From positions 9,775 through 73,774 of IMG/VR virus record IMGVR_UViG_3300028840_000888: a stretch of 64,000 nt of DNA; one strand, given 5' to 3'. The stretch comes from a virus. Both the position numbers and the translations under genes were made by a program. Under the pieces are notes generated by a model that worked only from the letters and a program-made list of their open reading frames with translations, did no database searches and was not told the origin of the DNA. Numbering within the stretch: the first letter of the stretch is position 1; every line of letters starts with the position of its first letter. This document shows positions 1 to 64,000 of the stretch, piece by piece.

Positions 1-54
1 TAAGAGTAAAGCCGCGACCAGGGCGGCGATGTTGGAACTATAAGGAGAAAGATC

Positions 55-291
55 ATGAAAGCAACCGAATTGATCGAGTGCAGGGGCAGGATGTACCACG
101 GAAAGCACCATGCCTTCCGAGACTATGGAAGCATCACCGGCAAGGATGCACGCGAGTATGTTCTTGAGGATTCAGACGGCAACACACGTTATGAAACGAG
201 CACAGAATTGATCAGCGCAATGTGTGAAGTTGCGCCGATTGAACTGTGGACAGTAGATGAAGTGAAATGTTACACATTGCTCAGGCAATAG
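55..291 (+). CDS. Hypothetical protein
   Basis: ORF with TAAGGAG RBS. Confidence 0.7.
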   Translation: MKATELIECRGRMYHGKHHAFRDYGSITGKDAREYVLEDSDGNTRYETSTELISAMCEVAPIELWTVDEVKCYTLLRQ

Positions 292-375
292 AAAGACAGG
301 GGAAGTCACTGATTGGCTTTATAGATTTTCACCAGATGGTTGAGCAACATCATGACAATATTTAAGGAGAAAGCA

Positions 376-1977
376 ATGAATAGCAAGCAGACGCAAGCCA
401 AGCTGTACCGGATGATCCGGGCACGCCAGCCCGTGATCGCGGTGCAGTCTTATGAAACCCAGCGCGTTCTGGATAGCATCATCGGTATCATTGATGCTGA
501 TGCGGAGCGCACGGGCGCCCGCAAGGAGCTTTTTGTGTGGTCAGTTACACAGGGGCTACGGCGCATGGGTACGAAAGCCGGGGAGTTGTATGATATGGAT
601 GCACCGAAGAATCCTCCGGCAGTACGGGCGGAGGACGAAGCCGAGTTGTTACCCATGCTTATAATTGATGAGTATGGCGACGCGGAAGATGAACCGGCGC
701 CCAACTGTATCTTTGTCGTCAAGGACCTGCACCCGTTCTTGGGAAATCCGTTAGTCGCCCGCGGCATCCGCGACCTTGCCGAGGTATTGACCGTGCGACG
801 CCAGACCGTGATCATGGTGTCACCATCTTTCAATCTTCCGGGAGACCTAAAGAAGGACGTGGCCATGATTGACTTGACGCTACCAGATGCGGCCGAGCTT
901 GACGCCCACATTGACGACTTCTTGTTCAGGGTGCAATGCGAAAGCGCATTGAATGGCGACAAGACCAGCTTGGTGCAAGCCCTTCAAGGTCTGAGCAAAC
1001 AAGAGGCCGATGCAGTGCTGGCCTCAGCGGTGATTGAACATGGTGAGTTGGATAGTCGGGCGATCAAGTTCTGCTTGGAGCAGAAGGCCGGGATCATCCG
1101 CGAGTCGGGCGCCCTTGAGTACTACCCGGCAGATGTATCACAAGCAGACGTTGGCGGCCTGGACATGCTCAAACAGTGGCTTGACAGCGCCGGGCTTTCC
1201 AATAGTCCGCAGGCGCGGGAGTTCGGGATTGAACCGGCGCGGGGCACACTGGTTGTAGGTGTCCCCGGTTGTGGAAAGAGCCTCACCGCGAAGATGGTCA
1301 GCGCGATGTGGAACCAGCCCTTGCTGCGCCTTGACGTGGGGGCGCTGTTCGGTAGCCTGGTCGGGGAGAGTGAGGAGCAGGCACGTAACGCTCTCAAGAT
1401 CGCGTCAGCGGTGGCCCCGTGCATCCTCTGGATTGACGAGATCGAGAAGGCCCTGGGATCAGGCGGCGGTGAGTCGGATGGTGGCACCAGCAAGCGGGTA
1501 CTTGGCACCATCCTCACGTGGATGGAGGAGCAGGGAAACGGTGTCTTCATTTTTGCCACTGCCAATGACATCACCAGTCTACGCCCGGAGTTGGTACGCC
1601 GCTTCTCGGAGGTCTTCTTTGTTGACCTTCCCGGCGAAGCAGAGCGCGAGGAGATACTATCTATTCATATTATGAAGGTAAATCGAAAGCCGGACGACTT
1701 CGACCTTAGCGCGGTAGTCAAGGCGACAAACGACTTCACCGGGGCGGAGCTTGAGAAGGTCGTGCAAGCGGCCCTGTGGGCAGCCTTCAAGGAAGACCGC
1801 GAGGTCAACACCGCCGACCTGCTGCAAGCAGCGGGTGACACGGTTCCCTTGAGCGTCACGATGGCCGATGGGATCAAGACCATGCGCGCCTGGTCAAACA
1901 AAGCCAAACCTGCCAGCAGCAAGCAAGAGACTGGGCGTAAGGCTAAGACATCACGCGGGCTGGCTTTGGAACTGTAG
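376..1977 (+). CDS. Ycf46-like AAA+ ATPase
   Basis: Walker A GVPGCGKS, Walker B ILWIDEIEK, ATAN sensor; AAGGAG RBS before ATG 376. Confidence 0.9.
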   Translation: MNSKQTQAKLYRMIRARQPVIAVQSYETQRVLDSIIGIIDADAERTGARKELFVWSVTQGLRRMGTKAGELYDMDAPKNPPAVRAEDEAELLPMLIIDEYGDAEDEPAPNCIFVVKDLHPFLGNPLVARGIRDLAEVLTVRRQTVIMVSPSFNLPGDLKKDVAMIDLTLPDAAELDAHIDDFLFRVQCESALNGDKTSLVQALQGLSKQEADAVLASAVIEHGELDSRAIKFCLEQKAGIIRESGALEYYPADVSQADVGGLDMLKQWLDSAGLSNSPQAREFGIEPARGTLVVGVPGCGKSLTAKMVSAMWNQPLLRLDVGALFGSLVGESEEQARNALKIASAVAPCILWIDEIEKALGSGGGESDGGTSKRVLGTILTWMEEQGNGVFIFATANDITSLRPELVRRFSEVFFVDLPGEAEREEILSIHIMKVNRKPDDFDLSAVVKATNDFTGAELEKVVQAALWAAFKEDREVNTADLLQAAGDTVPLSVTMADGIKTMRAWSNKAKPASSKQETGRKAKTSRGLALEL

Positions 1978-2064
1978 CCTTGCGGTCATTTTTGGCCAAT
2001 TTCCGAAATTGACTGTCTAAACCAGGAAATTGGCCCTTGTAATTGCTAAATTATGTGATATAAT
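1978..2064 (+). promoter_or_regulatory. Partial copy of the 54.6/55.8 kb repeat plus sigma70-like promoter
   Basis: CCTTGCGGTCATTTT, CAATTTCCGAAATTG hairpin, TGATATAAT with -10 at 2059-2064. Confidence 0.65.
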
Positions 2065-2097
2065 AAGTTAAGTAAGTGAAGGTACAGGAGGAAAGTC

Positions 2098-2568
2098 ATG
2101 AGCAAATATAAAAATTATACAAGCGTCATCAAGGATGTCGAACTCTTTAAGGCCGTCCTTGATGACCTGGGTATCCTGTATGAGGAGGGCGACAACATGC
2201 CCTTATACGGCTATCTGGGAAAACAGCGCCAGGAGCACGCTGACCTGGTGATCCGACGGCGCCACGTGAGCCGGGGAGCCAATGACATCGGGTGGAAGCA
2301 CACCGAAGACGGCTATGTTGCTATCGTCAGCGACTTCGACCGTGGGCAGATTGAGGACAAGACAACTCGCCAGCACCTCATCTTGTGCAAGGCCATGCAG
2401 GAGTATAGCCGTCGGGATGTTCGGCGCAGGTATGAGGAGAAGGGATACAGAATTGTTAATGAGCGACGTGTCGGGGATCGTATTGAATTTGAGGTTGAGC
2501 CGACGCGCCGGGTACGAGTAGCACGCACGCAAGTTGAACGCCAGGCGCGCGTAAGGGTGCGGAGGTAA
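2098..2568 (+). CDS. DUF1257 (Ycf35-like) protein
   Basis: NDIGW...Y.AIVSDFD motif; next to the Ycf46-like ATPase. Confidence 0.75.
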   Translation: MSKYKNYTSVIKDVELFKAVLDDLGILYEEGDNMPLYGYLGKQRQEHADLVIRRRHVSRGANDIGWKHTEDGYVAIVSDFDRGQIEDKTTRQHLILCKAMQEYSRRDVRRRYEEKGYRIVNERRVGDRIEFEVEPTRRVRVARTQVERQARVRVRR

Positions 2569-2571
2569 GTC

Positions 2572-2769
2572 ATGGAAAAGATCATTATCATTATTGAAGC
2601 AGACGGCGAGGTAAAGACGCATGTTGAGGGAGTAGAAGGCCCGGCATGTGAGGCACACCTGGCTCCGCTTGATGGGTTCGGAGAAGTGCGCGAGGAAGGT
2701 CACACCGACGACTGGGAGAAGACACAGCGGCGCGTGGTGAGTGTGCGCCGGGAGGTGAGGGCACGATGA
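2572..2769 (+). CDS. DUF2997 family protein
   Basis: IIIEADGEV...VEGVEGPAC pattern; context. Confidence 0.7.
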   Translation: MEKIIIIIEADGEVKTHVEGVEGPACEAHLAPLDGFGEVREEGHTDDWEKTQRRVVSVRREVRAR

Positions 2770-3032
2770 GAGAGGCAACTGAGCAGGTGTTGAAATTAAA
2801 GGTCGTGGAGTACATTGATGTCGCAGATCGCAAGGCGCACAAATTATACCAGGATTATCGCGCCACGTGGCGTGAGGTGGAAGAGTTGCGCCGGATCATG
2901 TCAGGCGTCCTAGACATTGACGCCGACCTCGGCGGTGATGGCGTGGAGATCCGTGAAGGCATTGCCGCAATCCTGGAAGACGAAAACCTGATTGAGTTGA
3001 TCTTCCCGGAGAAAGGCAAGCATGGCGCGTGA
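2766..3032 (+). CDS. Hypothetical protein
   Basis: ATGA coupling, GGAGG RBS. Confidence 0.65.
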   Translation: MREATEQVLKLKVVEYIDVADRKAHKLYQDYRATWREVEELRRIMSGVLDIDADLGGDGVEIREGIAAILEDENLIELIFPEKGKHGA

Positions 3033-3411
3033 TCGGGCTAAAGACTGGGCGCGTATCTGGCAACAGTTCGCGCCCAAGTCGCTCAAGCGCCTTGAAGTAC
3101 GCCATACAGAGAGTGGCGGTGAGTTGCAGTTTGCCCGCCAGGAGCTTGGCCGGCGCTGGCGCTTCGACTGGGCCATGCCATCCGTCAAGGTTGCGGTCGA
3201 GATTGATGGCGGGAAGCGCATTGCGAAGTACCTGCCACACAAGCGTCGGTGCGTGGTGGTTGGCCGCCACAACCTTGAAGGCGACATGGAGAAGATGAAC
3301 GCAGCGGCGATGTTGGGGTGGACGGTCTTGCACTTCACGCCGCAGATGCTCAAGCGAGATCCGCTTGGGTGTGTCGCAATAGTGGCAGAAACTATAAGGA
3401 GGAAGACGTGA
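3022..3411 (+). CDS. Vsr/DUF559-like PD-(D/E)XK endonuclease
   Basis: RRWRFDWA...VAVEIDGG...GRH...D.EK.N.A...GW.VL motif. Confidence 0.8.
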   Translation: MARDRAKDWARIWQQFAPKSLKRLEVRHTESGGELQFARQELGRRWRFDWAMPSVKVAVEIDGGKRIAKYLPHKRRCVVVGRHNLEGDMEKMNAAAMLGWTVLHFTPQMLKRDPLGCVAIVAETIRRKT

Positions 3412-3800
3412 GCAACTATGAAGGAAATGAGAAGGTACTAAAAGCCGTGCTCGCAATGATCAAGCAGCGCGGCCCAATTTCAAGCGGGCTGATTGGATTT
3501 CATGCAGAAAACGAGTGCGGGCTTGTGCTATTCAATGAGGACATTGAGGCGGCTATTGATGCCCTGCGGATGCAGGGCCATTGCATCATTGAAGTGGAAG
3601 GCGGCCTCAAGATCACGAGTGATGCCGTCGAGTTTGAGAAGTGGCGGGATGAGGTGCTATTGCCAAAGGTTGAGCATACCCGCGATATGCTGGCGAAGAT
3701 GTCAAGCAGATTGCGCGGTTATATACATGTTCGTGACATCATGATCATGGAAAGGGGAACGCGAGCCGTGCATTTGCATTGTAAGGAGGTGATTGCATAA
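3408..3800 (+). CDS. Hypothetical protein (possible winged helix)
   Basis: GTGA coupling with upstream stop, AGGAGG RBS. Confidence 0.6.
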   Translation: MSNYEGNEKVLKAVLAMIKQRGPISSGLIGFHAENECGLVLFNEDIEAAIDALRMQGHCIIEVEGGLKITSDAVEFEKWRDEVLLPKVEHTRDMLAKMSSRLRGYIHVRDIMIMERGTRAVHLHCKEVIA

Positions 3801-3933
3801 GGCGTAGATAAACAATGGGCAGGTAGAGGATGTGCAGATAGTTTTGTAAAAGGAGAATCCTCCACGCCGACCGCGCACAGTGGAAAAAGCTGCCGCAACA
3901 ATTCTACAAAGGCGATACTGTTTCAATTACATA

Positions 3934-3966
3934 GGCCGCATGGCAAGAAGTCATGCGGCCATTTTT
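3934..3966 (+). terminator. Intrinsic terminator-like hairpin
   Basis: GGCCGCATGGC/GTCATGCGGCC stem followed by ATTTTT. Confidence 0.6.
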
Positions 3967-3979
3967 CAAAAGGAGAACG

Positions 3980-5041
3980 ATGAACATACAAGACTACGAC
4001 TATTATGCCCTCGGCGTTAGCGGTGGCAAGGACTCAACCGCTCTCCTGCTGTGGTACAAATACATGTCTGGGCTACCAATGTCTAAGCTACGCCTTACCA
4101 CAGCAGATACAGGTAATGAGGATTTGTTGACCTACGCCTACATTGATATGTTGCGCGACGAAATCGCGCCTATTGAGCGTCTGCAGCCGATGTGTGGGCG
4201 TGTTGGCGAGCGAGTGCCGTGTGATTTCAGCAGCCTGGCAGTATGGAAAAAGCGATTCCCGTCGCGGCGTGCGCGATTCTGTACGCAATGGCTAAAGGTT
4301 ATTCCGTCGCGTGAGTATGTGGCCGGGCTAATGCACGAGGGGTCAAGTGTTCATACTGTGCAGGTGGGTGATTTCGACATCACCACAACCGGCCCCATGA
4401 AGCATGTCCTTGTGCTTTCCGGCGTTCGCTGGGAAGAGGGTCGCGCCAGTAATACACGCGGCGAGCGCGCCAGCTTTGAGTTTGACGACGGGTGGATGAC
4501 GGACGTATACCGCCCTGTCATTGATTGGGACATCGACGATGTGTGGGCGATTGCCAGCGAGTATCTGAGCTTGGAGCGTGTGGCGCAGATCATACAAGAT
4601 GACCCGCTGCTCTCAGAACAACATAAGCGCGATTTGATAGCTAGGCAAGCGGCGCACGGCATCCCGCGCAATCCGCTGTATGACATGGGAGCGCGGCGGG
4701 TTGGGTGTTTCCCATGCGTCAACTCTGTAAAGAGGGAGGTGCGCGCAATGGCGAAGTATCGCCCGCAGCGAATAGACGAGATAGAGCGGATGGAGTGCGA
4801 TGTCAGCGCCGTGTCATCCGTGGAGTACTCCTCGTTTTTCCACCGTAACACTGTACCGATAGCGCATCGCTCAAAAAACATTACCACGAAAGAGGGCGAA
4901 AAAATGCGCGTGGCTACAATAATAGACATTGTGCTATGGTCAAAGACTCGCGCATTTAATCCTAATCAATTTGATTTCGACCCCGATTTCATGGAACCGC
5001 CTAGCGTTTCTGCATGTGATATTGGCGGAATGTGCGAGTAA
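3980..5041 (+). CDS. PAPS reductase family (PP-loop) protein
   Basis: SGGKDS PP-loop, DTG, CT..LK, GVRWEE, NPLY..G..RVGCFPC. Confidence 0.88.
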   Translation: MNIQDYDYYALGVSGGKDSTALLLWYKYMSGLPMSKLRLTTADTGNEDLLTYAYIDMLRDEIAPIERLQPMCGRVGERVPCDFSSLAVWKKRFPSRRARFCTQWLKVIPSREYVAGLMHEGSSVHTVQVGDFDITTTGPMKHVLVLSGVRWEEGRASNTRGERASFEFDDGWMTDVYRPVIDWDIDDVWAIASEYLSLERVAQIIQDDPLLSEQHKRDLIARQAAHGIPRNPLYDMGARRVGCFPCVNSVKREVRAMAKYRPQRIDEIERMECDVSAVSSVEYSSFFHRNTVPIAHRSKNITTKEGEKMRVATIIDIVLWSKTRAFNPNQFDFDPDFMEPPSVSACDIGGMCE

Positions 5042-5097
5042 TGTTGCTGTATACGCCTAAGAATTGACTTGGGCAATGATTTTACATTGCTAATTTA

Positions 5098-5862
5098 TTA
5101 GCTGGTAGCCCTGGCCGCATCCGCTATCACCTGCACGGTTCCACGCGATAGCTGGTTCACATCACCGGCAGCAATCTCCTGCAACTCATAAGCCATGCCA
5201 CCCTGGATGGCAAGCTCAGCGGTGGCACGGGCGGCAATCTCTATCGTTACGGTTCCTGCGCCTACATTGACGGCAAAGGTAACATCGCCGGGATTGGCCG
5301 CCGCTGCGCCATTGAGGTAGAGCAGGCCGGTGGTAGTATCCGCGAATAGGATCGCCTGCGCGTCCGTATCTTCCTCCACGTCATCCTTGATGGCGAATTG
5401 GATTTTGGTGTACCCGGCAGTGATGGTGCGTCCGGTGAAGCTAATCGTCGTAGTTGCGCCACGTACTATCTGGATATCGTCACCGTCTAGGGCCTCTGAA
5501 ATAGTGCAGCCGCCGGCGCAATCCCACACGTCGCACAGATCCGCCGCTGCCAGCAGGTCGTCAATGTCCTGCTCTACAGTTTGCAGGCTCCACAGTTGAT
5601 CATCCCACTCGGCGCCAGCCACATCACGGAAAAGTACGGCCACGCGATCCGCGTTCATTTCGGCGGCTGTAAGGGCCACATGTACCACGCGCCCGGTAGA
5701 GGTGGGTAGCGCGGCGATATTGGCAAGGGCGCCGCCATCCTTGCTTACCTGCACGTCACCTGCGGCTAAGGTCGGCGTGTTCTGGAACTGCGGGCGGTTC
5801 GCCTGTGAAGTCAGGGCGGTATCGAATGTGTATGCTACGTTCTTCTTGGGTGGTACTGGCAT
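5098..5862 (-). CDS. Virion structural/tail-associated protein
   Basis: Beta-rich Ala/Thr/Asp composition; end of structural operon; AGGAGG RBS. Confidence 0.6.
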   Translation of the reverse strand: MPVPPKKNVAYTFDTALTSQANRPQFQNTPTLAAGDVQVSKDGGALANIAALPTSTGRVVHVALTAAEMNADRVAVLFRDVAGAEWDDQLWSLQTVEQDIDDLLAAADLCDVWDCAGGCTISEALDGDDIQIVRGATTTISFTGRTITAGYTKIQFAIKDDVEEDTDAQAILFADTTTGLLYLNGAAAANPGDVTFAVNVGAGTVTIEIAARATAELAIQGGMAYELQEIAAGDVNQLSRGTVQVIADAARATS

Positions 5863-5872
5863 GGTGTCCCTC

Positions 5873-6979
5873 CTAAACAATAACTCCGGGCGTATTCACT
5901 GACACACTACGCCCCAACTGCGGCGCGAAAACATTGCGCACAAATACGCCAACTGATTCGCCCTTGACGAAGCCGCCGCGAATCGCCACGCCGCCACAGG
6001 TCTCCGGGATGCTGTCAACGTAAGGCACAACATCAGGATTGGGCCCGGACACCCCGATCACTGCACCGGCTCCCAGGTAACGCGATAAAATATCCGGGCT
6101 TGGCGTATCGGACGCAAAGAGTAGCGTTGATCCATCAAGATAGATACTATCTTGATCCGCGACTGCCTGTGTTGTGTAGGCTCCCCACGCATTAGCCGTT
6201 TCATGAAGCAGTTCTGTCGAGAAGTCGTATACCTTCTGTGTCAAGGCATCCTCAAAAACCATCGAATCAGGGCGAAGCGGCCTAACGCCTGCCTGCAATA
6301 ACAGTGTGCTGGCGTCAAAGTTTACCCGGTACAAATCATCCCCGGCTATCCCGCCACGGCAATAGAAGAAGGTCGGTGCATAACTATTGATGAAGACCCA
6401 CGCGGCGTAACGAGTTGCGCTAAAGCTGGCTGTCGGCGTCCACGTCGCCGCACTGTCAGTACTCACGAATACTGTCGAGCGCCCAGGGATGCGCCAGCCT
6501 GACGAACATGCTACATTGCCATTATTGGCAACGATATTTCCGATCACCGAATGGCGCCCGGTAGCCTCCACCACATAAGCCGCCCACGTCCCGCCTTGAT
6601 CTCCGCTACGCAGGGCATAGAGCGGAACCGTGGAGGCTAATGATTCAACTGTGAAAAGTGCGTACACATCGCCATTGACCTGATCCACGCCGATGTCAAT
6701 GATGGTGCTGTTGGGATCAGCCTCACCGGTAAGCACGCGGGCCTGAGCAGTTGTTAGGATAGGAGACCACGCGCCGGTGGTGCGTGTAGAGATTACGCGA
6801 GTAGCAAGTGCCGCACCGTCAAGACAATACTGGCGCAGGTTGTCGTCTTCCGGCGCGATTTCGATAATGTTGGTGCTACCCAGGCCGCCATTAGCCGCTG
6901 CCCACGCTTGCGGGGCAGTTAGCGAATCAGTGGCATATACTCCTAGTAGTCCCGTTCCGATTATGTATTGTGTTGTCAT
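5873..6979 (-). CDS. Beta-propeller tail protein with Asp-box (BNR) repeats
   Basis: RSGDQGGTW and VSTDSAATW Asp-box motifs. Confidence 0.6.
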   Translation of the reverse strand: MTTQYIIGTGLLGVYATDSLTAPQAWAAANGGLGSTNIIEIAPEDDNLRQYCLDGAALATRVISTRTTGAWSPILTTAQARVLTGEADPNSTIIDIGVDQVNGDVYALFTVESLASTVPLYALRSGDQGGTWAAYVVEATGRHSVIGNIVANNGNVACSSGWRIPGRSTVFVSTDSAATWTPTASFSATRYAAWVFINSYAPTFFYCRGGIAGDDLYRVNFDASTLLLQAGVRPLRPDSMVFEDALTQKVYDFSTELLHETANAWGAYTTQAVADQDSIYLDGSTLLFASDTPSPDILSRYLGAGAVIGVSGPNPDVVPYVDSIPETCGGVAIRGGFVKGESVGVFVRNVFAPQLGRSVSVNTPGVIV

Positions 6980-6980
6980 G

Positions 6981-7009
6981 TTGTGCTTTCCGATACTCTA
7001 TGGTATAAT
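6981..7009 (+). promoter_or_regulatory. Promoter antisense to the tail operon
   Basis: TTGTGC-N17-TATAAT with TGn extended -10. Confidence 0.6.
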
Positions 7010-7048
7010 TTCATTATCGCTGGGCCCATTGGGCTTTTGCTTATATTC

Positions 7049-7100
7049 TGAAAAAAACCTACTCCGTATGGGCTGCCACCCAGGATGTGGGTTTTTTTCA
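7049..7100. terminator. Bidirectional terminator-like hairpin
   Basis: TGAAAAAAACC...GGTTTTTTTCA inverted ends with inner GGG-CTGCCA-CCC hairpin. Confidence 0.7.
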
Positions 7101-7104
7101 TGCC

Positions 7105-8241
7105 TCACCCACTTGCCCACCCCGCTAAAAGCTCGGACTCCTCAAAGGCCGCCGTCTTCAAGGTGACATTGCCCTCCTGACTTACTTCTACCTCCTCAAC
7201 CAGAATGTCCCGGATGTCCTCATAGATGGTCGCGCCGTCCAACGGCACCCCACCGACCGGATACCGCATGTCACGATAGATGCCGGGCTGTAGCAACCAC
7301 GGGTTAACGGTCTGGTTTGCGCCAATGCGTTGGAAGATGCCGCCGGGTAGGATGTAGTATTGCGGCGTAGTATCAAGCGGTGCATAGACTACACCGCGCC
7401 CCGGTATCACCTTGAGAGTGTAGACGCTTGTACCGTCACCCAATGCGGTCATGTCCTGTAGCACATCCCAAGCCCGCGCGGCCTCACCCAGGGTACGCTT
7501 GACCTGCAAGGCGTTGGTAGTGATTTGCGTTGAGCTAAGGAACTCACAATCGGTAGTCACAATGCTATCAATCCAGGCTGACACGTTGCCGGTAGCATCA
7601 TCGTTGGTAGTGACATGCTTCCATTGGGCGGTGAAGATGTAGCCGCAGAGTTGTACGGCTACAATAGCATTACGGGCGCCCATGATCTGACCTTGCGCCT
7701 TGTCGTCGGCCCCGTCAAGATTGATACTGATCGGCACGCTCGGCGCATTGGCGTATAGCTCAAGATAGCGGTCGCGGCGGCTATTGGCTACCGCTGCGGC
7801 ATACTCGCCCTCGCCGGGCGATAGTATCTCCTCATACTGACCATAGCGTTTGATACTTTCGGCATCTGTGGCGGCTGCTGTAGTCTGTGGGTTGCTGCTA
7901 GTATCCGTGTAGTTTGCCTTGACATGGTTTGCGAATGTCTCAAACCCACGCCGCCTGCGTACCCCGGCAACTTCAAGCTCAAGGGCGTATGCCATCGCCT
8001 CATAACTGATGGCAGCCCCGGCGCGCTCCTCGATGTGATAGCCAAGCCAGTTGTAGTACACTTCCTGAGCCTCGGACTCCGGCAACATCATATCGAATGA
8101 GCCTTCCCAAAAGCCGCCTTGTAAGCGGATCGAGCGCCGATAGTTGCGCGCCAGTGGCATTAGGTCGCGTACAAAGGCATTATTCTGTAGCACAGAAGAA
8201 AATGCACTCAAGCTATAGTTGGGCTGACTAAAATTTACCAT
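7105..8241 (-). CDS. Tail tip/minor tail protein
   Basis: Position and size; D.ESI.RYG motif seen in siphovirus minor tail proteins. Confidence 0.6.
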   Translation of the reverse strand: MVNFSQPNYSLSAFSSVLQNNAFVRDLMPLARNYRRSIRLQGGFWEGSFDMMLPESEAQEVYYNWLGYHIEERAGAAISYEAMAYALELEVAGVRRRRGFETFANHVKANYTDTSSNPQTTAAATDAESIKRYGQYEEILSPGEGEYAAAVANSRRDRYLELYANAPSVPISINLDGADDKAQGQIMGARNAIVAVQLCGYIFTAQWKHVTTNDDATGNVSAWIDSIVTTDCEFLSSTQITTNALQVKRTLGEAARAWDVLQDMTALGDGTSVYTLKVIPGRGVVYAPLDTTPQYYILPGGIFQRIGANQTVNPWLLQPGIYRDMRYPVGGVPLDGATIYEDIRDILVEEVEVSQEGNVTLKTAAFEESELLAGWASG

Positions 8242-8250
8242 GATAATCTA

Positions 8251-9717
8251 TTAGGTATCCCGATAGCTCATCCACCGTGGCACATAACTCATTGTACCCG
8301 TGATCGTGTCACCTAGTACGCTCCCGGCGGCGCGCTGGGCAGCCATCACCACAACACCGTCACCCTCAGGCAGATACCAGGTGCGTGGCGAGAAGTCGCC
8401 GTATTGCGCCGGTACGCTGGCGCCCTCAAGGGTAACGGCGAGTAGGGTATCATCAGGGCGCGTGTAGATAGCCAGCAGGTCATCCACATACGCGCCTTGC
8501 TCTATGGCGGTATTGTCGATGCGGATCATGTGATCTGAGGGTATGAAGATGAAGGTATCACAATCGAATTTGTCAGTTGCGGCGGTTCCCGTGATGTGCT
8601 CGGCCCACATCTGCATACGGAAGTAGCTACTTTCAATTCCATAAGCGCCTATTTCCGGGAAGGTGCCGTACTCGGGTATCTGAATCTCGCCAAGCTCATA
8701 CAAATGCCATGCGCTATCCGATATGTAGACATCCTGGGATGGCTGTAGCCTGGTTGAGCCGGCGGCAACAGAGGAGCCATAGCGTAACTGCGCTCGCACG
8801 GTTGCCCCGGCAGTAACTTTGGCGCGCATCAATACTGAATAACGGCCTATCATGTGCTGTGAGTAGACAAGCCCAATGTCACCGAAGCGAGTGTCAAAGC
8901 GGATGCCGAAAGTTGCGAGGACATTGAATGGAACCTCGACCTTGTTCCCACTGCTCGCCGTTGCATCGGCCTGCACGATGGCGCCGGAATACAAGGCCCC
9001 ACTAGCCAGAGCAGCATTTTCGCACTCGTGACGCGCATTGAAGGATGCCGTACCGGCGTACTCCTCGCGTATACCTATCCAGGCCCTAGTGAGTGCTGTG
9101 GTTGAGTTCGTCCCGAATATCGAATAGGCCAGGCGTGCGCGGGCGGTTCCGGGTACATTCGTGTATGTGAATGATGTGCCGATAGCATCAGCCCCGGCGC
9201 CGCCGCTGACGGTCGGTAGATCGTCGGGTACATCCTCGTAGTAGCTTTCCCAAAATGGGTGGCGGTCGAGGGACATGGCCGCGACTAGCACGGCACTCGG
9301 TGCGCCATCAAGGAAGAAGTTCGCGCCGTTGCGCGGCGGGAAGGCACACATGGCGCGGTAGATCAGGCTACGCTTTTCGCTTTCATCATCCGTCTTGACC
9401 TTGAGCCATGTGTAATCCGGGCGTGACGGGTCTACATTGGAGCGCAGCGCCTTATTGAAAAATGCCTCAAGCGCCGTCTGGATGCCGTGAACATTGGCCT
9501 CGGTATCTTTAGTAACGATAGAGAATGATTCCGAGTGCGGTGTATAGTGTGAGAAGGAGACTTGCGCGCCGAACTCAACATGGCGGAAGTCACCTTCCGG
9601 CCACGGGTTAGCGGGCGTCCACATTTTTTCTATGATCTCATAGTCACCATCCCATAGATCATAGGTTAATGGCCCACCGTTTATTGAGTCACTGTGTAGC
9701 TCGAACTCAACGGCCAT
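8251..9717 (-). CDS. Minor tail protein (possibly Dit-like with carbohydrate-binding insert)
   Basis: Position; ECE...AD..ASSG CBM-like start. Confidence 0.5.
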   Translation of the reverse strand: MAVEFELHSDSINGGPLTYDLWDGDYEIIEKMWTPANPWPEGDFRHVEFGAQVSFSHYTPHSESFSIVTKDTEANVHGIQTALEAFFNKALRSNVDPSRPDYTWLKVKTDDESEKRSLIYRAMCAFPPRNGANFFLDGAPSAVLVAAMSLDRHPFWESYYEDVPDDLPTVSGGAGADAIGTSFTYTNVPGTARARLAYSIFGTNSTTALTRAWIGIREEYAGTASFNARHECENAALASGALYSGAIVQADATASSGNKVEVPFNVLATFGIRFDTRFGDIGLVYSQHMIGRYSVLMRAKVTAGATVRAQLRYGSSVAAGSTRLQPSQDVYISDSAWHLYELGEIQIPEYGTFPEIGAYGIESSYFRMQMWAEHITGTAATDKFDCDTFIFIPSDHMIRIDNTAIEQGAYVDDLLAIYTRPDDTLLAVTLEGASVPAQYGDFSPRTWYLPEGDGVVVMAAQRAAGSVLGDTITGTMSYVPRWMSYRDT

Positions 9718-9898
9718 TTAATTTAATCACCGCGTGGGCAACTATACGCCCATCTATTATCTGAGGTATCGCCGTTAGTATACACCCGTGCTTTTCGAGC
9801 ACCTGATCAATTTCTAGCTTGCAGTGCGCCAGGATCATGGCGCGCGTTTCTTCAATTACCTGCTGTGGAGTTTTGGTGACAACTTCCTGCTCGTCCAT
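9707..9898 (-). CDS. Small hypothetical protein
   Basis: Coupled ORF in tail operon. Confidence 0.6.
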   Translation of the reverse strand: MDEQEVVTKTPQQVIEETRAMILAHCKLEIDQVLEKHGCILTAIPQIIDGRIVAHAVIKLNGR

Positions 9899-10263
9899 TA
9901 TACTGCGCTCCTTACCCGGTTAATCGTGGGCATGTAGTCGCCTTCTGCCGGTGTGCCGTTGGTGAGAAGCGTTTGAATCTGTGAAATAAGATTGAGCGCA
10001 TTGAACATATCATCGGCAGTAAAACCGAGCGCACTCACATCACCATCAGTAAAGGCGTCAGCCTGCCCTTGTCCATATTCCTTCGCATTGACTACATCCA
10101 AAGTATCATCCAGTGAACCAAGTCGCGTTACGAGTGTCTGTACATCTCCTGCCAAAGCCGCTTTATTCAACATCGCATAAGCCTCCTTTTGTGTTAGGTT
10201 AGTAAATTTTTGAATCCCATCGAAATATATCCATGATCCGTTGCTTGCCTGGTATACTTTCAT
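9898..10263 (-). CDS. Hypothetical tail-region protein
   Basis: GAGG RBS, coupled ORF. Confidence 0.6.
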   Translation of the reverse strand: MKVYQASNGSWIYFDGIQKFTNLTQKEAYAMLNKAALAGDVQTLVTRLGSLDDTLDVVNAKEYGQGQADAFTDGDVSALGFTADDMFNALNLISQIQTLLTNGTPAEGDYMPTINRVRSAV

Positions 10264-10271
10264 GTTGCCTC

Positions 10272-12602
10272 CTATGGTTCCGTGGCGAGTATTTGTACCG
10301 CGCCCGTGTTAAAACGCACGGCCAATTGCGTCTTACCTGCTCCATTATCAACAGCGTATAGTATGGCGCCATTAGCCGCCGGTGCGCCAGGAGCGGTCAT
10401 TTCAGCGAATGTCATGGCGCCTGCACCTATATCTATTCGTGATGCTGGCGCAGCAACGCTAAAACCAACCTGTCCGCTAGTGTCAAGATGCACTTGATCT
10501 GCGTTTCCACTTGTAAAAATCACTATCGGGCGCAGTGTACCCGTTCCCGTTGCTGCGGTATATAATTGGTATTCGCTGTCGCCTTCGTCCCATCCGAACG
10601 CGCCGCGTTCGCTGTTGGTTAGGTCGTCCGGATCACCAACACCCCATGCCTGAAATCCTACATCGTCTGTACCGTCCCCATCGGATGTGTATAGCTCGAG
10701 TTGTGTGCGCTTTGCTGATATATTATTCATTATGTAAATGCCGCCCAGTGTACCACGCGCACCCAGGCCGTAATCTACATTGCTCGAATCAAAGATAAAT
10801 CTTGCTGTATTGTCATTGTAGAAAATAACGAAATTTTCTGTATTCGCAGTAAACACGGTATCATAGGAGCGGAACCACAAATTTTCCCATACAGTGCCGT
10901 CACGGTCAAATGATTGGAAAATTGAAGCGCCCGGACCGCCTGTATTAGAGTTATTCACTGGGTCAGCATCGGTTCCAAAGCGTATCTCGAATCCGACATC
11001 CGCTGTCGGATATACGAAACTGGCGTCATTTGTTCCCGTAACTCTGAAAATGCCGGCTTTTACCTCAAGCAGTGCTTCGGGCGTATTTGTGTTTATTCCC
11101 ACATTTGAACTCATGATATATGAAAAATCTGTCGCACCGCTGCTATTAAAGCCCATGCGCGCAGTTGCCGCGCCATTCCCTATGTATCCAGCATCAGGCA
11201 GGGCAATGGTATTATCTGCGGCAATCGGCGCAACGCCTATACCAAGACGCGCTAGTCGTAGATCACCATTCGCGCCGGATTGTAGCGGCGTTGACACATT
11301 GGTCTGTCCATCTGCTGTTGTGGGGCCTAAGAGTTGCCATACTGCGGCGGTAGCAGTGTCATCAGTGCAGATGAAGTACTCACCGCTGGTCGTGTTCAGC
11401 CAGAAATAGCCGGTCAGGAATACACCATTTCCGCCGCTATTAGCTATGTCGTCATTGGCATCCGGGTCGCCCGCATCCTCGAAGACAATGGGCTGGAAGC
11501 CTACATGCCCGGATGGGGAAAAGGCCAGGTCGCCAAGCTGCGCATGGCTTCCGGGGCTCCCGGTGCTTGAGAATTTGAAGCCGCGAAAGTCCACGTAGTT
11601 GTCGCCCTCGTCGGTAGTGCGTACACGACAATTGGGCGTATTTGCGTACCCGCCATTCGTCTGGTAGATCACACTCCCGATAGGCGTAAACTCTGCTCCA
11701 GGTAAACCCGCGGTTACAATTGCGTTAATTTCCGTCGCTGCCCCTTCACGGGCTGCGTTGATATTGGTATACTCGACCTCACCCTGTACTGCAATGACTG
11801 GCTGATCCGGGTCGGTGGTAGCAAAGTAATGCATGAGAATGAAGTCGTTATTCGTACTCACCTCAGTCAGCACCCAATTGCCACCGCTGAACTCATTGAA
11901 TGGTACACGACCATTTGCCCCCACATAGCCCGATCCGTCCCCGGAATAGATCATGGGGAAGTTGTTAGCTGTGCGCCGCCGCCATACGCCGGTCGCGCCG
12001 GATTTGTAGAATACCGAAATCTGCGCCGGGGCGGTGTCGGCTACGTTGTCCGATTCAATGTCCTCGTCGCGGATCTGCCCGGCGGTGTAGCCGAACTGCG
12101 CATGAGTTTCCAGGCTGCCGTCACCGATTGTAAAGCCGTCCAGGGCCAGGCCCGTTACCCATTGCGTACCCAGTACCAGGTGCAGGTGTGCATGAGTCTC
12201 GGCACTCATTACGCGCCCGTGACGTTCATCGGCTACTAGTAGGGCGGCGTTATTGTCAGCATCCCAGTACACAATGGATACGAGTGCTTGTATGTAAATG
12301 AAGTCAATATCAAATACGGCAGTCTCTTGTAGTACGGCATCTTCATCGTAATAGATGTAATGCAGACCCTCAACGTCTGAGATGGTCACCGTTTCGGCTG
12401 CAGCCTTCGTCACCTCGCGGCCCTGATACCAGTAGGTAAAGGATGCGCCTACCGGCGCGATGGTGAAGACATTGCCGGCCACGCTGATAGTTGAGTCTGT
12501 GCGGTCGCGCGGAAAGCCGGTCAGGTCGGGCAGTGTGCGCCCGATAAAGCGCCTAACTGATTTGTTGGGCGGGTTGCCTATCAAGCTCATTTTATTCTGC
12601 AT
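10272..12602 (-). CDS. Tail fibre/receptor-binding protein
   Basis: Gly/Asn/Thr-rich; repeated VGI..P...L fibre motifs; GGAGG RBS before 12602. Confidence 0.7.
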   Translation of the reverse strand: MQNKMSLIGNPPNKSVRRFIGRTLPDLTGFPRDRTDSTISVAGNVFTIAPVGASFTYWYQGREVTKAAAETVTISDVEGLHYIYYDEDAVLQETAVFDIDFIYIQALVSIVYWDADNNAALLVADERHGRVMSAETHAHLHLVLGTQWVTGLALDGFTIGDGSLETHAQFGYTAGQIRDEDIESDNVADTAPAQISVFYKSGATGVWRRRTANNFPMIYSGDGSGYVGANGRVPFNEFSGGNWVLTEVSTNNDFILMHYFATTDPDQPVIAVQGEVEYTNINAAREGAATEINAIVTAGLPGAEFTPIGSVIYQTNGGYANTPNCRVRTTDEGDNYVDFRGFKFSSTGSPGSHAQLGDLAFSPSGHVGFQPIVFEDAGDPDANDDIANSGGNGVFLTGYFWLNTTSGEYFICTDDTATAAVWQLLGPTTADGQTNVSTPLQSGANGDLRLARLGIGVAPIAADNTIALPDAGYIGNGAATARMGFNSSGATDFSYIMSSNVGINTNTPEALLEVKAGIFRVTGTNDASFVYPTADVGFEIRFGTDADPVNNSNTGGPGASIFQSFDRDGTVWENLWFRSYDTVFTANTENFVIFYNDNTARFIFDSSNVDYGLGARGTLGGIYIMNNISAKRTQLELYTSDGDGTDDVGFQAWGVGDPDDLTNSERGAFGWDEGDSEYQLYTAATGTGTLRPIVIFTSGNADQVHLDTSGQVGFSVAAPASRIDIGAGAMTFAEMTAPGAPAANGAILYAVDNGAGKTQLAVRFNTGAVQILATEP

Positions 12603-12610
12603 GATACCTC

Positions 12611-13084
12611 CTATAGTGAGGCGCGTAGCGGCCACACGATAATAATACTATTGGTGGCGGTCTCACGGATGAAGCGGGCTGCGGTTGCCATGTCTACTGT
12701 CCATAATGTTTCGTCACCATCTTCAAGCAGCACGAAGTTACCGCCCGCCGTCGGGTTCGTGCCGTCAATCGTTACGCGGCAATCAGCCGTCTGCACCTGC
12801 AACTGCACATGCGTTGTGTTCGCGGGCAGAGCGGCCATGATAGTGATGGCATTGGTGACGGTGACAACCTGCTGTAAGCCGTTGGGCACATAGACGGAAG
12901 TGTCAACGTGTTGCGGAGTAGTCGCGCCGCCGCCGAGGGCCGCGAGGATGTTTTGTAGGGCCGTTAGTCCATCACCGCCGAGTCCGCGCACAATCGCATA
13001 GGTGTTGCCGCTTAGCAATTCGTAGCGTGTCGCGGCGTTGGCATTTACATTCTCAATACTGGTATTGTTCCTAATGTCTGGCAT
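12611..13084 (-). CDS. Putative virion structural protein
   Basis: DGTNPT motif, beta-rich; GGAGG RBS. Confidence 0.5.
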   Translation of the reverse strand: MPDIRNNTSIENVNANAATRYELLSGNTYAIVRGLGGDGLTALQNILAALGGGATTPQHVDTSVYVPNGLQQVVTVTNAITIMAALPANTTHVQLQVQTADCRVTIDGTNPTAGGNFVLLEDGDETLWTVDMATAARFIRETATNSIIIVWPLRASL

Positions 13085-13871
13085 GTTTTCCCTCCCATGT
13101 CCGCTCATCATTTAGAAAACGGGCATACTTAGTATTTGAAATTACCTTACTAAATTCTTTGTAGTTAGACAACCACGCACTCAACGGGTGACTATGCACG
13201 CGCTTTAGGTCGCACTTGAGTACCAACCGGCGCACGCCCAAGAAGTCGCATGTCTTCTCGGATGCCGACCTCTTCATGCGCGCAACTGTAGGGCCTTCGC
13301 CGCCAACCATTTCGCCATAGGTCATGTGTAACACCTCAAGCCCGGATAATGCGAGGGCTTTGGCATAACGATCCTGGCGATTATCAAGCCACTGCATCAT
13401 TTTGACAACGGCCTTCGGATTAACTTCTGTGGGCGTGATTGTGAGCTTGTGTTTAGTGGTATGCACCGGGTAGTAGGGGGCCTTGCCCTTGCGCACGATC
13501 TGATTGAAGACAATACTCGTGGCCTGGCGTAGTTTGTTGTCACGGGTAAGGTGGATGATGCGTGCCGGCGGCTGCATCTCCCTGATTCGCGCCCAAGCGT
13601 GTTGTTCAAAGAACTGGGTATACACGAGTTTGATCCCGCTGGCATGATAGCCCTCCTGGTGGCAAAGCATGTCGATAAGCTGTGGAACAGGTAACTTGCG
13701 GGCATAGCGTCGCCACACGCTGGCATGGTGCACAGTCTCGGCGCGGTCACAATACACCTGCGGGTGATTGCTGAGACAGTGTGACAGGTAGGTTCCGCCG
13801 GCGCGCCGTTGCGCGCAAATCACGAATGGTTGTGCAAGGTACTTGGTATCGTCATTGTCAACTTTCGGCAT
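13071..13871 (-). CDS. Stf0-like sulfotransferase
   Basis: 5'-PSB-like QRRAGGTYL..CLSNHP, GIKL, IIHLTRDN.LRQATS, YGEM; GGAGG RBS before 13871. Confidence 0.8.
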   Translation of the reverse strand: MPKVDNDDTKYLAQPFVICAQRRAGGTYLSHCLSNHPQVYCDRAETVHHASVWRRYARKLPVPQLIDMLCHQEGYHASGIKLVYTQFFEQHAWARIREMQPPARIIHLTRDNKLRQATSIVFNQIVRKGKAPYYPVHTTKHKLTITPTEVNPKAVVKMMQWLDNRQDRYAKALALSGLEVLHMTYGEMVGGEGPTVARMKRSASEKTCDFLGVRRLVLKCDLKRVHSHPLSAWLSNYKEFSKVISNTKYARFLNDERTWEGKHARH

Positions 13872-14346
13872 GGTCTTCCTCCTCCGGTGGGCGCTTGATG
13901 AGCTTGAAAATAATGCTGGTACGCGCCTCGCTTGAGTAGCGTTTTTCGATGATCTTCCATTTGAAGGGCGTATAGAAGTCGTACTGCTGTCCGCGCTTGG
14001 TATCCGGGTCAAGCTGATCCATTAGCTGCAAGGACGCAAACCAGCGATGTGTCATATCGGCATGTGATATTTCGGCGTTCCAGTAGGGCAGCTTGATCCA
14101 CGCGAGGCCGCCCGGCTTGGTGATGCGCCACACCTCGGCCATAATTGCCAGTCGGTCAATGTGTAGGTGCTCAAGTACTGATGATGCGATGACGGTATCA
14201 AACTCTTCGTCTTCCCAGGGCCACGGCAGTACATTTAGATCATGCGCCACATCCACATGCGGCGCGTGCTTGAATAGGTCATGATTCACTGCGCCGTCAC
14301 GCGGCTTCTTTCCACATCCTAAAACTAAAATTCTTGCATCATCCAT
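13858..14346 (-). CDS. Class I SAM methyltransferase (Methyltransf_11-like)
   Basis: LVLGCG, DL..LPWPW.D..FD, VLEHL, EVWRITKPGG. Confidence 0.85.
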   Translation of the reverse strand: MDDARILVLGCGKKPRDGAVNHDLFKHAPHVDVAHDLNVLPWPWEDEEFDTVIASSVLEHLHIDRLAIMAEVWRITKPGGLAWIKLPYWNAEISHADMTHRWFASLQLMDQLDPDTKRGQQYDFYTPFKWKIIEKRYSSEARTSIIFKLIKRPPEEEDHAES

Positions 14347-14349
14347 AGC

Positions 14350-16032
14350 TTACCCCTTCAAATTGACGCGTCCATCTTCAAAATGCGTGCGTGACATCGG
14401 TATTACCTTATCCCATGCGCGTGGATCACATAGCCCGTCCGGTGCGCTTATCTGCCCACGCCAGCGCCGTCCACGCATCGGGAAGTGGAGTATACCGGCG
14501 GTGCCTTTGCGCCCCGGCGGGTACTCCTCACCCTTCGCCGTGATGAGCGTGTTCCATTCATTGCCAAGCCAAAAGATGCGCAATGGCTCCGTATACATGG
14601 CGCGCATCCATGCGCCCTGGTCGCGGCCCTTGTTAATGCTCCACTCGTCAAGCCAACGCTTGAAAAATGACTTTGTGCGCGCGCACCTACGAAAGGCCCA
14701 CACGCCGCCGTTGATCTGTAGGGCCTCAGTTGTACCGAGCATGTTTATGGTGCGGTGGTATTCGGGCTTGTTATTGCGCCGCTCAAAGCTCTTCATTGTG
14801 TCATGCAGATGTGGGTCTTTGCAGATCACGTACTCCCAACCATCACGGAGTAGCTTGAAGAAGAACTCCACATTTGCCACGACTTCCGTGTCAGCGTCCA
14901 TGTATAGAATGTACTCCCAGGTCTTGGGAGCGAGATCATAGATACTGAGCTTGGCAATGCGCCCGCCAATGTCCTTGTCCGGAGCCTTGACGAAAATATG
15001 CTCAGGCCCTAGTCGTTTATCACTTACCAAAGCAACTGGAATATTCGGCATGTGCTGGCGGATCATCGGGATACAGATTTTGGCGCAATATCGTGACTGT
15101 TCACCGAAGGCCACCATATAGATACCCTGTTTACCATCGCGGTCGGGTAGCGCAGTGATGGCCGGCTTATCATATATCCAGTGCTCGAAGGTGCGCGCAA
15201 TGCCAGATGTCCATGCCTTGACGCCGTGCGGCTTGGTTGCAGCACGCAGGGCCTCGCGGTCGATGCTATCACGTTCCTGTATGGCCCGGTCAACGGCGCG
15301 TTTCATTGCCGCAACATTGCCGCGTGGATACTTGTAGATACCGGGCATGTCTGGCAGGTCGGGATGTATGCCGACTTCTGCCGGAATGACTACCGGCACA
15401 CCGCAGGCCATAGCCTCAAGCGTGGACATTGGGCCGCCCTCAACCAGGGATGTGTTGAGGAAAATATCAAGGCTCTGGAAGAAGCCCGGCATGTCTTTCC
15501 ACTTATACATAGTGGTGGGGATGGGCCAGCCGCGCCCGGCGGCTTTCCATTCTACAGGTAGATTGTGCTTCAGCAACTGGTCGAGCAACCCCTCTCCCTT
15601 GCGCCCGCTCTTGTAGCGGTATCCGGCCACGCCAATGACGGGACGCGAGCGGCGCGGATGTTCCTTGATTTTGAAAAAGTCCAGCTCTAAAGGCAACGGT
15701 AGCACAATGCCTTTCCCGAACTGCTTAAGGTGCGGAAGCTGGCGTGCGTTCATGGCAATACGCCAGGTTGAGGCTTTGGCGGCAGCATCATAAAGGTTGC
15801 GCTTGGCGGATCCGTTATCGCCTTCCTCATAGTGCGTCAAGTAGGCCACGGTCGGCGTTTTGTCAAATCCGCGATGCTTGCCATACTCGAAATAGCCAAG
15901 CCAGAAATTGATGTCTGCACCGGGGTCAGGGTCGGCGCTCACTGTCCACTGATGCGCCTCTACCAGGTGGCGCGCAAAGCGCGGAATCACCCGGTCATCT
16001 CGCCAGTTGCGGCATATTATATGTGTTCTCAT
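14350..16032 (-). CDS. Two-domain glycosyltransferase (GT4-type GT-B plus GT-A)
   Basis: N-half S..EGGPMSTLEAMACGVPV; C-half YILYMDAD, NGGV, DQGA, NEWN, ILHF. Confidence 0.88.
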   Translation of the reverse strand: MRTHIICRNWRDDRVIPRFARHLVEAHQWTVSADPDPGADINFWLGYFEYGKHRGFDKTPTVAYLTHYEEGDNGSAKRNLYDAAAKASTWRIAMNARQLPHLKQFGKGIVLPLPLELDFFKIKEHPRRSRPVIGVAGYRYKSGRKGEGLLDQLLKHNLPVEWKAAGRGWPIPTTMYKWKDMPGFFQSLDIFLNTSLVEGGPMSTLEAMACGVPVVIPAEVGIHPDLPDMPGIYKYPRGNVAAMKRAVDRAIQERDSIDREALRAATKPHGVKAWTSGIARTFEHWIYDKPAITALPDRDGKQGIYMVAFGEQSRYCAKICIPMIRQHMPNIPVALVSDKRLGPEHIFVKAPDKDIGGRIAKLSIYDLAPKTWEYILYMDADTEVVANVEFFFKLLRDGWEYVICKDPHLHDTMKSFERRNNKPEYHRTINMLGTTEALQINGGVWAFRRCARTKSFFKRWLDEWSINKGRDQGAWMRAMYTEPLRIFWLGNEWNTLITAKGEEYPPGRKGTAGILHFPMRGRRWRGQISAPDGLCDPRAWDKVIPMSRTHFEDGRVNLKG

Positions 16033-16646
16033 TACCTCGCCTTCCCGAAGTCGTGCCTGATGACTTCGCCGTCCATATCATTGTACGGATACCCTAGCAG
16101 CCACACATGCGGCTGTACAATCTCAATCGCCCTCACAAGCGCTGCCTGATCCTGCTTTCTCCACCGTGACCACTGCTTACGCCATTCTGAGAATAGTCGC
16201 TCCGTGGTCTCGTTGCGCTTCCAATACACCACGCCTGCCTGGAATTGCAAGGGTGGGAATAGCCCGACCTCTTCACAGGTCATGGCGCGCTCTTGGTTCT
16301 CGATGTGGGCAAAGGCTGCGTTGCTCTGATTGCGGCTATAGGTAAGGGCGATGTCAAAGCCATTACGCAGAGCATCAAATGGCCCGTCGATGTCTTTCCT
16401 TGCCACGGTGTCAGCGTCCATATATAATGTTTCGTCAAAGTCTGTGAGCAGGTCTTGGTTAAGTTTCGCATCCCTTACTCCAAATGAATTATCTTTGTAA
16501 AATATTGAATGAGTGCCTTTTATGTTCAGTGATTCGGTTATGATCGTGATATGTAGGTCACAAACTGCGCGGATACTATCCACGCACGCTTTAGCTGCCT
16601 GGTGTGCCTTGACGCCATAGGCTACAATCACGATACCTCTGTTCAT
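16032..16646 (-). CDS. GT-A (GT8-like) glycosyltransferase
   Basis: TLYMDADT DxD motif, QAGVVYW, DQAAL, YN, IRH; ATGA coupling. Confidence 0.82.
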   Translation of the reverse strand: MNRGIVIVAYGVKAHQAAKACVDSIRAVCDLHITIITESLNIKGTHSIFYKDNSFGVRDAKLNQDLLTDFDETLYMDADTVARKDIDGPFDALRNGFDIALTYSRNQSNAAFAHIENQERAMTCEEVGLFPPLQFQAGVVYWKRNETTERLFSEWRKQWSRWRKQDQAALVRAIEIVQPHVWLLGYPYNDMDGEVIRHDFGKAR

Positions 16647-17287
16647 TGCATCCACGTAATAGGCAAAGCGCACATGGTCGGCTTCGCCTTGTAGAGTGCG
16701 CGCATAAAGGCGTGTTGTGGATCACCTCCCTCCTGTTGCCAATGGCGTATGAGTTTTTGGGTATCATCACAGCGTCGAATGAACACGGCGCGCACATCAT
16801 AGACAGGGAAGCGTAGGTCATGAATAAGCGCATCGGTCGTGGCCTTGTCCTTTGCGGAGCCAATATCACGCGCCAGGATACTATAGCGCCAGAGCGGAGC
16901 CGCCACTTGCCAGCCACGGTTGAGACGGTGGAAGCCCACGGAAACTAGCTGCGGCTTGATCGTAGAGTTTCCCGCCATGATCAAAGTGCGCGGCCAAGCA
17001 AGTTCTCGCTTGCCGACCTTTACCTCAAGGTCAGGATATTGGCTAGTTAGTTTGGCGCGCAATGTCTCACTATCGCTGGTCAAGATCACACCACAGTGAT
17101 CTAAGGCGAAGGCTTGACGGCGGTATTCAGGTGTTACGTAGGGTGAAAGCCTAGCGTCGCCGGAGGCGATTAACTGCTGCGCACGTTGGCGTCCTACTGA
17201 AAACCAATCGCCGGGGCGATTGATGACTATCTGCCCGTGTTTATCGGTCGTATGTACGATGTGCTTCGCTACAAGCTGTATGGGCAT
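16643..17287 (-). CDS. Degenerate GT-A paralogue with small N-terminal domain
   Basis: C-terminal part aligns by eye with neighbouring GT-A domains but has IMAGN in place of YMDAD. Confidence 0.6.
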   Translation of the reverse strand: MPIQLVAKHIVHTTDKHGQIVINRPGDWFSVGRQRAQQLIASGDARLSPYVTPEYRRQAFALDHCGVILTSDSETLRAKLTSQYPDLEVKVGKRELAWPRTLIMAGNSTIKPQLVSVGFHRLNRGWQVAAPLWRYSILARDIGSAKDKATTDALIHDLRFPVYDVRAVFIRRCDDTQKLIRHWQQEGGDPQHAFMRALYKAKPTMCALPITWMQ

Positions 17288-17302
17288 GTAAAGCTCCTGT
17301 GT

Positions 17303-17331
17303 GGGCGCGCCGTCATGACGACGGCGCGCCC
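17303..17331. promoter_or_regulatory. 12-bp GC-rich hairpin without U-tract
   Basis: GGGCGCGCCGTC-ATGAC-GACGGCGCGCCC between head gene and GT cluster. Confidence 0.55.
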
Positions 17332-17341
17332 AATATGTGAG

Positions 17342-17770
17342 TTAGTCCACAACGCTGTCAAGGTTTGTGGTATTGACCGCCATGTGGCGCGGAACAAGGC
17401 CCCAAATCTGCACAACGTAGGTCTCGCCCTGTCCTGCGGGGGTAGTTTCGATATTGATGGCATCGAAGCCGCCGTCAACGTCAAACTCCTCGCCGCGAAT
17501 CTCGATAATCGTGGGGTTAGTGTCAGCGGCTTGGACGGTGGTGTCCTTGCCACCGGCATCAAAAGTCTTTGCCCCGGTTCCGGCGGCATCCGTTGCCTGC
17601 TCCACGTCCACGTCAATGTCACCGGTAAGGGTGACGGGCGTGATAATGACGACAAGACGGTGGAAGCGAGTTGAAAGGACATAGCCGGTGTTGTTCTCAA
17701 CGGCGCTGGCTACCACAACATCATTAGCCAGTAATTCTGCTTGTTCAGTAAAACGTGCGGTGTAATCCAT
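17342..17770 (-). CDS. Head decoration/capsid-associated protein
   Basis: Directly after capsid; VEQATDAAGTGAK motif. Confidence 0.6.
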   Translation of the reverse strand: MDYTARFTEQAELLANDVVVASAVENNTGYVLSTRFHRLVVIITPVTLTGDIDVDVEQATDAAGTGAKTFDAGGKDTTVQAADTNPTIIEIRGEEFDVDGGFDAINIETTPAGQGETYVVQIWGLVPRHMAVNTTNLDSVVD

Positions 17771-17784
17771 GATTATCCTCCTCC

Positions 17785-19128
17785 TTAGCTGCCACTCACG
17801 GCACCCAAGATGACGAACGGGCTAACCTGAGTCGTCCCGTCCTGATACGTCAGCGGTGCGCTCATCCAGGGCTGACCATCTACGCGATACACCATGCGGA
17901 AGCTCGTTTGATCGTGGCGGAAAAGCTCAATATCGGTACTGCGGAAGGTGACTTCCTGGCGCTGTCCGATCACGTACTTGCTCCAATCTGCCAGCAAGAT
18001 ACTGCCTTGCGTTCCGGGTAGCGGTAGCTTTTCTTCCCAAATGATCGGATAGCCGAACAAGGTCGAAGGCACGCCCTCGCGGGCGTTCGGGATGAAGACG
18101 TAGGAGGGGTTGGCAGCCGGGCCATTGAGTTGGATCAGGTTCGCCATGTGCTGGCGGTTGATGTGCCATACGGGGCTACGGCCCTGGAAGGCCATGAGCA
18201 TGTTGGCAAGGTCGCCAACGGAGAGGTTGGCGGCTGCCTGGGCCACAACGAGCGTGGGCTGGTTCACGGCAGTAATGACGCCGAGCGGTTGCCCGGTGCC
18301 GGTGCCTTGCAGGTAGGCGAGTTCAGAGTACCAGCGGATCGCCCCGGCGAAGCCCATCTCAGACTGTAGCCAAGTATCCAGGCTGATTACGGCATCTTCC
18401 AAAAGTTCATCAGAACTAATCGAGTAGCACACGAGCTTGTGTGCCACGAGCTGCATCTGTTTGAACTGCGGCGTGCTTTCATTTTTATTACTAGCTTCTT
18501 CCGTCCATGATGCAGTCATCCCGCCGAACCATGCCGGAGTCCCGGCGGTCGTGTTGGTCTGGTCAAGCACCGGAATGCGCAGAGCGCGCCGACGCATGGG
18601 AATGACCATTGCACGGGTGGCAATGGGCTGCGCGATAGGATCAAGGGCCAGCAGTTGATCGCGGTATTCGGTCGGGACAAGGAAACCACCATCGGCCCCC
18701 ACATTTTCCACGAGCGCCTTGTTCTCCCATTGGCCGTCAACGCCGCCAGACGGCGCGCTTTCACTGTACAGCTTTGAAGCGGGCTCACTCCGATCTTGCC
18801 AATCGTGTAGGCGCGCATCAACATGAAAGCGGTGCTTTGAGCTTCCGGCGACATGCACGTGATAGGCGAAGTCGCCCAGGTTCCTGAATCCACCAGGCGC
18901 GACGGGTGCAGGCTGCCGGTTAGTCTCGGCCTCGATGTTTTTGAGCTCCTTCTGTGCATCGGTCAGAAGCTCTAACTGTGCAGCCTGGTTGCCGTAGGTC
19001 TGCGCCTCGGCATACAACTCCTCAGAGCGCTTGATGTCTTCGGGCGTTGCCTGGTCGCTACTGACCAGGGCCAGGGCCTCGTTAACGCACTGAGTACGCT
19101 TCTCTTGAAGTTCTCGAATTTTAGACAT
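17785..19128 (-). CDS. Major capsid protein (HK97 fold)
   Basis: N-terminal coiled coil, GGFLVP, S.ELL.D, GTG.GQPLG, TLFGYPI, R.DG. Confidence 0.93.
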   Translation of the reverse strand: MSKIRELQEKRTQCVNEALALVSSDQATPEDIKRSEELYAEAQTYGNQAAQLELLTDAQKELKNIEAETNRQPAPVAPGGFRNLGDFAYHVHVAGSSKHRFHVDARLHDWQDRSEPASKLYSESAPSGGVDGQWENKALVENVGADGGFLVPTEYRDQLLALDPIAQPIATRAMVIPMRRRALRIPVLDQTNTTAGTPAWFGGMTASWTEEASNKNESTPQFKQMQLVAHKLVCYSISSDELLEDAVISLDTWLQSEMGFAGAIRWYSELAYLQGTGTGQPLGVITAVNQPTLVVAQAAANLSVGDLANMLMAFQGRSPVWHINRQHMANLIQLNGPAANPSYVFIPNAREGVPSTLFGYPIIWEEKLPLPGTQGSILLADWSKYVIGQRQEVTFRSTDIELFRHDQTSFRMVYRVDGQPWMSAPLTYQDGTTQVSPFVILGAVSGS

Positions 19129-19140
19129 GATTGTCCTCCA

Positions 19141-21099
19141 TTAAGTTAGTTTGTTAAGTTTTTGATACATCTCAATCCGTTGTCGTAACAGTTCCGCTTC
19201 GGTGGGTGCCTCATCAGGCGGCCCGGCCTCAGTGTCGCGGCCCTTATTTTCCTCATCTTCATTACCTGCCATGTCGTCTTCCGGTTCCACGGGCTCTTCC
19301 TCAGAAGGCATGGCGGTATCCAGCATCTCCTCAAGCGCGGTGGCTGCGGCATGGATCTGGTCAATGGTTGCGCGTATGCGTTGTGCGTTGGCCTTGCTAA
19401 TGGCGCGCCTGGCCTTTACCTCGCTGACAGCATCCTCAAGCGCCATCATATAAGAGTAGGTAGTGTGCGACGGCATTTCGTAAATCTCTTGCGGGCACCT
19501 ATCAGAGAATAAGTCAAGCATATCACCAAGTATACTGCTCATTAGCTTGCGCTGTTCGCGGCCTATGTTTCCGTACATGTACGAGTCGTCACAAATCATG
19601 GTGTACATCTTATGAATACAGCCCTGTAAATAGTCACCGAACATGGGCATACCTTGCATTTTTGATTCATTGCCTTTGTTCGCGCCCATTTCCTCTTGAT
19701 CCCACGGAGGTACAAGCCCGTCGTCGTCAAACTCCTCGCGCATCTTGGCATAGTAGCGCGCAACTTGCGTCTTGACGCGCTCTTGCTCTGCTTCTGGAAT
19801 ACCCACACCGCCACGTGCTCCCTGTAGCACTCCGGCAACGGCAAAAATTGCGCTAGGAATTGCAGTGAGTTCGCCGTTGATCACATCAGCATAGCCGAGC
19901 TTGTATCCACCAACCTGCTCGTCGGCTTCTGGATCACGGTAAAAGAAGGCATTCGCATATCGCTTCCAGTCTATCGTATCCAAGTCTTCGCTTTCGTCTT
20001 CACTTGCCCAACGACGTACACGCCCCTCCGCTTCCGTAGAATCCCATGCGCGATCACGCGATGCAAGTGGTAAGTTCTGATAAGTCAGCACGGCCTTTTT
20101 ATCTTTCTTCATATCGCCCTCCGTTTTCTTCGCTGAGAGTGTGGCGGTCGCGGGATTCATGCCCCACAACACGTTGCTATACTCCCATAGCCTGATTTCC
20201 TTTAGTTGTCGCACGCTGCATTTCTCACCGTTGCAGTTGGCTTCGACAAACTCAATCTGTACCGGGTCATAGCCGATGCTGCTTTCCGTGACGAAGCCGC
20301 CAGCCACGAGATTGAAGGCATTGCGCCCGTTATCCGTCTTCATGGCGTACTGTGTAGCCACGAGCAGGCCGCCGGTGGCATCGGGGGCATAACGTAGCAC
20401 CTCCACGGGTAATTGATCCTGCCCGACCTCACGCATCCATAGCGGCTTACCGATGACATTGTGAATTGAGTGCGCCTGGTGATTATCAAGGACACGCACC
20501 CGGCGGGCACTTTCGTCAATGCTCTTGGTGAAGGCTCCCGGCATGATCATGTCGCCGCCATCGTCAATATTGCCAATGACGGCCACGACCTGCTCAACTA
20601 TGCCCTGGGCCTCATCGGCCTTGACCACAAAGGTAGGCATCCGCTTGACTTCATAGTCTGGAAGATTGCGGTATGCGCCCGTCTTGCGTAGCTTCTGCGC
20701 ATCAATTTTCTTTTTCATAGTGTTTAGAACCTCCTTCATACGACCTTCGCCCAACTGCCCAACGACGCCCCACTTCACCCATGCCACGACTCCGGCGATA
20801 TTTGAAATGTTCGGCTCATCCGGGCTGCTGCCGGTAAAAGCGTCGCCGTTGTCAAAATGTCTTGCGGCCCATGCTTCACGTTCGCGGATCCATTCAAGCA
20901 CGGCCTCACCTTCACTGCCGTCACGCGCACGCCCCCATAGCGTAAAGGCTTCATTACCGCGAATATTACCACCGGCATCCCATATCTGTGGGTAGTCGTC
21001 GCGTAAATCCTCAGCCCATGCCCGGTCAAACTGCGGATAATTGGAATTGCGCAGGCTTACCTTTAGATCATCGCCCTGTTGCGGGAAGTTAGTCGGCAT
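19141..21099 (-). CDS. HK97 prohead protease with extra N- and C-terminal domains
   Basis: D..GD....GAF, H, SIGY, L.E.S.V..G.N; acidic scaffold-like tail. Confidence 0.88.
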   Translation of the reverse strand: MPTNFPQQGDDLKVSLRNSNYPQFDRAWAEDLRDDYPQIWDAGGNIRGNEAFTLWGRARDGSEGEAVLEWIREREAWAARHFDNGDAFTGSSPDEPNISNIAGVVAWVKWGVVGQLGEGRMKEVLNTMKKKIDAQKLRKTGAYRNLPDYEVKRMPTFVVKADEAQGIVEQVVAVIGNIDDGGDMIMPGAFTKSIDESARRVRVLDNHQAHSIHNVIGKPLWMREVGQDQLPVEVLRYAPDATGGLLVATQYAMKTDNGRNAFNLVAGGFVTESSIGYDPVQIEFVEANCNGEKCSVRQLKEIRLWEYSNVLWGMNPATATLSAKKTEGDMKKDKKAVLTYQNLPLASRDRAWDSTEAEGRVRRWASEDESEDLDTIDWKRYANAFFYRDPEADEQVGGYKLGYADVINGELTAIPSAIFAVAGVLQGARGGVGIPEAEQERVKTQVARYYAKMREEFDDDGLVPPWDQEEMGANKGNESKMQGMPMFGDYLQGCIHKMYTMICDDSYMYGNIGREQRKLMSSILGDMLDLFSDRCPQEIYEMPSHTTYSYMMALEDAVSEVKARRAISKANAQRIRATIDQIHAAATALEEMLDTAMPSEEEPVEPEDDMAGNEDEENKGRDTEAGPPDEAPTEAELLRQRIEMYQKLNKLT

Positions 21100-21400
21100 G
21101 TTGCTTCTCCTGTGCCCTCGCCCACTTCTCATCTATCACGAGGATATGCAGGCGTTCTGTGTAGCCGCCGCGCACAGTTTTTCCACTGACGGGTAGCTTT
21201 TCGATGGTCACGACCTCGGTGTCTAAAATGTGCGGCGGTATTGACTTATTACCATAATTTAATACTGTGTAGCTTGGATTTGCGGCCATACCCGCGACTC
21301 TAACTGATGTTGTTCGTGCCGTTAGGTGCGCGAAAAATACACACAGGGCGTTTGGTTCAATGCCCAACTCTCTACAAAGCTCAATAATTGCGTGGTTCAT
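21089..21400 (-). CDS. Hypothetical protein
   Basis: Coupled ORF. Confidence 0.6.
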   Translation of the reverse strand: MNHAIIELCRELGIEPNALCVFFAHLTARTTSVRVAGMAANPSYTVLNYGNKSIPPHILDTEVVTIEKLPVSGKTVRGGYTERLHILVIDEKWARAQEKQHAD

Positions 21401-21591
21401 TTTACCTCACTCGGTCCAGGTCGGCGCGCCGTGTCTGTTTCGGTTTTGCGCTCAAAGATCACGCGCAAGCCACACCCTGGGCATGTCTTGACTATCTGCT
21501 GTCCCGGCGCAATAGGGCGCTGGATAAAAATGCGCGCCTGACATTCCGGGCAGTGTACCACTGCCACTTTTTGGTATGTGTAATCCTGCAT
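21397..21591 (-). CDS. Zinc-ribbon protein (Com-like)
   Basis: CPEC...CPGC. Confidence 0.6.
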   Translation of the reverse strand: MQDYTYQKVAVVHCPECQARIFIQRPIAPGQQIVKTCPGCGLRVIFERKTETDTARRPGPSEVK

Positions 21592-22508
21592 TATACTACC
21601 CCCTGCGTTACGTCCTGCGTAATCACTGTAAATGTAGCAATAAGCGGCTCTGCACTATTACGCGCATTGGCCCCCGGTACTTCCATATCCACGATGTAGC
21701 TATATGTTGCATCTGTAGTGAAATTGTAGTCGCCAACAGCGCCGCCGGTCGGCGCCCAACGCAGCATTAGGAGCTCATTGTTTTCAAAACGCTGCCGCAA
21801 CGCATTGAATACCATCCCGTCGGCTTCCGTGTAAAGTACCTCAATAGTCACGCGTTCGGCAATACGCTTTCCCATTGACACGATGGGCGTGTCCGTTGCC
21901 TGCGGCTGCGTCTCAGAAAAACGCCGGGAGCGGCGCGGGGTGCGGATTGAATTGGCAAAGCCGCTGACATCCACCCAGTTAATGTTATCGGTCGAGTATT
22001 CTATGAAATAGCAGCCCTGTGGATTGGCGGTTACATGCGCCTCAGTAAATAGTCCACACCATGCTGCCTCGGCATCACTATTAAGCGCCCCGACCACAGC
22101 CGGGAAGCCTGCCGCATAGCCGCCGGTAAGACGGTCGGTGCGAATTACGGATGGGTCATCGCTGCCGGTCTCATTAATAAATGATGTGTTGTTATTGACC
22201 TGGCGTGCGATCCACACGTAATCTGTCGTCAGCACTACACTGCCGGCTAGTGCTATTTCATATTGCGCCGCTCCGACCGCCACGGCAAAATCTGCCGTCT
22301 GAGCAAGCAGGGCCGATGGTAGACTTGCCACATCGCTGTAAATCCCTAATCTGTAGCGCGCTCCGGCGGGTGCAGTTACAACACGGAAGCGCAGCATTGA
22401 TGCAGTTATAGGCGGCTGAATCGGGCAGCGCATGAAAAATGTCCATGTCTGGTTGATGTCCTGCTTGGAGGTAGCAAGACGTCCGCCCACATCATACCAG
22501 GTTCCCAT
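21591..22508 (-). CDS. Tail tube paralogue fused to an N-terminal domain
   Basis: C-half matches 25594-26076 (W.D.SG, ETQ...DTPI...GKR, LYTE, RW.P.GGA.GD, PG). Confidence 0.7.
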   Translation of the reverse strand: MGTWYDVGGRLATSKQDINQTWTFFMRCPIQPPITASMLRFRVVTAPAGARYRLGIYSDVASLPSALLAQTADFAVAVGAAQYEIALAGSVVLTTDYVWIARQVNNNTSFINETGSDDPSVIRTDRLTGGYAAGFPAVVGALNSDAEAAWCGLFTEAHVTANPQGCYFIEYSTDNINWVDVSGFANSIRTPRRSRRFSETQPQATDTPIVSMGKRIAERVTIEVLYTEADGMVFNALRQRFENNELLMLRWAPTGGAVGDYNFTTDATYSYIVDMEVPGANARNSAEPLIATFTVITQDVTQGVV

Positions 22509-24976
22509 TACCCTACCCCCATGAATGAGTTAAGGCGTCGGGAGCGCCGGTCTTGAATCATTGCGCCAAGTACGCGGGCGGCCCCGCCATCATAGACATT
22601 AGTAATGAAGGTGTCACCGCCGCCGGTAGCCTGCGCCCGTGATCCTTCAAGCGGCGCAACTGTGACCTGCTCGGCACCAGCTTCACCTGCCACGAAGTTG
22701 AAAGCTGTGGGTCGGTTTACGAAACGCGTCATGCCTGCTTGGAAGAACTCTTGCTCGGTGCGTCCCGTGAATCCACCGGCGGCACCGCCTTCACCGGGTA
22801 GCTTGTCGCCGGTGACATTGACGTTGATATTGATGTCACGCGGAATTGCAGCGGCAGCACTGGATACGCCTTCAAGGTTTCCGGCTGCGGTACGCGCCCT
22901 TCCGCTCAGATTTTCCATAGCCCCGCCAAGATTGCGCGCAGCGTTCGAGCTTTCATGTAATGCCCTGCGGTTCGCGCTGAACCTTTCCTCCATTGCACTA
23001 CCAACTTGTGCGCCGCGCTCACCCGCCTCTGATAGTGTGCCAACAAACTCGGAAGTGCTCTGGCTCATGCCGACTATACTTTCATCCACTGTCTGCATAG
23101 ATTCGACTATGGCTTGCATACGTGGCGCCGCTTCTACTGCAACGGTATCTAGTCCCTGTGTTAAATTGCGCGTTTCACGAACTGACATGCCTAATGTTTC
23201 GCGCATGTTAGCCATGCGCTGATCAATCGCCTCTATTGATTTGCCGCCGCGCTTCCCCACCTGCGTCATTTCTTTAGTGATTTCTTCTGTGTCTTTCGCA
23301 AGCCCTTGTACTGCACCATCCATAGCAAGTAGTTTGTCGGTGCGCTTTTCTATCGGGTCGCCCTCAATGATCTCTACATCACTGATCCCATCCAGTTCTC
23401 TTGAGAGTTTACCGGCGGCATCCGCCATGCCCTGTGCGTCAACTGCGCCGCTCTCAAATTGTGAGGCAATTTCATCTATACCTTGAATGGCCTCAAGCGT
23501 TGCGTCATCCAGCAGGCCCCACTCATTGGCAACCTGCTGTAAGCCCATAAGCTCAGCTTGTGTAAGCCCATCTAGGGCCAGGCGTTGCTCAAGGAATCCT
23601 AGCAGTATGCGGCGTGTCGCTTCTTCATGGGCCGCTGCATTATCCTCAACGGCTTGCTGTGCGTCGCGCAGGCTGCCTTGCAGGTCTGAAAGTTGGCCCT
23701 TCTGATCATCTGTAAGATACCGCCGACCTTCAAGTTCGGCTATCTGGTCTTTGAGTTCACGCACTTTGACACGGGCCTCATGCTGTTTCTCGGTGAAGCT
23801 CTCAACCTCTTGACTTATTGGCCCGCTCAATAATGTGTGGTATTGTGAAACGGCGTCTTTGGTCGCGGCAATTGCGCCCTCAAGTGTCTCGGCGTCTTGG
23901 GATGCGCTTCTCATGCTGACGCCCATATCACTAAAGCCCTCGCTGGCATACTCGCCGGCGCGGGCCGCTTGCGTAGTCTCAAAGGTGACACGATCCATAG
24001 TGTCGCCAAAACCCACGCCCAGGCGAATGGCCTCATCAATGACCAAGTTATTATCGCCAAAAATCTTGTCAACTTCCTGCGCGGCCATGCCTTCTTCAAA
24101 TAGTGACTTGCGTACAGTTTGGGCAACCCGGTCAAATTCTGCGGTGGTCTGAATAGCAACCATCTGAGTGCGCGCGTAGTCTTCCCATGTGCGGCCCGCA
24201 TCAATGGCCTGTTGTGTGTTGTCAGCTAGTGCGTCGCTTAGGTCGCGGGTGAAGGTAAAGACCTTGCTGGCGCTGTTCAGAACCGGGACTATGCCGTCAG
24301 CCACCCAAGAGACAAAGGCGTTCTTGGAGTCTGTGACAATGGCGGTAAGCCGGTCAATGCTGGCCTGTTGGCTATTCACGGAATCACCCAGGCGCTCCAT
24401 AGACTGCGCCCCGATTTCAAGCACGGCATTGTTAAAGGCTGCCTCGCGGGATAGTCCGGGCATGGCGGCTTGCAGTTCCTCAATACGCGTGCGCACCTGA
24501 GCGCTGCTGATCCCGAAGTTGTCAAGACGCGGGATTGACTGGTTTGCCAGGAGCGCGCTAAAGTCTCCAATACGGTCGCCCGCGCTCATGGTCTGGTCGC
24601 CCAATGCCACGGCCATGCTGGTCAGCTTGGCTGCTTGGTCAGCATTGTCAGCGAGGCCCATTGACAGGAATTTCGACACGGCCTGCATAGAGGTCATGCT
24701 GTCAATAGTGCCGTTAGTCGCCTGGCGGATCTGGCGTAGGAATTTGTCAGCCTCTTGCTCACTACCGGCAAGTGCAGTAAAGCGGTCGGCTACCGTGTTC
24801 ACGGAAGCGCCGAGCTTCGCCATTTCAAACGTAGCAGTTAAAGCCCCGGCTGCTGCGGCGGCCCCTGCGAATGGCGCGGATTTACGCAGGGCATCAAAGG
24901 CATCTTCAATATTCTTAATGCCTTTAGTGTCCGATGATGTATCGACCTGTACTTCTACCCTGTTTCTACGCGCCAT
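22508..24976 (-). CDS. Tape measure protein
   Basis: 822-aa Ala-rich helical ORF after TAC genes; LDNFGI and GEAGAE motifs. Confidence 0.88.
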   Translation of the reverse strand: MARRNRVEVQVDTSSDTKGIKNIEDAFDALRKSAPFAGAAAAAGALTATFEMAKLGASVNTVADRFTALAGSEQEADKFLRQIRQATNGTIDSMTSMQAVSKFLSMGLADNADQAAKLTSMAVALGDQTMSAGDRIGDFSALLANQSIPRLDNFGISSAQVRTRIEELQAAMPGLSREAAFNNAVLEIGAQSMERLGDSVNSQQASIDRLTAIVTDSKNAFVSWVADGIVPVLNSASKVFTFTRDLSDALADNTQQAIDAGRTWEDYARTQMVAIQTTAEFDRVAQTVRKSLFEEGMAAQEVDKIFGDNNLVIDEAIRLGVGFGDTMDRVTFETTQAARAGEYASEGFSDMGVSMRSASQDAETLEGAIAATKDAVSQYHTLLSGPISQEVESFTEKQHEARVKVRELKDQIAELEGRRYLTDDQKGQLSDLQGSLRDAQQAVEDNAAAHEEATRRILLGFLEQRLALDGLTQAELMGLQQVANEWGLLDDATLEAIQGIDEIASQFESGAVDAQGMADAAGKLSRELDGISDVEIIEGDPIEKRTDKLLAMDGAVQGLAKDTEEITKEMTQVGKRGGKSIEAIDQRMANMRETLGMSVRETRNLTQGLDTVAVEAAPRMQAIVESMQTVDESIVGMSQSTSEFVGTLSEAGERGAQVGSAMEERFSANRRALHESSNAARNLGGAMENLSGRARTAAGNLEGVSSAAAAIPRDININVNVTGDKLPGEGGAAGGFTGRTEQEFFQAGMTRFVNRPTAFNFVAGEAGAEQVTVAPLEGSRAQATGGGDTFITNVYDGGAARVLGAMIQDRRSRRLNSFMGVG

Positions 24977-25277
24977 TGTTTTCTAATTCACTTCGTAATT
25001 TGATTATGTCCTGTATGAGCGGCCATTGCTCTTTGTGCTGTGCCAACCAGTCCGAGATTTTGCCATCTATCTGCCGATTTGTCCAAGCTCGCCACGCGTC
25101 ATAGTAAGCCCATGATGCCAAGATGCGGTTTAGCTCCCCCGCCGGCCATTCATTGAAGGCCCCTGGGTACGGCTTGATATTCCAACCGCGCATCCTGAAC
25201 GCATGCGTTAGCTCTCGCGGCGGCGTTGCGCTGGCGTCATCAGCCGTTGCAACCGCCGCGAGTATCATGCTTTTGGG
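24966..25277 (-). CDS. Tail assembly chaperone extension reached by -1 frameshift
   Basis: C-CCA-AAA slippery heptamer at 25277-25271 links to the -1 frame. Confidence 0.72.
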   Translation of the reverse strand, partial: PKSMILAAVATADDASATPPRELTHAFRMRGWNIKPYPGAFNEWPAGELNRILASWAYYDAWRAWTNRQIDGKISDWLAQHKEQWPLIQDIIKLRSELENNGA

Positions 25278-25585
25278 ATTTGTGCATAGCTCAGTATTTC
25301 GCGCTGCGCAATGCTGGAAATCCAAGTCACGGCACGCGGGTCAAGTTCATGCACGGCGCTCTCATTGTAGCTGCACCAGCCGAGCCGGGCCAGGGTGCGC
25401 GCGACGACGCCATTGTATTCAGGCCCACTCATGCCCTGGTCATCCTTACCAGTGCGCTTATTACGCGCCTTGATGTACTCGTCCTTGACGTTTCGCTCCG
25501 TGCCGAAATACAACTCCATCGCGCCCTGCGTGAACGGTTCCGGGATGCTGACTTTAATATTGTACTCTTTAAGTTCAGCTTTCAT
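25265..25585 (-). CDS. Tail assembly chaperone
   Basis: Between tail tube and TMP; slippery site at 3' end. Confidence 0.72.
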   Translation of the reverse strand: MKAELKEYNIKVSIPEPFTQGAMELYFGTERNVKDEYIKARNKRTGKDDQGMSGPEYNGVVARTLARLGWCSYNESAVHELDPRAVTWISSIAQREILSYAQIPKA

Positions 25586-25593
25586 GGTTCCTC

Positions 25594-26076
25594 CTAACTC
25601 GAAATGGTATCGCGGTGAATCTTGTCGCTGAATAGCGAGAAGGAGAACGGAATAGGCGAGGCTTCGGACGCTTCGCCTCCGGGATAGTCAAAGTCCTGGA
25701 TCACACCGCAGCGCACCTCATACTGCTTGTCGCCAATGGCGCCACCGGCAGGAGACCAGCGCGCGCAGTAGCGGGCATCATCACAATCCTCATCCTCAAA
25801 CTTAGCGGCAATCGCCAAAAACGCATCTGTCGGCTGCTCGGTATACAATCCTGCAAATAGCGGATTGACCGCAGTGCGCTTGCCGCCGTTGATGATAGGC
25901 GTGTCGTCACCGAATACCTGCGTCTCAGCAGTTATGCGCGTTTGTGTCGTATTGCTCACGCTCATAAAATGTCCGCTAATGTCCGTCCATGATCCACATA
26001 CGCCAGCGGCGCATGGTGCGATCTCTAATTTTACACAACTCTGCGGAATCGAATAACCAGTTTTAGCCATCGTCAT
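25594..26076 (-). CDS. Major tail (tube) protein
   Basis: Position, 160 aa, beta-rich. Confidence 0.72.
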   Translation of the reverse strand: MTMAKTGYSIPQSCVKLEIAPCAAGVCGSWTDISGHFMSVSNTTQTRITAETQVFGDDTPIINGGKRTAVNPLFAGLYTEQPTDAFLAIAAKFEDEDCDDARYCARWSPAGGAIGDKQYEVRCGVIQDFDYPGGEASEASPIPFSFSLFSDKIHRDTISS

Positions 26077-26417
26077 TACCTCCGTTTACAGTTGCAGCCT
26101 TCGCCATCCGGCGCGGGTGCAGTGATAAATGAAAACGCCTGATCCTGCCAGGCTTTAAGCTCCTCTGCCTCTACGTCATCAATTTCGGCCGCATCTGCAT
26201 ACAGCAGGTCGCCAACCGTCTCGATCTCGTACTTCTTGAGCAGGGTTGCACGTTCTTGCCAGCCCTGCAAGATGTTAAGCGGCGGCGTATTGATCTTGTA
26301 AATCACGCCCTTTTCCTCTAGTATACGCAGGGCCTTTGCGCTAAGCGCCTCACCACGAAAAACCTGCCCGCGCCGCTGTCCGGTACTCAAATTGTCCGTT
26401 GTGCGATAAAGTGCCAT
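26076..26417 (-). CDS. Helix-hairpin-helix-like protein
   Basis: L..LQGW...A..L....I.TVGDL..AD pattern. Confidence 0.45.
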   Translation of the reverse strand: MALYRTTDNLSTGQRRGQVFRGEALSAKALRILEEKGVIYKINTPPLNILQGWQERATLLKKYEIETVGDLLYADAAEIDDVEAEELKAWQDQAFSFITAPAPDGEGCNCKRR

Positions 26418-26920
26418 TAGAATACCCTCACCTGAATTGTGCAGCGCAGCCCGGCGTAGAGGTCGCTAGTGTATGGAAAGGTGGCGCGCTGGATGTTGTA
26501 TTGAAAGTTGCGTATACCATCTATGCCGAATAGCGATCCGCATGATTGATCATCAAAGATGGTCTGCAAAGCATCGAAGGCGCATGTCTGATTATAGATG
26601 TTTTCACCAAGATGATTGCGCTTTGAAATGTACAAGTCGGCTATGATAGTGAAGTCGTATTGAATGGTGCCGTTGGATTTGCTAAAGGTCGTCTTGCTCG
26701 TGTCACCCTGGGAGTCTACCGTCCCGCTGTTGTCCCAGTACACCTGTAGTGTGCCATTGTCATTGATGCCTTCAGTGATAGGGCCAAGACATACGCCTGA
26801 GCATGATGTCTCTTGCTGCCTGACGCCGGAGCTTTGCACGCGCTTCACAACGGTTGTCGCCGCGCCGAGTGTGCGCGCCACTGCATTGACTATCTGCACT
26901 AAGGTTATCGTTCCACTCAT
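26417..26920 (-). CDS. Tail terminator/completion protein
   Basis: Position after gp10-like gene. Confidence 0.55.
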   Translation of the reverse strand: MSGTITLVQIVNAVARTLGAATTVVKRVQSSGVRQQETSCSGVCLGPITEGINDNGTLQVYWDNSGTVDSQGDTSKTTFSKSNGTIQYDFTIIADLYISKRNHLGENIYNQTCAFDALQTIFDDQSCGSLFGIDGIRNFQYNIQRATFPYTSDLYAGLRCTIQVRVF

Positions 26921-27279
26921 TTTTCCACTATCCAGGCCACTGCATCATCGAGTAGCTTTTCGATCTTCGCCAAGTTCTTCTCAAGTGCGCCTTGCAGATA
27001 ATGACGGCGGCGCTCTTGTTTGGGCGCATACACCACATTACTACCCACTACGCCCATGATACGCTTCCCGCCTGCGCTGGTTCTGATCTCTGGTGTAATG
27101 CTGGCGCGTAGTCTGCCGGTTTTTACCGGAGACAGGCGCTTGGCGTCACGCTGTACAAGGAGTGTAGCCTTGCGCATGGCATTGAGCAAGCCGTCGCCAT
27201 CCAAGTCGCGGATGACTTGCTCTACCTTCTTTTGGGCCTCTTTTAGTCCCTTGATTTCTATTTGTATATCTGTGGGCAT
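26917..27279 (-). CDS. HK97 gp10-like neck protein
   Basis: PVKTGRLRASI, VGSNVVYA..E, YL..AL. Confidence 0.85.
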   Translation of the reverse strand: MPTDIQIEIKGLKEAQKKVEQVIRDLDGDGLLNAMRKATLLVQRDAKRLSPVKTGRLRASITPEIRTSAGGKRIMGVVGSNVVYAPKQERRRHYLQGALEKNLAKIEKLLDDAVAWIVEK

Positions 27280-27357
27280 AATGCAAAACGCGCCGCAGCA
27301 CAATTAAGTGCTTGCGGCGCTCCTTTCGGGCTGCCTAATGTTTTACCTTACTACTCT

Positions 27358-27386
27358 ATTATACACCATAATCGCTATGGACGCAA
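27358..27386 (-). promoter_or_regulatory. Internal sigma70-like promoter with hairpin leader
   Basis: TTGCGT-N17-TATAAT; leader GCGCCGCAAGCAC/GTGCTGCGGCGC then GTTTT. Confidence 0.65.
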
Positions 27387-27512
27387 CTTCGCCATGGTCT
27401 TGAACTCCCGGCGTATCTCTGCGGTAGTGGGCGACATGCCTAATTCATCCTCAATCGCATCTACGATCATGAGAAGGCCCTGGCGTAGTTTCATCCAAAA
27501 TTGCCTACTCAT
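27375..27512 (-). CDS. 45-aa protein not in ORF track (MSRQFWMKLRQGLLMIVDAIEDELGMSPTTAEIRREFKTMAKLRP)
   Basis: TGATG coupling to upstream stop. Confidence 0.55.
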   Translation of the reverse strand: MSRQFWMKLRQGLLMIVDAIEDELGMSPTTAEIRREFKTMAKLRP

Positions 27513-28216
27513 CATCGCCGCCCTATCGCGGGCTTGTAGTAGCGGCTGTTTACCAAGATCATCTTAACGTCAGCATCCAACACCTGACGGTATAGAATTG
27601 TACCAAAGTCATCACTCGCTAGGGTAATATCCTGTGCGCCTTGTAGTCGCTTGTACCAGCGTGCTGTTTGCATGATGCAGGCCGTGGTGATCTCCTCCGG
27701 CGTCGTGATTGAATGGCCCCATCTCGCCGTAACCTGCACCGTGGGCGTGGCGCGCTGGCGGTCAAGGTTGCCCGGCGGGAAGCCCGCCGGACCATTGAAG
27801 CTACCACTCGTAAAGATACCGTAGCTTGAGTTGGCGGCAAGAAGGAGCCCGGTGTAGGGTATGCGGTTAAAGTTCGGATCCGCTGCCGGGCCGGAGAAGG
27901 CTATCCAGTCCGTACCTGCCGTCCATGCGGTGTAGGTTGCGGATGTGACGGAATCCTTCACTGCAACTGCTGTGATTTCCACGCACTCCTCAATCCATTG
28001 ATGCGCGAGACCACTACCTGCGTATATCTTCGTCGTTGCAGTGGTTGGCGCGAGGAAGGCTTCTATATCGTTCCCGTCGCCGTCTTGTTGATAGTGTCCG
28101 GTAAAGCGGTCGATAGCATTTCCGGCGGCGAGGATCAGGGCCTTGATTACTGGATCATCTTCCTGGACGGTTTTGTCTATGTGTTGACGTACTTCTCTAA
28201 CGGTTGTATAAGGCAT
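27512..28216 (-). CDS. Head-tail adaptor (gp6/gp15-like)
   Basis: Y.T..E.., A...ID..TG, V.VTARWG....PEEI..AC. Confidence 0.8.
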   Translation of the reverse strand: MPYTTVREVRQHIDKTVQEDDPVIKALILAAGNAIDRFTGHYQQDGDGNDIEAFLAPTTATTKIYAGSGLAHQWIEECVEITAVAVKDSVTSATYTAWTAGTDWIAFSGPAADPNFNRIPYTGLLLAANSSYGIFTSGSFNGPAGFPPGNLDRQRATPTVQVTARWGHSITTPEEITTACIMQTARWYKRLQGAQDITLASDDFGTILYRQVLDADVKMILVNSRYYKPAIGRR

Positions 28217-28237
28217 GTTTTTACCTTCCTAAGTTAT

Positions 28238-28459
28238 TCATTTGCTCTTTTTGAGAATCTTGCGTGCGATTATGTATGGGCAATCACGCTTGTGTGCCTT
28301 CTGGCTGTCAGGATTTGACACAGCGGTCAAATCGGCCTCGCAGTATTTACATGTCCACACTGCGGTTAGGCGGTGGGATGTGGCATCAATACCGATCTCC
28401 GTCAAAAACGGTTCGTCATAAACTATTGACTCTAGTATCTTGCGAATAGATTTCTTCAT
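28238..28459 (-). CDS. Small CxxC/HxxxC protein
   Basis: CKYC...HKRDC. Confidence 0.55.
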   Translation of the reverse strand: MKKSIRKILESIVYDEPFLTEIGIDATSHRLTAVWTCKYCEADLTAVSNPDSQKAHKRDCPYIIARKILKKSK

Positions 28460-28680
28460 TATGACACTCCTGGGTAGTATCCGAGAATCTCATAGAATGT
28501 CTCGGAATGTCGATTGACGAATTCCATAACGGCAACACGCGCACAGTCGTCTTTGTGGTCGCTGTCCGCGTACACATTATCGATCACCTCTCCGCAAAAT
28601 GCGCAATGATTCGGGGTTAACTGTACTTTTCCTGAAGCATGTATGCTATTAGAGATTCTTCCATTGACGTGGCTATACAC
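28459..28680 (-). CDS. Small CxxC/HxxxC protein
   Basis: CAFC...HKDDC. Confidence 0.5.
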   Translation of the reverse strand: MYSHVNGRISNSIHASGKVQLTPNHCAFCGEVIDNVYADSDHKDDCARVAVMEFVNRHSETFYEILGYYPGVS

Positions 28681-28994
28681 ACCATTTTCTGAGACACACC
28701 ATCATTGATCTCTAGCACATCAGTTATAGCGAAAAATCCGTGGTTTGCTAGGTCTTGCGCCTTGACATTCATTTCTGTAAGAATTGACGCATGAACATTA
28801 ACCTCTATATACCAAGTTTTCTGGTCTTCTTCGACCTCTCTAATCATTGCCTGAGACCAATTGTAGCAAGCATTGATTAGGAAGTGCGTGGTTATCATGC
28901 CGCCAATGGGCTCCCATCCATACTCTGAGAGAACACGCACCTTATTAGTTAGTTCTGGCGCTGACCTTGCGGATACAATTGTATATTGTTTCAT
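28617..28994 (-). CDS. DUF1737-like protein
   Basis: Y.IVSA....EL..KV......GW...GG...QAM. Confidence 0.6.
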   Translation of the reverse strand: MKQYTIVSARSAPELTNKVRVLSEYGWEPIGGMITTHFLINACYNWSQAMIREVEEDQKTWYIEVNVHASILTEMNVKAQDLANHGFFAITDVLEINDGVSQKMVCIATSMEESLIAYMLQEKYS

Positions 28995-29015
28995 GACTTA
29001 ACTCCTTTCGGGTTT

Positions 29016-29402
29016 TTATTGTTTTGCATACCTCATCACCTTTTTATAAAATGGCTCAAGTGAATCGAGGATAAGCGCAGTAATGACAACCATAGAATAA
29101 AATCCTATGGCATAGTGGGAATCATGTACAAGCACATTGACGCCAACATGTACACATGGCAATATGATTATGGAAGTAAGCACGAGCAAAAATAAACTTA
29201 CAGTGAGCCATTTGATGATGTTCACGCCGGAACATATCTCAATGAGACGCATTGAATTGTACGCAGTTAGCAGAAAAGACGCAATCGCCGCTATGCCTCT
29301 ATATTCATAGTTCGAGTGCATCGTTATTTGCGCCATGATCATGGCTGAACATGACCATGTGAAGTGCGCAAGTTCTCTATTCTCGATGTCATTCATGGTC
29401 AA
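29016..29402 (-). CDS. Membrane protein
   Basis: Several hydrophobic segments. Confidence 0.55.
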   Translation of the reverse strand: MTMNDIENRELAHFTWSCSAMIMAQITMHSNYEYRGIAAIASFLLTAYNSMRLIEICSGVNIIKWLTVSLFLLVLTSIIILPCVHVGVNVLVHDSHYAIGFYSMVVITALILDSLEPFYKKVMRYAKQ

Positions 29403-29890
29403 CTCCTGGAGGGTGGCTTTTGTCCGACCCTAAGATGATCACCATACCTTTCGTTAATCCAGCGTTCATCAAATCTATGGTAGGATGTCAAAAGATCAGA
29501 TGCGTTCATGGTTTCATCATGAGATGTCGCATAATACAATAGTTCTTGGTAGAACATTTCTTCATCATCCTTAGAAATGATTGCCTGCGCAATGAATCCA
29601 TGATTTGTGAATACCTGCACATCTGCTATGAGTTCTAAGTACTCTCTGTTTTGCAATCGTATGTTTTGCTTGAACTTGACGCAATGCTCCGGTATTGTCC
29701 TTACCATTGCTTGATACCAGTTAAAACCAGAGTTTACACAGGCAAATGTTGTAATGACGCCACCTGATGCACGCCATCCGCGCTTATTTAGATCGTTCAC
29801 ATAACTAACAATGCCTGGCGCGTCCATTGCTGATACGACTATGTATTGATGTACCTCATCATGATATAGTACGGGCGTTATTTCATTCAT
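29399..29890 (-). CDS. DUF1737-like protein, paralogue of 28617-28994
   Basis: QYIVVSA...GW...GGVITT...NW.QAM.R...NHGF. Confidence 0.6.
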   Translation of the reverse strand: MNEITPVLYHDEVHQYIVVSAMDAPGIVSYVNDLNKRGWRASGGVITTFACVNSGFNWYQAMVRTIPEHCVKFKQNIRLQNREYLELIADVQVFTNHGFIAQAIISKDDEEMFYQELLYYATSHDETMNASDLLTSYHRFDERWINERYGDHLRVGQKPPSRS

Positions 29891-29930
29891 GTCTCAACTC
29901 CTTTCGGGTTTAGTTACGTCTTTCATTGCT

Positions 29931-32330
29931 TTATGGAAACTCATCTGCAAATAGTACTAACTCTTGACAGCGGCATTGTATGATATTTCCCAATGATGCG
30001 CCCATGCTTTCATCACCTGGATACATCAGGCGCTCGCCGCTAACTGTAAATGGCGTATCTATAGGTCGCTGTTGTCCGTTGGCCGCTCGATGGTTAAAGT
30101 TATCTGTCGGCTTAGCTCCGCGCTCCCTCCCATCCAATGTCGTCAGCCACTCATGCCCGGTGATGTCCACGCCATCCTCGCGCCACACATCATACAGGCG
30201 CCGCGTCCCGGCATTGCTGGCGCGTAGCGTTTGGTCACGGGCGATTAGCTCAAGCCGGTTGGTGGTCAGTCGCTTGCAGGCGAAGAAGGCAGCCTCGCTC
30301 AGGTCGTCGGCTTCACAATCTGCCTTCCCTATCCATCGCTTGAAGAGGGTGTCAATTGATTCCATAGTCTGCGGGATTGACCACCCGCGCACCTGGGCTT
30401 CCTGGATGATCTCATTGATTAGGGATGAGGAAGTCTGCGCTATCTCGTCGGCAAAGGTCATGGTGTAGTCGTTTAGCCAGTCACCGGCAAACAAGTTGGT
30501 CACGTCGAAAGCGAAGCCGTATGCCAGGGAGGTTAGGTTTGCCTGCGCCGTCACGAGCCCCTCAAGCTGCGGAATGAATATCCCGGCCCATTCGTCGCCG
30601 GATTCATTGAGGAAATAGTCTCGCAACTCTTGGCTGGTTGCTTCCCAGTTGATGGTTTGTTTCGCCTGGCGGGCCTTTTTCTTTGCCCGCATGATGATCT
30701 GCATTACAGCGCGGCGGTCATTCTTGAAGCCTTCAAGTGCGGCATCCTGCAAGATGGGCTCATACTCAATGGCTACGGCATCGCGCTGCTTCCATAGCAT
30801 TTCCTTCTGCTCGTGGTCAAGACGCTTGATCTGACGCGTTTTGGCGCGGTCGGTGTCGTCTTCGGTAGCCTCTACTGCCCCCGCTTCATCATCTGGTAGT
30901 TCCTCAAAGACCGGCTGCATGATGGTTTGCAAGTTCACCTTGAGCACATCACCATTGGGTAATTCCGACAAGCCGGCGGCGCGGCGGTATTCATTCATCG
31001 TCACGGCGCTGGCATCCCATCCCTCAAGTAGCGCCGCCTGCCTATCTGCGCGGATGTCTTCAAATGCGGGTATCTGCGAGTAGTCAAAGCGGATGAAGTA
31101 ACCGCTATCGGGCTGCCCCAAGTAGTAGTTATACTCCTGCTCAAACCAGCCAAGTTCTGGCACCATCGTATCTTCCCAGAACGCCTTGCGCGCCTCTCGA
31201 TAGTTTTCGTAGGTAGAACGCAGTAGGCCCAAGCGGGCGCCGACAAGGATCAGCGGAACGCCGAACACCATCGCTATCCGGCTTTCATTGCGCTGGTCTA
31301 TGAGGTCTAAATCCATTTCTTCCGGGCTTAACATGATACGCTGATACTCACCGTCGGCATCCGTCACGCCGACCTCCCCGCCGTATAGCTCCTGCCAGCG
31401 CTCCTTGATACGACCCATGACTTCCTCGTCAAGCGGCATACTAAAGTTGAGTATGCCGTCCATTGTCTTCCGCATCTTGTCGATGAGTTCTGAGAAGTAT
31501 AGGGTGATGTCGTTGTCCATGTCCACGTTGTATGCGGCGGCTGACAAGGGAGAAAGGCCATAGCCCATGCCCTCAAGCGGATCCAACAGATTCGGCAATT
31601 TGACATGCATCATGTCTTGGGCCGGGATACGGACGGCCCGCTCGGTGTCACCCGGCAGCACACCTTCGGGCGTGTAGATGTAGCCGACCTTCGCAAAGCC
31701 GTTCTTGGAACGCACTAACTGTCCGTAAGCCTTGCGCTCATATCTGGTCATGGGCCGGCGCCAAGTATCCATGACATTATTGCCGCGCTTCTTTGCTGTG
31801 ATGATGTCATAGTTTTGCAAGGCGATTATCCACACGCGGTCGGGACGCAAGGGGTGTAAGCCAATGGGTAAGCCGGTCTTGGGGTCGCGATCAATCATCA
31901 CGAATGAGTTGCCGTCGATGTTCAAATAGGCTTCATTGAGGCCCTGAAACTCCGGCTGACTCTGGTATGTGTTCGGGCGGTCGAGAAGCTTGGTCAAGTC
32001 GTTGTCTGCGGGCAATACTTCGGGCTGATCCCGCGTACCCTCGTAAGCCCGCAGCGGCGCGGCGGTGATGGCGCGAACCTTATACATGATGCAGGCATAC
32101 ACCAGGGCGTTGCGGTTGAATCCGTCCAGCACATAGCTTTGGTAATCCGTGATGTGGTGCTGTGGTATCTCGGCGCGTGAGGAGAAGTCTAGCGGCATGA
32201 ATTTGGTGTTTACGTTGCGCATCCGGCGCTCCACGTACATCATCATTTGCAGGTCTTCATCGCGGCGCTGCTTAAATAAATTAGCTTTGTAAACCTTTGG
32301 CCTAAATAATCGATCAATCCATTGCGGCAT
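29931..32330 (-). CDS. Portal protein fused to MuF-like minor head domain
   Basis: N.LVYACI, L.PDRV, G.SP, I...FGVP; C-terminal W....D.R.R...H, L.YPGD, N.IQCRC. Confidence 0.9.
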   Translation of the reverse strand: MPQWIDRLFRPKVYKANLFKQRRDEDLQMMMYVERRMRNVNTKFMPLDFSSRAEIPQHHITDYQSYVLDGFNRNALVYACIMYKVRAITAAPLRAYEGTRDQPEVLPADNDLTKLLDRPNTYQSQPEFQGLNEAYLNIDGNSFVMIDRDPKTGLPIGLHPLRPDRVWIIALQNYDIITAKKRGNNVMDTWRRPMTRYERKAYGQLVRSKNGFAKVGYIYTPEGVLPGDTERAVRIPAQDMMHVKLPNLLDPLEGMGYGLSPLSAAAYNVDMDNDITLYFSELIDKMRKTMDGILNFSMPLDEEVMGRIKERWQELYGGEVGVTDADGEYQRIMLSPEEMDLDLIDQRNESRIAMVFGVPLILVGARLGLLRSTYENYREARKAFWEDTMVPELGWFEQEYNYYLGQPDSGYFIRFDYSQIPAFEDIRADRQAALLEGWDASAVTMNEYRRAAGLSELPNGDVLKVNLQTIMQPVFEELPDDEAGAVEATEDDTDRAKTRQIKRLDHEQKEMLWKQRDAVAIEYEPILQDAALEGFKNDRRAVMQIIMRAKKKARQAKQTINWEATSQELRDYFLNESGDEWAGIFIPQLEGLVTAQANLTSLAYGFAFDVTNLFAGDWLNDYTMTFADEIAQTSSSLINEIIQEAQVRGWSIPQTMESIDTLFKRWIGKADCEADDLSEAAFFACKRLTTNRLELIARDQTLRASNAGTRRLYDVWREDGVDITGHEWLTTLDGRERGAKPTDNFNHRAANGQQRPIDTPFTVSGERLMYPGDESMGASLGNIIQCRCQELVLFADEFP

Positions 32331-32342
32331 CTATCACCTCGC

Positions 32343-33767
32343 TTACCCGAATCCTATCCCACGCCGTGTCTTTATCGCGGTCTCTGACATCGCCCCGGCG
32401 ACTATGCTATCCGGCGGATGTCCACTGCCGTAAAGGTCGTCGCGTGCAGCATACTTGTACTCATTATACATCCATTTTATCATCGGCGCAACTATGCCAC
32501 GATCCTCAACAGTCGCAATGTGATTTGTGAACATATTCTTGCGCGTGTTGCCGGTCATGATGATAGCCTGTGAGCGCACCGTGGAGTAGTCGGCTACCAC
32601 GTCACCTACGCCCGTACCATCATGCGCCGCCTTGCCGCCGTAGCGTTTAACACGGCGGTCATAGCGTGATACCATCTTGGGCCACGGCTTGCGCTGATGC
32701 CGCTCGAAGGCTACGAGACGCCAGGGAGACACATCATAACGGATGGTAACAATGACGGTGTGATCTTGCTTCTTGGCCCAGTCTGCGCCCGTGGCATAGC
32801 GGGCATTGCGGAGCTTACTCTTGCATACGGCGCACTTCTTATGCGTGGCGTCGGCGGCTATGATCTCCCAACCGCAGACAGGACACACAAGCATGGGCGG
32901 CTCGATCTCGATGTATTCACCGTTGCGCCCTTCAAATGTTCCCAATTTGGGATCAAACATCTGCTCAACCTTCTCCGGCATAATGGCACGGCCTTCCGGT
33001 GACGGTTCGTTAAGGTCATATTCCACCTTCCACATTTGCGCCGGGATCACGGTGCGCTTGTTTTCTACCTCGGAAGGGAGAAGCCAGCCGCCCTCTGCGC
33101 TTGTCTCTTGGTATCCCCAATAGTGGACGGGCCAGCCGTGCTTGTTGGCGCGTTTGAGCACTTCCGTCATAACGCCATCGGCTTTGTGGTGCGTGGAGCT
33201 AAGGACGGTCTGCGCCTTGATGACTACCTTGCCATTTTCTACCACACTCATGGGTTGACCCAACGCCGCGTCTAGGAGGTCGATGGACATTTCATCAACT
33301 TCATCCCCGCGCAGCTTGGGTGCGTGTGGCCCTCTAATGCTCTTCTGTGATGCCGTTAGTGCATTGACCGTATTGCCCCACACAAAGCGGTGCAATGTTG
33401 TCAGCGGTTCGCCTTCCCATAGATGCTTGGGTGAGTTCTGCGCGCGGTAGAATTGTGTAATGTAATCCTGGATCCGCTTTGCCTGCTCAAAGCTGCCGCC
33501 GAGGATACTCACATCGGCTTTCTGCGTCAATGCCTCTACGGTAGAAAGGAGTGCGAGCAGGTATGACTTTCCCGCGAAGCCACGACTACCTACCCACACG
33601 ACAACAGGTGATTTGGCGAAGTACGCATCACAGAAGGCCCGCCACGGTGTTGAGTGTCCCTCTACCACTACCTGGTCAGGGATACATGCGCCGAAGCATA
33701 GCTCTACGAATTCACGAAGGGCGCCCTCGGAGGTGATGGGTAGCTTGAACTTATGTGCGGTTGTCAT
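32343..33767 (-). CDS. terL: Terminase large subunit
   Basis: GSRGFAGKS Walker A, GDEVD Walker B, GADWAKKQD.T nuclease motif, D.TGVG, HPPD. Confidence 0.85.
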   Translation of the reverse strand: MTTAHKFKLPITSEGALREFVELCFGACIPDQVVVEGHSTPWRAFCDAYFAKSPVVVWVGSRGFAGKSYLLALLSTVEALTQKADVSILGGSFEQAKRIQDYITQFYRAQNSPKHLWEGEPLTTLHRFVWGNTVNALTASQKSIRGPHAPKLRGDEVDEMSIDLLDAALGQPMSVVENGKVVIKAQTVLSSTHHKADGVMTEVLKRANKHGWPVHYWGYQETSAEGGWLLPSEVENKRTVIPAQMWKVEYDLNEPSPEGRAIMPEKVEQMFDPKLGTFEGRNGEYIEIEPPMLVCPVCGWEIIAADATHKKCAVCKSKLRNARYATGADWAKKQDHTVIVTIRYDVSPWRLVAFERHQRKPWPKMVSRYDRRVKRYGGKAAHDGTGVGDVVADYSTVRSQAIIMTGNTRKNMFTNHIATVEDRGIVAPMIKWMYNEYKYAARDDLYGSGHPPDSIVAGAMSETAIKTRRGIGFG

Positions 33768-33802
33768 TGTTTTACGTTCCTAAAACATTAGAGTATATCA
33801 GT

Positions 33803-33831
33803 TTGACAAATATTAAGTTATCGTGTATAAT
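33803..33831 (+). promoter_or_regulatory. Consensus sigma70 promoter
   Basis: TTGACA-N17-TATAAT. Confidence 0.85.
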
Positions 33832-33865
33832 TAGATTATCATTATCATCACAAAAGGAGAAAGTC

Positions 33866-34726
33866 ATGACCATATTATACGAGCCCAAAGGGCGCGCCCG
33901 TGAGTACGCCCCGCTTGCTGTGAATTTGTACTCAGGATGCACCCACGGGTGTCGGTATTGTTACGTGCCGACAATACCGCCATACAAGTTCAAACCCGAT
34001 GCCCGCGCAGCTTTTCACGCCTGCGCAAATCCACGCCGCGATGTCATTCGCCAGCTAGAGCGCGATTGCCGCAAGCGTCCCGGCAACGGAGAGCGCGTGC
34101 TGTTCTGCTTCACCACCGACCCGTACCAGGACGCAAATAATGAGCACGACCTGACGCGACAAGCAATTGAAGTTTTGCACGCCGCCGGGTATAATGTCCA
34201 GGTGCTCACGAAGGGCGGGAAGAACGCATTGCGCGACTTGGAAGTTTTTCTTCCAAGTGACGCCTTCGCCGCCACCATGACACTGCTCTCGCCGGAGCAC
34301 TCGCGCAAATGGGAGCCTGGGGCGGCGGTGCCGGAAGAGCGCATGGAAACTTTAGAGCTGTTCCACGCCGCAGGTATCCCGACATGGGTATCATTGGAGC
34401 CGGTGCTAAATCCTGACAGTGCTCTCGAAATCATCCGCCAAACTCACTCCTTTGTCGATCTGTTCAAAGTCGGCAAACTCAACCATCACAAACTTGCCGA
34501 GCGATTCGACTGGCGAGCCTTCGGAATCGCCGCCGTTGACTTACTCGAATCGTTGAGCAAGTCATACTACATCAAGGACGACCTGCGGGCGTTCTTTGAA
34601 GATGTGGAGTTAGGCCCACATCACGTAACCGTTACAGACATCGAGCACGCTCCATTAGTCAAGCATGAAGCCCAAGTAATGCTTCCTATGATGATGCCTA
34701 TGCCAAACCTCGCCAACTCCATGTAA
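33866..34726 (+). CDS. Radical SAM protein (spore photoproduct lyase-related family)
   Basis: CTHGCRYC CxxxCxxC, TDPY, LTK, WEPGA...R, VSLEP. Confidence 0.88.
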   Translation: MTILYEPKGRAREYAPLAVNLYSGCTHGCRYCYVPTIPPYKFKPDARAAFHACANPRRDVIRQLERDCRKRPGNGERVLFCFTTDPYQDANNEHDLTRQAIEVLHAAGYNVQVLTKGGKNALRDLEVFLPSDAFAATMTLLSPEHSRKWEPGAAVPEERMETLELFHAAGIPTWVSLEPVLNPDSALEIIRQTHSFVDLFKVGKLNHHKLAERFDWRAFGIAAVDLLESLSKSYYIKDDLRAFFEDVELGPHHVTVTDIEHAPLVKHEAQVMLPMMMPMPNLANSM

Positions 34727-35200
34727 GGCGAGGAAGTTCTTAAAATATTCCCACCCGTTTCTAAAGAAAAGTGTGGGAATATTTTTTATCATTTCTTTTG
34801 TGAATCCATTTTCGACTAGCATCAATCTAGGAAGCGATCCAACTACGCTTTGAATAAAGGTTACAAAGACTATGCCCCGGTAGTTTCTCTTAAATATCAC
34901 GCTTAGTTGATCGTATGGTACGCCGTAGGCGTCTAAGTCTATTACATCAAATTTGTCTATATTCATTGACGGCAAAAATGACATATTATTTCCAGGCAAA
35001 TGAAAGCCTACTCCGTGGTCATCTTTAATCTCTATGGAAATTCTGTTTATGTTTCTGCCAGTTGATGATGAAACTGCGCTCCAAACCAATCCGCCGCCAC
35101 CAAAACAATCTAATACAGATATTCTATCTGTTTTTGTCGGAAGATGACCAGCTCTCAGCGCCACTTTGTCCGCAAAAAAGCTATTGTCAGTTTGAACCAT
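34655..35200 (-). CDS. SAM-dependent methyltransferase-like protein
   Basis: VLDCFGGGG motif I, FDVIDLDAYG; AT-rich. Confidence 0.65.
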   Translation of the reverse strand: MVQTDNSFFADKVALRAGHLPTKTDRISVLDCFGGGGLVWSAVSSSTGRNINRISIEIKDDHGVGFHLPGNNMSFLPSMNIDKFDVIDLDAYGVPYDQLSVIFKRNYRGIVFVTFIQSVVGSLPRLMLVENGFTKEMIKNIPTLFFRNGWEYFKNFLALHGVGEVWHRHHHRKHYLGFMLD

Positions 35201-35768
35201 ATAGCACCTCGATTCCTGGAATTTCGTCAAAATCGCTTATTGCATCCCTAACTTCATCTGCCCTGTCAACGTCTACGCTTATGAGAACATGTAGCATTTT
35301 TCTTTGTCTGATACGCTCTGTTTCTTCTTTCAATAACTGCTCTGTTTCCCCTAATTCGCTTTCTATAATGTAAAGCAACTCATCCTCAGTGAACAGTCCC
35401 TTCGTCACCTCCGGCGTCTCACTCTCCAAGCATCCAAGCACCGCCGCGTCCCACTCGGCTAACTCGGCGGCGCGGTTATCGTAAAGCGAAAGGCGGCGCT
35501 TCTGCTCCTCAGTAAGCCCTGACCTACGCACGGCAATAATAGTCTCGCCGTCAGCTTCAATGACGCGCACCTTCTCAATACCGGCCAGGGCTGCGGCTTC
35601 GATGGTGCCGTTGCCGGCCAGGATGTTGCCGTCTTCATCCACTACGATGGAGCGCGCTGCGCCCACTTCATTCAGGGACGCCTCAATCATTTGCAGGTTG
35701 CGCTCGGTACGGCGGCGCGGGTTCATTTGGTCGGGCTTAAGGTCTTTGATGTGGGCTATTTCTTTCAT
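35187..35768 (-). CDS. ParB/Srx N-terminal domain protein
   Basis: LKPD..N.R, SIVVD....ILAGNG..EA, DNR.AELAEWD. Confidence 0.82.
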   Translation of the reverse strand: MKEIAHIKDLKPDQMNPRRRTERNLQMIEASLNEVGAARSIVVDEDGNILAGNGTIEAAALAGIEKVRVIEADGETIIAVRRSGLTEEQKRRLSLYDNRAAELAEWDAAVLGCLESETPEVTKGLFTEDELLYIIESELGETEQLLKEETERIRQRKMLHVLISVDVDRADEVRDAISDFDEIPGIEVLYGSN

Positions 35769-35942
35769 GTTACCTTCCTAATTCATTCATCATCACTTTT
35801 CAGGTATTGCAGGCTCGCCATCTGCATACCTAGCTTCTCAATAGCCTCTATAATTGCGTCCGTCACTTTGTCCACATCCTCAATGGTGCATGTGCTTCCG
35901 TCCACCTTGAATATAGATGCTTCAAGTTCTATGTGTTTTTGA

Positions 35943-36578
35943 TCATTCATGTTCGATCACAATTATCTCCGTGTCATTAAAAAGCGGAGCGCCGCCCTTG
36001 CCTGTCACCTCTTGCCGCTCGGCGCGGTCGGGAATCTCAAGCACCTTCGCCAGCAAATCCTCAGAGGTATCCAGGGCCGTGGCAAGTTGGGAGATAGACA
36101 CATCGGGCTTGATGGTGCGAACGATGACCTTCGTGCCATCCGGCTCTTCCGTTTTGGTCTCGCTGATCTTCCACTTCTTGAGCATGGTCAGCATTTGCGC
36201 CGCGGCCTCTTGCAGGTCGGCGGCGGTCTCATACGTGCGATGGTAGTACTCGGCGCGGCGCTTGGCCCATAGCTCGCGCTCCTCTTGCTCCTTGCGTGCA
36301 AGTTCTATCTGATCAAGTTCGTTCTTGATCTCTTCTTGTCGGGCGATGCGCGCCTGCCAATCGTACATTATAGACCATTTGCTAATTGTATTTAATTTTG
36401 TGGTCGGTGGGGCATTTTCACTGGAAGGATACTGTAAATATTTCTCTATCAGGGAAGCGTGGGATCTCTTTGGCCCTAAGTCATAGTAGTCATTCAGGGC
36501 TTGCGTGTGTCGCTGAAGCTCGCCCTTTGCGCGAGCCAGAGGCCTGTCATTGTCCCACTCCACTCCGTCCTTGACCAT
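35943..36578 (-). CDS. Terminase small subunit (putative)
   Basis: Y..LG.KRS, WS....W..R, C-terminal EVTGKGGAPL; position. Confidence 0.72.
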   Translation of the reverse strand: MVKDGVEWDNDRPLARAKGELQRHTQALNDYYDLGPKRSHASLIEKYLQYPSSENAPPTTKLNTISKWSIMYDWQARIARQEEIKNELDQIELARKEQEERELWAKRRAEYYHRTYETAADLQEAAAQMLTMLKKWKISETKTEEPDGTKVIVRTIKPDVSISQLATALDTSEDLLAKVLEIPDRAERQEVTGKGGAPLFNDTEIIVIEHE

Positions 36579-36642
36579 TATGCCGTCCTCACTTTGTCCA
36601 CATTTTGCTTAATTATAAGGTATAAATATACTACTATTTTGG

Positions 36643-36916
36643 CTCATATTAACTACTTGATACAATGTACTAGCTACTATAGTATGGCGTATCTACTATT
36701 AGATACAATTTCCGAATCCTCAAAATGCTCCCACGCGGGTATTTTTACGAGTTGTTTCAACACTTCATTTTTGTACCATCTACCTAGTACAATGATACCA
36801 CATGTTAGTACGATATGCTACCTAGTTAGTACAATCTCGATTCTGTAAATTGTAGCATTTTTCGTACCTACTAGTAAATACAATATACTAACTAGTGATA
36901 ACATTGTGCTAACTAG
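36643..36916. repeat. Array of 14-bp motifs (CTAGTTAGTACAAT) at 21-bp spacing
   Basis: Plus copies 36780, 36801, 36822; inverted copies 36861, 36882, 36903; weaker copies 36643, 36664, 36686. Confidence 0.78.
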
Positions 36917-37111
36917 CTATAACTAGCTTGTCCTAGCATCGTTTAGTGCGATTTTTAGCACGAAACCGCCACCACACCGCTAGTGCCCATGCCTGCATGA
37001 AGTCGCGTAGCTCAACGTGCTTGATGCTGACCTGGTGAGGGCGAATCTTACAACTGCGCTGATCACGTTCGCACTCATGACAGGCCCACGGAGTTGAGCA
37101 TGTGTTGCGCT

Positions 37112-37372
37112 TCACTGGGCCGCCTTCTTGTAAACTCGGCACTGCCTCCCGTCAACATAGGCCATGCGGGAAGTCAGCGCGCCACCGGTGCGATACTTAT
37201 CAAGCTGCCGGCGGGCTTGTCCATGATTGATATGAGCATCCGGCTTTTCAGAGTTGTAACGCGCCATGTACTCATTAACGGTAAATTCATCCTCCTGGCG
37301 CTCCTCCGATTGCCGCATGGCTAAAAGCTCGGCAATCGCATCATCGTCATTCGTCCACTTAACTTTCATCAT
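37112..37372 (-). CDS. Hypothetical protein
   Basis: AGGAG RBS, coupled ORF. Confidence 0.6.
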   Translation of the reverse strand: MMKVKWTNDDDAIAELLAMRQSEERQEDEFTVNEYMARYNSEKPDAHINHGQARRQLDKYRTGGALTSRMAYVDGRQCRVYKKAAQ

Positions 37373-38234
37373 TGACAGTACTCCTGCTCCTAATATCTAG
37401 CCGTTTCTTGATGGGCTTAATGCGCCCGACTTCACCGTCTACAATTTCAATCGCCAGCAATCCGAAGTCCTGATACTGCACTGATCGCGTAGCCTGATGC
37501 CCGTAACTGCCCAGGCCGCAATATGAGGGTAAGGTGATATAGTCATAAGTCAGCAGCTCGCCGTCCCATTCCTGATGATGTGTAATCCACACGAATGAGT
37601 GATAATGCCCGGATAGATAGATGCGCGCCGGCTGCTCACCGAGGCTGCGCTGGCGATAGATCAAATCCTTCAAATGGTAAAGCACCTGATTTCCGCGCGT
37701 CCAATCGCGTATCCCCGGCCCAGGCCCGTGGTGCTTGTAGTCTATCTGTACCCCGTCAATGTCTACCAGTCCGTGATAGAAAAGTTCAACTGCGAGATCG
37801 GGAAACTTGTCCTTGAGGAAGCCTGCAATTAGTGTCTCAGATCCCGCATCACCAAACGTGTGGGCATTGGTGCCCGCGCTCATGTAAACGTGCGTCGGCT
37901 TGAGTGCTTCTACGATATGCATGGCATTGGCCCTGGCGATCAATACCTGATCAGCAAGTCGGTTGGTCATCAGTCCATCGGTGTGCTTGCGCCCGTGCGT
38001 CATGTCGCCCAGGTTCTTCAGGATGATCGGGTCGTTACCGGCGAAGGCTTTGGCTTGCTCGATCTGCTCAACCCGATACTCCCATAGCAACTTCTGAAAT
38101 GGCCCAAGCTGTGGCTTCGCGGGCTCCGGCCTCCCGACCTCATTGTCTGCGGGTAGCACTGCATTAGGATTGCACAGGCCAAGCCGATGGCCGGCATGTT
38201 CATCGGAGGTGACGATAACGACGTAACGTGCCAT
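37359..38234 (-). CDS. Metallophosphoesterase
   Basis: SDEH, GD, GT.AH, H, SGHYH. Confidence 0.8.
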   Translation of the reverse strand: MARYVVIVTSDEHAGHRLGLCNPNAVLPADNEVGRPEPAKPQLGPFQKLLWEYRVEQIEQAKAFAGNDPIILKNLGDMTHGRKHTDGLMTNRLADQVLIARANAMHIVEALKPTHVYMSAGTNAHTFGDAGSETLIAGFLKDKFPDLAVELFYHGLVDIDGVQIDYKHHGPGPGIRDWTRGNQVLYHLKDLIYRQRSLGEQPARIYLSGHYHSFVWITHHQEWDGELLTYDYITLPSYCGLGSYGHQATRSVQYQDFGLLAIEIVDGEVGRIKPIKKRLDIRSRSTVNDES

Positions 38235-38782
38235 TAGTTACGGCCCTCAAACATCTTCAAATAGTAGGCATACTCATGCATTAGCGCTTTCCTCCCCCCT
38301 TGTGAACATGGCCTAAACTCTCCACATAGCCCGCCACGATACACGCACTTGGGAACCATGACTGAGGCTAGTGCAGGATCGACCTCACGCAGCGCATCCC
38401 GGATGCCAAGCATTACGGCGCGGGTATCCTTATGCGCCTTGAAGCATAGTCGTACCTTCGCCATGTCAATGAGGCCCTGTGCATTAATCTGCATGGTAAT
38501 GTCCCGCGTTCCCTCCTTGCCACCCCGGTCGGGCCGTTGCGTCCTTACCCAGGGCTGTACACCGACGTGATGACGCACAAGGTGCGTATGCACCCGGTTG
38601 CTTATCCCATCAATCTCTATCCAGAAAAGCATGGCCCTAATCGGGCTATGCTCTGAGAGATAGGCACGTAGTAGGAAGTCGCCACGGTCGGCCATGCTAA
38701 GCCGCTTCTCGGTCGCTGCGCACCGAGCAAAAGCCTGGTACATGTCATGGGCCGTTGATTTGCGCCACACTCTAATTTTCAT
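38234..38782 (-). CDS. thyX: Flavin-dependent thymidylate synthase-like protein
   Basis: EHSP, HLVRH, Q.R, RLC..A, VPKC..RG.C.E..PC; RHH rather than RHR. Confidence 0.7.
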   Translation of the reverse strand: MKIRVWRKSTAHDMYQAFARCAATEKRLSMADRGDFLLRAYLSEHSPIRAMLFWIEIDGISNRVHTHLVRHHVGVQPWVRTQRPDRGGKEGTRDITMQINAQGLIDMAKVRLCFKAHKDTRAVMLGIRDALREVDPALASVMVPKCVYRGGLCGEFRPCSQGGRKALMHEYAYYLKMFEGRN

Positions 38783-38990
38783 TTCCACGTGATGCCTCCA
38801 TCTGTATGCACTTGGCATAAAGCGCGCCAGCGCAAAATGACGCGAATTTCGCGTCCACTTCATCAGGATCATACCCGGCCTCCCGCAACATCTCGTTTAT
38901 CTCTTCGCCCGTCTCCGGCTCTACCTCGTCAAAGAGTTGGGCAAAAGCGTCTATTAGTTCCTGGTCGCTCTTTCGCTTGCCTGTGTTCAT
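38772..38990 (-). CDS. Hypothetical protein
   Basis: Coupled ORF. Confidence 0.55.
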   Translation of the reverse strand: MNTGKRKSDQELIDAFAQLFDEVEPETGEEINEMLREAGYDPDEVDAKFASFCAGALYAKCIQMEASRGNEN

Positions 38991-40477
38991 TAAAACAGCC
39001 TCCGTTGTTCAGCCCGCGCCCGTTCGCGCCGGGGCTGCTGCCCTTGAAATAGCGGCGCGTCCAGTTCCACCGCGCCGGTGATGTCCCAATGTTGTACCCT
39101 AGCGCGGGCGATGTCTAGGTAGTCGTCTACCATGTCAATGCCCACCACCTCATCCCACCCGTCCTGCAATGCCGCGAGAACCTCGGAGCCTGAGCCGCAG
39201 AATGGGACTAATAGCCGCCTTGGGGTTTCGCGTGGCGGGGGGAGCAGTAGCGTAGCGATGTAACGCAGGATTTCGAGCGGTTTCACCGTCGGATGGATAT
39301 TGCCCGTGGCGCGCTGGCGTTTGGGCGTCTGCTCCCACGTCTCTTTGTCTATCCGGCGGAATCCCGACGGGCGCCGTTTGTCGCGTACCCAATAGAAGTC
39401 ATCAAGGCCCTTATGGCGCTCACTCGGTGAGGATTTCGCGCAGTAGTAGAAGCGGGCGGCGGTGCCTGTGTCGGCTCCGCGTGGGTTATTGACCACACGT
39501 GCCTTATGGCCGGTGCGCCACGCGCCATGTTTCATTTCTGGCAGACTTCGCCCTTGTCCACCACTTGGCCGCTCCCCGCTCTGCTCCGCAAGGGCACGGA
39601 CTTGGCAGCCGGGCCGCTCGTGGTCGTCGGTCTCGCACTCACAGCTTAGTAGCGTATTCTGTGGGAAGGCACCTTTGGTGGTGGTGCCGCTATACTGTTG
39701 TTTAGCTCGTGTCCCTGACCCTTCGCCTAAAAGCTGCCCATTCTGATAGGCATTATGGCATAGCGGCCTCACTGTGCTTTCTCCCCACCTCTCAATCCTA
39801 CACCCGCCCACGTTCAGCCCACCGCAGCCCCACACGCGGGCGTTGTTGGCGAAGGTGCCGTCGCGCTGATTCTGCGCGATGATGATGGGCTCGTGTGACG
39901 GGCGCAGGTTGCTGTGGTAGTCGTCCCAATCGCGGGCGAGGTCGGTGGCGGGTGCGGTCTGCTTCGCTTGTCCGCGTGTTTCGCTATAAAGTCCCGCCCT
40001 TGCTGTGGCGCGCTGATACGTTCCGTTTGCGAAACGCTTGCGCCCCACAACCTCCCGTTCCGCCCCCGCCTCCTCATCCAACTTCTTGGAGATATTGGCA
40101 CCCTTCGCAAATCCCTGCGAGTGCATCCACGCGATGCAATCACGGATTTCGTACCCGCCGAGCCGCAGCCCTAATGACAGGAAATCCTGTGTGCGTGTCC
40201 CGCCAAACGCAAATAGCAGCGCGCCGGGCTTCTGCACCCGTCGCACGGCTTGCCACGCCGCAGGCGAGGGCATCACATCCCACTTGCGCCCCATAAACCC
40301 GGCGCCAGTGTTGTACTCTTGCATAGCAAGCCACGCCTGCAGCAGGTCGATGGTTTTACTCGTCGTCATGTCCGCCAACGCATACGGCGGATCCGTCAGC
40401 ACCGCGTCAAACGTGCGCGGTTCCATCTGCGCGAGCACTTCAGCCACGTCACCGAGGTAAAAGGTTGCAGTACTCAT
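38990..40477 (-). CDS. N4/N6 DNA methyltransferase (beta class)
   Basis: TDPPY, HPTVKP, PFCGSGS. Confidence 0.9.
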   Translation of the reverse strand: MSTATFYLGDVAEVLAQMEPRTFDAVLTDPPYALADMTTSKTIDLLQAWLAMQEYNTGAGFMGRKWDVMPSPAAWQAVRRVQKPGALLFAFGGTRTQDFLSLGLRLGGYEIRDCIAWMHSQGFAKGANISKKLDEEAGAEREVVGRKRFANGTYQRATARAGLYSETRGQAKQTAPATDLARDWDDYHSNLRPSHEPIIIAQNQRDGTFANNARVWGCGGLNVGGCRIERWGESTVRPLCHNAYQNGQLLGEGSGTRAKQQYSGTTTKGAFPQNTLLSCECETDDHERPGCQVRALAEQSGERPSGGQGRSLPEMKHGAWRTGHKARVVNNPRGADTGTAARFYYCAKSSPSERHKGLDDFYWVRDKRRPSGFRRIDKETWEQTPKRQRATGNIHPTVKPLEILRYIATLLLPPPRETPRRLLVPFCGSGSEVLAALQDGWDEVVGIDMVDDYLDIARARVQHWDITGAVELDAPLFQGQQPRRERARAEQRRLF

Positions 40478-40642
40478 CGCCGCAACCTCCGTGCGTTAGC
40501 GCGCCAGCGCCAGTTATCCGTATCGCGTACCGTTATCCAGATCCGCCGAAACACACGCCGTAATCCGGTCGCCCGTTGGTATCTGCGTACCACTGCCTTG
40601 TTGTACGGGCATGTGTCGTCGCAACGGTACAGGCTGCACCAG

Positions 40643-40852
40643 TTACACTGCATAGTATTCATACCCCCGCTTGTGTTGTCCACCGTAAACAATGCGGCGC
40701 TGCTCAATTTTCTTCAAGGATACCAAAACCCTCAAATTATGCTGAATCCCACCTCGCGTCACTCCGAACCTTCGTGCTATCTCGGCACTTGTGCGCCCAG
40801 GATATTCACGAATCACGTCAAGGATGTCAGCTTGTGCCGGTGATAGTTTCAT
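40643..40852 (-). CDS. Winged-HTH DNA-binding protein
   Basis: TSAEIARRFGVTRGGIQHNL..L. Confidence 0.7.
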   Translation of the reverse strand: MKLSPAQADILDVIREYPGRTSAEIARRFGVTRGGIQHNLRVLVSLKKIEQRRIVYGGQHKRGYEYYAV

Positions 40853-41015
40853 CAGGTATTCTAAACTCCTTGCGGTCTTTGAACTCCTGCTGCTTCCCCA
40901 CATGCCACCCCTGTACAGGCGATAGGTAGCCGACGATGCGTGAGAAGACATCGCACGGCACGCCCGTCGGTACTTCTTCCTCTGTTTCTTCTTCCAATGG
41001 TTCGACCTCGTTCAT
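40827..41015 (-). CDS. Stand-alone NrdD C-terminal glycyl-radical-like domain
   Basis: VFSRIVGYL.P...W..GK..E..DR. Confidence 0.78.
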   Translation of the reverse strand: MNEVEPLEEETEEEVPTGVPCDVFSRIVGYLSPVQGWHVGKQQEFKDRKEFRIPDETITGTS

Positions 41016-41326
41016 TCCTCACCACCCATGCCAGAAAAGAACTCGAACAGATACCCTAGTGCAACGCCCATGCCGAAAAACAGAAAGGCGATGAAATAGG
41101 CGATGGTAAAGATCACCTTTAGCGTTTCAATGAATGGTAAAAGTTCAGGCGTGAGCCTCTTGATGAACATCTCAAAAAAGTGCAAGGAAAATGGGAAGGT
41201 GAAGGTTACACCAATAGTACACTTAGACATAAACCGCCAGCCCTCGCCGTTAATCCGGTTCATGTAAAATCTTGTGAAGTGTATCACAAAGGCACTCGCA
41301 ATCGTAATCAGCCCTGACGCTATCAT
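41012..41326 (-). CDS. Three-TM membrane protein
   Basis: Hydrophobic segments; AGGAG RBS. Confidence 0.6.
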   Translation of the reverse strand: MIASGLITIASAFVIHFTRFYMNRINGEGWRFMSKCTIGVTFTFPFSLHFFEMFIKRLTPELLPFIETLKVIFTIAYFIAFLFFGMGVALGYLFEFFSGMGGEE

Positions 41327-41892
41327 AGTAACGACTCCTTTCTTTTGTTTGGTATGGGTGGCGTAAGGTTCTCGTAGTACGACGGATCGGGCGGCGTCCA
41401 GTCCGGCGTGATCCCGGCGTCGCACATCTGCGTGGTAATGATCTTGATGCCGCTGTACAGTTCCTTGCGCTCAATCGTCAATGTACTTACGACTCCTCTG
41501 AACTCCTGTATTTGTAAGTTGGCCTGTAGCATCTCCGCAGAGTGCTCTTCGCGCATTTCGGCTATTTGCTTCTGGGCGCTCACGAGCTCATGGGTTACTG
41601 CCCGCTTATCCTTTTCACACTCTGCGCGCACCATTTTAATCTCGTCTGATAACTGCTTGCGCTCAGTGATTTCTTCACGTAGGCGCTGCTCAAGTGGGCC
41701 GATGATGTTCTCGCGCACTTCTGCCAGTATGAGATCATAGGTCTGCGCGGTGGTCTGCTGACTCGTGGCGTGGGCCTGCTCCTGGGTGACGTTGGCCTCA
41801 GCCCGCGACTTGCGCCATTGCAAAAGCATGTCAATGAGCTTGTTCACAATGAGCGTGCCACCACCTACGCCGATGATCTCATACCATTCCAT
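41323..41892 (-). CDS. N-terminal TM plus coiled-coil lysis-region protein
   Basis: Hydrophobic start, heptads, Pro-rich end; follows endolysin. Confidence 0.55.
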   Translation of the reverse strand: MEWYEIIGVGGGTLIVNKLIDMLLQWRKSRAEANVTQEQAHATSQQTTAQTYDLILAEVRENIIGPLEQRLREEITERKQLSDEIKMVRAECEKDKRAVTHELVSAQKQIAEMREEHSAEMLQANLQIQEFRGVVSTLTIERKELYSGIKIITTQMCDAGITPDWTPPDPSYYENLTPPIPNKRKESLL

Positions 41893-41895
41893 AGC

Positions 41896-42561
41896 TCACT
41901 CCGCGTCCATAAACTCGGCGTAGTCGTGATCAATATGGGCCATGCTGATGCCGTAGGACACACCGCCAAGCATAGCGTAAAACTGATCACGCCAGCCGGC
42001 GCCGTTCCACCCTGGGCAGGCTGTGGTGAAATAGTCACAATGGCCCTTTACCGTGTGGATGCCGGGATAGAGTTGCATCAGGTACTCGCACAGGTCAGCG
42101 GCTTTGCGCATCTGCACCAGCGGCGGCGGTTCATAATCCCACCGCCCTGCCAGGCCGATGCTCAGGTGCAGGTTGGGATCGTCCGGCGTGTGGTCATGCC
42201 AAAAGCCGTCCTCAAGGTCCACACAATACAGGGCCTCTCCGCGCGCTGTGATCCAAAAAGTATACTGAATCGTCGGGATTCCCTTACCGCCCTGTGCCTG
42301 CGGGCGCGTTGACCATGCCGCAAATGAACTGAGATTATGCGCCATCGTGTGGTGAATCGTAATTGAGTTGATTGCTGCAGTCGTGCGCTTTGTCCACCAG
42401 GTGCGTCCGTTTGCAACAAACCACGGATGGTCAGGCGCGTGGTTCTCCGGCATGTCGGCGCGCATGTCCGTCCAGGGATGCTCCGGCGGTGTATCCGGTT
42501 CGCGGGCCTCAATGGTCACGCTTTCGCCGTGTAATAGGTAAATCGTCTGTGTTTCGGTCAT
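41896..42561 (-). CDS. Endolysin, amidase_2 family
   Basis: ITIHHT, Y.F.I...G, SIG..G, GH.D, TACPG. Confidence 0.85.
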   Translation of the reverse strand: MTETQTIYLLHGESVTIEAREPDTPPEHPWTDMRADMPENHAPDHPWFVANGRTWWTKRTTAAINSITIHHTMAHNLSSFAAWSTRPQAQGGKGIPTIQYTFWITARGEALYCVDLEDGFWHDHTPDDPNLHLSIGLAGRWDYEPPPLVQMRKAADLCEYLMQLYPGIHTVKGHCDYFTTACPGWNGAGWRDQFYAMLGGVSYGISMAHIDHDYAEFMDAE

Positions 42562-42638
42562 CGCAACCTCAGCAATGATGCAAAGCCAGCGGCAATACGC
42601 AGCGGCAATTCAATAATAAACTTGATAAGCTCAAGCAT
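42558..42638 (-). CDS. 26-aa hydrophobic peptide (MLELIKFIIELPLRIAAGFASLLRLR)
   Basis: GAGG RBS; ATGA coupling to endolysin. Confidence 0.45.
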   Translation of the reverse strand: MLELIKFIIELPLRIAAGFASLLRLR

Positions 42639-42658
42639 AATGCACCTCTAAAACAGGT

Positions 42659-42688
42659 TTGCCAGGGCTGCTAATGCAACCCTGGCAA
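42659..42688 (-). terminator. Hairpin/terminator-like
   Basis: TTGCCAGGG/CCCTGGCAA stem. Confidence 0.45.
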
Positions 42689-42737
42689 GTGAAAGGAGAC
42701 TGACATGAACCGGCAGGGGTGCCGGATTTGGAGCGAT

Positions 42738-43124
42738 TCATTTTTGCATCTTCGCCAGGCGATAAAGCCCGGAACTCCCAAAGCCGCCGGAAATAGCCAA
42801 TACCAGCAAGTCGATGATCTTCTTGGCCCCGCCGGTGATCAGGCCGTCCTGAATAGCCAGGGCGATGCCGGAGAGCACCGTGCCAATGACCAGAGCCGTA
42901 AAGCGCACGGCCTCTCCCTGGATGCCGGTATACTCCTTGATCGCCTGTACTAGCAACAGGGTGAGCGCGGCTACACTTACTGCGCCGATTGCCAGTTCAC
43001 CGGACTGCGGCGCGGGGTATGGGTACTGGCCGCCTGCGCCCTTAGCAAATACTGGCAGGGCCACCATCAGGGCCAGGACTGCGGCCAATACTACCATCAA
43101 TTCAAGTTGCTGTCTCTTATTCAA
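42738..43124 (-). CDS. Holin-like membrane protein
   Basis: Multiple TMs, VQAIK, G..SSGLY; upstream of endolysin. Confidence 0.68.
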   Translation of the reverse strand: MNKRQQLELMVVLAAVLALMVALPVFAKGAGGQYPYPAPQSGELAIGAVSVAALTLLLVQAIKEYTGIQGEAVRFTALVIGTVLSGIALAIQDGLITGGAKKIIDLLVLAISGGFGSSGLYRLAKMQK

Positions 43125-43164
43125 TGTCTTACCTCCATAAGTTAAAGGAATAGATGTTCGGCTA

Positions 43165-43237
43165 AAGTGGGAGAGGGATTCGAGCCCTCGACCTCAAGAT
43201 TATGATTCTCGCGCTCTGCCATCTGAGCTATCCCGCA
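43165..43237 (-). tRNA. tRNA with CAT anticodon (Met or Ile2), degenerate
   Basis: Cloverleaf TAGCTCAG..GGCAGAGC, CGAGA-ATCATAA-TCTTG, GAGGG-CTCGAAT-CCCTC; no encoded CCA. Confidence 0.8.
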
Positions 43238-43250
43238 ACTATACAATACC

Positions 43251-43279
43251 ATTATACACCATAATTATTAATGGCGCAA
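43251..43279 (-). promoter_or_regulatory. Promoter for tRNA/lysis unit
   Basis: TTGCGC-N17-TATAAT. Confidence 0.7.
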
Positions 43280-43504
43280 CTTTACGTCATTCACAGCAGC
43301 GATGACCTTTGTCTTGATCTCGTCGCCGTAGGCCCGGAACGCAGATTTTAGCTCGCTAGGCGTCATGGTATGCCATGCGCCGTCATACTTAAAATTACGT
43401 TCATCTGCAAGATCAAGGATTGCTCCACACTCACACATGTACACATCGCCAAACGGGAACCAGTCAAGACACGTATTGCCCTTATCTTCGCCATGATCAC
43501 ACAT
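43268..43504 (-). CDS. Hypothetical protein
   Basis: AAGGAG RBS. Confidence 0.6.
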   Translation of the reverse strand: MCDHGEDKGNTCLDWFPFGDVYMCECGAILDLADERNFKYDGAWHTMTPSELKSAFRAYGDEIKTKVIAAVNDVKLRH

Positions 43505-43549
43505 TTCAAATCTCCTTTGTTGTTAGGTTAGTAAGATATTAGTTGCTGA

Positions 43550-45010
43550 CTAGAAGAGCCTGATCTGCACTTTCTCGCGCTCTCGCGCCAGTTCGTCATA
43601 GTCCGGGTTTAGCTCGATGCTGGCGGCCCGGCGGCGGTGCTGGTGGGCTACGCGCGCGGTGGTGCCTGAGCCGCCGAATGGGTCAAGGACGAGTTGCGGG
43701 CGCTTGGGGGCTGCATCGAGTTTGGCGAGGGTAGCGGCGATGTACTTAGGCGGGTGTTCTGGTAGCTCGTCAAGTTGCACTTGCAGGATGGCGCGTTTGG
43801 CGACGTTGGTTTCGTTGTCAATGCGGCGTTGTAGCTTGCGGCGCTCGATGTAGTCGTGGAAGGATTGCATGTCGATGTCGGGGTAATGGTTGCATTGAGG
43901 GATAAAGGCGAGGGTGTTGTGTTCATGCGCCGCCATTCTGCCCATGTTACTATGCCCGCGATTCAAAAAACACGCGCCGCTCTTTTCGCGGCCCTCGCCG
44001 CCGCCGGTGCTGGTAGCACTGCCCAATTGCACAACCCTTCTCCACGCCCTCCCACACACCGGGCACTCCCCCACCGCTGACGTGGACGCCAACAAAAACG
44101 GCTCCACGAGATCCGGCGGGAATACCGCGAAGTGCGCGCCGCTGTAGGGGCGGGGGTTCACGCGCAATAATAGCGGGTTGCCGTCGTCGGCGTGGTGTAG
44201 GTCCTTTTGCTGTAGGGCTTCGAGTTCTGCGAGGTGGGCGCGGGCTTGCTGGATTTCGTGGACAAGGTGCTGGTTGAGGGGGTCGGTGGTGCGATAGTTG
44301 CGGCCAGACCCACGCTCATATTCTATGATGCTCCCATCCCGACATGAGACCATATTTGTTTTTTTGCTACGTCTAGGAGGTCCGCCACCACTATCGCAAC
44401 TTGGCACCCGCACCGCATCCGCATCATAATAATACCGCTGCGACCGCACGAACTGAAAAATGTACTCGTGCACTTTCGTGGGTCTGTCCTTCACCGACTC
44501 CGGCATGGCGTTGGCCTTTATCCACGGCGGATCACTGCGTAATATCCAGCCGTCGGCTTGCAGGGCGAAGGCGATTCTCCACGGGATGCCGAGGAGGTTT
44601 TTTGCGGGGATGCCGGTGCGAGGTGGCCTTACGCGATTACCTTGCCTCATACCGGGCTGTCCAACTGTGCCGCCGGGTGCATTTTGCGACAAGCCACCAG
44701 ACTCGTATGAATCACCCAAGTTCAACCAAAGCACTCCATCATCCCGCAGCACTCGCGCAACCTCACGAAACACCTGCACCATGTGCAGCGTGTACAGCTC
44801 CGGCGTAGGCTCTAGTCCCAAACAGCCTGTCCACGCCGGGAACGTCAACGAGGGCAGGTTCGGCATAGGGCGGTATTGGCTGGCGGGCCAATATGTACCG
44901 GGTAAGCCGTAGTCACGCTGCTGGTAATACGGCGGCGAGGTAATACAGCACTGTGCTACATTATCAGCCAGAAAAGGCATATTTAGTGCGTTGGCGTTTA
45001 TCATCGTCAT
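43550..45010 (-). CDS. N4/N6 DNA methyltransferase (beta class, SPPY)
   Basis: TSPPY, HFAVFP, LDPFGGSGTT. Confidence 0.9.
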   Translation of the reverse strand: MTMINANALNMPFLADNVAQCCITSPPYYQQRDYGLPGTYWPASQYRPMPNLPSLTFPAWTGCLGLEPTPELYTLHMVQVFREVARVLRDDGVLWLNLGDSYESGGLSQNAPGGTVGQPGMRQGNRVRPPRTGIPAKNLLGIPWRIAFALQADGWILRSDPPWIKANAMPESVKDRPTKVHEYIFQFVRSQRYYYDADAVRVPSCDSGGGPPRRSKKTNMVSCRDGSIIEYERGSGRNYRTTDPLNQHLVHEIQQARAHLAELEALQQKDLHHADDGNPLLLRVNPRPYSGAHFAVFPPDLVEPFLLASTSAVGECPVCGRAWRRVVQLGSATSTGGGEGREKSGACFLNRGHSNMGRMAAHEHNTLAFIPQCNHYPDIDMQSFHDYIERRKLQRRIDNETNVAKRAILQVQLDELPEHPPKYIAATLAKLDAAPKRPQLVLDPFGGSGTTARVAHQHRRRAASIELNPDYDELAREREKVQIRLF

Positions 45011-45984
45011 CTCCTTGTCATTACTTCAACCGCCGTCGGCGGATCCGCAACCATGTCAATCGGCACACGCCACATGCCGGAGTTCTTTGCGCACGTCGTC
45101 AAGTAGTTAAGCATCCTGTCCGTGCTATTGATTCCCTGACCTGAACCGCTACACAATGCCTCCGCGAATAGTTGCCAGTCACCGCCGAATCGTTCTGTCA
45201 CGTCTCGTAGACTGGCGCTTTGCTTGGCGTTAAGCTCCACCGGGCGCCCATCGCCCACGGCCATCGTCATCATCTGCACGAACCACAGTTCATAGCTCTT
45301 CAACTCATACACGCGTACCTCATATTGATCTGTCATGTACCCGGCCATATCCTCAGCGAAAACTTGAGGAGGCGACGCTATGGAGGTAGTAGTATCAGGA
45401 TGTGTAGTAGCATCAGGCGGTGTAGTGTCATCTTTTCCTTGAATGACAGGAGTGCCGTGGGCTTTTGCCTCAAAAGCCGGATCCGTACTTTTACATGAAT
45501 CTTCTATAGCGTTAGGAGGTGCTAGAGCAAGAGTAATCTTTTGTAGTAATCTTATGGTAATGGTTTGCCCATTTTGGCCATGTGCCTTGTCCATTTTGGC
45601 CATGTGGTCAGTCACCCTATCGCGCCACACAATCAGTGTTTCTCTTGAAAGCTCTGCGATTCGCTCATAATTTATCGTGTACCAGCGTGTCTGATCACCT
45701 GGGCGTTTGTTATAGTTGCCCGTAACAATAACTTCAAGGTCTTCCAGCGCATTGACAATTCTACGTATGGTATGCGATGACCAAAACGGGAACTGCTTTT
45801 GCCACTCTTTGTAACTATTGTACACCCACACCTTGTCGTCATTGAAGTGCTTGGAGCGCATAAGCCAGTAGTGAAGCTGAGACAAAAACATGGCCTGGCG
45901 GTCACTTTTTAACACGGTTGCGAGGCGAGTGTCAACTATACGTACTTGCGCTTTTTCGGAATTTGTGGTATTATTATCATACAT
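45007..45984 (-). CDS. Replication initiator-like protein
   Basis: FLSQLHYW, WVYNSY.EW..QFPFWS..TI.R, D.T.WY.INY; internal repeats. Confidence 0.78.
   Translation of the reverse strand: MYDNNTTNSEKAQVRIVDTRLATVLKSDRQAMFLSQLHYWLMRSKHFNDDKVWVYNSYKEWQKQFPFWSSHTIRRIVNALEDLEVIVTGNYNKRPGDQTRWYTINYERIAELSRETLIVWRDRVTDHMAKMDKAHGQNGQTITIRLLQKITLALAPPNAIEDSCKSTDPAFEAKAHGTPVIQGKDDTTPPDATTHPDTTTSIASPPQVFAEDMAGYMTDQYEVRVYELKSYELWFVQMMTMAVGDGRPVELNAKQSASLRDVTERFGGDWQLFAEALCSGSGQGINSTDRMLNYLTTCAKNSGMWRVPIDMVADPPTAVEVMTRR
45565..45606. repeat. Two 20-bp direct repeats (candidate iterons)
   Basis: TTGCCCATTTTGGCCATGTG at 45565 and TTGTCCATTTTGGCCATGTG at 45587. Confidence 0.7.
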
Positions 45985-46044
45985 TAGATAAAACCTCCTG
46001 CGGTTTTGATTTGGCCCGGCGCTGGTAACGCCGGGCCGCTTTCT

Positions 46045-46296
46045 TTACTCCACTCTTTGTGACCATGATCGAGTAGCAAAGCTGCCCTTTGAGTCTGGCG
46101 CTGTCGCCTCGATCATCTTCTCCTTTACATCGTCATGCGTTTCAAGATTCATGAACCATCGCAACGCATACCGCACAAGCGCGGAACGCTTCACGCCTAT
46201 GCGCTTCGCCTCTGCGTCAAGGACATCACGTAGCTCTTTCGTGATCCTCACGCCCTCTGTTACCTGCAAGTCATATACGCCCGGTTTACCTGTCAT
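46045..46296 (-). CDS. Ribbon-helix-helix (CopG-like) regulator
   Basis: VRI..EL...LD..A...G..RS.LVR.AL. Confidence 0.7.
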   Translation of the reverse strand: MTGKPGVYDLQVTEGVRITKELRDVLDAEAKRIGVKRSALVRYALRWFMNLETHDDVKEKMIEATAPDSKGSFATRSWSQRVE

Positions 46297-46314
46297 CTTG
46301 TTTAACCTCCCTCT

Positions 46315-46343
46315 ATTATACCATACTCGCCCTAGTCATGCAA
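46315..46343 (-). promoter_or_regulatory. sigma70-like promoter
   Basis: TTGCAT-N17-TATAAT with TGn. Confidence 0.7.
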
Positions 46344-46352
46344 GTCACACTA

Positions 46353-46589
46353 CTACTTCACCTCTTGAATATACCAACCGCTTGACACCTCATCGGCGGC
46401 TATCTTGACGTATTCCAGGTCGTCTTCCTCGTTTACCATGTGTATTACGCGCCTTACCCTGAGTATGATTTTTCCGTATTTGTTATCTTTGGCGCGCGAT
46501 ATTATATCATCCTTACGTGGCACAATATCGCTCCAATAGACAAAGTACTGTACTTTGCCATGATGTGAATATGATACACCTATCTTCAT
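46353..46589 (-). CDS. Hypothetical protein
   Basis: AAGGAG RBS. Confidence 0.6.
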   Translation of the reverse strand: MKIGVSYSHHGKVQYFVYWSDIVPRKDDIISRAKDNKYGKIILRVRRVIHMVNEEDDLEYVKIAADEVSSGWYIQEVK

Positions 46590-46812
46590 GATCTATCTCC
46601 TTTCGCATTATGATGGTAAGTTCATTACCTCAACCTCATCCGCTATACATCGACAAATCTCCTCGGCGGTATGCTCTCCCTCGATAATAACGGGCAGATA
46701 CCACTCGCGCCCGCGCCACAGGATGATCACGAGGCGGGCGCCGTCGGTCATGATGCTGTGCTGCTTGCTGTCAATCGGCGGAAAGTGCTTATTTAGCTCC
46801 TGCATGATCTTG

Positions 46813-47193
46813 TCAGGCGTCATGCCCTTTACCCTCAACTGTCAGTAGGTACGCCCGTGCTATCTGCTCCGGGGTGGCCCTGATACAACGCCACACTGAC
46901 TCCGTACAACTATCTGGTGAAAAATCCAGAACGTCACCGAGACGATATGCGAACTTGCGCCATAAGTCGCGCCGTTCGATGTCATCAAGCAGCATGTCGG
47001 CGTGCTCGCGGTTGATGCATGGCTCGAAAAACACACGCCAATTTTCACTCGGTGGACGTCCGATATTCCACAGCTTGCCCTCACTATCATGCCACATTGT
47101 CCAGGGCGGGCATAGATGTACGCCTGCTGATCTCCAACCCAGAGCCCGTGCGCAGCGTCGGGCGATGTCCTCTTGCATTTGTAAGTCACTCAT
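46813..47193 (-). CDS. Phage protein (ABA-sandwich-like)
   Basis: IA..LGW...F.P.....A...ATPEQIARAYL. Confidence 0.5.
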   Translation of the reverse strand: MSDLQMQEDIARRCARALGWRSAGVHLCPPWTMWHDSEGKLWNIGRPPSENWRVFFEPCINREHADMLLDDIERRDLWRKFAYRLGDVLDFSPDSCTESVWRCIRATPEQIARAYLLTVEGKGHDA

Positions 47194-47522
47194 GACGCCT
47201 CCTTATTCTCTTGCCACTCAAGGACATGGAACTCGTGGAGCTTGAGGCCAAACGGCTCGCCATCAACCATGATGCTAACTGCACCGTACTGGTTGCATAT
47301 CGCGTCGTAGTCGCCGGGCAGTGCGCCGCAATCCCAACCACGCACATAGCTATTAAGCCGTATGCGCTTTGGCATGAAGTCCGGCTTAGGGCATACATGC
47401 CTACCCTGGATAGCTGCGGCCCGGTAGTAGTTGAGCGCCTTTAAGAGTTCGTTGCGCTCCTCGACCAGACACGCAAAGCAGTAGTTTTCAAACAATACGC
47501 CTTTATGTTTTTCACAGCTCAT
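47190..47522 (-). CDS. Hypothetical protein
   Basis: AAGGAG RBS, coupled. Confidence 0.6.
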   Translation of the reverse strand: MSCEKHKGVLFENYCFACLVEERNELLKALNYYRAAAIQGRHVCPKPDFMPKRIRLNSYVRGWDCGALPGDYDAICNQYGAVSIMVDGEPFGLKLHEFHVLEWQENKEAS

Positions 47523-47533
47523 TGTTTTTCTCC

Positions 47534-47854
47534 TTACCAAAAATTAAACCGACATAGCGGCCTAACAATGCCGACCAACTTGTCCTTTGTGATCCAGTCA
47601 ATAAGAATCTTCTCGAGCTCAGGAGACGGCAAAAAGGTAATCTCATCCGCAAAGAATCGCATCGGCACGCCATTCTTGCGTATGATGGTCTTGTGCGCAT
47701 ATCCTCGCACTTGAACCACGTCAATTATGCCAACCTCAATGATGGCGCTCTGATCTCCGCTTGTGTAGAGCTTCCAGTAAATACTGCCTTCAATTGGCTT
47801 GATGCTTCCGCGAGCGTAGTGCCTTCGTAACCATTGGCGGTATTTCCTTTCCAT
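47534..47854 (-). CDS. Hypothetical protein
   Basis: AAGGAG RBS. Confidence 0.55.
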   Translation of the reverse strand: MERKYRQWLRRHYARGSIKPIEGSIYWKLYTSGDQSAIIEVGIIDVVQVRGYAHKTIIRKNGVPMRFFADEITFLPSPELEKILIDWITKDKLVGIVRPLCRFNFW

Positions 47855-47876
47855 TTCACTCCTTCGTATTATCAAA

Positions 47877-48956
47877 CTAAAACAATAACGGCTGTACTGG
47901 CTTAACTTCTTCCGTATCACCGTCAGCCTCAATTATCGCGGATACCCCGGCGCTGGCGATGCGTTCGGCGGCCACGTCTACCCAATGGCGGTCGATGTCG
48001 CAGCCCACGAAGCGGCGACCGAGCTTGACGGCGGCGACGCCGGTGGAACCGGAGCCGAGGAAGGGGTCGAGGATAAGGTCACCGGGTCGGCTGCTGGTTT
48101 TAATGACGTGTTCTAAGAGCGCGGCGGGTTTTTCGCAAGGGTGTTTGCCCTTGTACGTCTGCACCGTCGGGAATGTCCACACGTCGGTGTACTGGTCTTG
48201 AGCGGTGACTTGGAATGGGCGGCGGAGGTCGTCGTATTCGCGGCGGAGGTAGTCGCCGCCGTGTTGGTTGAGTAATTCGCGTAACTTGGTGTAATGCTCT
48301 TTGGTTGGCAATAGCCATTGAGACACTGAAAAATAGTGTCTTGACGCCATCCCGCCGGAAGTTGGGCTAAATCCGCACGCCACATTAGCCGCGATTTTAC
48401 CCGTAGTGCTGAGCATCCCGGCGCGTTTAAATTCATCTACGATGTAAGTTCTTAGTGGCTCAAACACAAACCCGCGCAACTTATCACACTCGCGCTGGTA
48501 TCCGCTTTCACTTTTCGCGCTGCTGTCCGCGCCGTAATGCTCCGCAAAGATGATGCGCTCGGTTTGCGGAAAGTATGCCCGCAACATCTCTTGTTGTACC
48601 TTCTTGTGCCATCCCGCATCTTTTATCCACACCACCGAATTTAGCACATTAAACCTCTCCCCCACCAAAACTTCCACCCGCGCCGCCTTCGTCGGGTAAG
48701 CGCACACATACAGCGAGCCATTGGAAGCAAGCACGCGGGCGATCCCCTCCAACACCGTATCCAGCCAAGCTAGAAAGGCGTCATCGGTCGGCCATTTGTC
48801 CCACGTCGCCTTATTGATGTTATAGGGCGGGTCAAGGAAGGCCAGCGCCACACTCCCAGCCTCCATCCTCCGTATAAAATCCAGACAATCTGCATGGGCG
48901 ATGTTTACCGACCCACCTTGCACCTTTCCTGTTTTCATGGTATCATGTATGCACAT
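47877..48956 (-). CDS. N4/N6 DNA methyltransferase (beta class)
   Basis: DPPY, HPCEKP, LDPFLGSGST. Confidence 0.9.
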   Translation of the reverse strand: MCIHDTMKTGKVQGGSVNIAHADCLDFIRRMEAGSVALAFLDPPYNINKATWDKWPTDDAFLAWLDTVLEGIARVLASNGSLYVCAYPTKAARVEVLVGERFNVLNSVVWIKDAGWHKKVQQEMLRAYFPQTERIIFAEHYGADSSAKSESGYQRECDKLRGFVFEPLRTYIVDEFKRAGMLSTTGKIAANVACGFSPTSGGMASRHYFSVSQWLLPTKEHYTKLRELLNQHGGDYLRREYDDLRRPFQVTAQDQYTDVWTFPTVQTYKGKHPCEKPAALLEHVIKTSSRPGDLILDPFLGSGSTGVAAVKLGRRFVGCDIDRHWVDVAAERIASAGVSAIIEADGDTEEVKPVQPLLF

Positions 48957-49016
48957 TGACTTTCTCCTTGTCGTAGCGGCTCCCGGTAACTTGCGCCGGG
49001 GGCCGCTTGGTGTTTC

Positions 49017-49289
49017 TTAGAACCAGTCCGCGCTCAGCGAATTTATAAGACCGCCAAGCCCGCATATAGGCCATGATGATTTGTCACGCCTATCAATGGT
49101 ATAGCGCGGGCGGCGATAGTTAGAATGGCCACTGTGTGTGTATACCGCTATGTAAGAGTATCCACACCGCCAATCTAAATAATGCGCCCGTAATATTGCT
49201 GCGTCACGAGTGGCATGATAGCTTTCCACGCTCATAAACGGGTCACGCGCGTCAATCTCCATGCTCACAGCCACTAGCCATTTGCTCAC
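49017..49289 (-). CDS. Hypothetical protein
   Basis: GTGA coupling. Confidence 0.55.
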   Translation of the reverse strand: MSKWLVAVSMEIDARDPFMSVESYHATRDAAILRAHYLDWRCGYSYIAVYTHSGHSNYRRPRYTIDRRDKSSWPICGLGGLINSLSADWF

Positions 49290-49564
49290 AGCAGCGCCTC
49301 AACCAGCGCCATGATCTCATCAAAGTGCGCCGTAAAAATGCTGTGCCACTCCTCGCGTGATAGCGCCTGTAGAAAGTGCGGACCTTCTACATCCAGGTAC
49401 TCAACATCTTTCCCGGACACGCGCACCCTATTGTACTCAATGCGATCATCGGCGCCGGTTATGCCGACATTGGCGACTATGCTGTCACCCTCACGCCAGC
49501 ATGATTGTATGACGACGATGCGTTTGGGTATGCTGATTTGATTTTTAGGGCCGGTCTTTTGCAT
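49286..49564 (-). CDS. Hypothetical protein, first gene of leftward operon
   Basis: GGAG RBS downstream of promoter. Confidence 0.6.
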   Translation of the reverse strand: MQKTGPKNQISIPKRIVVIQSCWREGDSIVANVGITGADDRIEYNRVRVSGKDVEYLDVEGPHFLQALSREEWHSIFTAHFDEIMALVEALL

Positions 49565-49582
49565 TGCCTTTCTCCCTCACTC

Positions 49583-49677
49583 AATATGATTCTATTATAT
49601 CACACTATTGGAATAGTTGCAAGTCGCACGCCTAGACTTGCGCCTTTCTCAATAATGGTGTATAATAGAATCATATT
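49583..49677. promoter_or_regulatory. Divergent promoter pair with 17-bp perfect inverted repeats
   Basis: Minus TTGCAA-N17-TATAAT (49622-49594); plus TTGCGC-N17-TATAAT (49638-49666). Confidence 0.82.
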
Positions 49678-49695
49678 AATTGAATGGAGGAAAAT

Positions 49696-50109
49696 ATGAA
49701 CGAGAACACTGTACAAGAGGAGCATATCCTCAAGACGGCCCTGATGAACCACCACAAGCAGATCGCCGCGCTAGTCAACTCCGGCGTTACCGTCATTGCG
49801 CATGATGGTCGTACCGGCCCACGTAAGCCCGGCTCGCTGGCTTATGCCCAAAATGATATGCCGTGGGTTATCCGGCTGCTTGCCGATGATGAGGAAGTGC
49901 CCGACTACGCCCGGCATTTCGTCAAGACGGATCTCATGGTCAATCGCAATGAGGTCAGCGTATACGTCAACACCACCATCCCGGCGGTGATTCATGACGG
50001 TGTGCCGGGGCGCCGGGCCAATGGGTTCGAGGGCGTGCGGTATGCAGAGAATGACGTGCGCTGGTGGGTGGAGCTTGACATGTCGCGGCGGGAGTTGCCG
50101 GATGGGTGA
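49696..50109 (+). CDS. Hypothetical protein
   Basis: GGAGG RBS after promoter. Confidence 0.65.
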   Translation: MNENTVQEEHILKTALMNHHKQIAALVNSGVTVIAHDGRTGPRKPGSLAYAQNDMPWVIRLLADDEEVPDYARHFVKTDLMVNRNEVSVYVNTTIPAVIHDGVPGRRANGFEGVRYAENDVRWWVELDMSRRELPDG

Positions 50110-50208
50110 GGTCGTCAAGGTTAATTTCTGCGGGCGATGCAAGGCCGCTGGGCCGCGTGGTCGTGACGGCATTGCCAAATGGAATGACATGCCACGACGG
50201 GAGGGGAC

Positions 50209-50928
50209 ATGAAACACATAAAAGACGCCATAGTCAATAACTCACTTTGGCTTATCGGCCTCGGTCTAATGCTCGCATCCTCCGGTATCGACGGGGCCTA
50301 CATGTCTCAGTGGATGCCGCCGGGATGGGAATGGTTGGGCCTAGTGCTCAACACAATGGCTGACATTGGGGGCATGGTGTTGATGTACTGGTTCGGGCGA
50401 TTGCGGCAGGATCGCAGCAAGGCAAAGCGCCAGTTAGCCTATGCGCTACTGGCTTCTGAAATCGTCAGCGTGGTATACTCGTGGGGATTCTCTTACCTGC
50501 AACTGCGCCGCGTTTTGGTTGCAGTCGAAGGCGACGAAGCCGAGGTGGTCGCGTTCTTTGCCGCCGGGTTTATCCCGCTGCTGTTGGCGTTTGTCGGATA
50601 TGCGCAGGCGCTCTTGGAAGGGCGCATTGTGACGCCGAAAGCGTCGCAGCAAACCGCACAGACTGCGCAGCAAGTGCCGCAGAATGTGCCGACAAGTGCC
50701 GCCACTGATGTGGTAGTGACGCTTAGTGACGCGGCAGTGACGCTGAAAAAACCGCAATTTGACGCATGGATCGCATCACTAAATGGCGAGCGCGATACAC
50801 TGACGCGGAAAGACGTGCTGGATTGGGCCGAGTCACGCGGGCTTGACGTGAGTACAGCGACGGGCAAAGCGGCGCGCGACAAGGTGCTGCGCTGGTGTCG
50901 CGGCGCTGGCGTGGAGGTGTTGCAATGA
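50209..50928 (+). CDS. Multi-TM membrane protein with C-terminal soluble domain (Spd/DUF2637-like architecture)
   Basis: Four hydrophobic segments, Q/T/A linker, helical C-terminus. Confidence 0.55.
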   Translation: MKHIKDAIVNNSLWLIGLGLMLASSGIDGAYMSQWMPPGWEWLGLVLNTMADIGGMVLMYWFGRLRQDRSKAKRQLAYALLASEIVSVVYSWGFSYLQLRRVLVAVEGDEAEVVAFFAAGFIPLLLAFVGYAQALLEGRIVTPKASQQTAQTAQQVPQNVPTSAATDVVVTLSDAAVTLKKPQFDAWIASLNGERDTLTRKDVLDWAESRGLDVSTATGKAARDKVLRWCRGAGVEVLQ

Positions 50929-51128
50929 ACGAGCATGACACGCTGGTAAGCGCCATACAAAACGCAATCGAGCCGTACCGTCGCCAGCGTCGCCACCTGA
51001 CCGGCTGGTTTGTCGAAGCTGTACTGAATACCATCTATGAGCAATACGAGCTCATAGAGGATTATACCGGAGAGAACCCAGTCGAGCGCATCACAGATAC
51101 CGGGCAGATGGTCGAGGTACGGCAGTGA
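50925..51128 (+). CDS. Hypothetical protein
   Basis: GGAGG RBS, ATGA coupling. Confidence 0.55.
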   Translation: MNEHDTLVSAIQNAIEPYRRQRRHLTGWFVEAVLNTIYEQYELIEDYTGENPVERITDTGQMVEVRQ

Positions 51129-51418
51129 AACTCCTGCAGCTCGTCCTCAAAAAGCGCTGGTTTGAGCTCATAGCCAGCGGACGGAAAAGCGTCGAGTATC
51201 GCCAGGCAACCGACTACTGGAAGGCGCGTCTTCACAACCGCGAGTTTGATGCCGTGCGCTTTCGCAACGGCTACGCCAAAGATGCGCCGGAAGTGACGCG
51301 GCGCTGGTTGGGGTGTGAATTGTACCTTTTCGATAATGCTGTAGGAGCCAATGGTGAGGAGTTGGATGGGTGGTACTACGTAATCAGCTTGGGTGCGGTG
51401 GTTGAGGTATTGCAATGA
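51125..51418 (+). CDS. ASCH domain protein
   Basis: WF..I.SG.K..EYR....YW..RL, F.NGY. Confidence 0.8.
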   Translation: MKLLQLVLKKRWFELIASGRKSVEYRQATDYWKARLHNREFDAVRFRNGYAKDAPEVTRRWLGCELYLFDNAVGANGEELDGWYYVISLGAVVEVLQ

Positions 51419-51909
51419 AACTCCTGCCGCGCATACTAAGGGCATTGCAGGAGCCTGGGGATGATCAGGGTATAGAGATACCGGATCAGGCCACGCTAAA
51501 GCTGCGTCGTGAGATACGCGAAATGAACGAGCGGTTTAAGTCTCCTCCTGGTGCGGATATAATGGCGGCCCTTGATGAAATGGTACGGCGCGCGTTCAAT
51601 CAAGAGTCTATGCATGACTGGCTTTTGAGTCGGGTATCGCTAAAAGCTCCACGAGGAACTGGTGCGGCCGATGATATGTATAGGATTCCGCTGCGGATGA
51701 TGTGGCGCGCCGATGCTCCCAGTCTAGGCGACTACACCACTCCCGATATGTTGGCACAAAGCTACACCCTGAGAAATTCTTTAGCATGGCTTGACCGTGT
51801 GCAATTCCGTACCAAGCAGCAATACGACATCTACGGCATTGAGGTCGAGGAGTGCAGCGCGGAGGAAGTAGCAGCAATGCTTGAAGACAGGCACACTATC
51901 GAATTATGA
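51415..51909 (+). CDS. Hypothetical protein
   Basis: Coupled ORF. Confidence 0.55.
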   Translation: MKLLPRILRALQEPGDDQGIEIPDQATLKLRREIREMNERFKSPPGADIMAALDEMVRRAFNQESMHDWLLSRVSLKAPRGTGAADDMYRIPLRMMWRADAPSLGDYTTPDMLAQSYTLRNSLAWLDRVQFRTKQQYDIYGIEVEECSAEEVAAMLEDRHTIEL

Positions 51910-51919
51910 AGGCAAAACA

Positions 51920-53191
51920 ATGAACAATAAGCGCAAGGCGTTAGTATCACAATTACGGCGAAGCCTCGGTCATGCTGTGGGCGGGTTCCCGTCACTCAAG
52001 CGGGCCCGCAACGTACATCTGCGGATGCCGGAAACGCTAGGACATCGCGCCGGTATCCTGCGGGTAAGTGCCGGGATGCATACGGGTCTGATCCGTAAAG
52101 ACCTCGAAGCCGATGGGCGCGCCCGGCTGCGGCAACTTTTCCCGACAGAATGGCTTGGGCAAGGCGAGCCATCAATCTATTGGGAAGGCGCGGAGCTATG
52201 TATTGAAGCGCCCTGGCCGGAAGGGCTACGTACCGAGGCGATCATGCTCTCACAGATGTCCGAGCAGCCGCACACGCCCGGCAGTTTCACCCTGGGCCAG
52301 AATGATCGCAATGTAACGGTGACGCCGCGCTTTGATACCTACACCAGCGCGCACATGCTCCTTGCGGGTGCGCCGGGTGGCGGTAAGACGACCACTGCCA
52401 CCTCTATTGCCGTGCAATTGGCGCGCAATGATCCACGGGCGCAATTCGTCATCGCCAATGACAAGAACGACCTTGAGCACCTGGATACCCTGCATGGCCT
52501 GCTTGGGCCGCTGGCAGGCACTTACGGCGAAGTCCTGACCGCCCTCGCCTTCGTAGATGCTGAGCGCGGGCGCCGGGAGCAGGCCGGCGGAAAGCACGCG
52601 CCGCTGTACTTCCTGTGGGATGAACCGCAGATCGTCTTGATGGAAGACAAGCAAGCGCCCAAGACATTGTTCTACCTCATGAGTCGGGCGCGATCGGCTA
52701 ACATCCATGTCATTCTTGCTACGCAAAGCCCGAAGCAGAGCCTTTTCGGGGTGAACATGACGCGCGGGCAATTCGGCACGCGCATCTGTCATCTTGTTGC
52801 CAATGCGCAGGAATCAAAGGCGGCCCTGGATGTGACCGAGCCACGCGCCGACTACCTGACCGAAAAGGGCGATGCAATTGCCAGCTTCCCGCCCTACTTC
52901 CACAGGGTATTGGTGGCGCTTCCTGATCAAGACATCATTGAAAGCGTCCTGGGCCATGATCCTGCAATGTCACACTGGCCCGTGTCACTCGATGATCTTC
53001 CAAGTAGGCCAGGGTGGACGCCGGAGCAGGTGGCCGTGGGCATAATGGCCCGGCGGCGTGGATGGAACCGCCGCGAGTGTCGTGAGGAGCTAGGTCGGCT
53101 TGGCGGATCCGTGAGCAATGCCGACTACTCTGAGATGCGCGCCTTTGGGCAGCGTGTCGATGAGATTATAGAGGATGTTGGCAATGCCTGA
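51920..53191 (+). CDS. FtsK/SpoIIIE-family ATPase
   Basis: H.LLAGAPGGGKT, R..R, FLWDE, ARSANIHVILATQSP, RI, L..KGD. Confidence 0.85.
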   Translation: MNNKRKALVSQLRRSLGHAVGGFPSLKRARNVHLRMPETLGHRAGILRVSAGMHTGLIRKDLEADGRARLRQLFPTEWLGQGEPSIYWEGAELCIEAPWPEGLRTEAIMLSQMSEQPHTPGSFTLGQNDRNVTVTPRFDTYTSAHMLLAGAPGGGKTTTATSIAVQLARNDPRAQFVIANDKNDLEHLDTLHGLLGPLAGTYGEVLTALAFVDAERGRREQAGGKHAPLYFLWDEPQIVLMEDKQAPKTLFYLMSRARSANIHVILATQSPKQSLFGVNMTRGQFGTRICHLVANAQESKAALDVTEPRADYLTEKGDAIASFPPYFHRVLVALPDQDIIESVLGHDPAMSHWPVSLDDLPSRPGWTPEQVAVGIMARRRGWNRRECREELGRLGGSVSNADYSEMRAFGQRVDEIIEDVGNA

Positions 53192-53374
53192 TATACCATG
53201 CTACTCATTCATTGATGGAGATTGGCAGCGAATAGAGCTTGACAGTGACGGTATGTCAGGAGAATGGAGTCTAGCTGAGATTGAGCAGCCGATGATCATG
53301 CAAGCTATCTTCATAACGCCAACTGACCGTATTGTCATTGAAACGAAATCACATGAAATCATAGAGGAGATGTC

Positions 53375-53608
53375 ATGAAAGAGTGGAATGACGAAAACAA
53401 GGAAAAGCTAATTACATATTGCGTAATGGCATGGTACGCCATGACGCAACACATTGACGAGAAGATCATGACCGAGTTCACGAAAAACGTGGGCATGGGG
53501 CAGTATACCACGTACCGCCTATTCAGTTGGATGGCGGAAAACTACCCGCAGCAATTGTATGATGCGTACCTAAGCTACCTGCATGATGTTGAGTGCGGTG
53601 AGCTATAG
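53375..53608 (+). CDS. Hypothetical protein
   Basis: GAGGAG RBS. Confidence 0.6.
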   Translation: MKEWNDENKEKLITYCVMAWYAMTQHIDEKIMTEFTKNVGMGQYTTYRLFSWMAENYPQQLYDAYLSYLHDVECGEL

Positions 53609-53610
53609 CG

Positions 53611-53696
53611 CCCGTCCGTCCCGTCCGTCCGCGCAAAACAACGCCCAATTTTCGCCCGGACAAGGCCAAAACGGACGTATTGACCAACGGACGGAC
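53611..53696. repeat. CCGT/ACGG direct and inverted short repeats
   Basis: CCCGTCCGT x2 (53611, 53620); ACGGACG 53671; ACGGACGGAC 53687. Confidence 0.55.
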
Positions 53697-53726
53697 TAAC
53701 AAATTACCAAGTAAAGGAGAAAGACA

Positions 53727-53948
53727 ATGAGTAAAGTAAAGTTTCAAGACAACTCAAAAGCGGGTACATGCCCGGAGTGCGATGGTGACATGCTAGTCAA
53801 GACGAACCGCCACACCGGGCACCAGTTCTTAGGATGCGCTAATTATCCAGAGTGCCGGCATACTGACCAGATACCGGAGGCCATGAAGCTGCGCGCATTG
53901 GGCGCCGCTACGCTATTTGAGATTGATGAGGAGGAAGGCCATGAATAA
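53727..53948 (+). CDS. Topoisomerase IA C4 zinc-finger domain protein
   Basis: CPEC...M........G..FLGC.NYPEC. Confidence 0.82.
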   Translation: MSKVKFQDNSKAGTCPECDGDMLVKTNRHTGHQFLGCANYPECRHTDQIPEAMKLRALGAATLFEIDEEEGHE

Positions 53949-54477
53949 TATCTTTGGAATGGGCGCCGGTCCGTACCAGAAGCAGACCGGCGCGAGTGAG
54001 AAATGGCAAGCCGTCGAGCATACCCTTATTGCCATTTGTATTGAGGGGGCCATGATCATCGTGATACTGGCATGGGCCTTACTCATAGGGCGCGCCGTTG
54101 GGACGATGATTCTGGTGGCGTGCGTGGCATTGGCGCGGTTCGGCCCGCGCAGCAATGAGTGGCTTTTCATCACCGCCGTATTCACATTGACCGGCGCGCT
54201 ATTCAGTTATGAAGCCGTGTTCGGCGTATGGCCGGAGTTCACTGTCACATGGCTGTACTGGCCCTGGGCGCAGATGGTGCTAATTTTCTTCCTGCCCATG
54301 ACGCTACTGCCCCTGGCTGCTCAGCTAAGTCGCCAGTTGGGCGAATCGCTTTTCCCGAACCTGCTAAACAGTGTGAAGGCGCAACCTGGACAACTAAAGC
54401 CCGGCGTTGTGCCGGGTATCAAATATAAGGACGCGGACGCCGATGCGAAAGGGCCGTCCGTAACGTGGAGTACATAA
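53941..54477 (+). CDS. Multi-TM membrane protein
   Basis: Several hydrophobic segments; GGAGG RBS. Confidence 0.6.
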   Translation: MNNIFGMGAGPYQKQTGASEKWQAVEHTLIAICIEGAMIIVILAWALLIGRAVGTMILVACVALARFGPRSNEWLFITAVFTLTGALFSYEAVFGVWPEFTVTWLYWPWAQMVLIFFLPMTLLPLAAQLSRQLGESLFPNLLNSVKAQPGQLKPGVVPGIKYKDADADAKGPSVTWST

Positions 54478-54638
54478 TGGATACCTTTGTGAGGCTTTCA
54501 ATTGCGTTTTTGCTATCTGTGGTCTGCGTGGTAGCACTCGGCATGATGGTAATAGTCGGAGATCCGGCGGTCATGGCGGTCATGCTCATCGTGGTGCTGA
54601 CGTGCATCTTCGGTGCGCTTGGCGTGCTACGCGAGTAA
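54477..54638 (+). CDS. 53-aa two-TM protein not in ORF track
   Basis: TAATG coupling; MDTFVRLSIAFLLSVVCVVALGMMVIVGDPAVMAVMLIVVLTCIFGALGVLRE. Confidence 0.55.
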   Translation: MDTFVRLSIAFLLSVVCVVALGMMVIVGDPAVMAVMLIVVLTCIFGALGVLRE

Positions 54639-54693
54639 TATGTCCGCAAGGTTGTGTCTAAATTTAGACACAACGCAAACCTTGCGGTCATTT
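54622..54693. repeat. 72-bp direct repeat copy 1 with 22-bp palindrome
   Basis: 3 mismatches vs 55803-55874; TTGTGTCTAAATTTAGACACAA at 54652-54673. Confidence 0.9.
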
Positions 54694-54737
54694 CGGGACG
54701 AACTTCAAAATTCGTCCCGTTTTGGTCAATTTGCCTA

Positions 54738-54766
54738 TTGACAATAGTATAATTATCTGCTATAAT
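54738..54766 (+). promoter_or_regulatory. Consensus sigma70 promoter
   Basis: TTGACA-N17-TATAAT with TGn. Confidence 0.85.
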
Positions 54767-54821
54767 AGTAATTAGATGGGAGGGACAAACCCACCCCAAA
54801 AAGCGAGAAGGAGATAGGGAG

Positions 54822-55061
54822 ATGGCTAAATATATCAGCGCATGGAAGATGGACACAGGCAATGTGACAGACATGTTGGAGTCGGCCATTGAGACCGGCG
54901 AGATCAAAACCACCGACACCATTTGGACAGGCCCATCCGGTGATTGTGTCATCGCCGCCGACCCCATCGACATTGATGGATATGATGAATACCAGTTCTC
55001 GGACTACTCTGACACCGGCACAGTTGCCGAGTGGATTGAACAGGGCGAACAGGGTGAATAG
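54822..55061 (+). CDS. Acidic hypothetical protein
   Basis: RBS after promoter. Confidence 0.6.
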   Translation: MAKYISAWKMDTGNVTDMLESAIETGEIKTTDTIWTGPSGDCVIAADPIDIDGYDEYQFSDYSDTGTVAEWIEQGEQGE

Positions 55062-55278
55062 TGGATTAGGTGAGAAGCTGCGCGCTCTCCGCAAGGCGCG
55101 CAGCCTATCGGTGGAGCACGATGTTGCCCCAGGGTCGGGGATATCCACAAACTACATCTACATGCTAGAGCGCGGGGATAGCTCCCCGACAGCAGACAAG
55201 ATCGCAAAACTGGCCCGTTATTACGGGATCACGATCAAATGCAGAAGGGGCCAGTGGTTTATATCTGTAGAGTTGTGA
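55054..55278 (+). CDS. XRE-family HTH regulator
   Basis: LGEKLRALRKARSLS...VA..SGIS..YI..LERG...P. Confidence 0.82.
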   Translation: MNSGLGEKLRALRKARSLSVEHDVAPGSGISTNYIYMLERGDSSPTADKIAKLARYYGITIKCRRGQWFISVEL

Positions 55279-55348
55279 TGCCGGGGATTGGCCACGGCCC
55301 TTCTCAGAGGTTCTGAGTAGGGAAATTAAAGAACAAAAGGAGAATGTC

Positions 55349-55675
55349 ATGAACGCAATAATTGCCAGAAAAACGCGCTTTGACGGATCGCCCGTCACGG
55401 GTGAGTTCATCAATACCTACGTCGTACCGGACGGGTGCAGTATAGTGAGCCGCATCAGCGGGTACATAATCCCCGCCGGGGTGCGTCAGGTTTCTTGGAA
55501 AGATATAGATGGCGTGCTTGAGAAGTGGCACGAGCCATGTGAGGGGATGAATTATGCGAAGAAGTCCGGGCGGGTCAATGTTCCGCCGGGATGCCATCTT
55601 GAAGTTACAAAGGCGGGGAGCTTCGAGCCCTCCGCTTCGGCAATATTGATCAATTTATCAAGGGTGAGAAGTTAG
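55349..55675 (+). CDS. Hypothetical protein
   Basis: AAGGAG RBS. Confidence 0.6.
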   Translation: MNAIIARKTRFDGSPVTGEFINTYVVPDGCSIVSRISGYIIPAGVRQVSWKDIDGVLEKWHEPCEGMNYAKKSGRVNVPPGCHLEVTKAGSFEPSASAILINLSRVRS

Positions 55676-55802
55676 CTAGTAATTCAGCGGTGGGGCGCGC
55701 ATACCATATCACGCGCAAGGAGAAAACTATGAAACTGCAAGAAAAAATAGACAAACACGGACGCCCGTATTTTGAGCGCATTATCCGCGACGTGGTGAGC
55801 AA

Positions 55803-55874
55803 GCGTGCTACACGAGTAATATGTCCGCAAGGTTGTGTCTAAATTTAGACACACCGCAAACCATGCGGTCATTT
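55803..55874. repeat. 72-bp direct repeat copy 2
   Basis: See copy 1. Confidence 0.9.
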
Positions 55875-55919
55875 TGATACCAATTTCGGAAATTGATCGC
55901 TTTTTAGTCAAATTGTGTC

Positions 55920-55948
55920 TTGGCAAATGCTTAATTATATGATATAAT
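55920..55948 (+). promoter_or_regulatory. sigma70-like promoter
   Basis: TTGGCA-N17-TATAAT with TGn. Confidence 0.72.
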
Positions 55949-55990
55949 ATAGATAGTTAAGGGCAAGCACATAAACAAGGAGAAACGCAG

Positions 55991-56395
55991 ATGAAGAAGA
56001 GCAAGCGACAAGTAATTGATTACATTCGGGAATACGCAGAGGGCGCGGAAGAAGCACAGGGCGAGTTGGTTTTTGATAATGTTAACTATGGCGTGGGCTT
56101 CAAGGTTTACGTTGACCAGGACAATACCATTTGGATGATGGAGTATACCGGAAGCAAGGTACAGGAGTGGGCATACAAATTCTATCGCCTTGATGATGAT
56201 TGTGATGATGGCTTTGGGAATGATAACGATAGCTTGGTCGAAATTCTTAAAGCCGAAGTTGCCAAAGTTGCCCCCAAATACGATTACCCGGAAGGGCGCG
56301 AGTTATCCTGTGGTCACGTGGTTTATTATGCCCACGAAGTTATGTCCGCTTCAATGGGTAGCTGTTGTGAAGCGTGCTATGATAGAATGAGCTAG
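55991..56395 (+). CDS. Hypothetical protein with C-terminal Cys/His cluster
   Basis: AAGGAG RBS; CGH...C..C. Confidence 0.65.
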   Translation: MKKSKRQVIDYIREYAEGAEEAQGELVFDNVNYGVGFKVYVDQDNTIWMMEYTGSKVQEWAYKFYRLDDDCDDGFGNDNDSLVEILKAEVAKVAPKYDYPEGRELSCGHVVYYAHEVMSASMGSCCEACYDRMS

Positions 56396-56484
56396 AGAGT
56401 AGGGCCGGAGCTTAACCGCTCCGGCCTTACACAGAGCTTCTAACCAGTTTAGAGGTTCTGAGTTTTGAAATAAAGGAGATAGCA

Positions 56485-56976
56485 ATGAACTTGAAAAAGC
56501 GTTTTTGTAGAGCAAAGGCCGAGGCAATTTTCAACAATGATAGTGTCATGAATGGGGCTGAGGTTGTGTTTGATCCGCACGACCTGTCCTTCAGCTATCA
56601 AAGCGAACTAACGCCATGTACCGGGAGTGAAGTCGTCGTCACTGAGGTTGTCGGAGATCCAGGAGAATGGCGCGTTGACGAAAAGCGCGATAGCGTTAAA
56701 GACGTTGCGCGGTGGTTCTATGAGGATGACAGCTACAGCGGCTGGCCAGAGACAAAGGAGGTCGTCATTGCGGCGCTAGTCGCTGAGTATGAGGAAGACT
56801 GCGACCACTCCTCCAAATTGTACGAGATGGCCGAGCGACGCGTAAGCGGCAGACGCAAACTTCGCAAGCACGCCGACTTTATCCTCGCGGATTTGTCGGA
56901 AGGTGATGAGCACCTAGCATGGGTGATTGCTTCGCCAGTTGCAGACATAATGCGATGGGTTGAGTCATGCGAGTAG
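56485..56976 (+). CDS. Acidic hypothetical protein
   Basis: AAGGAG RBS. Confidence 0.65.
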   Translation: MNLKKRFCRAKAEAIFNNDSVMNGAEVVFDPHDLSFSYQSELTPCTGSEVVVTEVVGDPGEWRVDEKRDSVKDVARWFYEDDSYSGWPETKEVVIAALVAEYEEDCDHSSKLYEMAERRVSGRRKLRKHADFILADLSEGDEHLAWVIASPVADIMRWVESCE

Positions 56977-57069
56977 CACACCAAGCCGGAGCCTAACCCG
57001 CTCCGGCCCCTACTCAGAGTTTCCGACGCGCTCGAAGATTCTGAGAAGGGCACTCCCCCTAGTACGGGT

Positions 57070-57140
57070 GGTACTCGCGAACGGGGTAAGGTACCGGCAG
57101 CACAACACTGACCGGGGCGGCGTTCAAATCCCGCAGTATC
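57070..57140 (+). ncRNA. tRNA-like element
   Basis: GGTACT/AGTATC acceptor-like stem, GCGG-cG-TTCAAAT-C-CCGC T-arm, CCGGCAG/CTGACCGG arm with 7-nt loop. Confidence 0.45.
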
Positions 57141-57175
57141 CTATAGATATGTCGGGTTAGTAGGAGGAGGAAGCT

Positions 57176-57493
57176 ATGAAGAAAGCAAAGATTTTTGTAG
57201 ACTATGAAACACTAAGATGGTACTCAGAAGCGGCCATCAAGGCCGCCATCGTGGAGTTTCTTTCTGCCGGAACTGACGTGGAGATTATCAGTCACGCCGA
57301 AGCGTCTTTCATCAGCGGTGATCACGCTGTCAGTTTCTTCAAAGATCACCATAGAGACCATGTGGTCTTTGATAGCGACGGCGACTTAAAGAATATCATC
57401 CAGGCCATTAGACGCGCTGGGAGTCTTGGGCCTATTTGGATGATAGATAAGGAGTCGTCCAGGTTTGATAATGTCGTTTTATTGCGAGTGTGA
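57176..57493 (+). CDS. Hypothetical protein
   Basis: AGGAGG RBS. Confidence 0.65.
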   Translation: MKKAKIFVDYETLRWYSEAAIKAAIVEFLSAGTDVEIISHAEASFISGDHAVSFFKDHHRDHVVFDSDGDLKNIIQAIRRAGSLGPIWMIDKESSRFDNVVLLRV

Positions 57494-57697
57494 ATGATTA
57501 AGGAATTTTACGCCGAAGCCTACGCCATCAGTACCGCCGGCCTCGACTTCGAGGAGTTGGGGCTGTCGGTCGGAGAGACCGAGAGCACGAATACCGAGGT
57601 ATACGTGATCCCGGAGAGGTTTCAGCCACTTTTTGGGGAGTCGCTGAAGGTGGTTGGTTACATGGGGCCTGGTTGGTCCCTGTTCACTGAGGAGTAA
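57494..57697 (+). CDS. Hypothetical protein
   Basis: Adjacent ORF. Confidence 0.55.
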   Translation: MIKEFYAEAYAISTAGLDFEELGLSVGETESTNTEVYVIPERFQPLFGESLKVVGYMGPGWSLFTEE

Positions 57698-57709
57698 GGA
57701 GAAAGAAAA

Positions 57710-58453
57710 ATGAAGACCTATAAAATAGAAAGCAAATATTACGGTGGCCATTCCGAGTTGGACGAGGGAGATTTTTCCTTCGTCGTAGAGGTGGAGGACC
57801 ACATCCCGCCACCGCCGTTTACCGAGGTGAGCCACGGGCACGGGCACACCAACGACGAGCTGGACGCCGTGGTAAGTTGGTTCAACGCCATTCCGCATGA
57901 CGAGCGCCGCGTGATTTTCTGCGACGTCGGCGGAAAGGGTGTGTTCTTTGGTGGTGTCGTAGCCGTTGGGCAAACGGATTTTGAGCGGCGGCGTGGCTAC
58001 ACGCCGCAAGGCGTGCTAGTCGTCGGGCGCCATGAGTTCGGCGATAGCGCCCGCGCCTGCGTTGCTATTGAGGTTGGCAACCCGTTCAAATTTGAGCGGG
58101 TAAACCCAACATTCCGCAGCGTAGCGGACGTGGAGGATCTGCTCCGCGAGGCCCGCGCGCAGGGCCTCGTGGTCGTTTTCCAGGCGACCGCTCCCCACGT
58201 CGCCGTAGCACTCGCGCGGATGGCGCGCGAGGATCGCGGACTGGTCGGCATTGTGTTCAGCGTGCCTGGGGCGCGCCCCACCGCCAGAAAGCAATCATTC
58301 GTCAGCGAGCGTGGCGAAACTATCATGTGCGCTGTGGAATTTGTAAACCCGCGCGCACATGTTGAGGTACAAGCCGGTGAGCAAGATGTTGTTGTCGTCA
58401 CGGTAGAAAGCCCGATGCCGTTTGAGTTCGACCGCATCGAGTGGATCAGTTAG
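57710..58453 (+). CDS. Hypothetical protein
   Basis: TAAGGAG RBS. Confidence 0.65.
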   Translation: MKTYKIESKYYGGHSELDEGDFSFVVEVEDHIPPPPFTEVSHGHGHTNDELDAVVSWFNAIPHDERRVIFCDVGGKGVFFGGVVAVGQTDFERRRGYTPQGVLVVGRHEFGDSARACVAIEVGNPFKFERVNPTFRSVADVEDLLREARAQGLVVVFQATAPHVAVALARMAREDRGLVGIVFSVPGARPTARKQSFVSERGETIMCAVEFVNPRAHVEVQAGEQDVVVVTVESPMPFEFDRIEWIS

Positions 58454-58565
58454 TCAGCTGGTCCGTTGTTGCGTGATGACGGGGGGCGAGTTGTCGGGTG
58501 TGTTGGACTGAGCCAGTAGTTACAAGGTGGAGCGCGCATACCACATCACGCGGAGGAGAAGGTCA

Positions 58566-58829
58566 ATGACAACACATGACATAACCGACCGTGCTGCACG
58601 TTGTTTCAAAGCCTACAAGGTCATCACCGATCCACTGGGCATGTATGAGGGTGCTGTGTGGCCGGCCTTCGACCTTGATGACATCAACATCAACGAGGAG
58701 GGCTACGAGGGCGGCTTCCCACCCATCGGCATGGAGGTTGTGCGCCTTGAGCGCACGAGTCGGAACAATCCATTCCAACCGGCAGGGCGCTTCGTCTTCA
58801 ATGGCGAAAGGCTGGTACGCCGTGAGTGA
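58566..58829 (+). CDS. Hypothetical protein
   Basis: GGAGG RBS. Confidence 0.6.
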   Translation: MTTHDITDRAARCFKAYKVITDPLGMYEGAVWPAFDLDDININEEGYEGGFPPIGMEVVRLERTSRNNPFQPAGRFVFNGERLVRRE

Positions 58830-59493
58830 CTTGGTGATCAACGGCAATGCCCTGGATATGCAGTTGGCAGCATTTCAGGGGCGCAAGTACAAACTGATTG
58901 CGGCGGATCCGCCGTGGTGGTACAATGAACGCAACCACGGAGATCAAACGAAATTCGGGGAAGGCGCGAGCTACGATCTTATGACCACCGACCAAATAGC
59001 CGCTATGCCCGTTGCGCAACTCACCGCCGATCAATGCCTTCTCACACTGTGGGCAACCTGTCCACTGCTCCCCGATGCCCTAGAAGTCATGGCGGCCTGG
59101 GACTTCCATTTCGTGACGGTTGGCTTCGTGTGGGTCAAGGCTAATGCCGGGTTATGGGAGAAGCTGCGAGCCTTTGTGTCACAGTTGCCGCTATTCCCAC
59201 CGGATGACGGACAATTAATGCGGATGCTTGACAACCTTGCGTTTTTCGGCCCTGGCTACTACACCGGCAGCAATGCTGAGCTTGTGCTATTCGGTCGGCG
59301 TGGTGATGCTCCAAAGCACGCGGAAGGACACAAGGCCAGCCAAATGATCTTTGCGCCACGCGGAGATCATAGTGCAAAGCCAGAGGCGATGCAGGATAGA
59401 CTAGAATGGATGTACCCACAACTTACGCCACGCCTTGAGCTATTCGCTAGGCGCGAGCGCGCAGGGTGGGATGTATTTGGTAATGAGGTATAG
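58822..59493 (+). CDS. MT-A70 family adenine methyltransferase
   Basis: ADPPW, L.LWAT, FVWVK, HSAKP, RLELFAR..R.GWD.FGNE. Confidence 0.9.
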   Translation: MSDLVINGNALDMQLAAFQGRKYKLIAADPPWWYNERNHGDQTKFGEGASYDLMTTDQIAAMPVAQLTADQCLLTLWATCPLLPDALEVMAAWDFHFVTVGFVWVKANAGLWEKLRAFVSQLPLFPPDDGQLMRMLDNLAFFGPGYYTGSNAELVLFGRRGDAPKHAEGHKASQMIFAPRGDHSAKPEAMQDRLEWMYPQLTPRLELFARRERAGWDVFGNEV

Positions 59494-59524
59494 ATTTAGT
59501 TTAGTAAGTTCAAAAGGAGCAATC

Positions 59525-59755
59525 ATGACAACAGACAAAATCGAAGCAGAAGTCTCAAAAGTACAGGGTTGGCGCGCGTATGATGCGAACCTTCCCCGTA
59601 TCCCTCCAAACTACGTAACGGATCATGATGCCTGGTTCACCGGGTATGATGCGGCCCAGGCGCATCACAAGGAATACATGGAGGAGCGTGCATGGCAAGA
59701 ACGCGAGCGGCGCAAGCGCAACCGCGAGCAGCTTCTGGCGAGGATGTGGCGATGA
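59525..59755 (+). CDS. Hypothetical protein
   Basis: AAGGAG RBS. Confidence 0.6.
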   Translation: MTTDKIEAEVSKVQGWRAYDANLPRIPPNYVTDHDAWFTGYDAAQAHHKEYMEERAWQERERRKRNREQLLARMWR

Positions 59756-59958
59756 ATGGGCTCAGGGCCATTTCAAGGGTACGTGGGTCATGGTGGTATT
59801 GTATGGGCAGTGAGACATGGGAACTATGCCCACACTGCGGAGGATACGGGTACATCTACTGGTATCCGTATGTATCGTGTGACCACTGCGATGGTGGTTT
59901 TATTTGGCGGCACAAGAATATGCCGCTGGTGAAGGTTGAAAAGGAGGCAAGATCATGA
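59752..59958 (+). CDS. Zinc-finger protein (CxxCxGxG)
   Basis: CPHCGGYG...CDHCDG. Confidence 0.55.
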   Translation: MNGLRAISRVRGSWWYCMGSETWELCPHCGGYGYIYWYPYVSCDHCDGGFIWRHKNMPLVKVEKEARS

Positions 59959-60182
59959 AACTTAAACCGCCACGCAATCGCAGGATTATTGAGCCGCGTG
60001 TGTGCGCAAATTGCAAGCATTATCGAAGCGAGAACGGATCATGGTGGTGCGAGCGTGATCCTGAGTACCTCGACGATGTTGGTGATGGGTGGCAAAATAG
60101 CACAACTTGCGACCGATTCAATAGATGGACAGTTCGCCGTGATGGTTCCAAAGAAGCAAGCGCAAACAAGTTACTAAGATAA
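59955..60182 (+). CDS. Cys-rich small protein
   Basis: CANCKHY...C...CD.F. Confidence 0.55.
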   Translation: MKLKPPRNRRIIEPRVCANCKHYRSENGSWWCERDPEYLDDVGDGWQNSTTCDRFNRWTVRRDGSKEASANKLLR

Positions 60183-60199
60183 TTTCAAAGGAGTATAGC

Positions 60200-60709
60200 A
60201 TGACAAACACAATAATGTATAGGTGGAATGACAACCTCCCGGCAATCGAGTTATTACCATGCCAACTCTGCGGCGGCACACCGAAGGTTACACACATTGG
60301 AACGACCAACACGAAAAGGCGCTCAATCATAATCAGGTGCAGTGATCCGCAATGCATGGAAGCGAGACTGGATGCACATGTCAGGTTATCATTTGATGAC
60401 CTAGAGGTTATGGCGGCGCGTTGGTGGAATCATAGACCAGATGATCCGCAAAAGATCATGACGTGGAGATTTTTCAACGCGCATGGTGATGACTATGAGT
60501 TGACAAAGCAATACATAAAAGCGCAGCCTCCTATTTATGCCTCAAGAAGTATTTGCAAAATGCATGGTATTGACAATGAGAAAATTATCAGCCTGATAGC
60601 TTCCTGCATAAATGCGGCCCGCGAGGTAGACATGGAGATATTCATGAAGGTGTTGGAGGATGATGCTACTATTGAGCACTGGATAGAGTTCGCTGCATCT
60701 ATCCGGTGA
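60200..60709 (+). CDS. Lar-like restriction alleviation domain protein
   Basis: LLPC.LCGG...I.C....C...A...WN.R. Confidence 0.6.
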   Translation: MTNTIMYRWNDNLPAIELLPCQLCGGTPKVTHIGTTNTKRRSIIIRCSDPQCMEARLDAHVRLSFDDLEVMAARWWNHRPDDPQKIMTWRFFNAHGDDYELTKQYIKAQPPIYASRSICKMHGIDNEKIISLIASCINAAREVDMEIFMKVLEDDATIEHWIEFAASIR

Positions 60710-60736
60710 CTTACGACTCAAGAAAAGGAGACGACG

Positions 60737-61036
60737 ATGAACAATTACATTAACAAAAGCGAGATCATTGAAAGCACCAAGCCGCTGAGAGTTGTGCAGG
60801 TAGAGGCGAGGTGCCCTAAGTGCAAAGAGGGAACGCTTGAGTACACCGGGACTCAACTGACATCATACCCACCGTATGACGAGCACCTATGCAACAAGTG
60901 CGGGCATGTGGCGCTTATCCGGGATGCTCAGTATCCGATGATCAGGTATGAGGATGGGCACCAGGACAGCGCGGAACAACAGAGCTACCGCGAGACAATT
61001 CACGATGTCATGATGGGGCGCAAAAGGGGGCAATGA
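60737..61036 (+). CDS. Zinc-ribbon protein
   Basis: CPKC...H.CNKCG. Confidence 0.6.
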   Translation: MNNYINKSEIIESTKPLRVVQVEARCPKCKEGTLEYTGTQLTSYPPYDEHLCNKCGHVALIRDAQYPMIRYEDGHQDSAEQQSYRETIHDVMMGRKRGQ

Positions 61037-61284
61037 TGAACATAGAATCTTTCACAGAACCAGATCAACACCCATTCGATATGCTGCGCGGGTATCAACA
61101 TGCAAGCGAGAAAGAGCACGCTCTTGCGGCAATGCTCTGTAAATGCATAGAGGCAGGGAGCCTGGGCATCCGGCATGATTTTACCGGGCCAATAGCTGAT
61201 GAGATGGTCAGCGATGGCCTTCTGCTTGATGGTGTCTTTACCAAGAAGGCGCTAGGGCTGCTGTATAGTGTTTATGGAGCGTGA
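61033..61284 (+). CDS. Hypothetical protein
   Basis: Coupled ORF. Confidence 0.55.
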   Translation: MMNIESFTEPDQHPFDMLRGYQHASEKEHALAAMLCKCIEAGSLGIRHDFTGPIADEMVSDGLLLDGVFTKKALGLLYSVYGA

Positions 61285-61482
61285 GGAGAAGAGGCATGGA
61301 AAAAGAACACACGATAAAATGCAAGGCATGTCACAAGATCAAGAAAGTCATTGACGATGAAATCATTAGCGATGCTACGCTTTACTACAACGGATACCAC
61401 AGGCATAACGGCAACATTCTATGTACGCGATGTTATAGAGCCGCGATGGTTCCACCGAAGCAGACGTCAGTACAGCAGCGAC

Positions 61483-61511
61483 TTGCCATTTTGCGCGATT
61501 CGTAGTATAAT
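61483..61511 (+). promoter_or_regulatory. sigma70-like promoter
   Basis: TTGCCA-N17-TATAAT. Confidence 0.72.
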
Positions 61512-61517
61512 AAACAT

Positions 61518-61701
61518 GTAGAGGGAAGGGCCTGGCAAGCCTGACGGATCCCGAAGCAGGACAAACAAGAGCAAGCGGTCACTGAAGCAAACGTCTATGA
61601 TTTTATCTGGGCGGTTTGCGGCTAGTATATAGCCTGCCAACTATGTACTAAATCAAACCGCGAGCCGTCAAACCGTCCAGATAAGTGCATAGGCGTTTTT
61701 T
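61518..61701 (+). ncRNA. Structured leader/sRNA ending in a long terminator hairpin
   Basis: Nested stems 61589-61701, apical loop CCTGCCAA, U-tract. Confidence 0.55.
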
Positions 61702-61800
61702 ATTATCACAGACAAAGGAGAAACACCATGTTATGTGTTTGTAATGGAAAATGACATGAAGATATAGGCAGAATGGGTTTTATTTCTATGGAGGTAGAGC

Positions 61801-61974
61801 ATGAATAATAGCGAATGGCGTGTAAACGTTGAGATTACAGTCTGCGTTCAGGTGGATGTGTCGGCACCAAATCGCGAAGACGCGGAGAAGGCGGCAATCG
61901 AGGCGGCGGCTGAGGATTATGGACTAACAGATTATGTCTATGCCGAAGCCATCACGGTTGAGTCGGTTGGGTAG
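61801..61974 (+). CDS. 57-aa hypothetical protein not in ORF track
   Basis: GGAGG RBS; V.A...E.A...A motif. Confidence 0.55.
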   Translation: MNNSEWRVNVEITVCVQVDVSAPNREDAEKAAIEAAAEDYGLTDYVYAEAITVESVG

Positions 61975-61997
61975 GAGTGTTTCTACGGAGGCAAATT

Positions 61998-62318
61998 ATG
62001 AAAGAGATTAAACCTAATGACCTGGTAGAGTACTTTGGATCCGTCGCCGTTGTGCGCCGCGTCCTTGAAGATATTAACGGCACGATGCTACAGGTACGGC
62101 GCATAGGTGACAATTCGCGCAACCTCAAGTATATTGACATTGAAAGTGTGAGTGCCGTAACAGTGGCGGATGCGCAGGCAGAAGCCGTTAACGTAGTGCA
62201 GAACGCACTTGATGAGGTCGCATTGACAATGAGCGACATTGATCCTGAGTTTTCCGTTTATCTGAGGGCCATGATTCAAGAAGGCATAGATGCAATCGCT
62301 AACAGATACTCAGTATAA
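61998..62318 (+). CDS. Hypothetical protein
   Basis: GGAGG RBS. Confidence 0.6.
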   Translation: MKEIKPNDLVEYFGSVAVVRRVLEDINGTMLQVRRIGDNSRNLKYIDIESVSAVTVADAQAEAVNVVQNALDEVALTMSDIDPEFSVYLRAMIQEGIDAIANRYSV

Positions 62319-62542
62319 CGAGCTATGGTCGGCTTATGAGAGCGCGCGCATGTGTGACGCTGGCGGATCAGGAAGACTCGGAGAACACGCCATACTGATT
62401 CAATTGCTCATTGAGTATGGTTTTAACGTTGGATCCGTCATGGACGCCTACGCAGTCTGTGAACGGATATTCGGATGGTAAGCAAACCCGAACGGAGTTG
62501 CGCTAACATTTTAACATCATAATATATAAGGAGTTTGCTACG

Positions 62543-63400
62543 ATGAGTAATTACGATGAGTTCAAAGAGTTGATCAAGGCTTTTTCTGGACAGGACAACA
62601 TGATAGGCGTTCCGAGGGCCTATTGCAAATTCATGGGAAGTCTTGAGGGTGGTGTGTTCTTGTCTCAATTGATCTTTTGGAGTGACAAGGGGAAGCGTAC
62701 TGACGGCTTCTTTTACAAGACCTACAAGGAATGGGAAGATGAAACCCTACTCTCACAATACAAAGTCAATAAATATGTGTATATGCTATCTGACATAGGC
62801 ATAGTCGAGACGGACATCAAGCGAGCAAATGGATCACCAACCGTCCACTATCGTTTCGATTATCAAAAATTTCATAAACTGTTTATTGAATTTTTACAGA
62901 ATGGATTATCAAAAATTTCACAATCCTTAACAGACATTACTACAGAGACTACACAGACAAAAGATCCCGAATTTGCAAACAGCACAAATTCGGAACCGCC
63001 CCAAAGCAAACCTTCACCTGAGCCAACGCTATACACCACCCTTCCAGGAATGGATACCGAGACGAACAAGCCCACGTCCGAGGATGACACACGTATCCTC
63101 GAGGAGTATACCAAAGTGCGTCACGGCCAGGGGCGGCGGGGCTCGCGGCAATTCAAAAGCGCCGGTGTGAAGCGCGTGTGGAGGGAAGTGCTTAGCATGG
63201 CCGAGCAGAGGTATAATGGGCGCCACTGGGATGCCGTCTTGAGGTGGGTGAATCTCGCGGATGAGGAGGGCGTTAGTAGTCAAGCAGGATTTTTCAAGTA
63301 CATGCGCGGCTGCGCTAGGAAGGACAAGGGGCAGGCGCATGGCCTGATCGAGGCAAATCAGCCCGTACAAGGTGAAGCGGACGTGAACTTTTTCAGTTAG
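62543..63400 (+). CDS. Second replication initiator-like protein
   Basis: FLSQLIFW, FYKTY.EW..E, P..HYR; TAAGGAG RBS. Confidence 0.72.
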   Translation: MSNYDEFKELIKAFSGQDNMIGVPRAYCKFMGSLEGGVFLSQLIFWSDKGKRTDGFFYKTYKEWEDETLLSQYKVNKYVYMLSDIGIVETDIKRANGSPTVHYRFDYQKFHKLFIEFLQNGLSKISQSLTDITTETTQTKDPEFANSTNSEPPQSKPSPEPTLYTTLPGMDTETNKPTSEDDTRILEEYTKVRHGQGRRGSRQFKSAGVKRVWREVLSMAEQRYNGRHWDAVLRWVNLADEEGVSSQAGFFKYMRGCARKDKGQAHGLIEANQPVQGEADVNFFS

Positions 63401-63424
63401 TTCGGCAATTCAGGGGAGATAGCC

Positions 63425-63712
63425 ATGATGTTTTCAGAGCAAAAAAAACACGAGTATTGGAATCACTTTATCGCTGAACTATACATAAGCAACCAGAAGG
63501 CACAATTTACGGGAACGCACCTACGAAAGATCAAGCCGCTGATGTGGCGCGATCATGATTTTTGGTATGATTTGCTTGTGCGTCATTCTGGCAACGATAT
63601 GACGCCTGAGCAAATGCGCGACTCTATGCGCGGGCTGTATGATCATGCACACGGGAATTTTTGGGGGATGATCATACAGAAGATGGTGGAGAATGGTATT
63701 GTAAAAAGTTAG
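63425..63712 (+). CDS. Hypothetical protein
   Basis: GGAG RBS. Confidence 0.55.
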   Translation: MMFSEQKKHEYWNHFIAELYISNQKAQFTGTHLRKIKPLMWRDHDFWYDLLVRHSGNDMTPEQMRDSMRGLYDHAHGNFWGMIIQKMVENGIVKS

Positions 63713-63736
63713 TATCATAATTCAAAGGAGAAAGTC

Positions 63737-64000
63737 ATGAATAATCGACAGTTGGAACTTATGAAAGAATTTAAATGGTATAGCCCACACGGCGGGGCCG
63801 ACCTGCGCGGGGTCAACTTGGGCGAGGCCGACCTGAGCGGGGCCAAACTGCGCGGGGCCGACATGAGCGGGGCCGACCTGCGCGGGGCCAAACTGCGCGG
63901 GGCCAAACTGATCGGGGCCGACCTGCGCGAAATCGACCTGCGCATGGCCGACCTGAGCGGGGCAAACCTTGATTTTTCGGCGTTCCCGCTATGGTGCGGA
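63737..64000 (+). CDS. Pentapeptide repeat protein (truncated by window end)
   Basis: About 12 A(D/K)LxG-type units; AAGGAG RBS; open to end. Confidence 0.85.
   Translation, partial: MNNRQLELMKEFKWYSPHGGADLRGVNLGEADLSGAKLRGADMSGADLRGAKLRGAKLIGADLREIDLRMADLSGANLDFSAFPLWCG

Follow-up and report, generated by a model that had tools for sequence, protein, structure and literature searches.

A DxD-less GT-A paralogue encoded behind phage capsid genes is a candidate partner subunit for virion glycosylation

Directly behind the capsid genes of a phage lies a gene for a 214-residue protein, ORF214, which we consider, with a probability of roughly 0.6, to be a pseudo-enzyme paralogue of the neighbouring glycosyltransferases and probably the heterodimer subunit of one of them, GT213, in a cassette for the O-glycosylation of virion proteins. 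The gene was found in a 64,000-nucleotide stretch of the IMG/VR record IMGVR_UViG_3300028840_000888 (positions 9,775 to 73,774 of that record), which we refer to as the window. Its fold, its homology, its loss of motifs, its genetic linkage and its predicted interface were each computed directly, and sequence comparison and modelling give good computational support to the notion that a non-catalytic glycosyltransferase (GT) paralogue partners the virion-glycosylation enzymes as a subunit. Phage virion glycosylation has been reported only recently, and the ORF214 family offers a concrete candidate for how the glycosylation enzymes find their capsid substrates: a widespread, conserved and catalytically degenerate GT-A subunit that bears a domain of head-module type and is coupled genetically and, by prediction, physically to an active enzyme. 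If our reading is true, it would place a phage among the examples of protein glycosylation helped by a pseudo-enzyme and offer a first clue to what DUF7210-type modules do.

Results

ORF214 is a genuine gene (Table 1), with a Shine-Dalgarno sequence (AGGAG) readable 6 nt ahead of its ATG. It belongs to a family of about 450 phage clusters (50% identity, E <= 1e-3), nearly all members of which are 200-225 residues long and align over their full length. Judged by sequence searches, this phage family is undescribed. The whole protein retrieved nothing significant from Pfam, PHROGs or NCBIfam, neither the family profile nor the N-terminal-domain profile found a match in a sequence search of the PDB, and tblastn with the whole protein against 50,697 isolated phage genomes gave 0 matches; with the N-terminal 60 residues alone, the same genomes yielded chance matches only. 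Among candidates considered for these 60 residues was gene 9 of a Gordonia phage, located beside the terminase, which was dismissed as a chance match. Pfam Nucleotid_trans matches just 3 of 139 family members, at E ~0.01. The phages that carry ORF214 form an uncultured group, with one match residing on a Pirellulales MAG contig.

Table 1. Features in and around the ORF214 locus (window coordinates)
Feature	Position	Strand	Description
GT560	14350..16032	minus	GT4 domain (GT-B) and a further GT-A domain resembling GT213 in one chain
GT213	16032..16673	minus	GT8/glycogenin-like GT-A; predicted ORF214 partner
ATGA overlap	16643..16646	minus	ORF214 stop shares bases with the conserved-register ATG of GT213 (Met10 of the listed ORF)
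ORF214	16643..17287	minus	214 aa; DUF7210-like N-terminal module followed by a trimmed GT-A domain without DxD
Trimmed GT-A domain, residues 61-214	16646..17107	minus	Assigned by fold, profile homology and motif comparison
IMAGN, residues 103-107	16967..16981	minus	DxD metal/donor position; under YMDAD of GT213 (hhalign)
N-terminal domain, residues 1-60	17108..17287	minus	AF2: four short strands, helix (33-42), strand
GC stem-loop, 12 bp, no U tract	17303..17331	minus	Between p142 stop and ORF214 Shine-Dalgarno
142-aa head protein, p142	17342..17770	minus	phrog_28483; possible Bbp16-like cement/decoration protein
Major capsid protein, MCP	17785..19128	minus	HK97-fold

The AF2 model of ORF214, built with 139 homologues in the alignment, has a pLDDT of 95.1, and in it residues ~60-214 adopt a GT-A fold. 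VIA matched the model to GT-A enzymes at Z 7.4-9.2, including glycogenin and LgtC (Z 7.4-8.0 for these two) and A64R, the capsid glycosyltransferase of PBCV-1; matches at Z 8.0-9.2 had an rmsd of 3.0-3.6 Å across 125-145 residues. Foldseek against PDB and BFVD likewise returned GT-A or nucleotidyltransferase folds, so that the GT-A fold on which the original prediction depended is borne out. An identity as MobA/IspD-like nucleotidyltransferase, which these fold matches raised, was rejected for want of a conserved GxGxR signature following beta1.

Kinship with the neighbouring enzymes is marginal by BLASTP alone, which aligns the FIRRCDDT...DPQHAFMRALY region of ORF214 at E 0.001 to the 560-aa protein and at E 0.05 to the 213-aa protein. 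An hhalign comparison of the ORF214 and GT213 family profiles gave a probability of 99.1% and an E of 9.9e-19 (7.6e-17 in a repeat), with ORF214 residues 97-212 lying over GT213 residues 78-197 (the C-terminal 116 residues). In this register LRNGF of GT213 falls on LNRGW of ORF214 and TLYMDADT exactly on TLIMAGNS, as expected from the earlier claim that IMAGN replaces YMDAD; the three motif matches to neighbouring GTs that had been quoted with it all hold in the alignments. Core motifs common to both proteins are ER..T, W and R-A. Profile homology and model together support ORF214 as a GT-A paralogue of the neighbouring GT genes.

The residues on which catalysis would depend are kept in GT213 and missing in ORF214. 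A strict DxD is found in all 37 members of the GT213 family versus 3 of the 139 in the ORF214 family, so the anticipated absence of DxD from homologues applies to nearly the whole family, those three members excepted. Column 105 of the ORF214 family is occupied mostly by D (59), N (26), S (11) or E (8) in the 139 sequences and by Ala in ORF214 itself, and column 107 by S, G, T, A or N. GT213 has glycogenins as its nearest solved relatives, and DADT, R67, K70, D175-Q176, H207 and G210 are invariant in its family (37/37); R67/K70 and D175-Q176 align to the K and DQ of glycogenin (D162/Q163). The corresponding D-Q positions of ORF214 (190/191) vary across its family, and both the AF2 model and hhalign place it without the beta3/alpha3 segment that carries R67/K70 in GT213. 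The C-terminus of ORF214, W212-M-Q, corresponds approximately to GT213 residue 197 and stops ahead of H207-x-x-G210; throughout the family the chain continues for a median of 6 residues past W212, and the HxxG donor motif is missing. From this loss of motifs we infer that ORF214 is probably without catalysis, having kept that half of the GT-A fold which is C-terminal and faces the acceptor, with the donor/metal site gone.

The genes are tightly linked. The order protease-MCP-p142-ORF214-GT213-GT560 is fixed in ~45 loci, p142 always lying upstream of ORF214. GT213 follows downstream in 41 of 46 loci anchored on ORF214, mostly overlapping it (by 4-46 nt in most related loci), and ORF214 is present in 62 of 65 loci anchored on GT213. 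Given the ATGA overlap, the two genes are likely to be translationally coupled. Conversely, 31 relatives of MCP and p142 occur without ORF214, and 29 of these likewise show no GT gene. The cassette directly behind the capsid genes encodes GT-A, GT4+GT-A, methyltransferase and sulfotransferase proteins, and a short C-terminal tail finishing in Ser/Thr is present on the MCP throughout the relatives. A GC hairpin is found upstream of ORF214 in most related loci (z < -2 in 29/40). Because this conserved element divides ORF214 from the abundant head proteins, ORF214 looks like an enzyme-level rather than a structural component.

Heterodimer prediction for ORF214 and GT213 yielded an ipSAE of 0.90 versus 0.00 for the best control, a score that may partly echo remembered dimers, because the chains, modelled from our own alignments, are paralogous and homodimers of their fold have been solved (glycogenin). 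Of 80 solved complexes 58 come up to this mark, as do 2 of 110 mismatched pairs. The three runs agreed in at least 82% of contacts, and partner pLDDT was at least 85. On the ORF214 side, the predicted interface includes W126, Y135, L138, D157, R159, P161, Y199, L208 and P209. It thereby draws on the best-conserved residues of the family, and conservation at interface positions exceeds that elsewhere in the domain (2.70 versus 1.98 bits; Mann-Whitney p 0.0018). The two chains of the predicted dimer are related by pseudo-symmetry; loops adjacent to the active site lie at the interface, and the N-terminal module lies outside it. Inter-protein mutual information across 86 ORF214-GT213 gene pairs showed no enrichment at the predicted contacts, a result that is uninformative given a small sample in which the interface columns hardly vary. 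The idea that ORF214 dimerises with the active GTs thus gains computational support for GT213, the partner modelled, from the complex score, the near-obligate linkage and the coupling.

What does the N-terminal domain contribute? It is found in 142 of 152 family representatives and is characterized by the motif PGDW-x-V-x4-A-x2-[WL]-x3-G-x-A, which in ORF214 spans residues 25-45 (PGDWFSVGRQRAQQLIASGDA). The module is not indispensable, because a few family members (L048 and L049) are without it. In relatives that have no cassette, the capsid protein itself starts with a matching module, and hhalign relates the N-terminal profile of ORF214 to the capsid-protein N-terminal module of related phages with a probability of 90.8% and an E of 1.2e-6. 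Of twelve such capsid-protein modules, 11 match Pfam DUF7210 (PF23843), all below the cut-off (gathering score 27 bits) and at best with an E of 3e-5. ORF214 itself has no DUF7210 match at the gathering score, a few of its relatives match weakly (E 0.0085-0.024), and the DUF7210 model found no match in the window's genome, lambda or two cassette phages. Structure neighbours of the domain in the Atlas are small viral Rho_N proteins (TM 0.75), DUF7210 (TM 0.68) and Packaging_FI (PF14000; TM 0.65 over 47 residues, a short domain). The latter has no Pfam match in ORF214, and comparisons of lambda FI with the N-terminal domain were not significant (E 0.08-0.09; for the hhalign match at E 0.088, probability <1%, 23 columns, 35% identity).

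The original prediction likened the N-terminus to small proteins that follow phage capsid genes. The likeness to a head module gained indirect support, in the form of the capsid-protein module, but a stand-alone small homologue did not emerge: a profile search for proteins of 29-109 aa among 5.8 billion yielded one 106-aa protein, probably a fragment. Searching isolated phages by tblastn with the MCP N-terminal module gave no match. These comparisons support the assignment of the ORF214 N-terminus as a putative head-module-type, DUF7210-like domain that also occurs at capsid-protein N-termini. In the locus L151, the slot of ORF214 is taken by a GT213-type enzyme that is intact and has the module at its front; a second GT213 follows. 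This arrangement suggests a duplication, after which catalysis was lost in the module-bearing copy.

Discussion

How might an inactive paralogue serve a glycosylation cassette? Most likely, ORF214 and GT213 would assemble into a pseudo-symmetric heterodimer after the manner of a GT8 homodimer, coupled translation would ensure that ORF214 is made in step with GT213, and ORF214 would act as an obligate accessory subunit of the phage cassette behind the capsid genes, which in turn most likely O-glycosylates virion proteins. We infer that ORF214 actually binds GT213, that the capsid is the target and that virion proteins become glycosylated. The DUF7210-type module, being free of the predicted interface, may address ORF214 to a head component or recognise one, and docking of ORF214 on the capsid is plausible.

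A more specific version of this explanation takes ORF214 as a capsid-targeting adaptor in the strict sense, whereby the module would bind the capsid or procapsid (via MCP or p142), and the dead GT-A domain would keep GT213, perhaps together with GT560, at the shell for glycosylation of the MCP tails on site. We regard this as possible and hold it only tentatively. It is favoured by the homology of the module to the start of the capsid protein in cassette-less relatives, by the module's exposed position in the predicted dimer, by the invariable placement of the gene behind head genes whose MCP products all carry Ser/Thr-terminated tails, and by the presence of the module on an intact enzyme in L151, as expected of an address tag. 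The C-domain family of lambda FI, a protein encoded directly after capsid gene E, is also among the structure neighbours, but the sequence similarity to lambda FI lacks significance and the DUF7210 model does not pick it up. Moreover, a module located at the MCP N-terminus might face the prohead interior, and the hairpin makes stoichiometric expression with the head proteins less likely. Extending the adaptor scenario, the DUF7210 module might be a portable 'head address tag' that first resided on an active GT213; after a duplication the tagged copy would have lost catalysis and turned into a subunit for acceptor recognition and docking, and would now bring the heterodimer to the capsid or procapsid, where MCP tails would be glycosylated, methylated and sulfated in situ. 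This history is likewise a speculative proposal to which we give less than even odds. If it were true, no targeting subunit for the glycosylation of phage virions would have been described before ORF214, and DUF7210 modules would gain a function. A confirmed ORF214 could also serve as a tool to direct glycans or other cargo onto capsids, with a bearing on how stable phages are, how they interact with hosts and how immune systems recognise them.

One argument against a non-catalytic partner subunit is that DxD-independent GT-A enzymes exist, and that the polar residues invariant in the ORF214 family (D157, R159, Y163, D164, R166, R171, R172, E186 and R196) could form an active site of another kind. 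ORF214 might then be an active, metal-independent transferase, with a site made from the first seven of these residues, that adds a distinct sugar or other group. The strong conservation of these seven, the GT-A fold kept at high confidence and an acidic residue at position 105 in ~49% of members would fit such an enzyme. We nevertheless consider it unlikely: the nucleotide-binding half is shortened, lacking the R67/K70 segment and being alignable by HH homology only from residue 97, the C-terminal HxxG is missing, position 105 is Ala in ORF214, and D157, R159 and P161 are part of the predicted protein-protein interface.

Alternatively, ORF214 might be the acceptor or glycan carrier, with GT213 glycosylating one of its residues across the pseudo-dimer, as happens between glycogenin subunits. 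The position of glycogenins as nearest solved relatives of GT213, the pseudo-symmetry of the predicted dimer with its interface loops and the invariance of Tyr135, Tyr163 and Tyr199 accord with this idea, but it rests purely on analogy, and ORF214 is without a Ser/Thr/Tyr-rich acceptor segment, the conserved Ser/Thr tails belonging to the MCP; we judge it very improbable. Equally hard to credit is a structural (decoration or cement) head protein of GT descent without a role in glycosylation, for which the position behind the head genes and the head-module-type domain would speak, since ORF214 accompanies GT213 and overlaps its start, is dispensed with by MCP/p142 relatives that mostly have no GT gene either, and is set apart from MCP and p142 by the hairpin.

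A pseudo-enzyme in partnership with an active paralogue has a precedent. In the streptococcal O-GlcNAc transferase complex GtfA-GtfB, which modifies serine-rich-repeat adhesins, an inactive paralogue pairs with the catalytic glycosyltransferase and probably handles the Ser/Thr-rich protein acceptor. Those proteins are bacterial and adopt the GT-B fold, whereas the ORF214-GT213 pair would be phage-encoded, of GT-A fold and equipped with a head-module domain on its inactive subunit. Among plant GT8 proteins, the paralogue GAUT7 anchors and localises the catalytic subunit in GAUT1:GAUT7 and retains DxD and HxxGxxKPW (PMC7533613), which weakens the analogy with ORF214. GAUT7 anchors by a membrane segment; ORF214 is without the motifs, and a soluble domain of DUF7210-like type presumably provides its address. 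The retaining GT8 enzymes glycogenin and LgtC share the GT-A fold with ORF214, which has clear profile homology to the GT8-like GT213. The GT8 motifs DxD, D-Q and HxxG(xxK) are given as Mn2+ and NDP-sugar contacts (PMC7533613). ORF214 has none of them, its nucleotide-binding half is shortened and it possesses an extra N-terminal domain, and for these reasons we do not file it as a functional GT8 enzyme.

Freeman et al. reportedly located, in 2023, glycans at the C-terminal ends of both capsid and tail-tube subunits in mycobacteriophages such as Che8, and such sites would fit the Ser/Thr-terminated MCP tails of the ORF214 phages. We know of no DxD-less GT partner in the mycobacteriophage glycosylation systems. 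Phage-encoded glycosyltransferases modify capsid subunits in these mycobacteriophages, as cited in two later reports (PMC11256854, PMC12582341). The ORF214 phages are a different, uncultured group, and their cassette differs by its location directly behind the capsid genes, its methyl- and sulfotransferases and its dedicated DxD-less partner.

Head-region proteins with DUF7210 and the C-domain of lambda gpFI (PF14000) have the motif PG-x-x-x-V-x4-A-x2-L-x3-G-x-A in common with ORF214 and may be alike in their small fold by Atlas (TM 0.65-0.75), with ORF214 staying below Pfam thresholds. Compared with them, the N-terminal domain of ORF214 possesses one more beta-hairpin and, instead of standing alone, precedes a GT-A domain in the same chain.

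Family membership and fold of ORF214

Pairwise comparison relates ORF214, the 214-residue protein encoded downstream of the major capsid protein (MCP) gene, only marginally to the enzymes encoded next to it: BLASTP returned E 0.001 against GT560, a 560-residue GT4/GT-A fusion, and E 0.05 against GT213, a 213-residue GT8/glycogenin-like GT-A enzyme. GT213 is clearly paralogous to the C-terminal half of GT560 (E 4e-17). A profile built on ORF214 with two close relatives retrieved about 450 clusters (50% identity level) among 1.8 billion representatives, nearly all of 200-225 residues and matching end to end; ORF214 thus belongs to a large undescribed family and is no local copy in decay. Profile-profile comparison of this family with 37 GT213 homologues gave a probability of 99.1% and E 9.9e-19 over 114 columns (E 7.6e-17 in a repeat). 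The original prediction, that the C-terminal part tracks the neighbouring GT-A domains and that YMDAD is replaced by IMAGN, was recovered column by column: IMAGN pairs with YMDAD, LNRGW with LRNGF, FIRRCDDT with YWKRNETT and GDPQHAFMRAL with QDQAALVRAI.

The GT-A fold on which that proposal hinged is also predicted with confidence. In the AlphaFold2 model (pLDDT 95.1; 139 family sequences in the alignment), residues ~60-214 matched GT-A glycosyltransferases only (Foldseek also returned GT-A hits), with Z scores of 8.0-9.2 to B4GALNT1, WrtF, DPMS and mannosylglycerate synthase, 8.4 to A64R, the capsid glycosyltransferase of PBCV-1, 8.0 to glycogenin and STIV A197, and 7.4 to LgtC.

Loss of catalytic parts

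The GT213 family keeps DADT, R67, K70, D175-Q176 and H207-x-x-G210 invariant, and its K, DxD, 'NSGV' and DQ motifs align with those of glycogenins, its closest solved relatives by sequence. Contacts with Mn2+ and the NDP-sugar are ascribed to the GT8 motifs DxD and HxxGxxKPW (PMC7533613). Among 139 members of the ORF214 family, 59 have D at position 105, 26 have N, 11 have S and 8 have E (ORF214 has Ala), and position 107 is never conserved. Whether homologues always lack DxD, as a catalytically dead paralogue would suggest, can be answered with nearly all: a strict DxD occurs in 3 of the 139, and [DE]x[DE] in 9. The D-Q positions 190/191 are variable, and past W212 a median of 6 residues is left, the chain stopping short of the HxxG motif. 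The beta3/alpha3 segment bearing R67/K70 is missing, and HH homology to GT213 therefore does not set in before residue 97. The acceptor-side half of the family is well conserved and shares with GT213 a core of the ER..T motif, W183 and R196-A197, a pattern that befits a pseudo-enzyme with a retained binding surface. Because three defining catalytic features are missing, we file ORF214 as a putative GT8-derived pseudo-enzyme, not a glycosyltransferase, of GT-A/GT8-like descent and fold; we put the probability that it lacks a canonical donor site at roughly 85%.

Predicted pairing with GT213

When ORF214 and GT213 were each entered as a self-built alignment, the predicted complex reached an ipSAE of 0.90 (0.88-0.91 in three runs), the best of three controls scoring 0.00; in the calibration of the method, 58 of 80 solved complexes scored this high, as did 2 of 110 mismatched pairs. 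The runs had 82% or more of their contacts in common, with a partner pLDDT of at least 85. Since the two proteins are paralogues and homodimers of their fold have been solved, memory of these may contribute to the score. Mutual information between the two proteins over 86 gene pairs, a small sample in which interface columns hardly vary, was not enriched at the predicted contacts. The ORF214 interface (residues 117-138, 155-161 and 199-211) holds W126, Y135, L138, D157, R159, P161, Y199, L208 and P209, among the most conserved positions, with 2.70 bits of conservation against 1.98 for the other positions of the domain (p 0.0018). It includes the family signature DLRVPxYD, which stands in place of the GT213 donor-sugar loop (LQxQxG). 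Mapped via the HH alignment, the two interface surfaces are equivalent, and the predicted dimer is therefore pseudo-symmetric. The model supports such binding, and we consider an ORF214-GT213 heterodimer probable; of the proposed dimerisation with active glycosyltransferases it is the GT213 pairing that gains support.

Gene order and linkage

The window derives from a 73.8-kb IMG/VR viral contig with a completeness estimate of 88%. A good Shine-Dalgarno sequence, AGGAG, lies 6 nt ahead of ORF214, whose TGA overlaps the GT213 ATG as ATGA.

Features of the window and of related loci
Feature	Position	Strand	Remark
Terminase	32343-33767	minus	
Portal	29931-32330	minus	
Tail-like genes	21591-26076	minus	between portal and protease/MCP; assigned from weak PHROG hits
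Prohead protease, S78-type	19141-21132	minus	
MCP, HK97-fold	17785-19128	minus	
p142 (142-residue head protein), phrog_28483	17342-17770	minus	
GC stem-loop, 12 bp, no U tract	17303-17331		directly 3' of p142 stop, 5' of ORF214
ORF214	16643-17287	minus	
GT213, GT-A enzyme, 213 aa	16032-16673	minus	
GT560, GT4+GT-A fusion, 560 aa	14350-16032	minus	
Class I methyltransferase, then sulfotransferase	after GT560	minus	
MCP-borne module loci	L172:4267-4410, L186:3314-3457		also L177, L178, L180, L182, L184, L187, L188, L190-L192

The order protease-MCP-p142-ORF214-GT213-GT560(-methyltransferase-sulfotransferase) is kept in about 45 IMG/VR loci found via ORF214 relatives. GT213 lies next downstream in 41 of the 46 ORF214 loci with room there (overlapping ORF214 in 31 of these), and of the 65 GT213-anchored loci that extend 900 bp or more upstream, 62 include ORF214. 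A search anchored on the MCP found this glycosylation cassette in about half of the relatives; 31 of 63, mostly with more distant MCPs, lack ORF214, and 29 of those also show no GT213-type gene (the exceptions are L151 and L164).

A GC-rich hairpin directly follows the p142 stop in most loci (29 of 40 at z < -2), kept in place and not in sequence, with a U tract in a few copies. It marks the boundary between abundant head proteins and enzyme genes; attenuation or RNA processing at this site probably lowers expression of the latter.

The late-gene order of the window is unusual in that tail-like genes follow the portal and precede protease and MCP. They include a weak PHROG match to a major tail protein (25594-26076) and, also from weak PHROG hits, an 822-residue tape-measure-like ORF (22508-24976) and a 305-residue ORF.

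The N-terminal module

Residues 1-60 form a module that 142 of 152 family representatives carry and that lies outside the predicted GT213 interface. On its own it has no significant match in Pfam, PHROG or PDB; weak matches are to phrog_2616 (best E 0.0023, in 5 of 39 members) and, in few members, to DUF7210 (E about 0.01-0.02). For the Atlas model, the structural neighbours are small viral proteins (DUF7210, TM 0.68; Packaging_FI, 0.65; Rho_N-bearing small proteins, 0.75), and those in BFVD include phage proteins of 83-133 residues. In at least 12 contigs of cassette-less relatives, the MCP itself begins MF[VI]QL...G-x-x-AGE-x-x-DV-x4-A-x2-LI-x2-G-x-A; the ORF214 family consensus starts MWVQL, then PGDWV-x-VGKQ-x-A-x2-W-x-A-x-G-x-A. 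The two modules match with a probability of 90.8% and E 1.2e-6, and 11 of 12 MCP modules hit DUF7210, all short of its cut-off (best E 3e-5). Similarity to lambda FI, encoded directly 3' of the capsid gene E, falls on the same motif and is not significant. The matches to MCP modules and DUF7210 point to a head-module-type domain. The suggested resemblance to small head-region proteins gains indirect support from the MCP-borne module; a profile search for a stand-alone small homologue found none. That the module docks on the capsid seems to us plausible, though less likely than not.

In the cassette-less relatives, the MCP module spans ~40 residues and precedes a helical, scaffold-like stretch; two of the contigs are listed by IMG/VR as proviruses. 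In a few representatives of the ORF214 family (P0023, P0078, P0103, P0139) the N-terminus is divergent and holds a related motif, V-E-V-x-PG-V-x-LQL...A-x-RW, once or twice, which suggests that the small module duplicated and diverged.

Candidate acceptors and proposed mechanism

What might such a protein act upon? All 41 distinct MCP relatives (loci L002-L045) end in ...SPFV[IV]L plus 4-6 small residues, the last Ser or Thr (GAVSGS in the window), a candidate O-glycosylation tail. Work by Freeman in 2023 reportedly placed C-terminal glycan sites on mycobacteriophage capsid subunits; the tails resemble these. The neighbouring p142 (phrog_28483) may be a cement protein like Bbp16 of Bordetella phage BPP-1 (Atlas neighbours at TM 0.72; Pfam Bbp16 on 12% of that Atlas cluster) and is possibly a jellyroll decoration protein.

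We envision that ORF214 most likely pairs with GT213 as a non-catalytic subunit and would most likely serve a virion-glycosylation pathway in recognising the acceptor and/or in localisation, with MCP C-terminal tails as probable acceptors. Functionally it would be closest to inactive glycosyltransferase paralogues that serve active ones, as GtfB serves GtfA. GAUT7 offers, for GAUT1, a partial likeness (PMC7533613). The sources searched did not describe a phage protein that combines a GT-A fold with a DUF7210-type module, holds a constant slot in a capsid-adjacent cassette and belongs to a family of ~450 clusters.

Evolutionary variants

In L151, the gene in the ORF214 slot after p142 (4879-5685) encodes the N-terminal module (E 7e-7 to its HMM) fused to a full-length GT213-type domain (E 5e-53 to the GT213 HMM) that keeps all motifs (LDADT, DQ, H-x-x-W-G). 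Next in line (5969-6625) is another GT213 gene, which lacks the module. This is the sole such fusion among 152 GT213-type proteins, and likely the ancestral state of the ORF214/GT213 pair. It suggests a history in which a tagged active enzyme would have been duplicated, the tagged copy then losing catalysis and being kept as partner of the untagged one. Relatives without module and DxD adjoin a methyltransferase in L048 (5827-6501) and L049 (5854-6312), where there is no separate GT213 gene, and a 318-residue relative in L035 (5545-6501) has a long insert between module and GT-A part.

Among 185,579 prokaryote species genomes, the sole match was a 36.9-kb contig (CAYTTK010000007.1) of an uncultured Pirellulales (Planctomycetota) MAG, a weak host lead that may be a binned phage.
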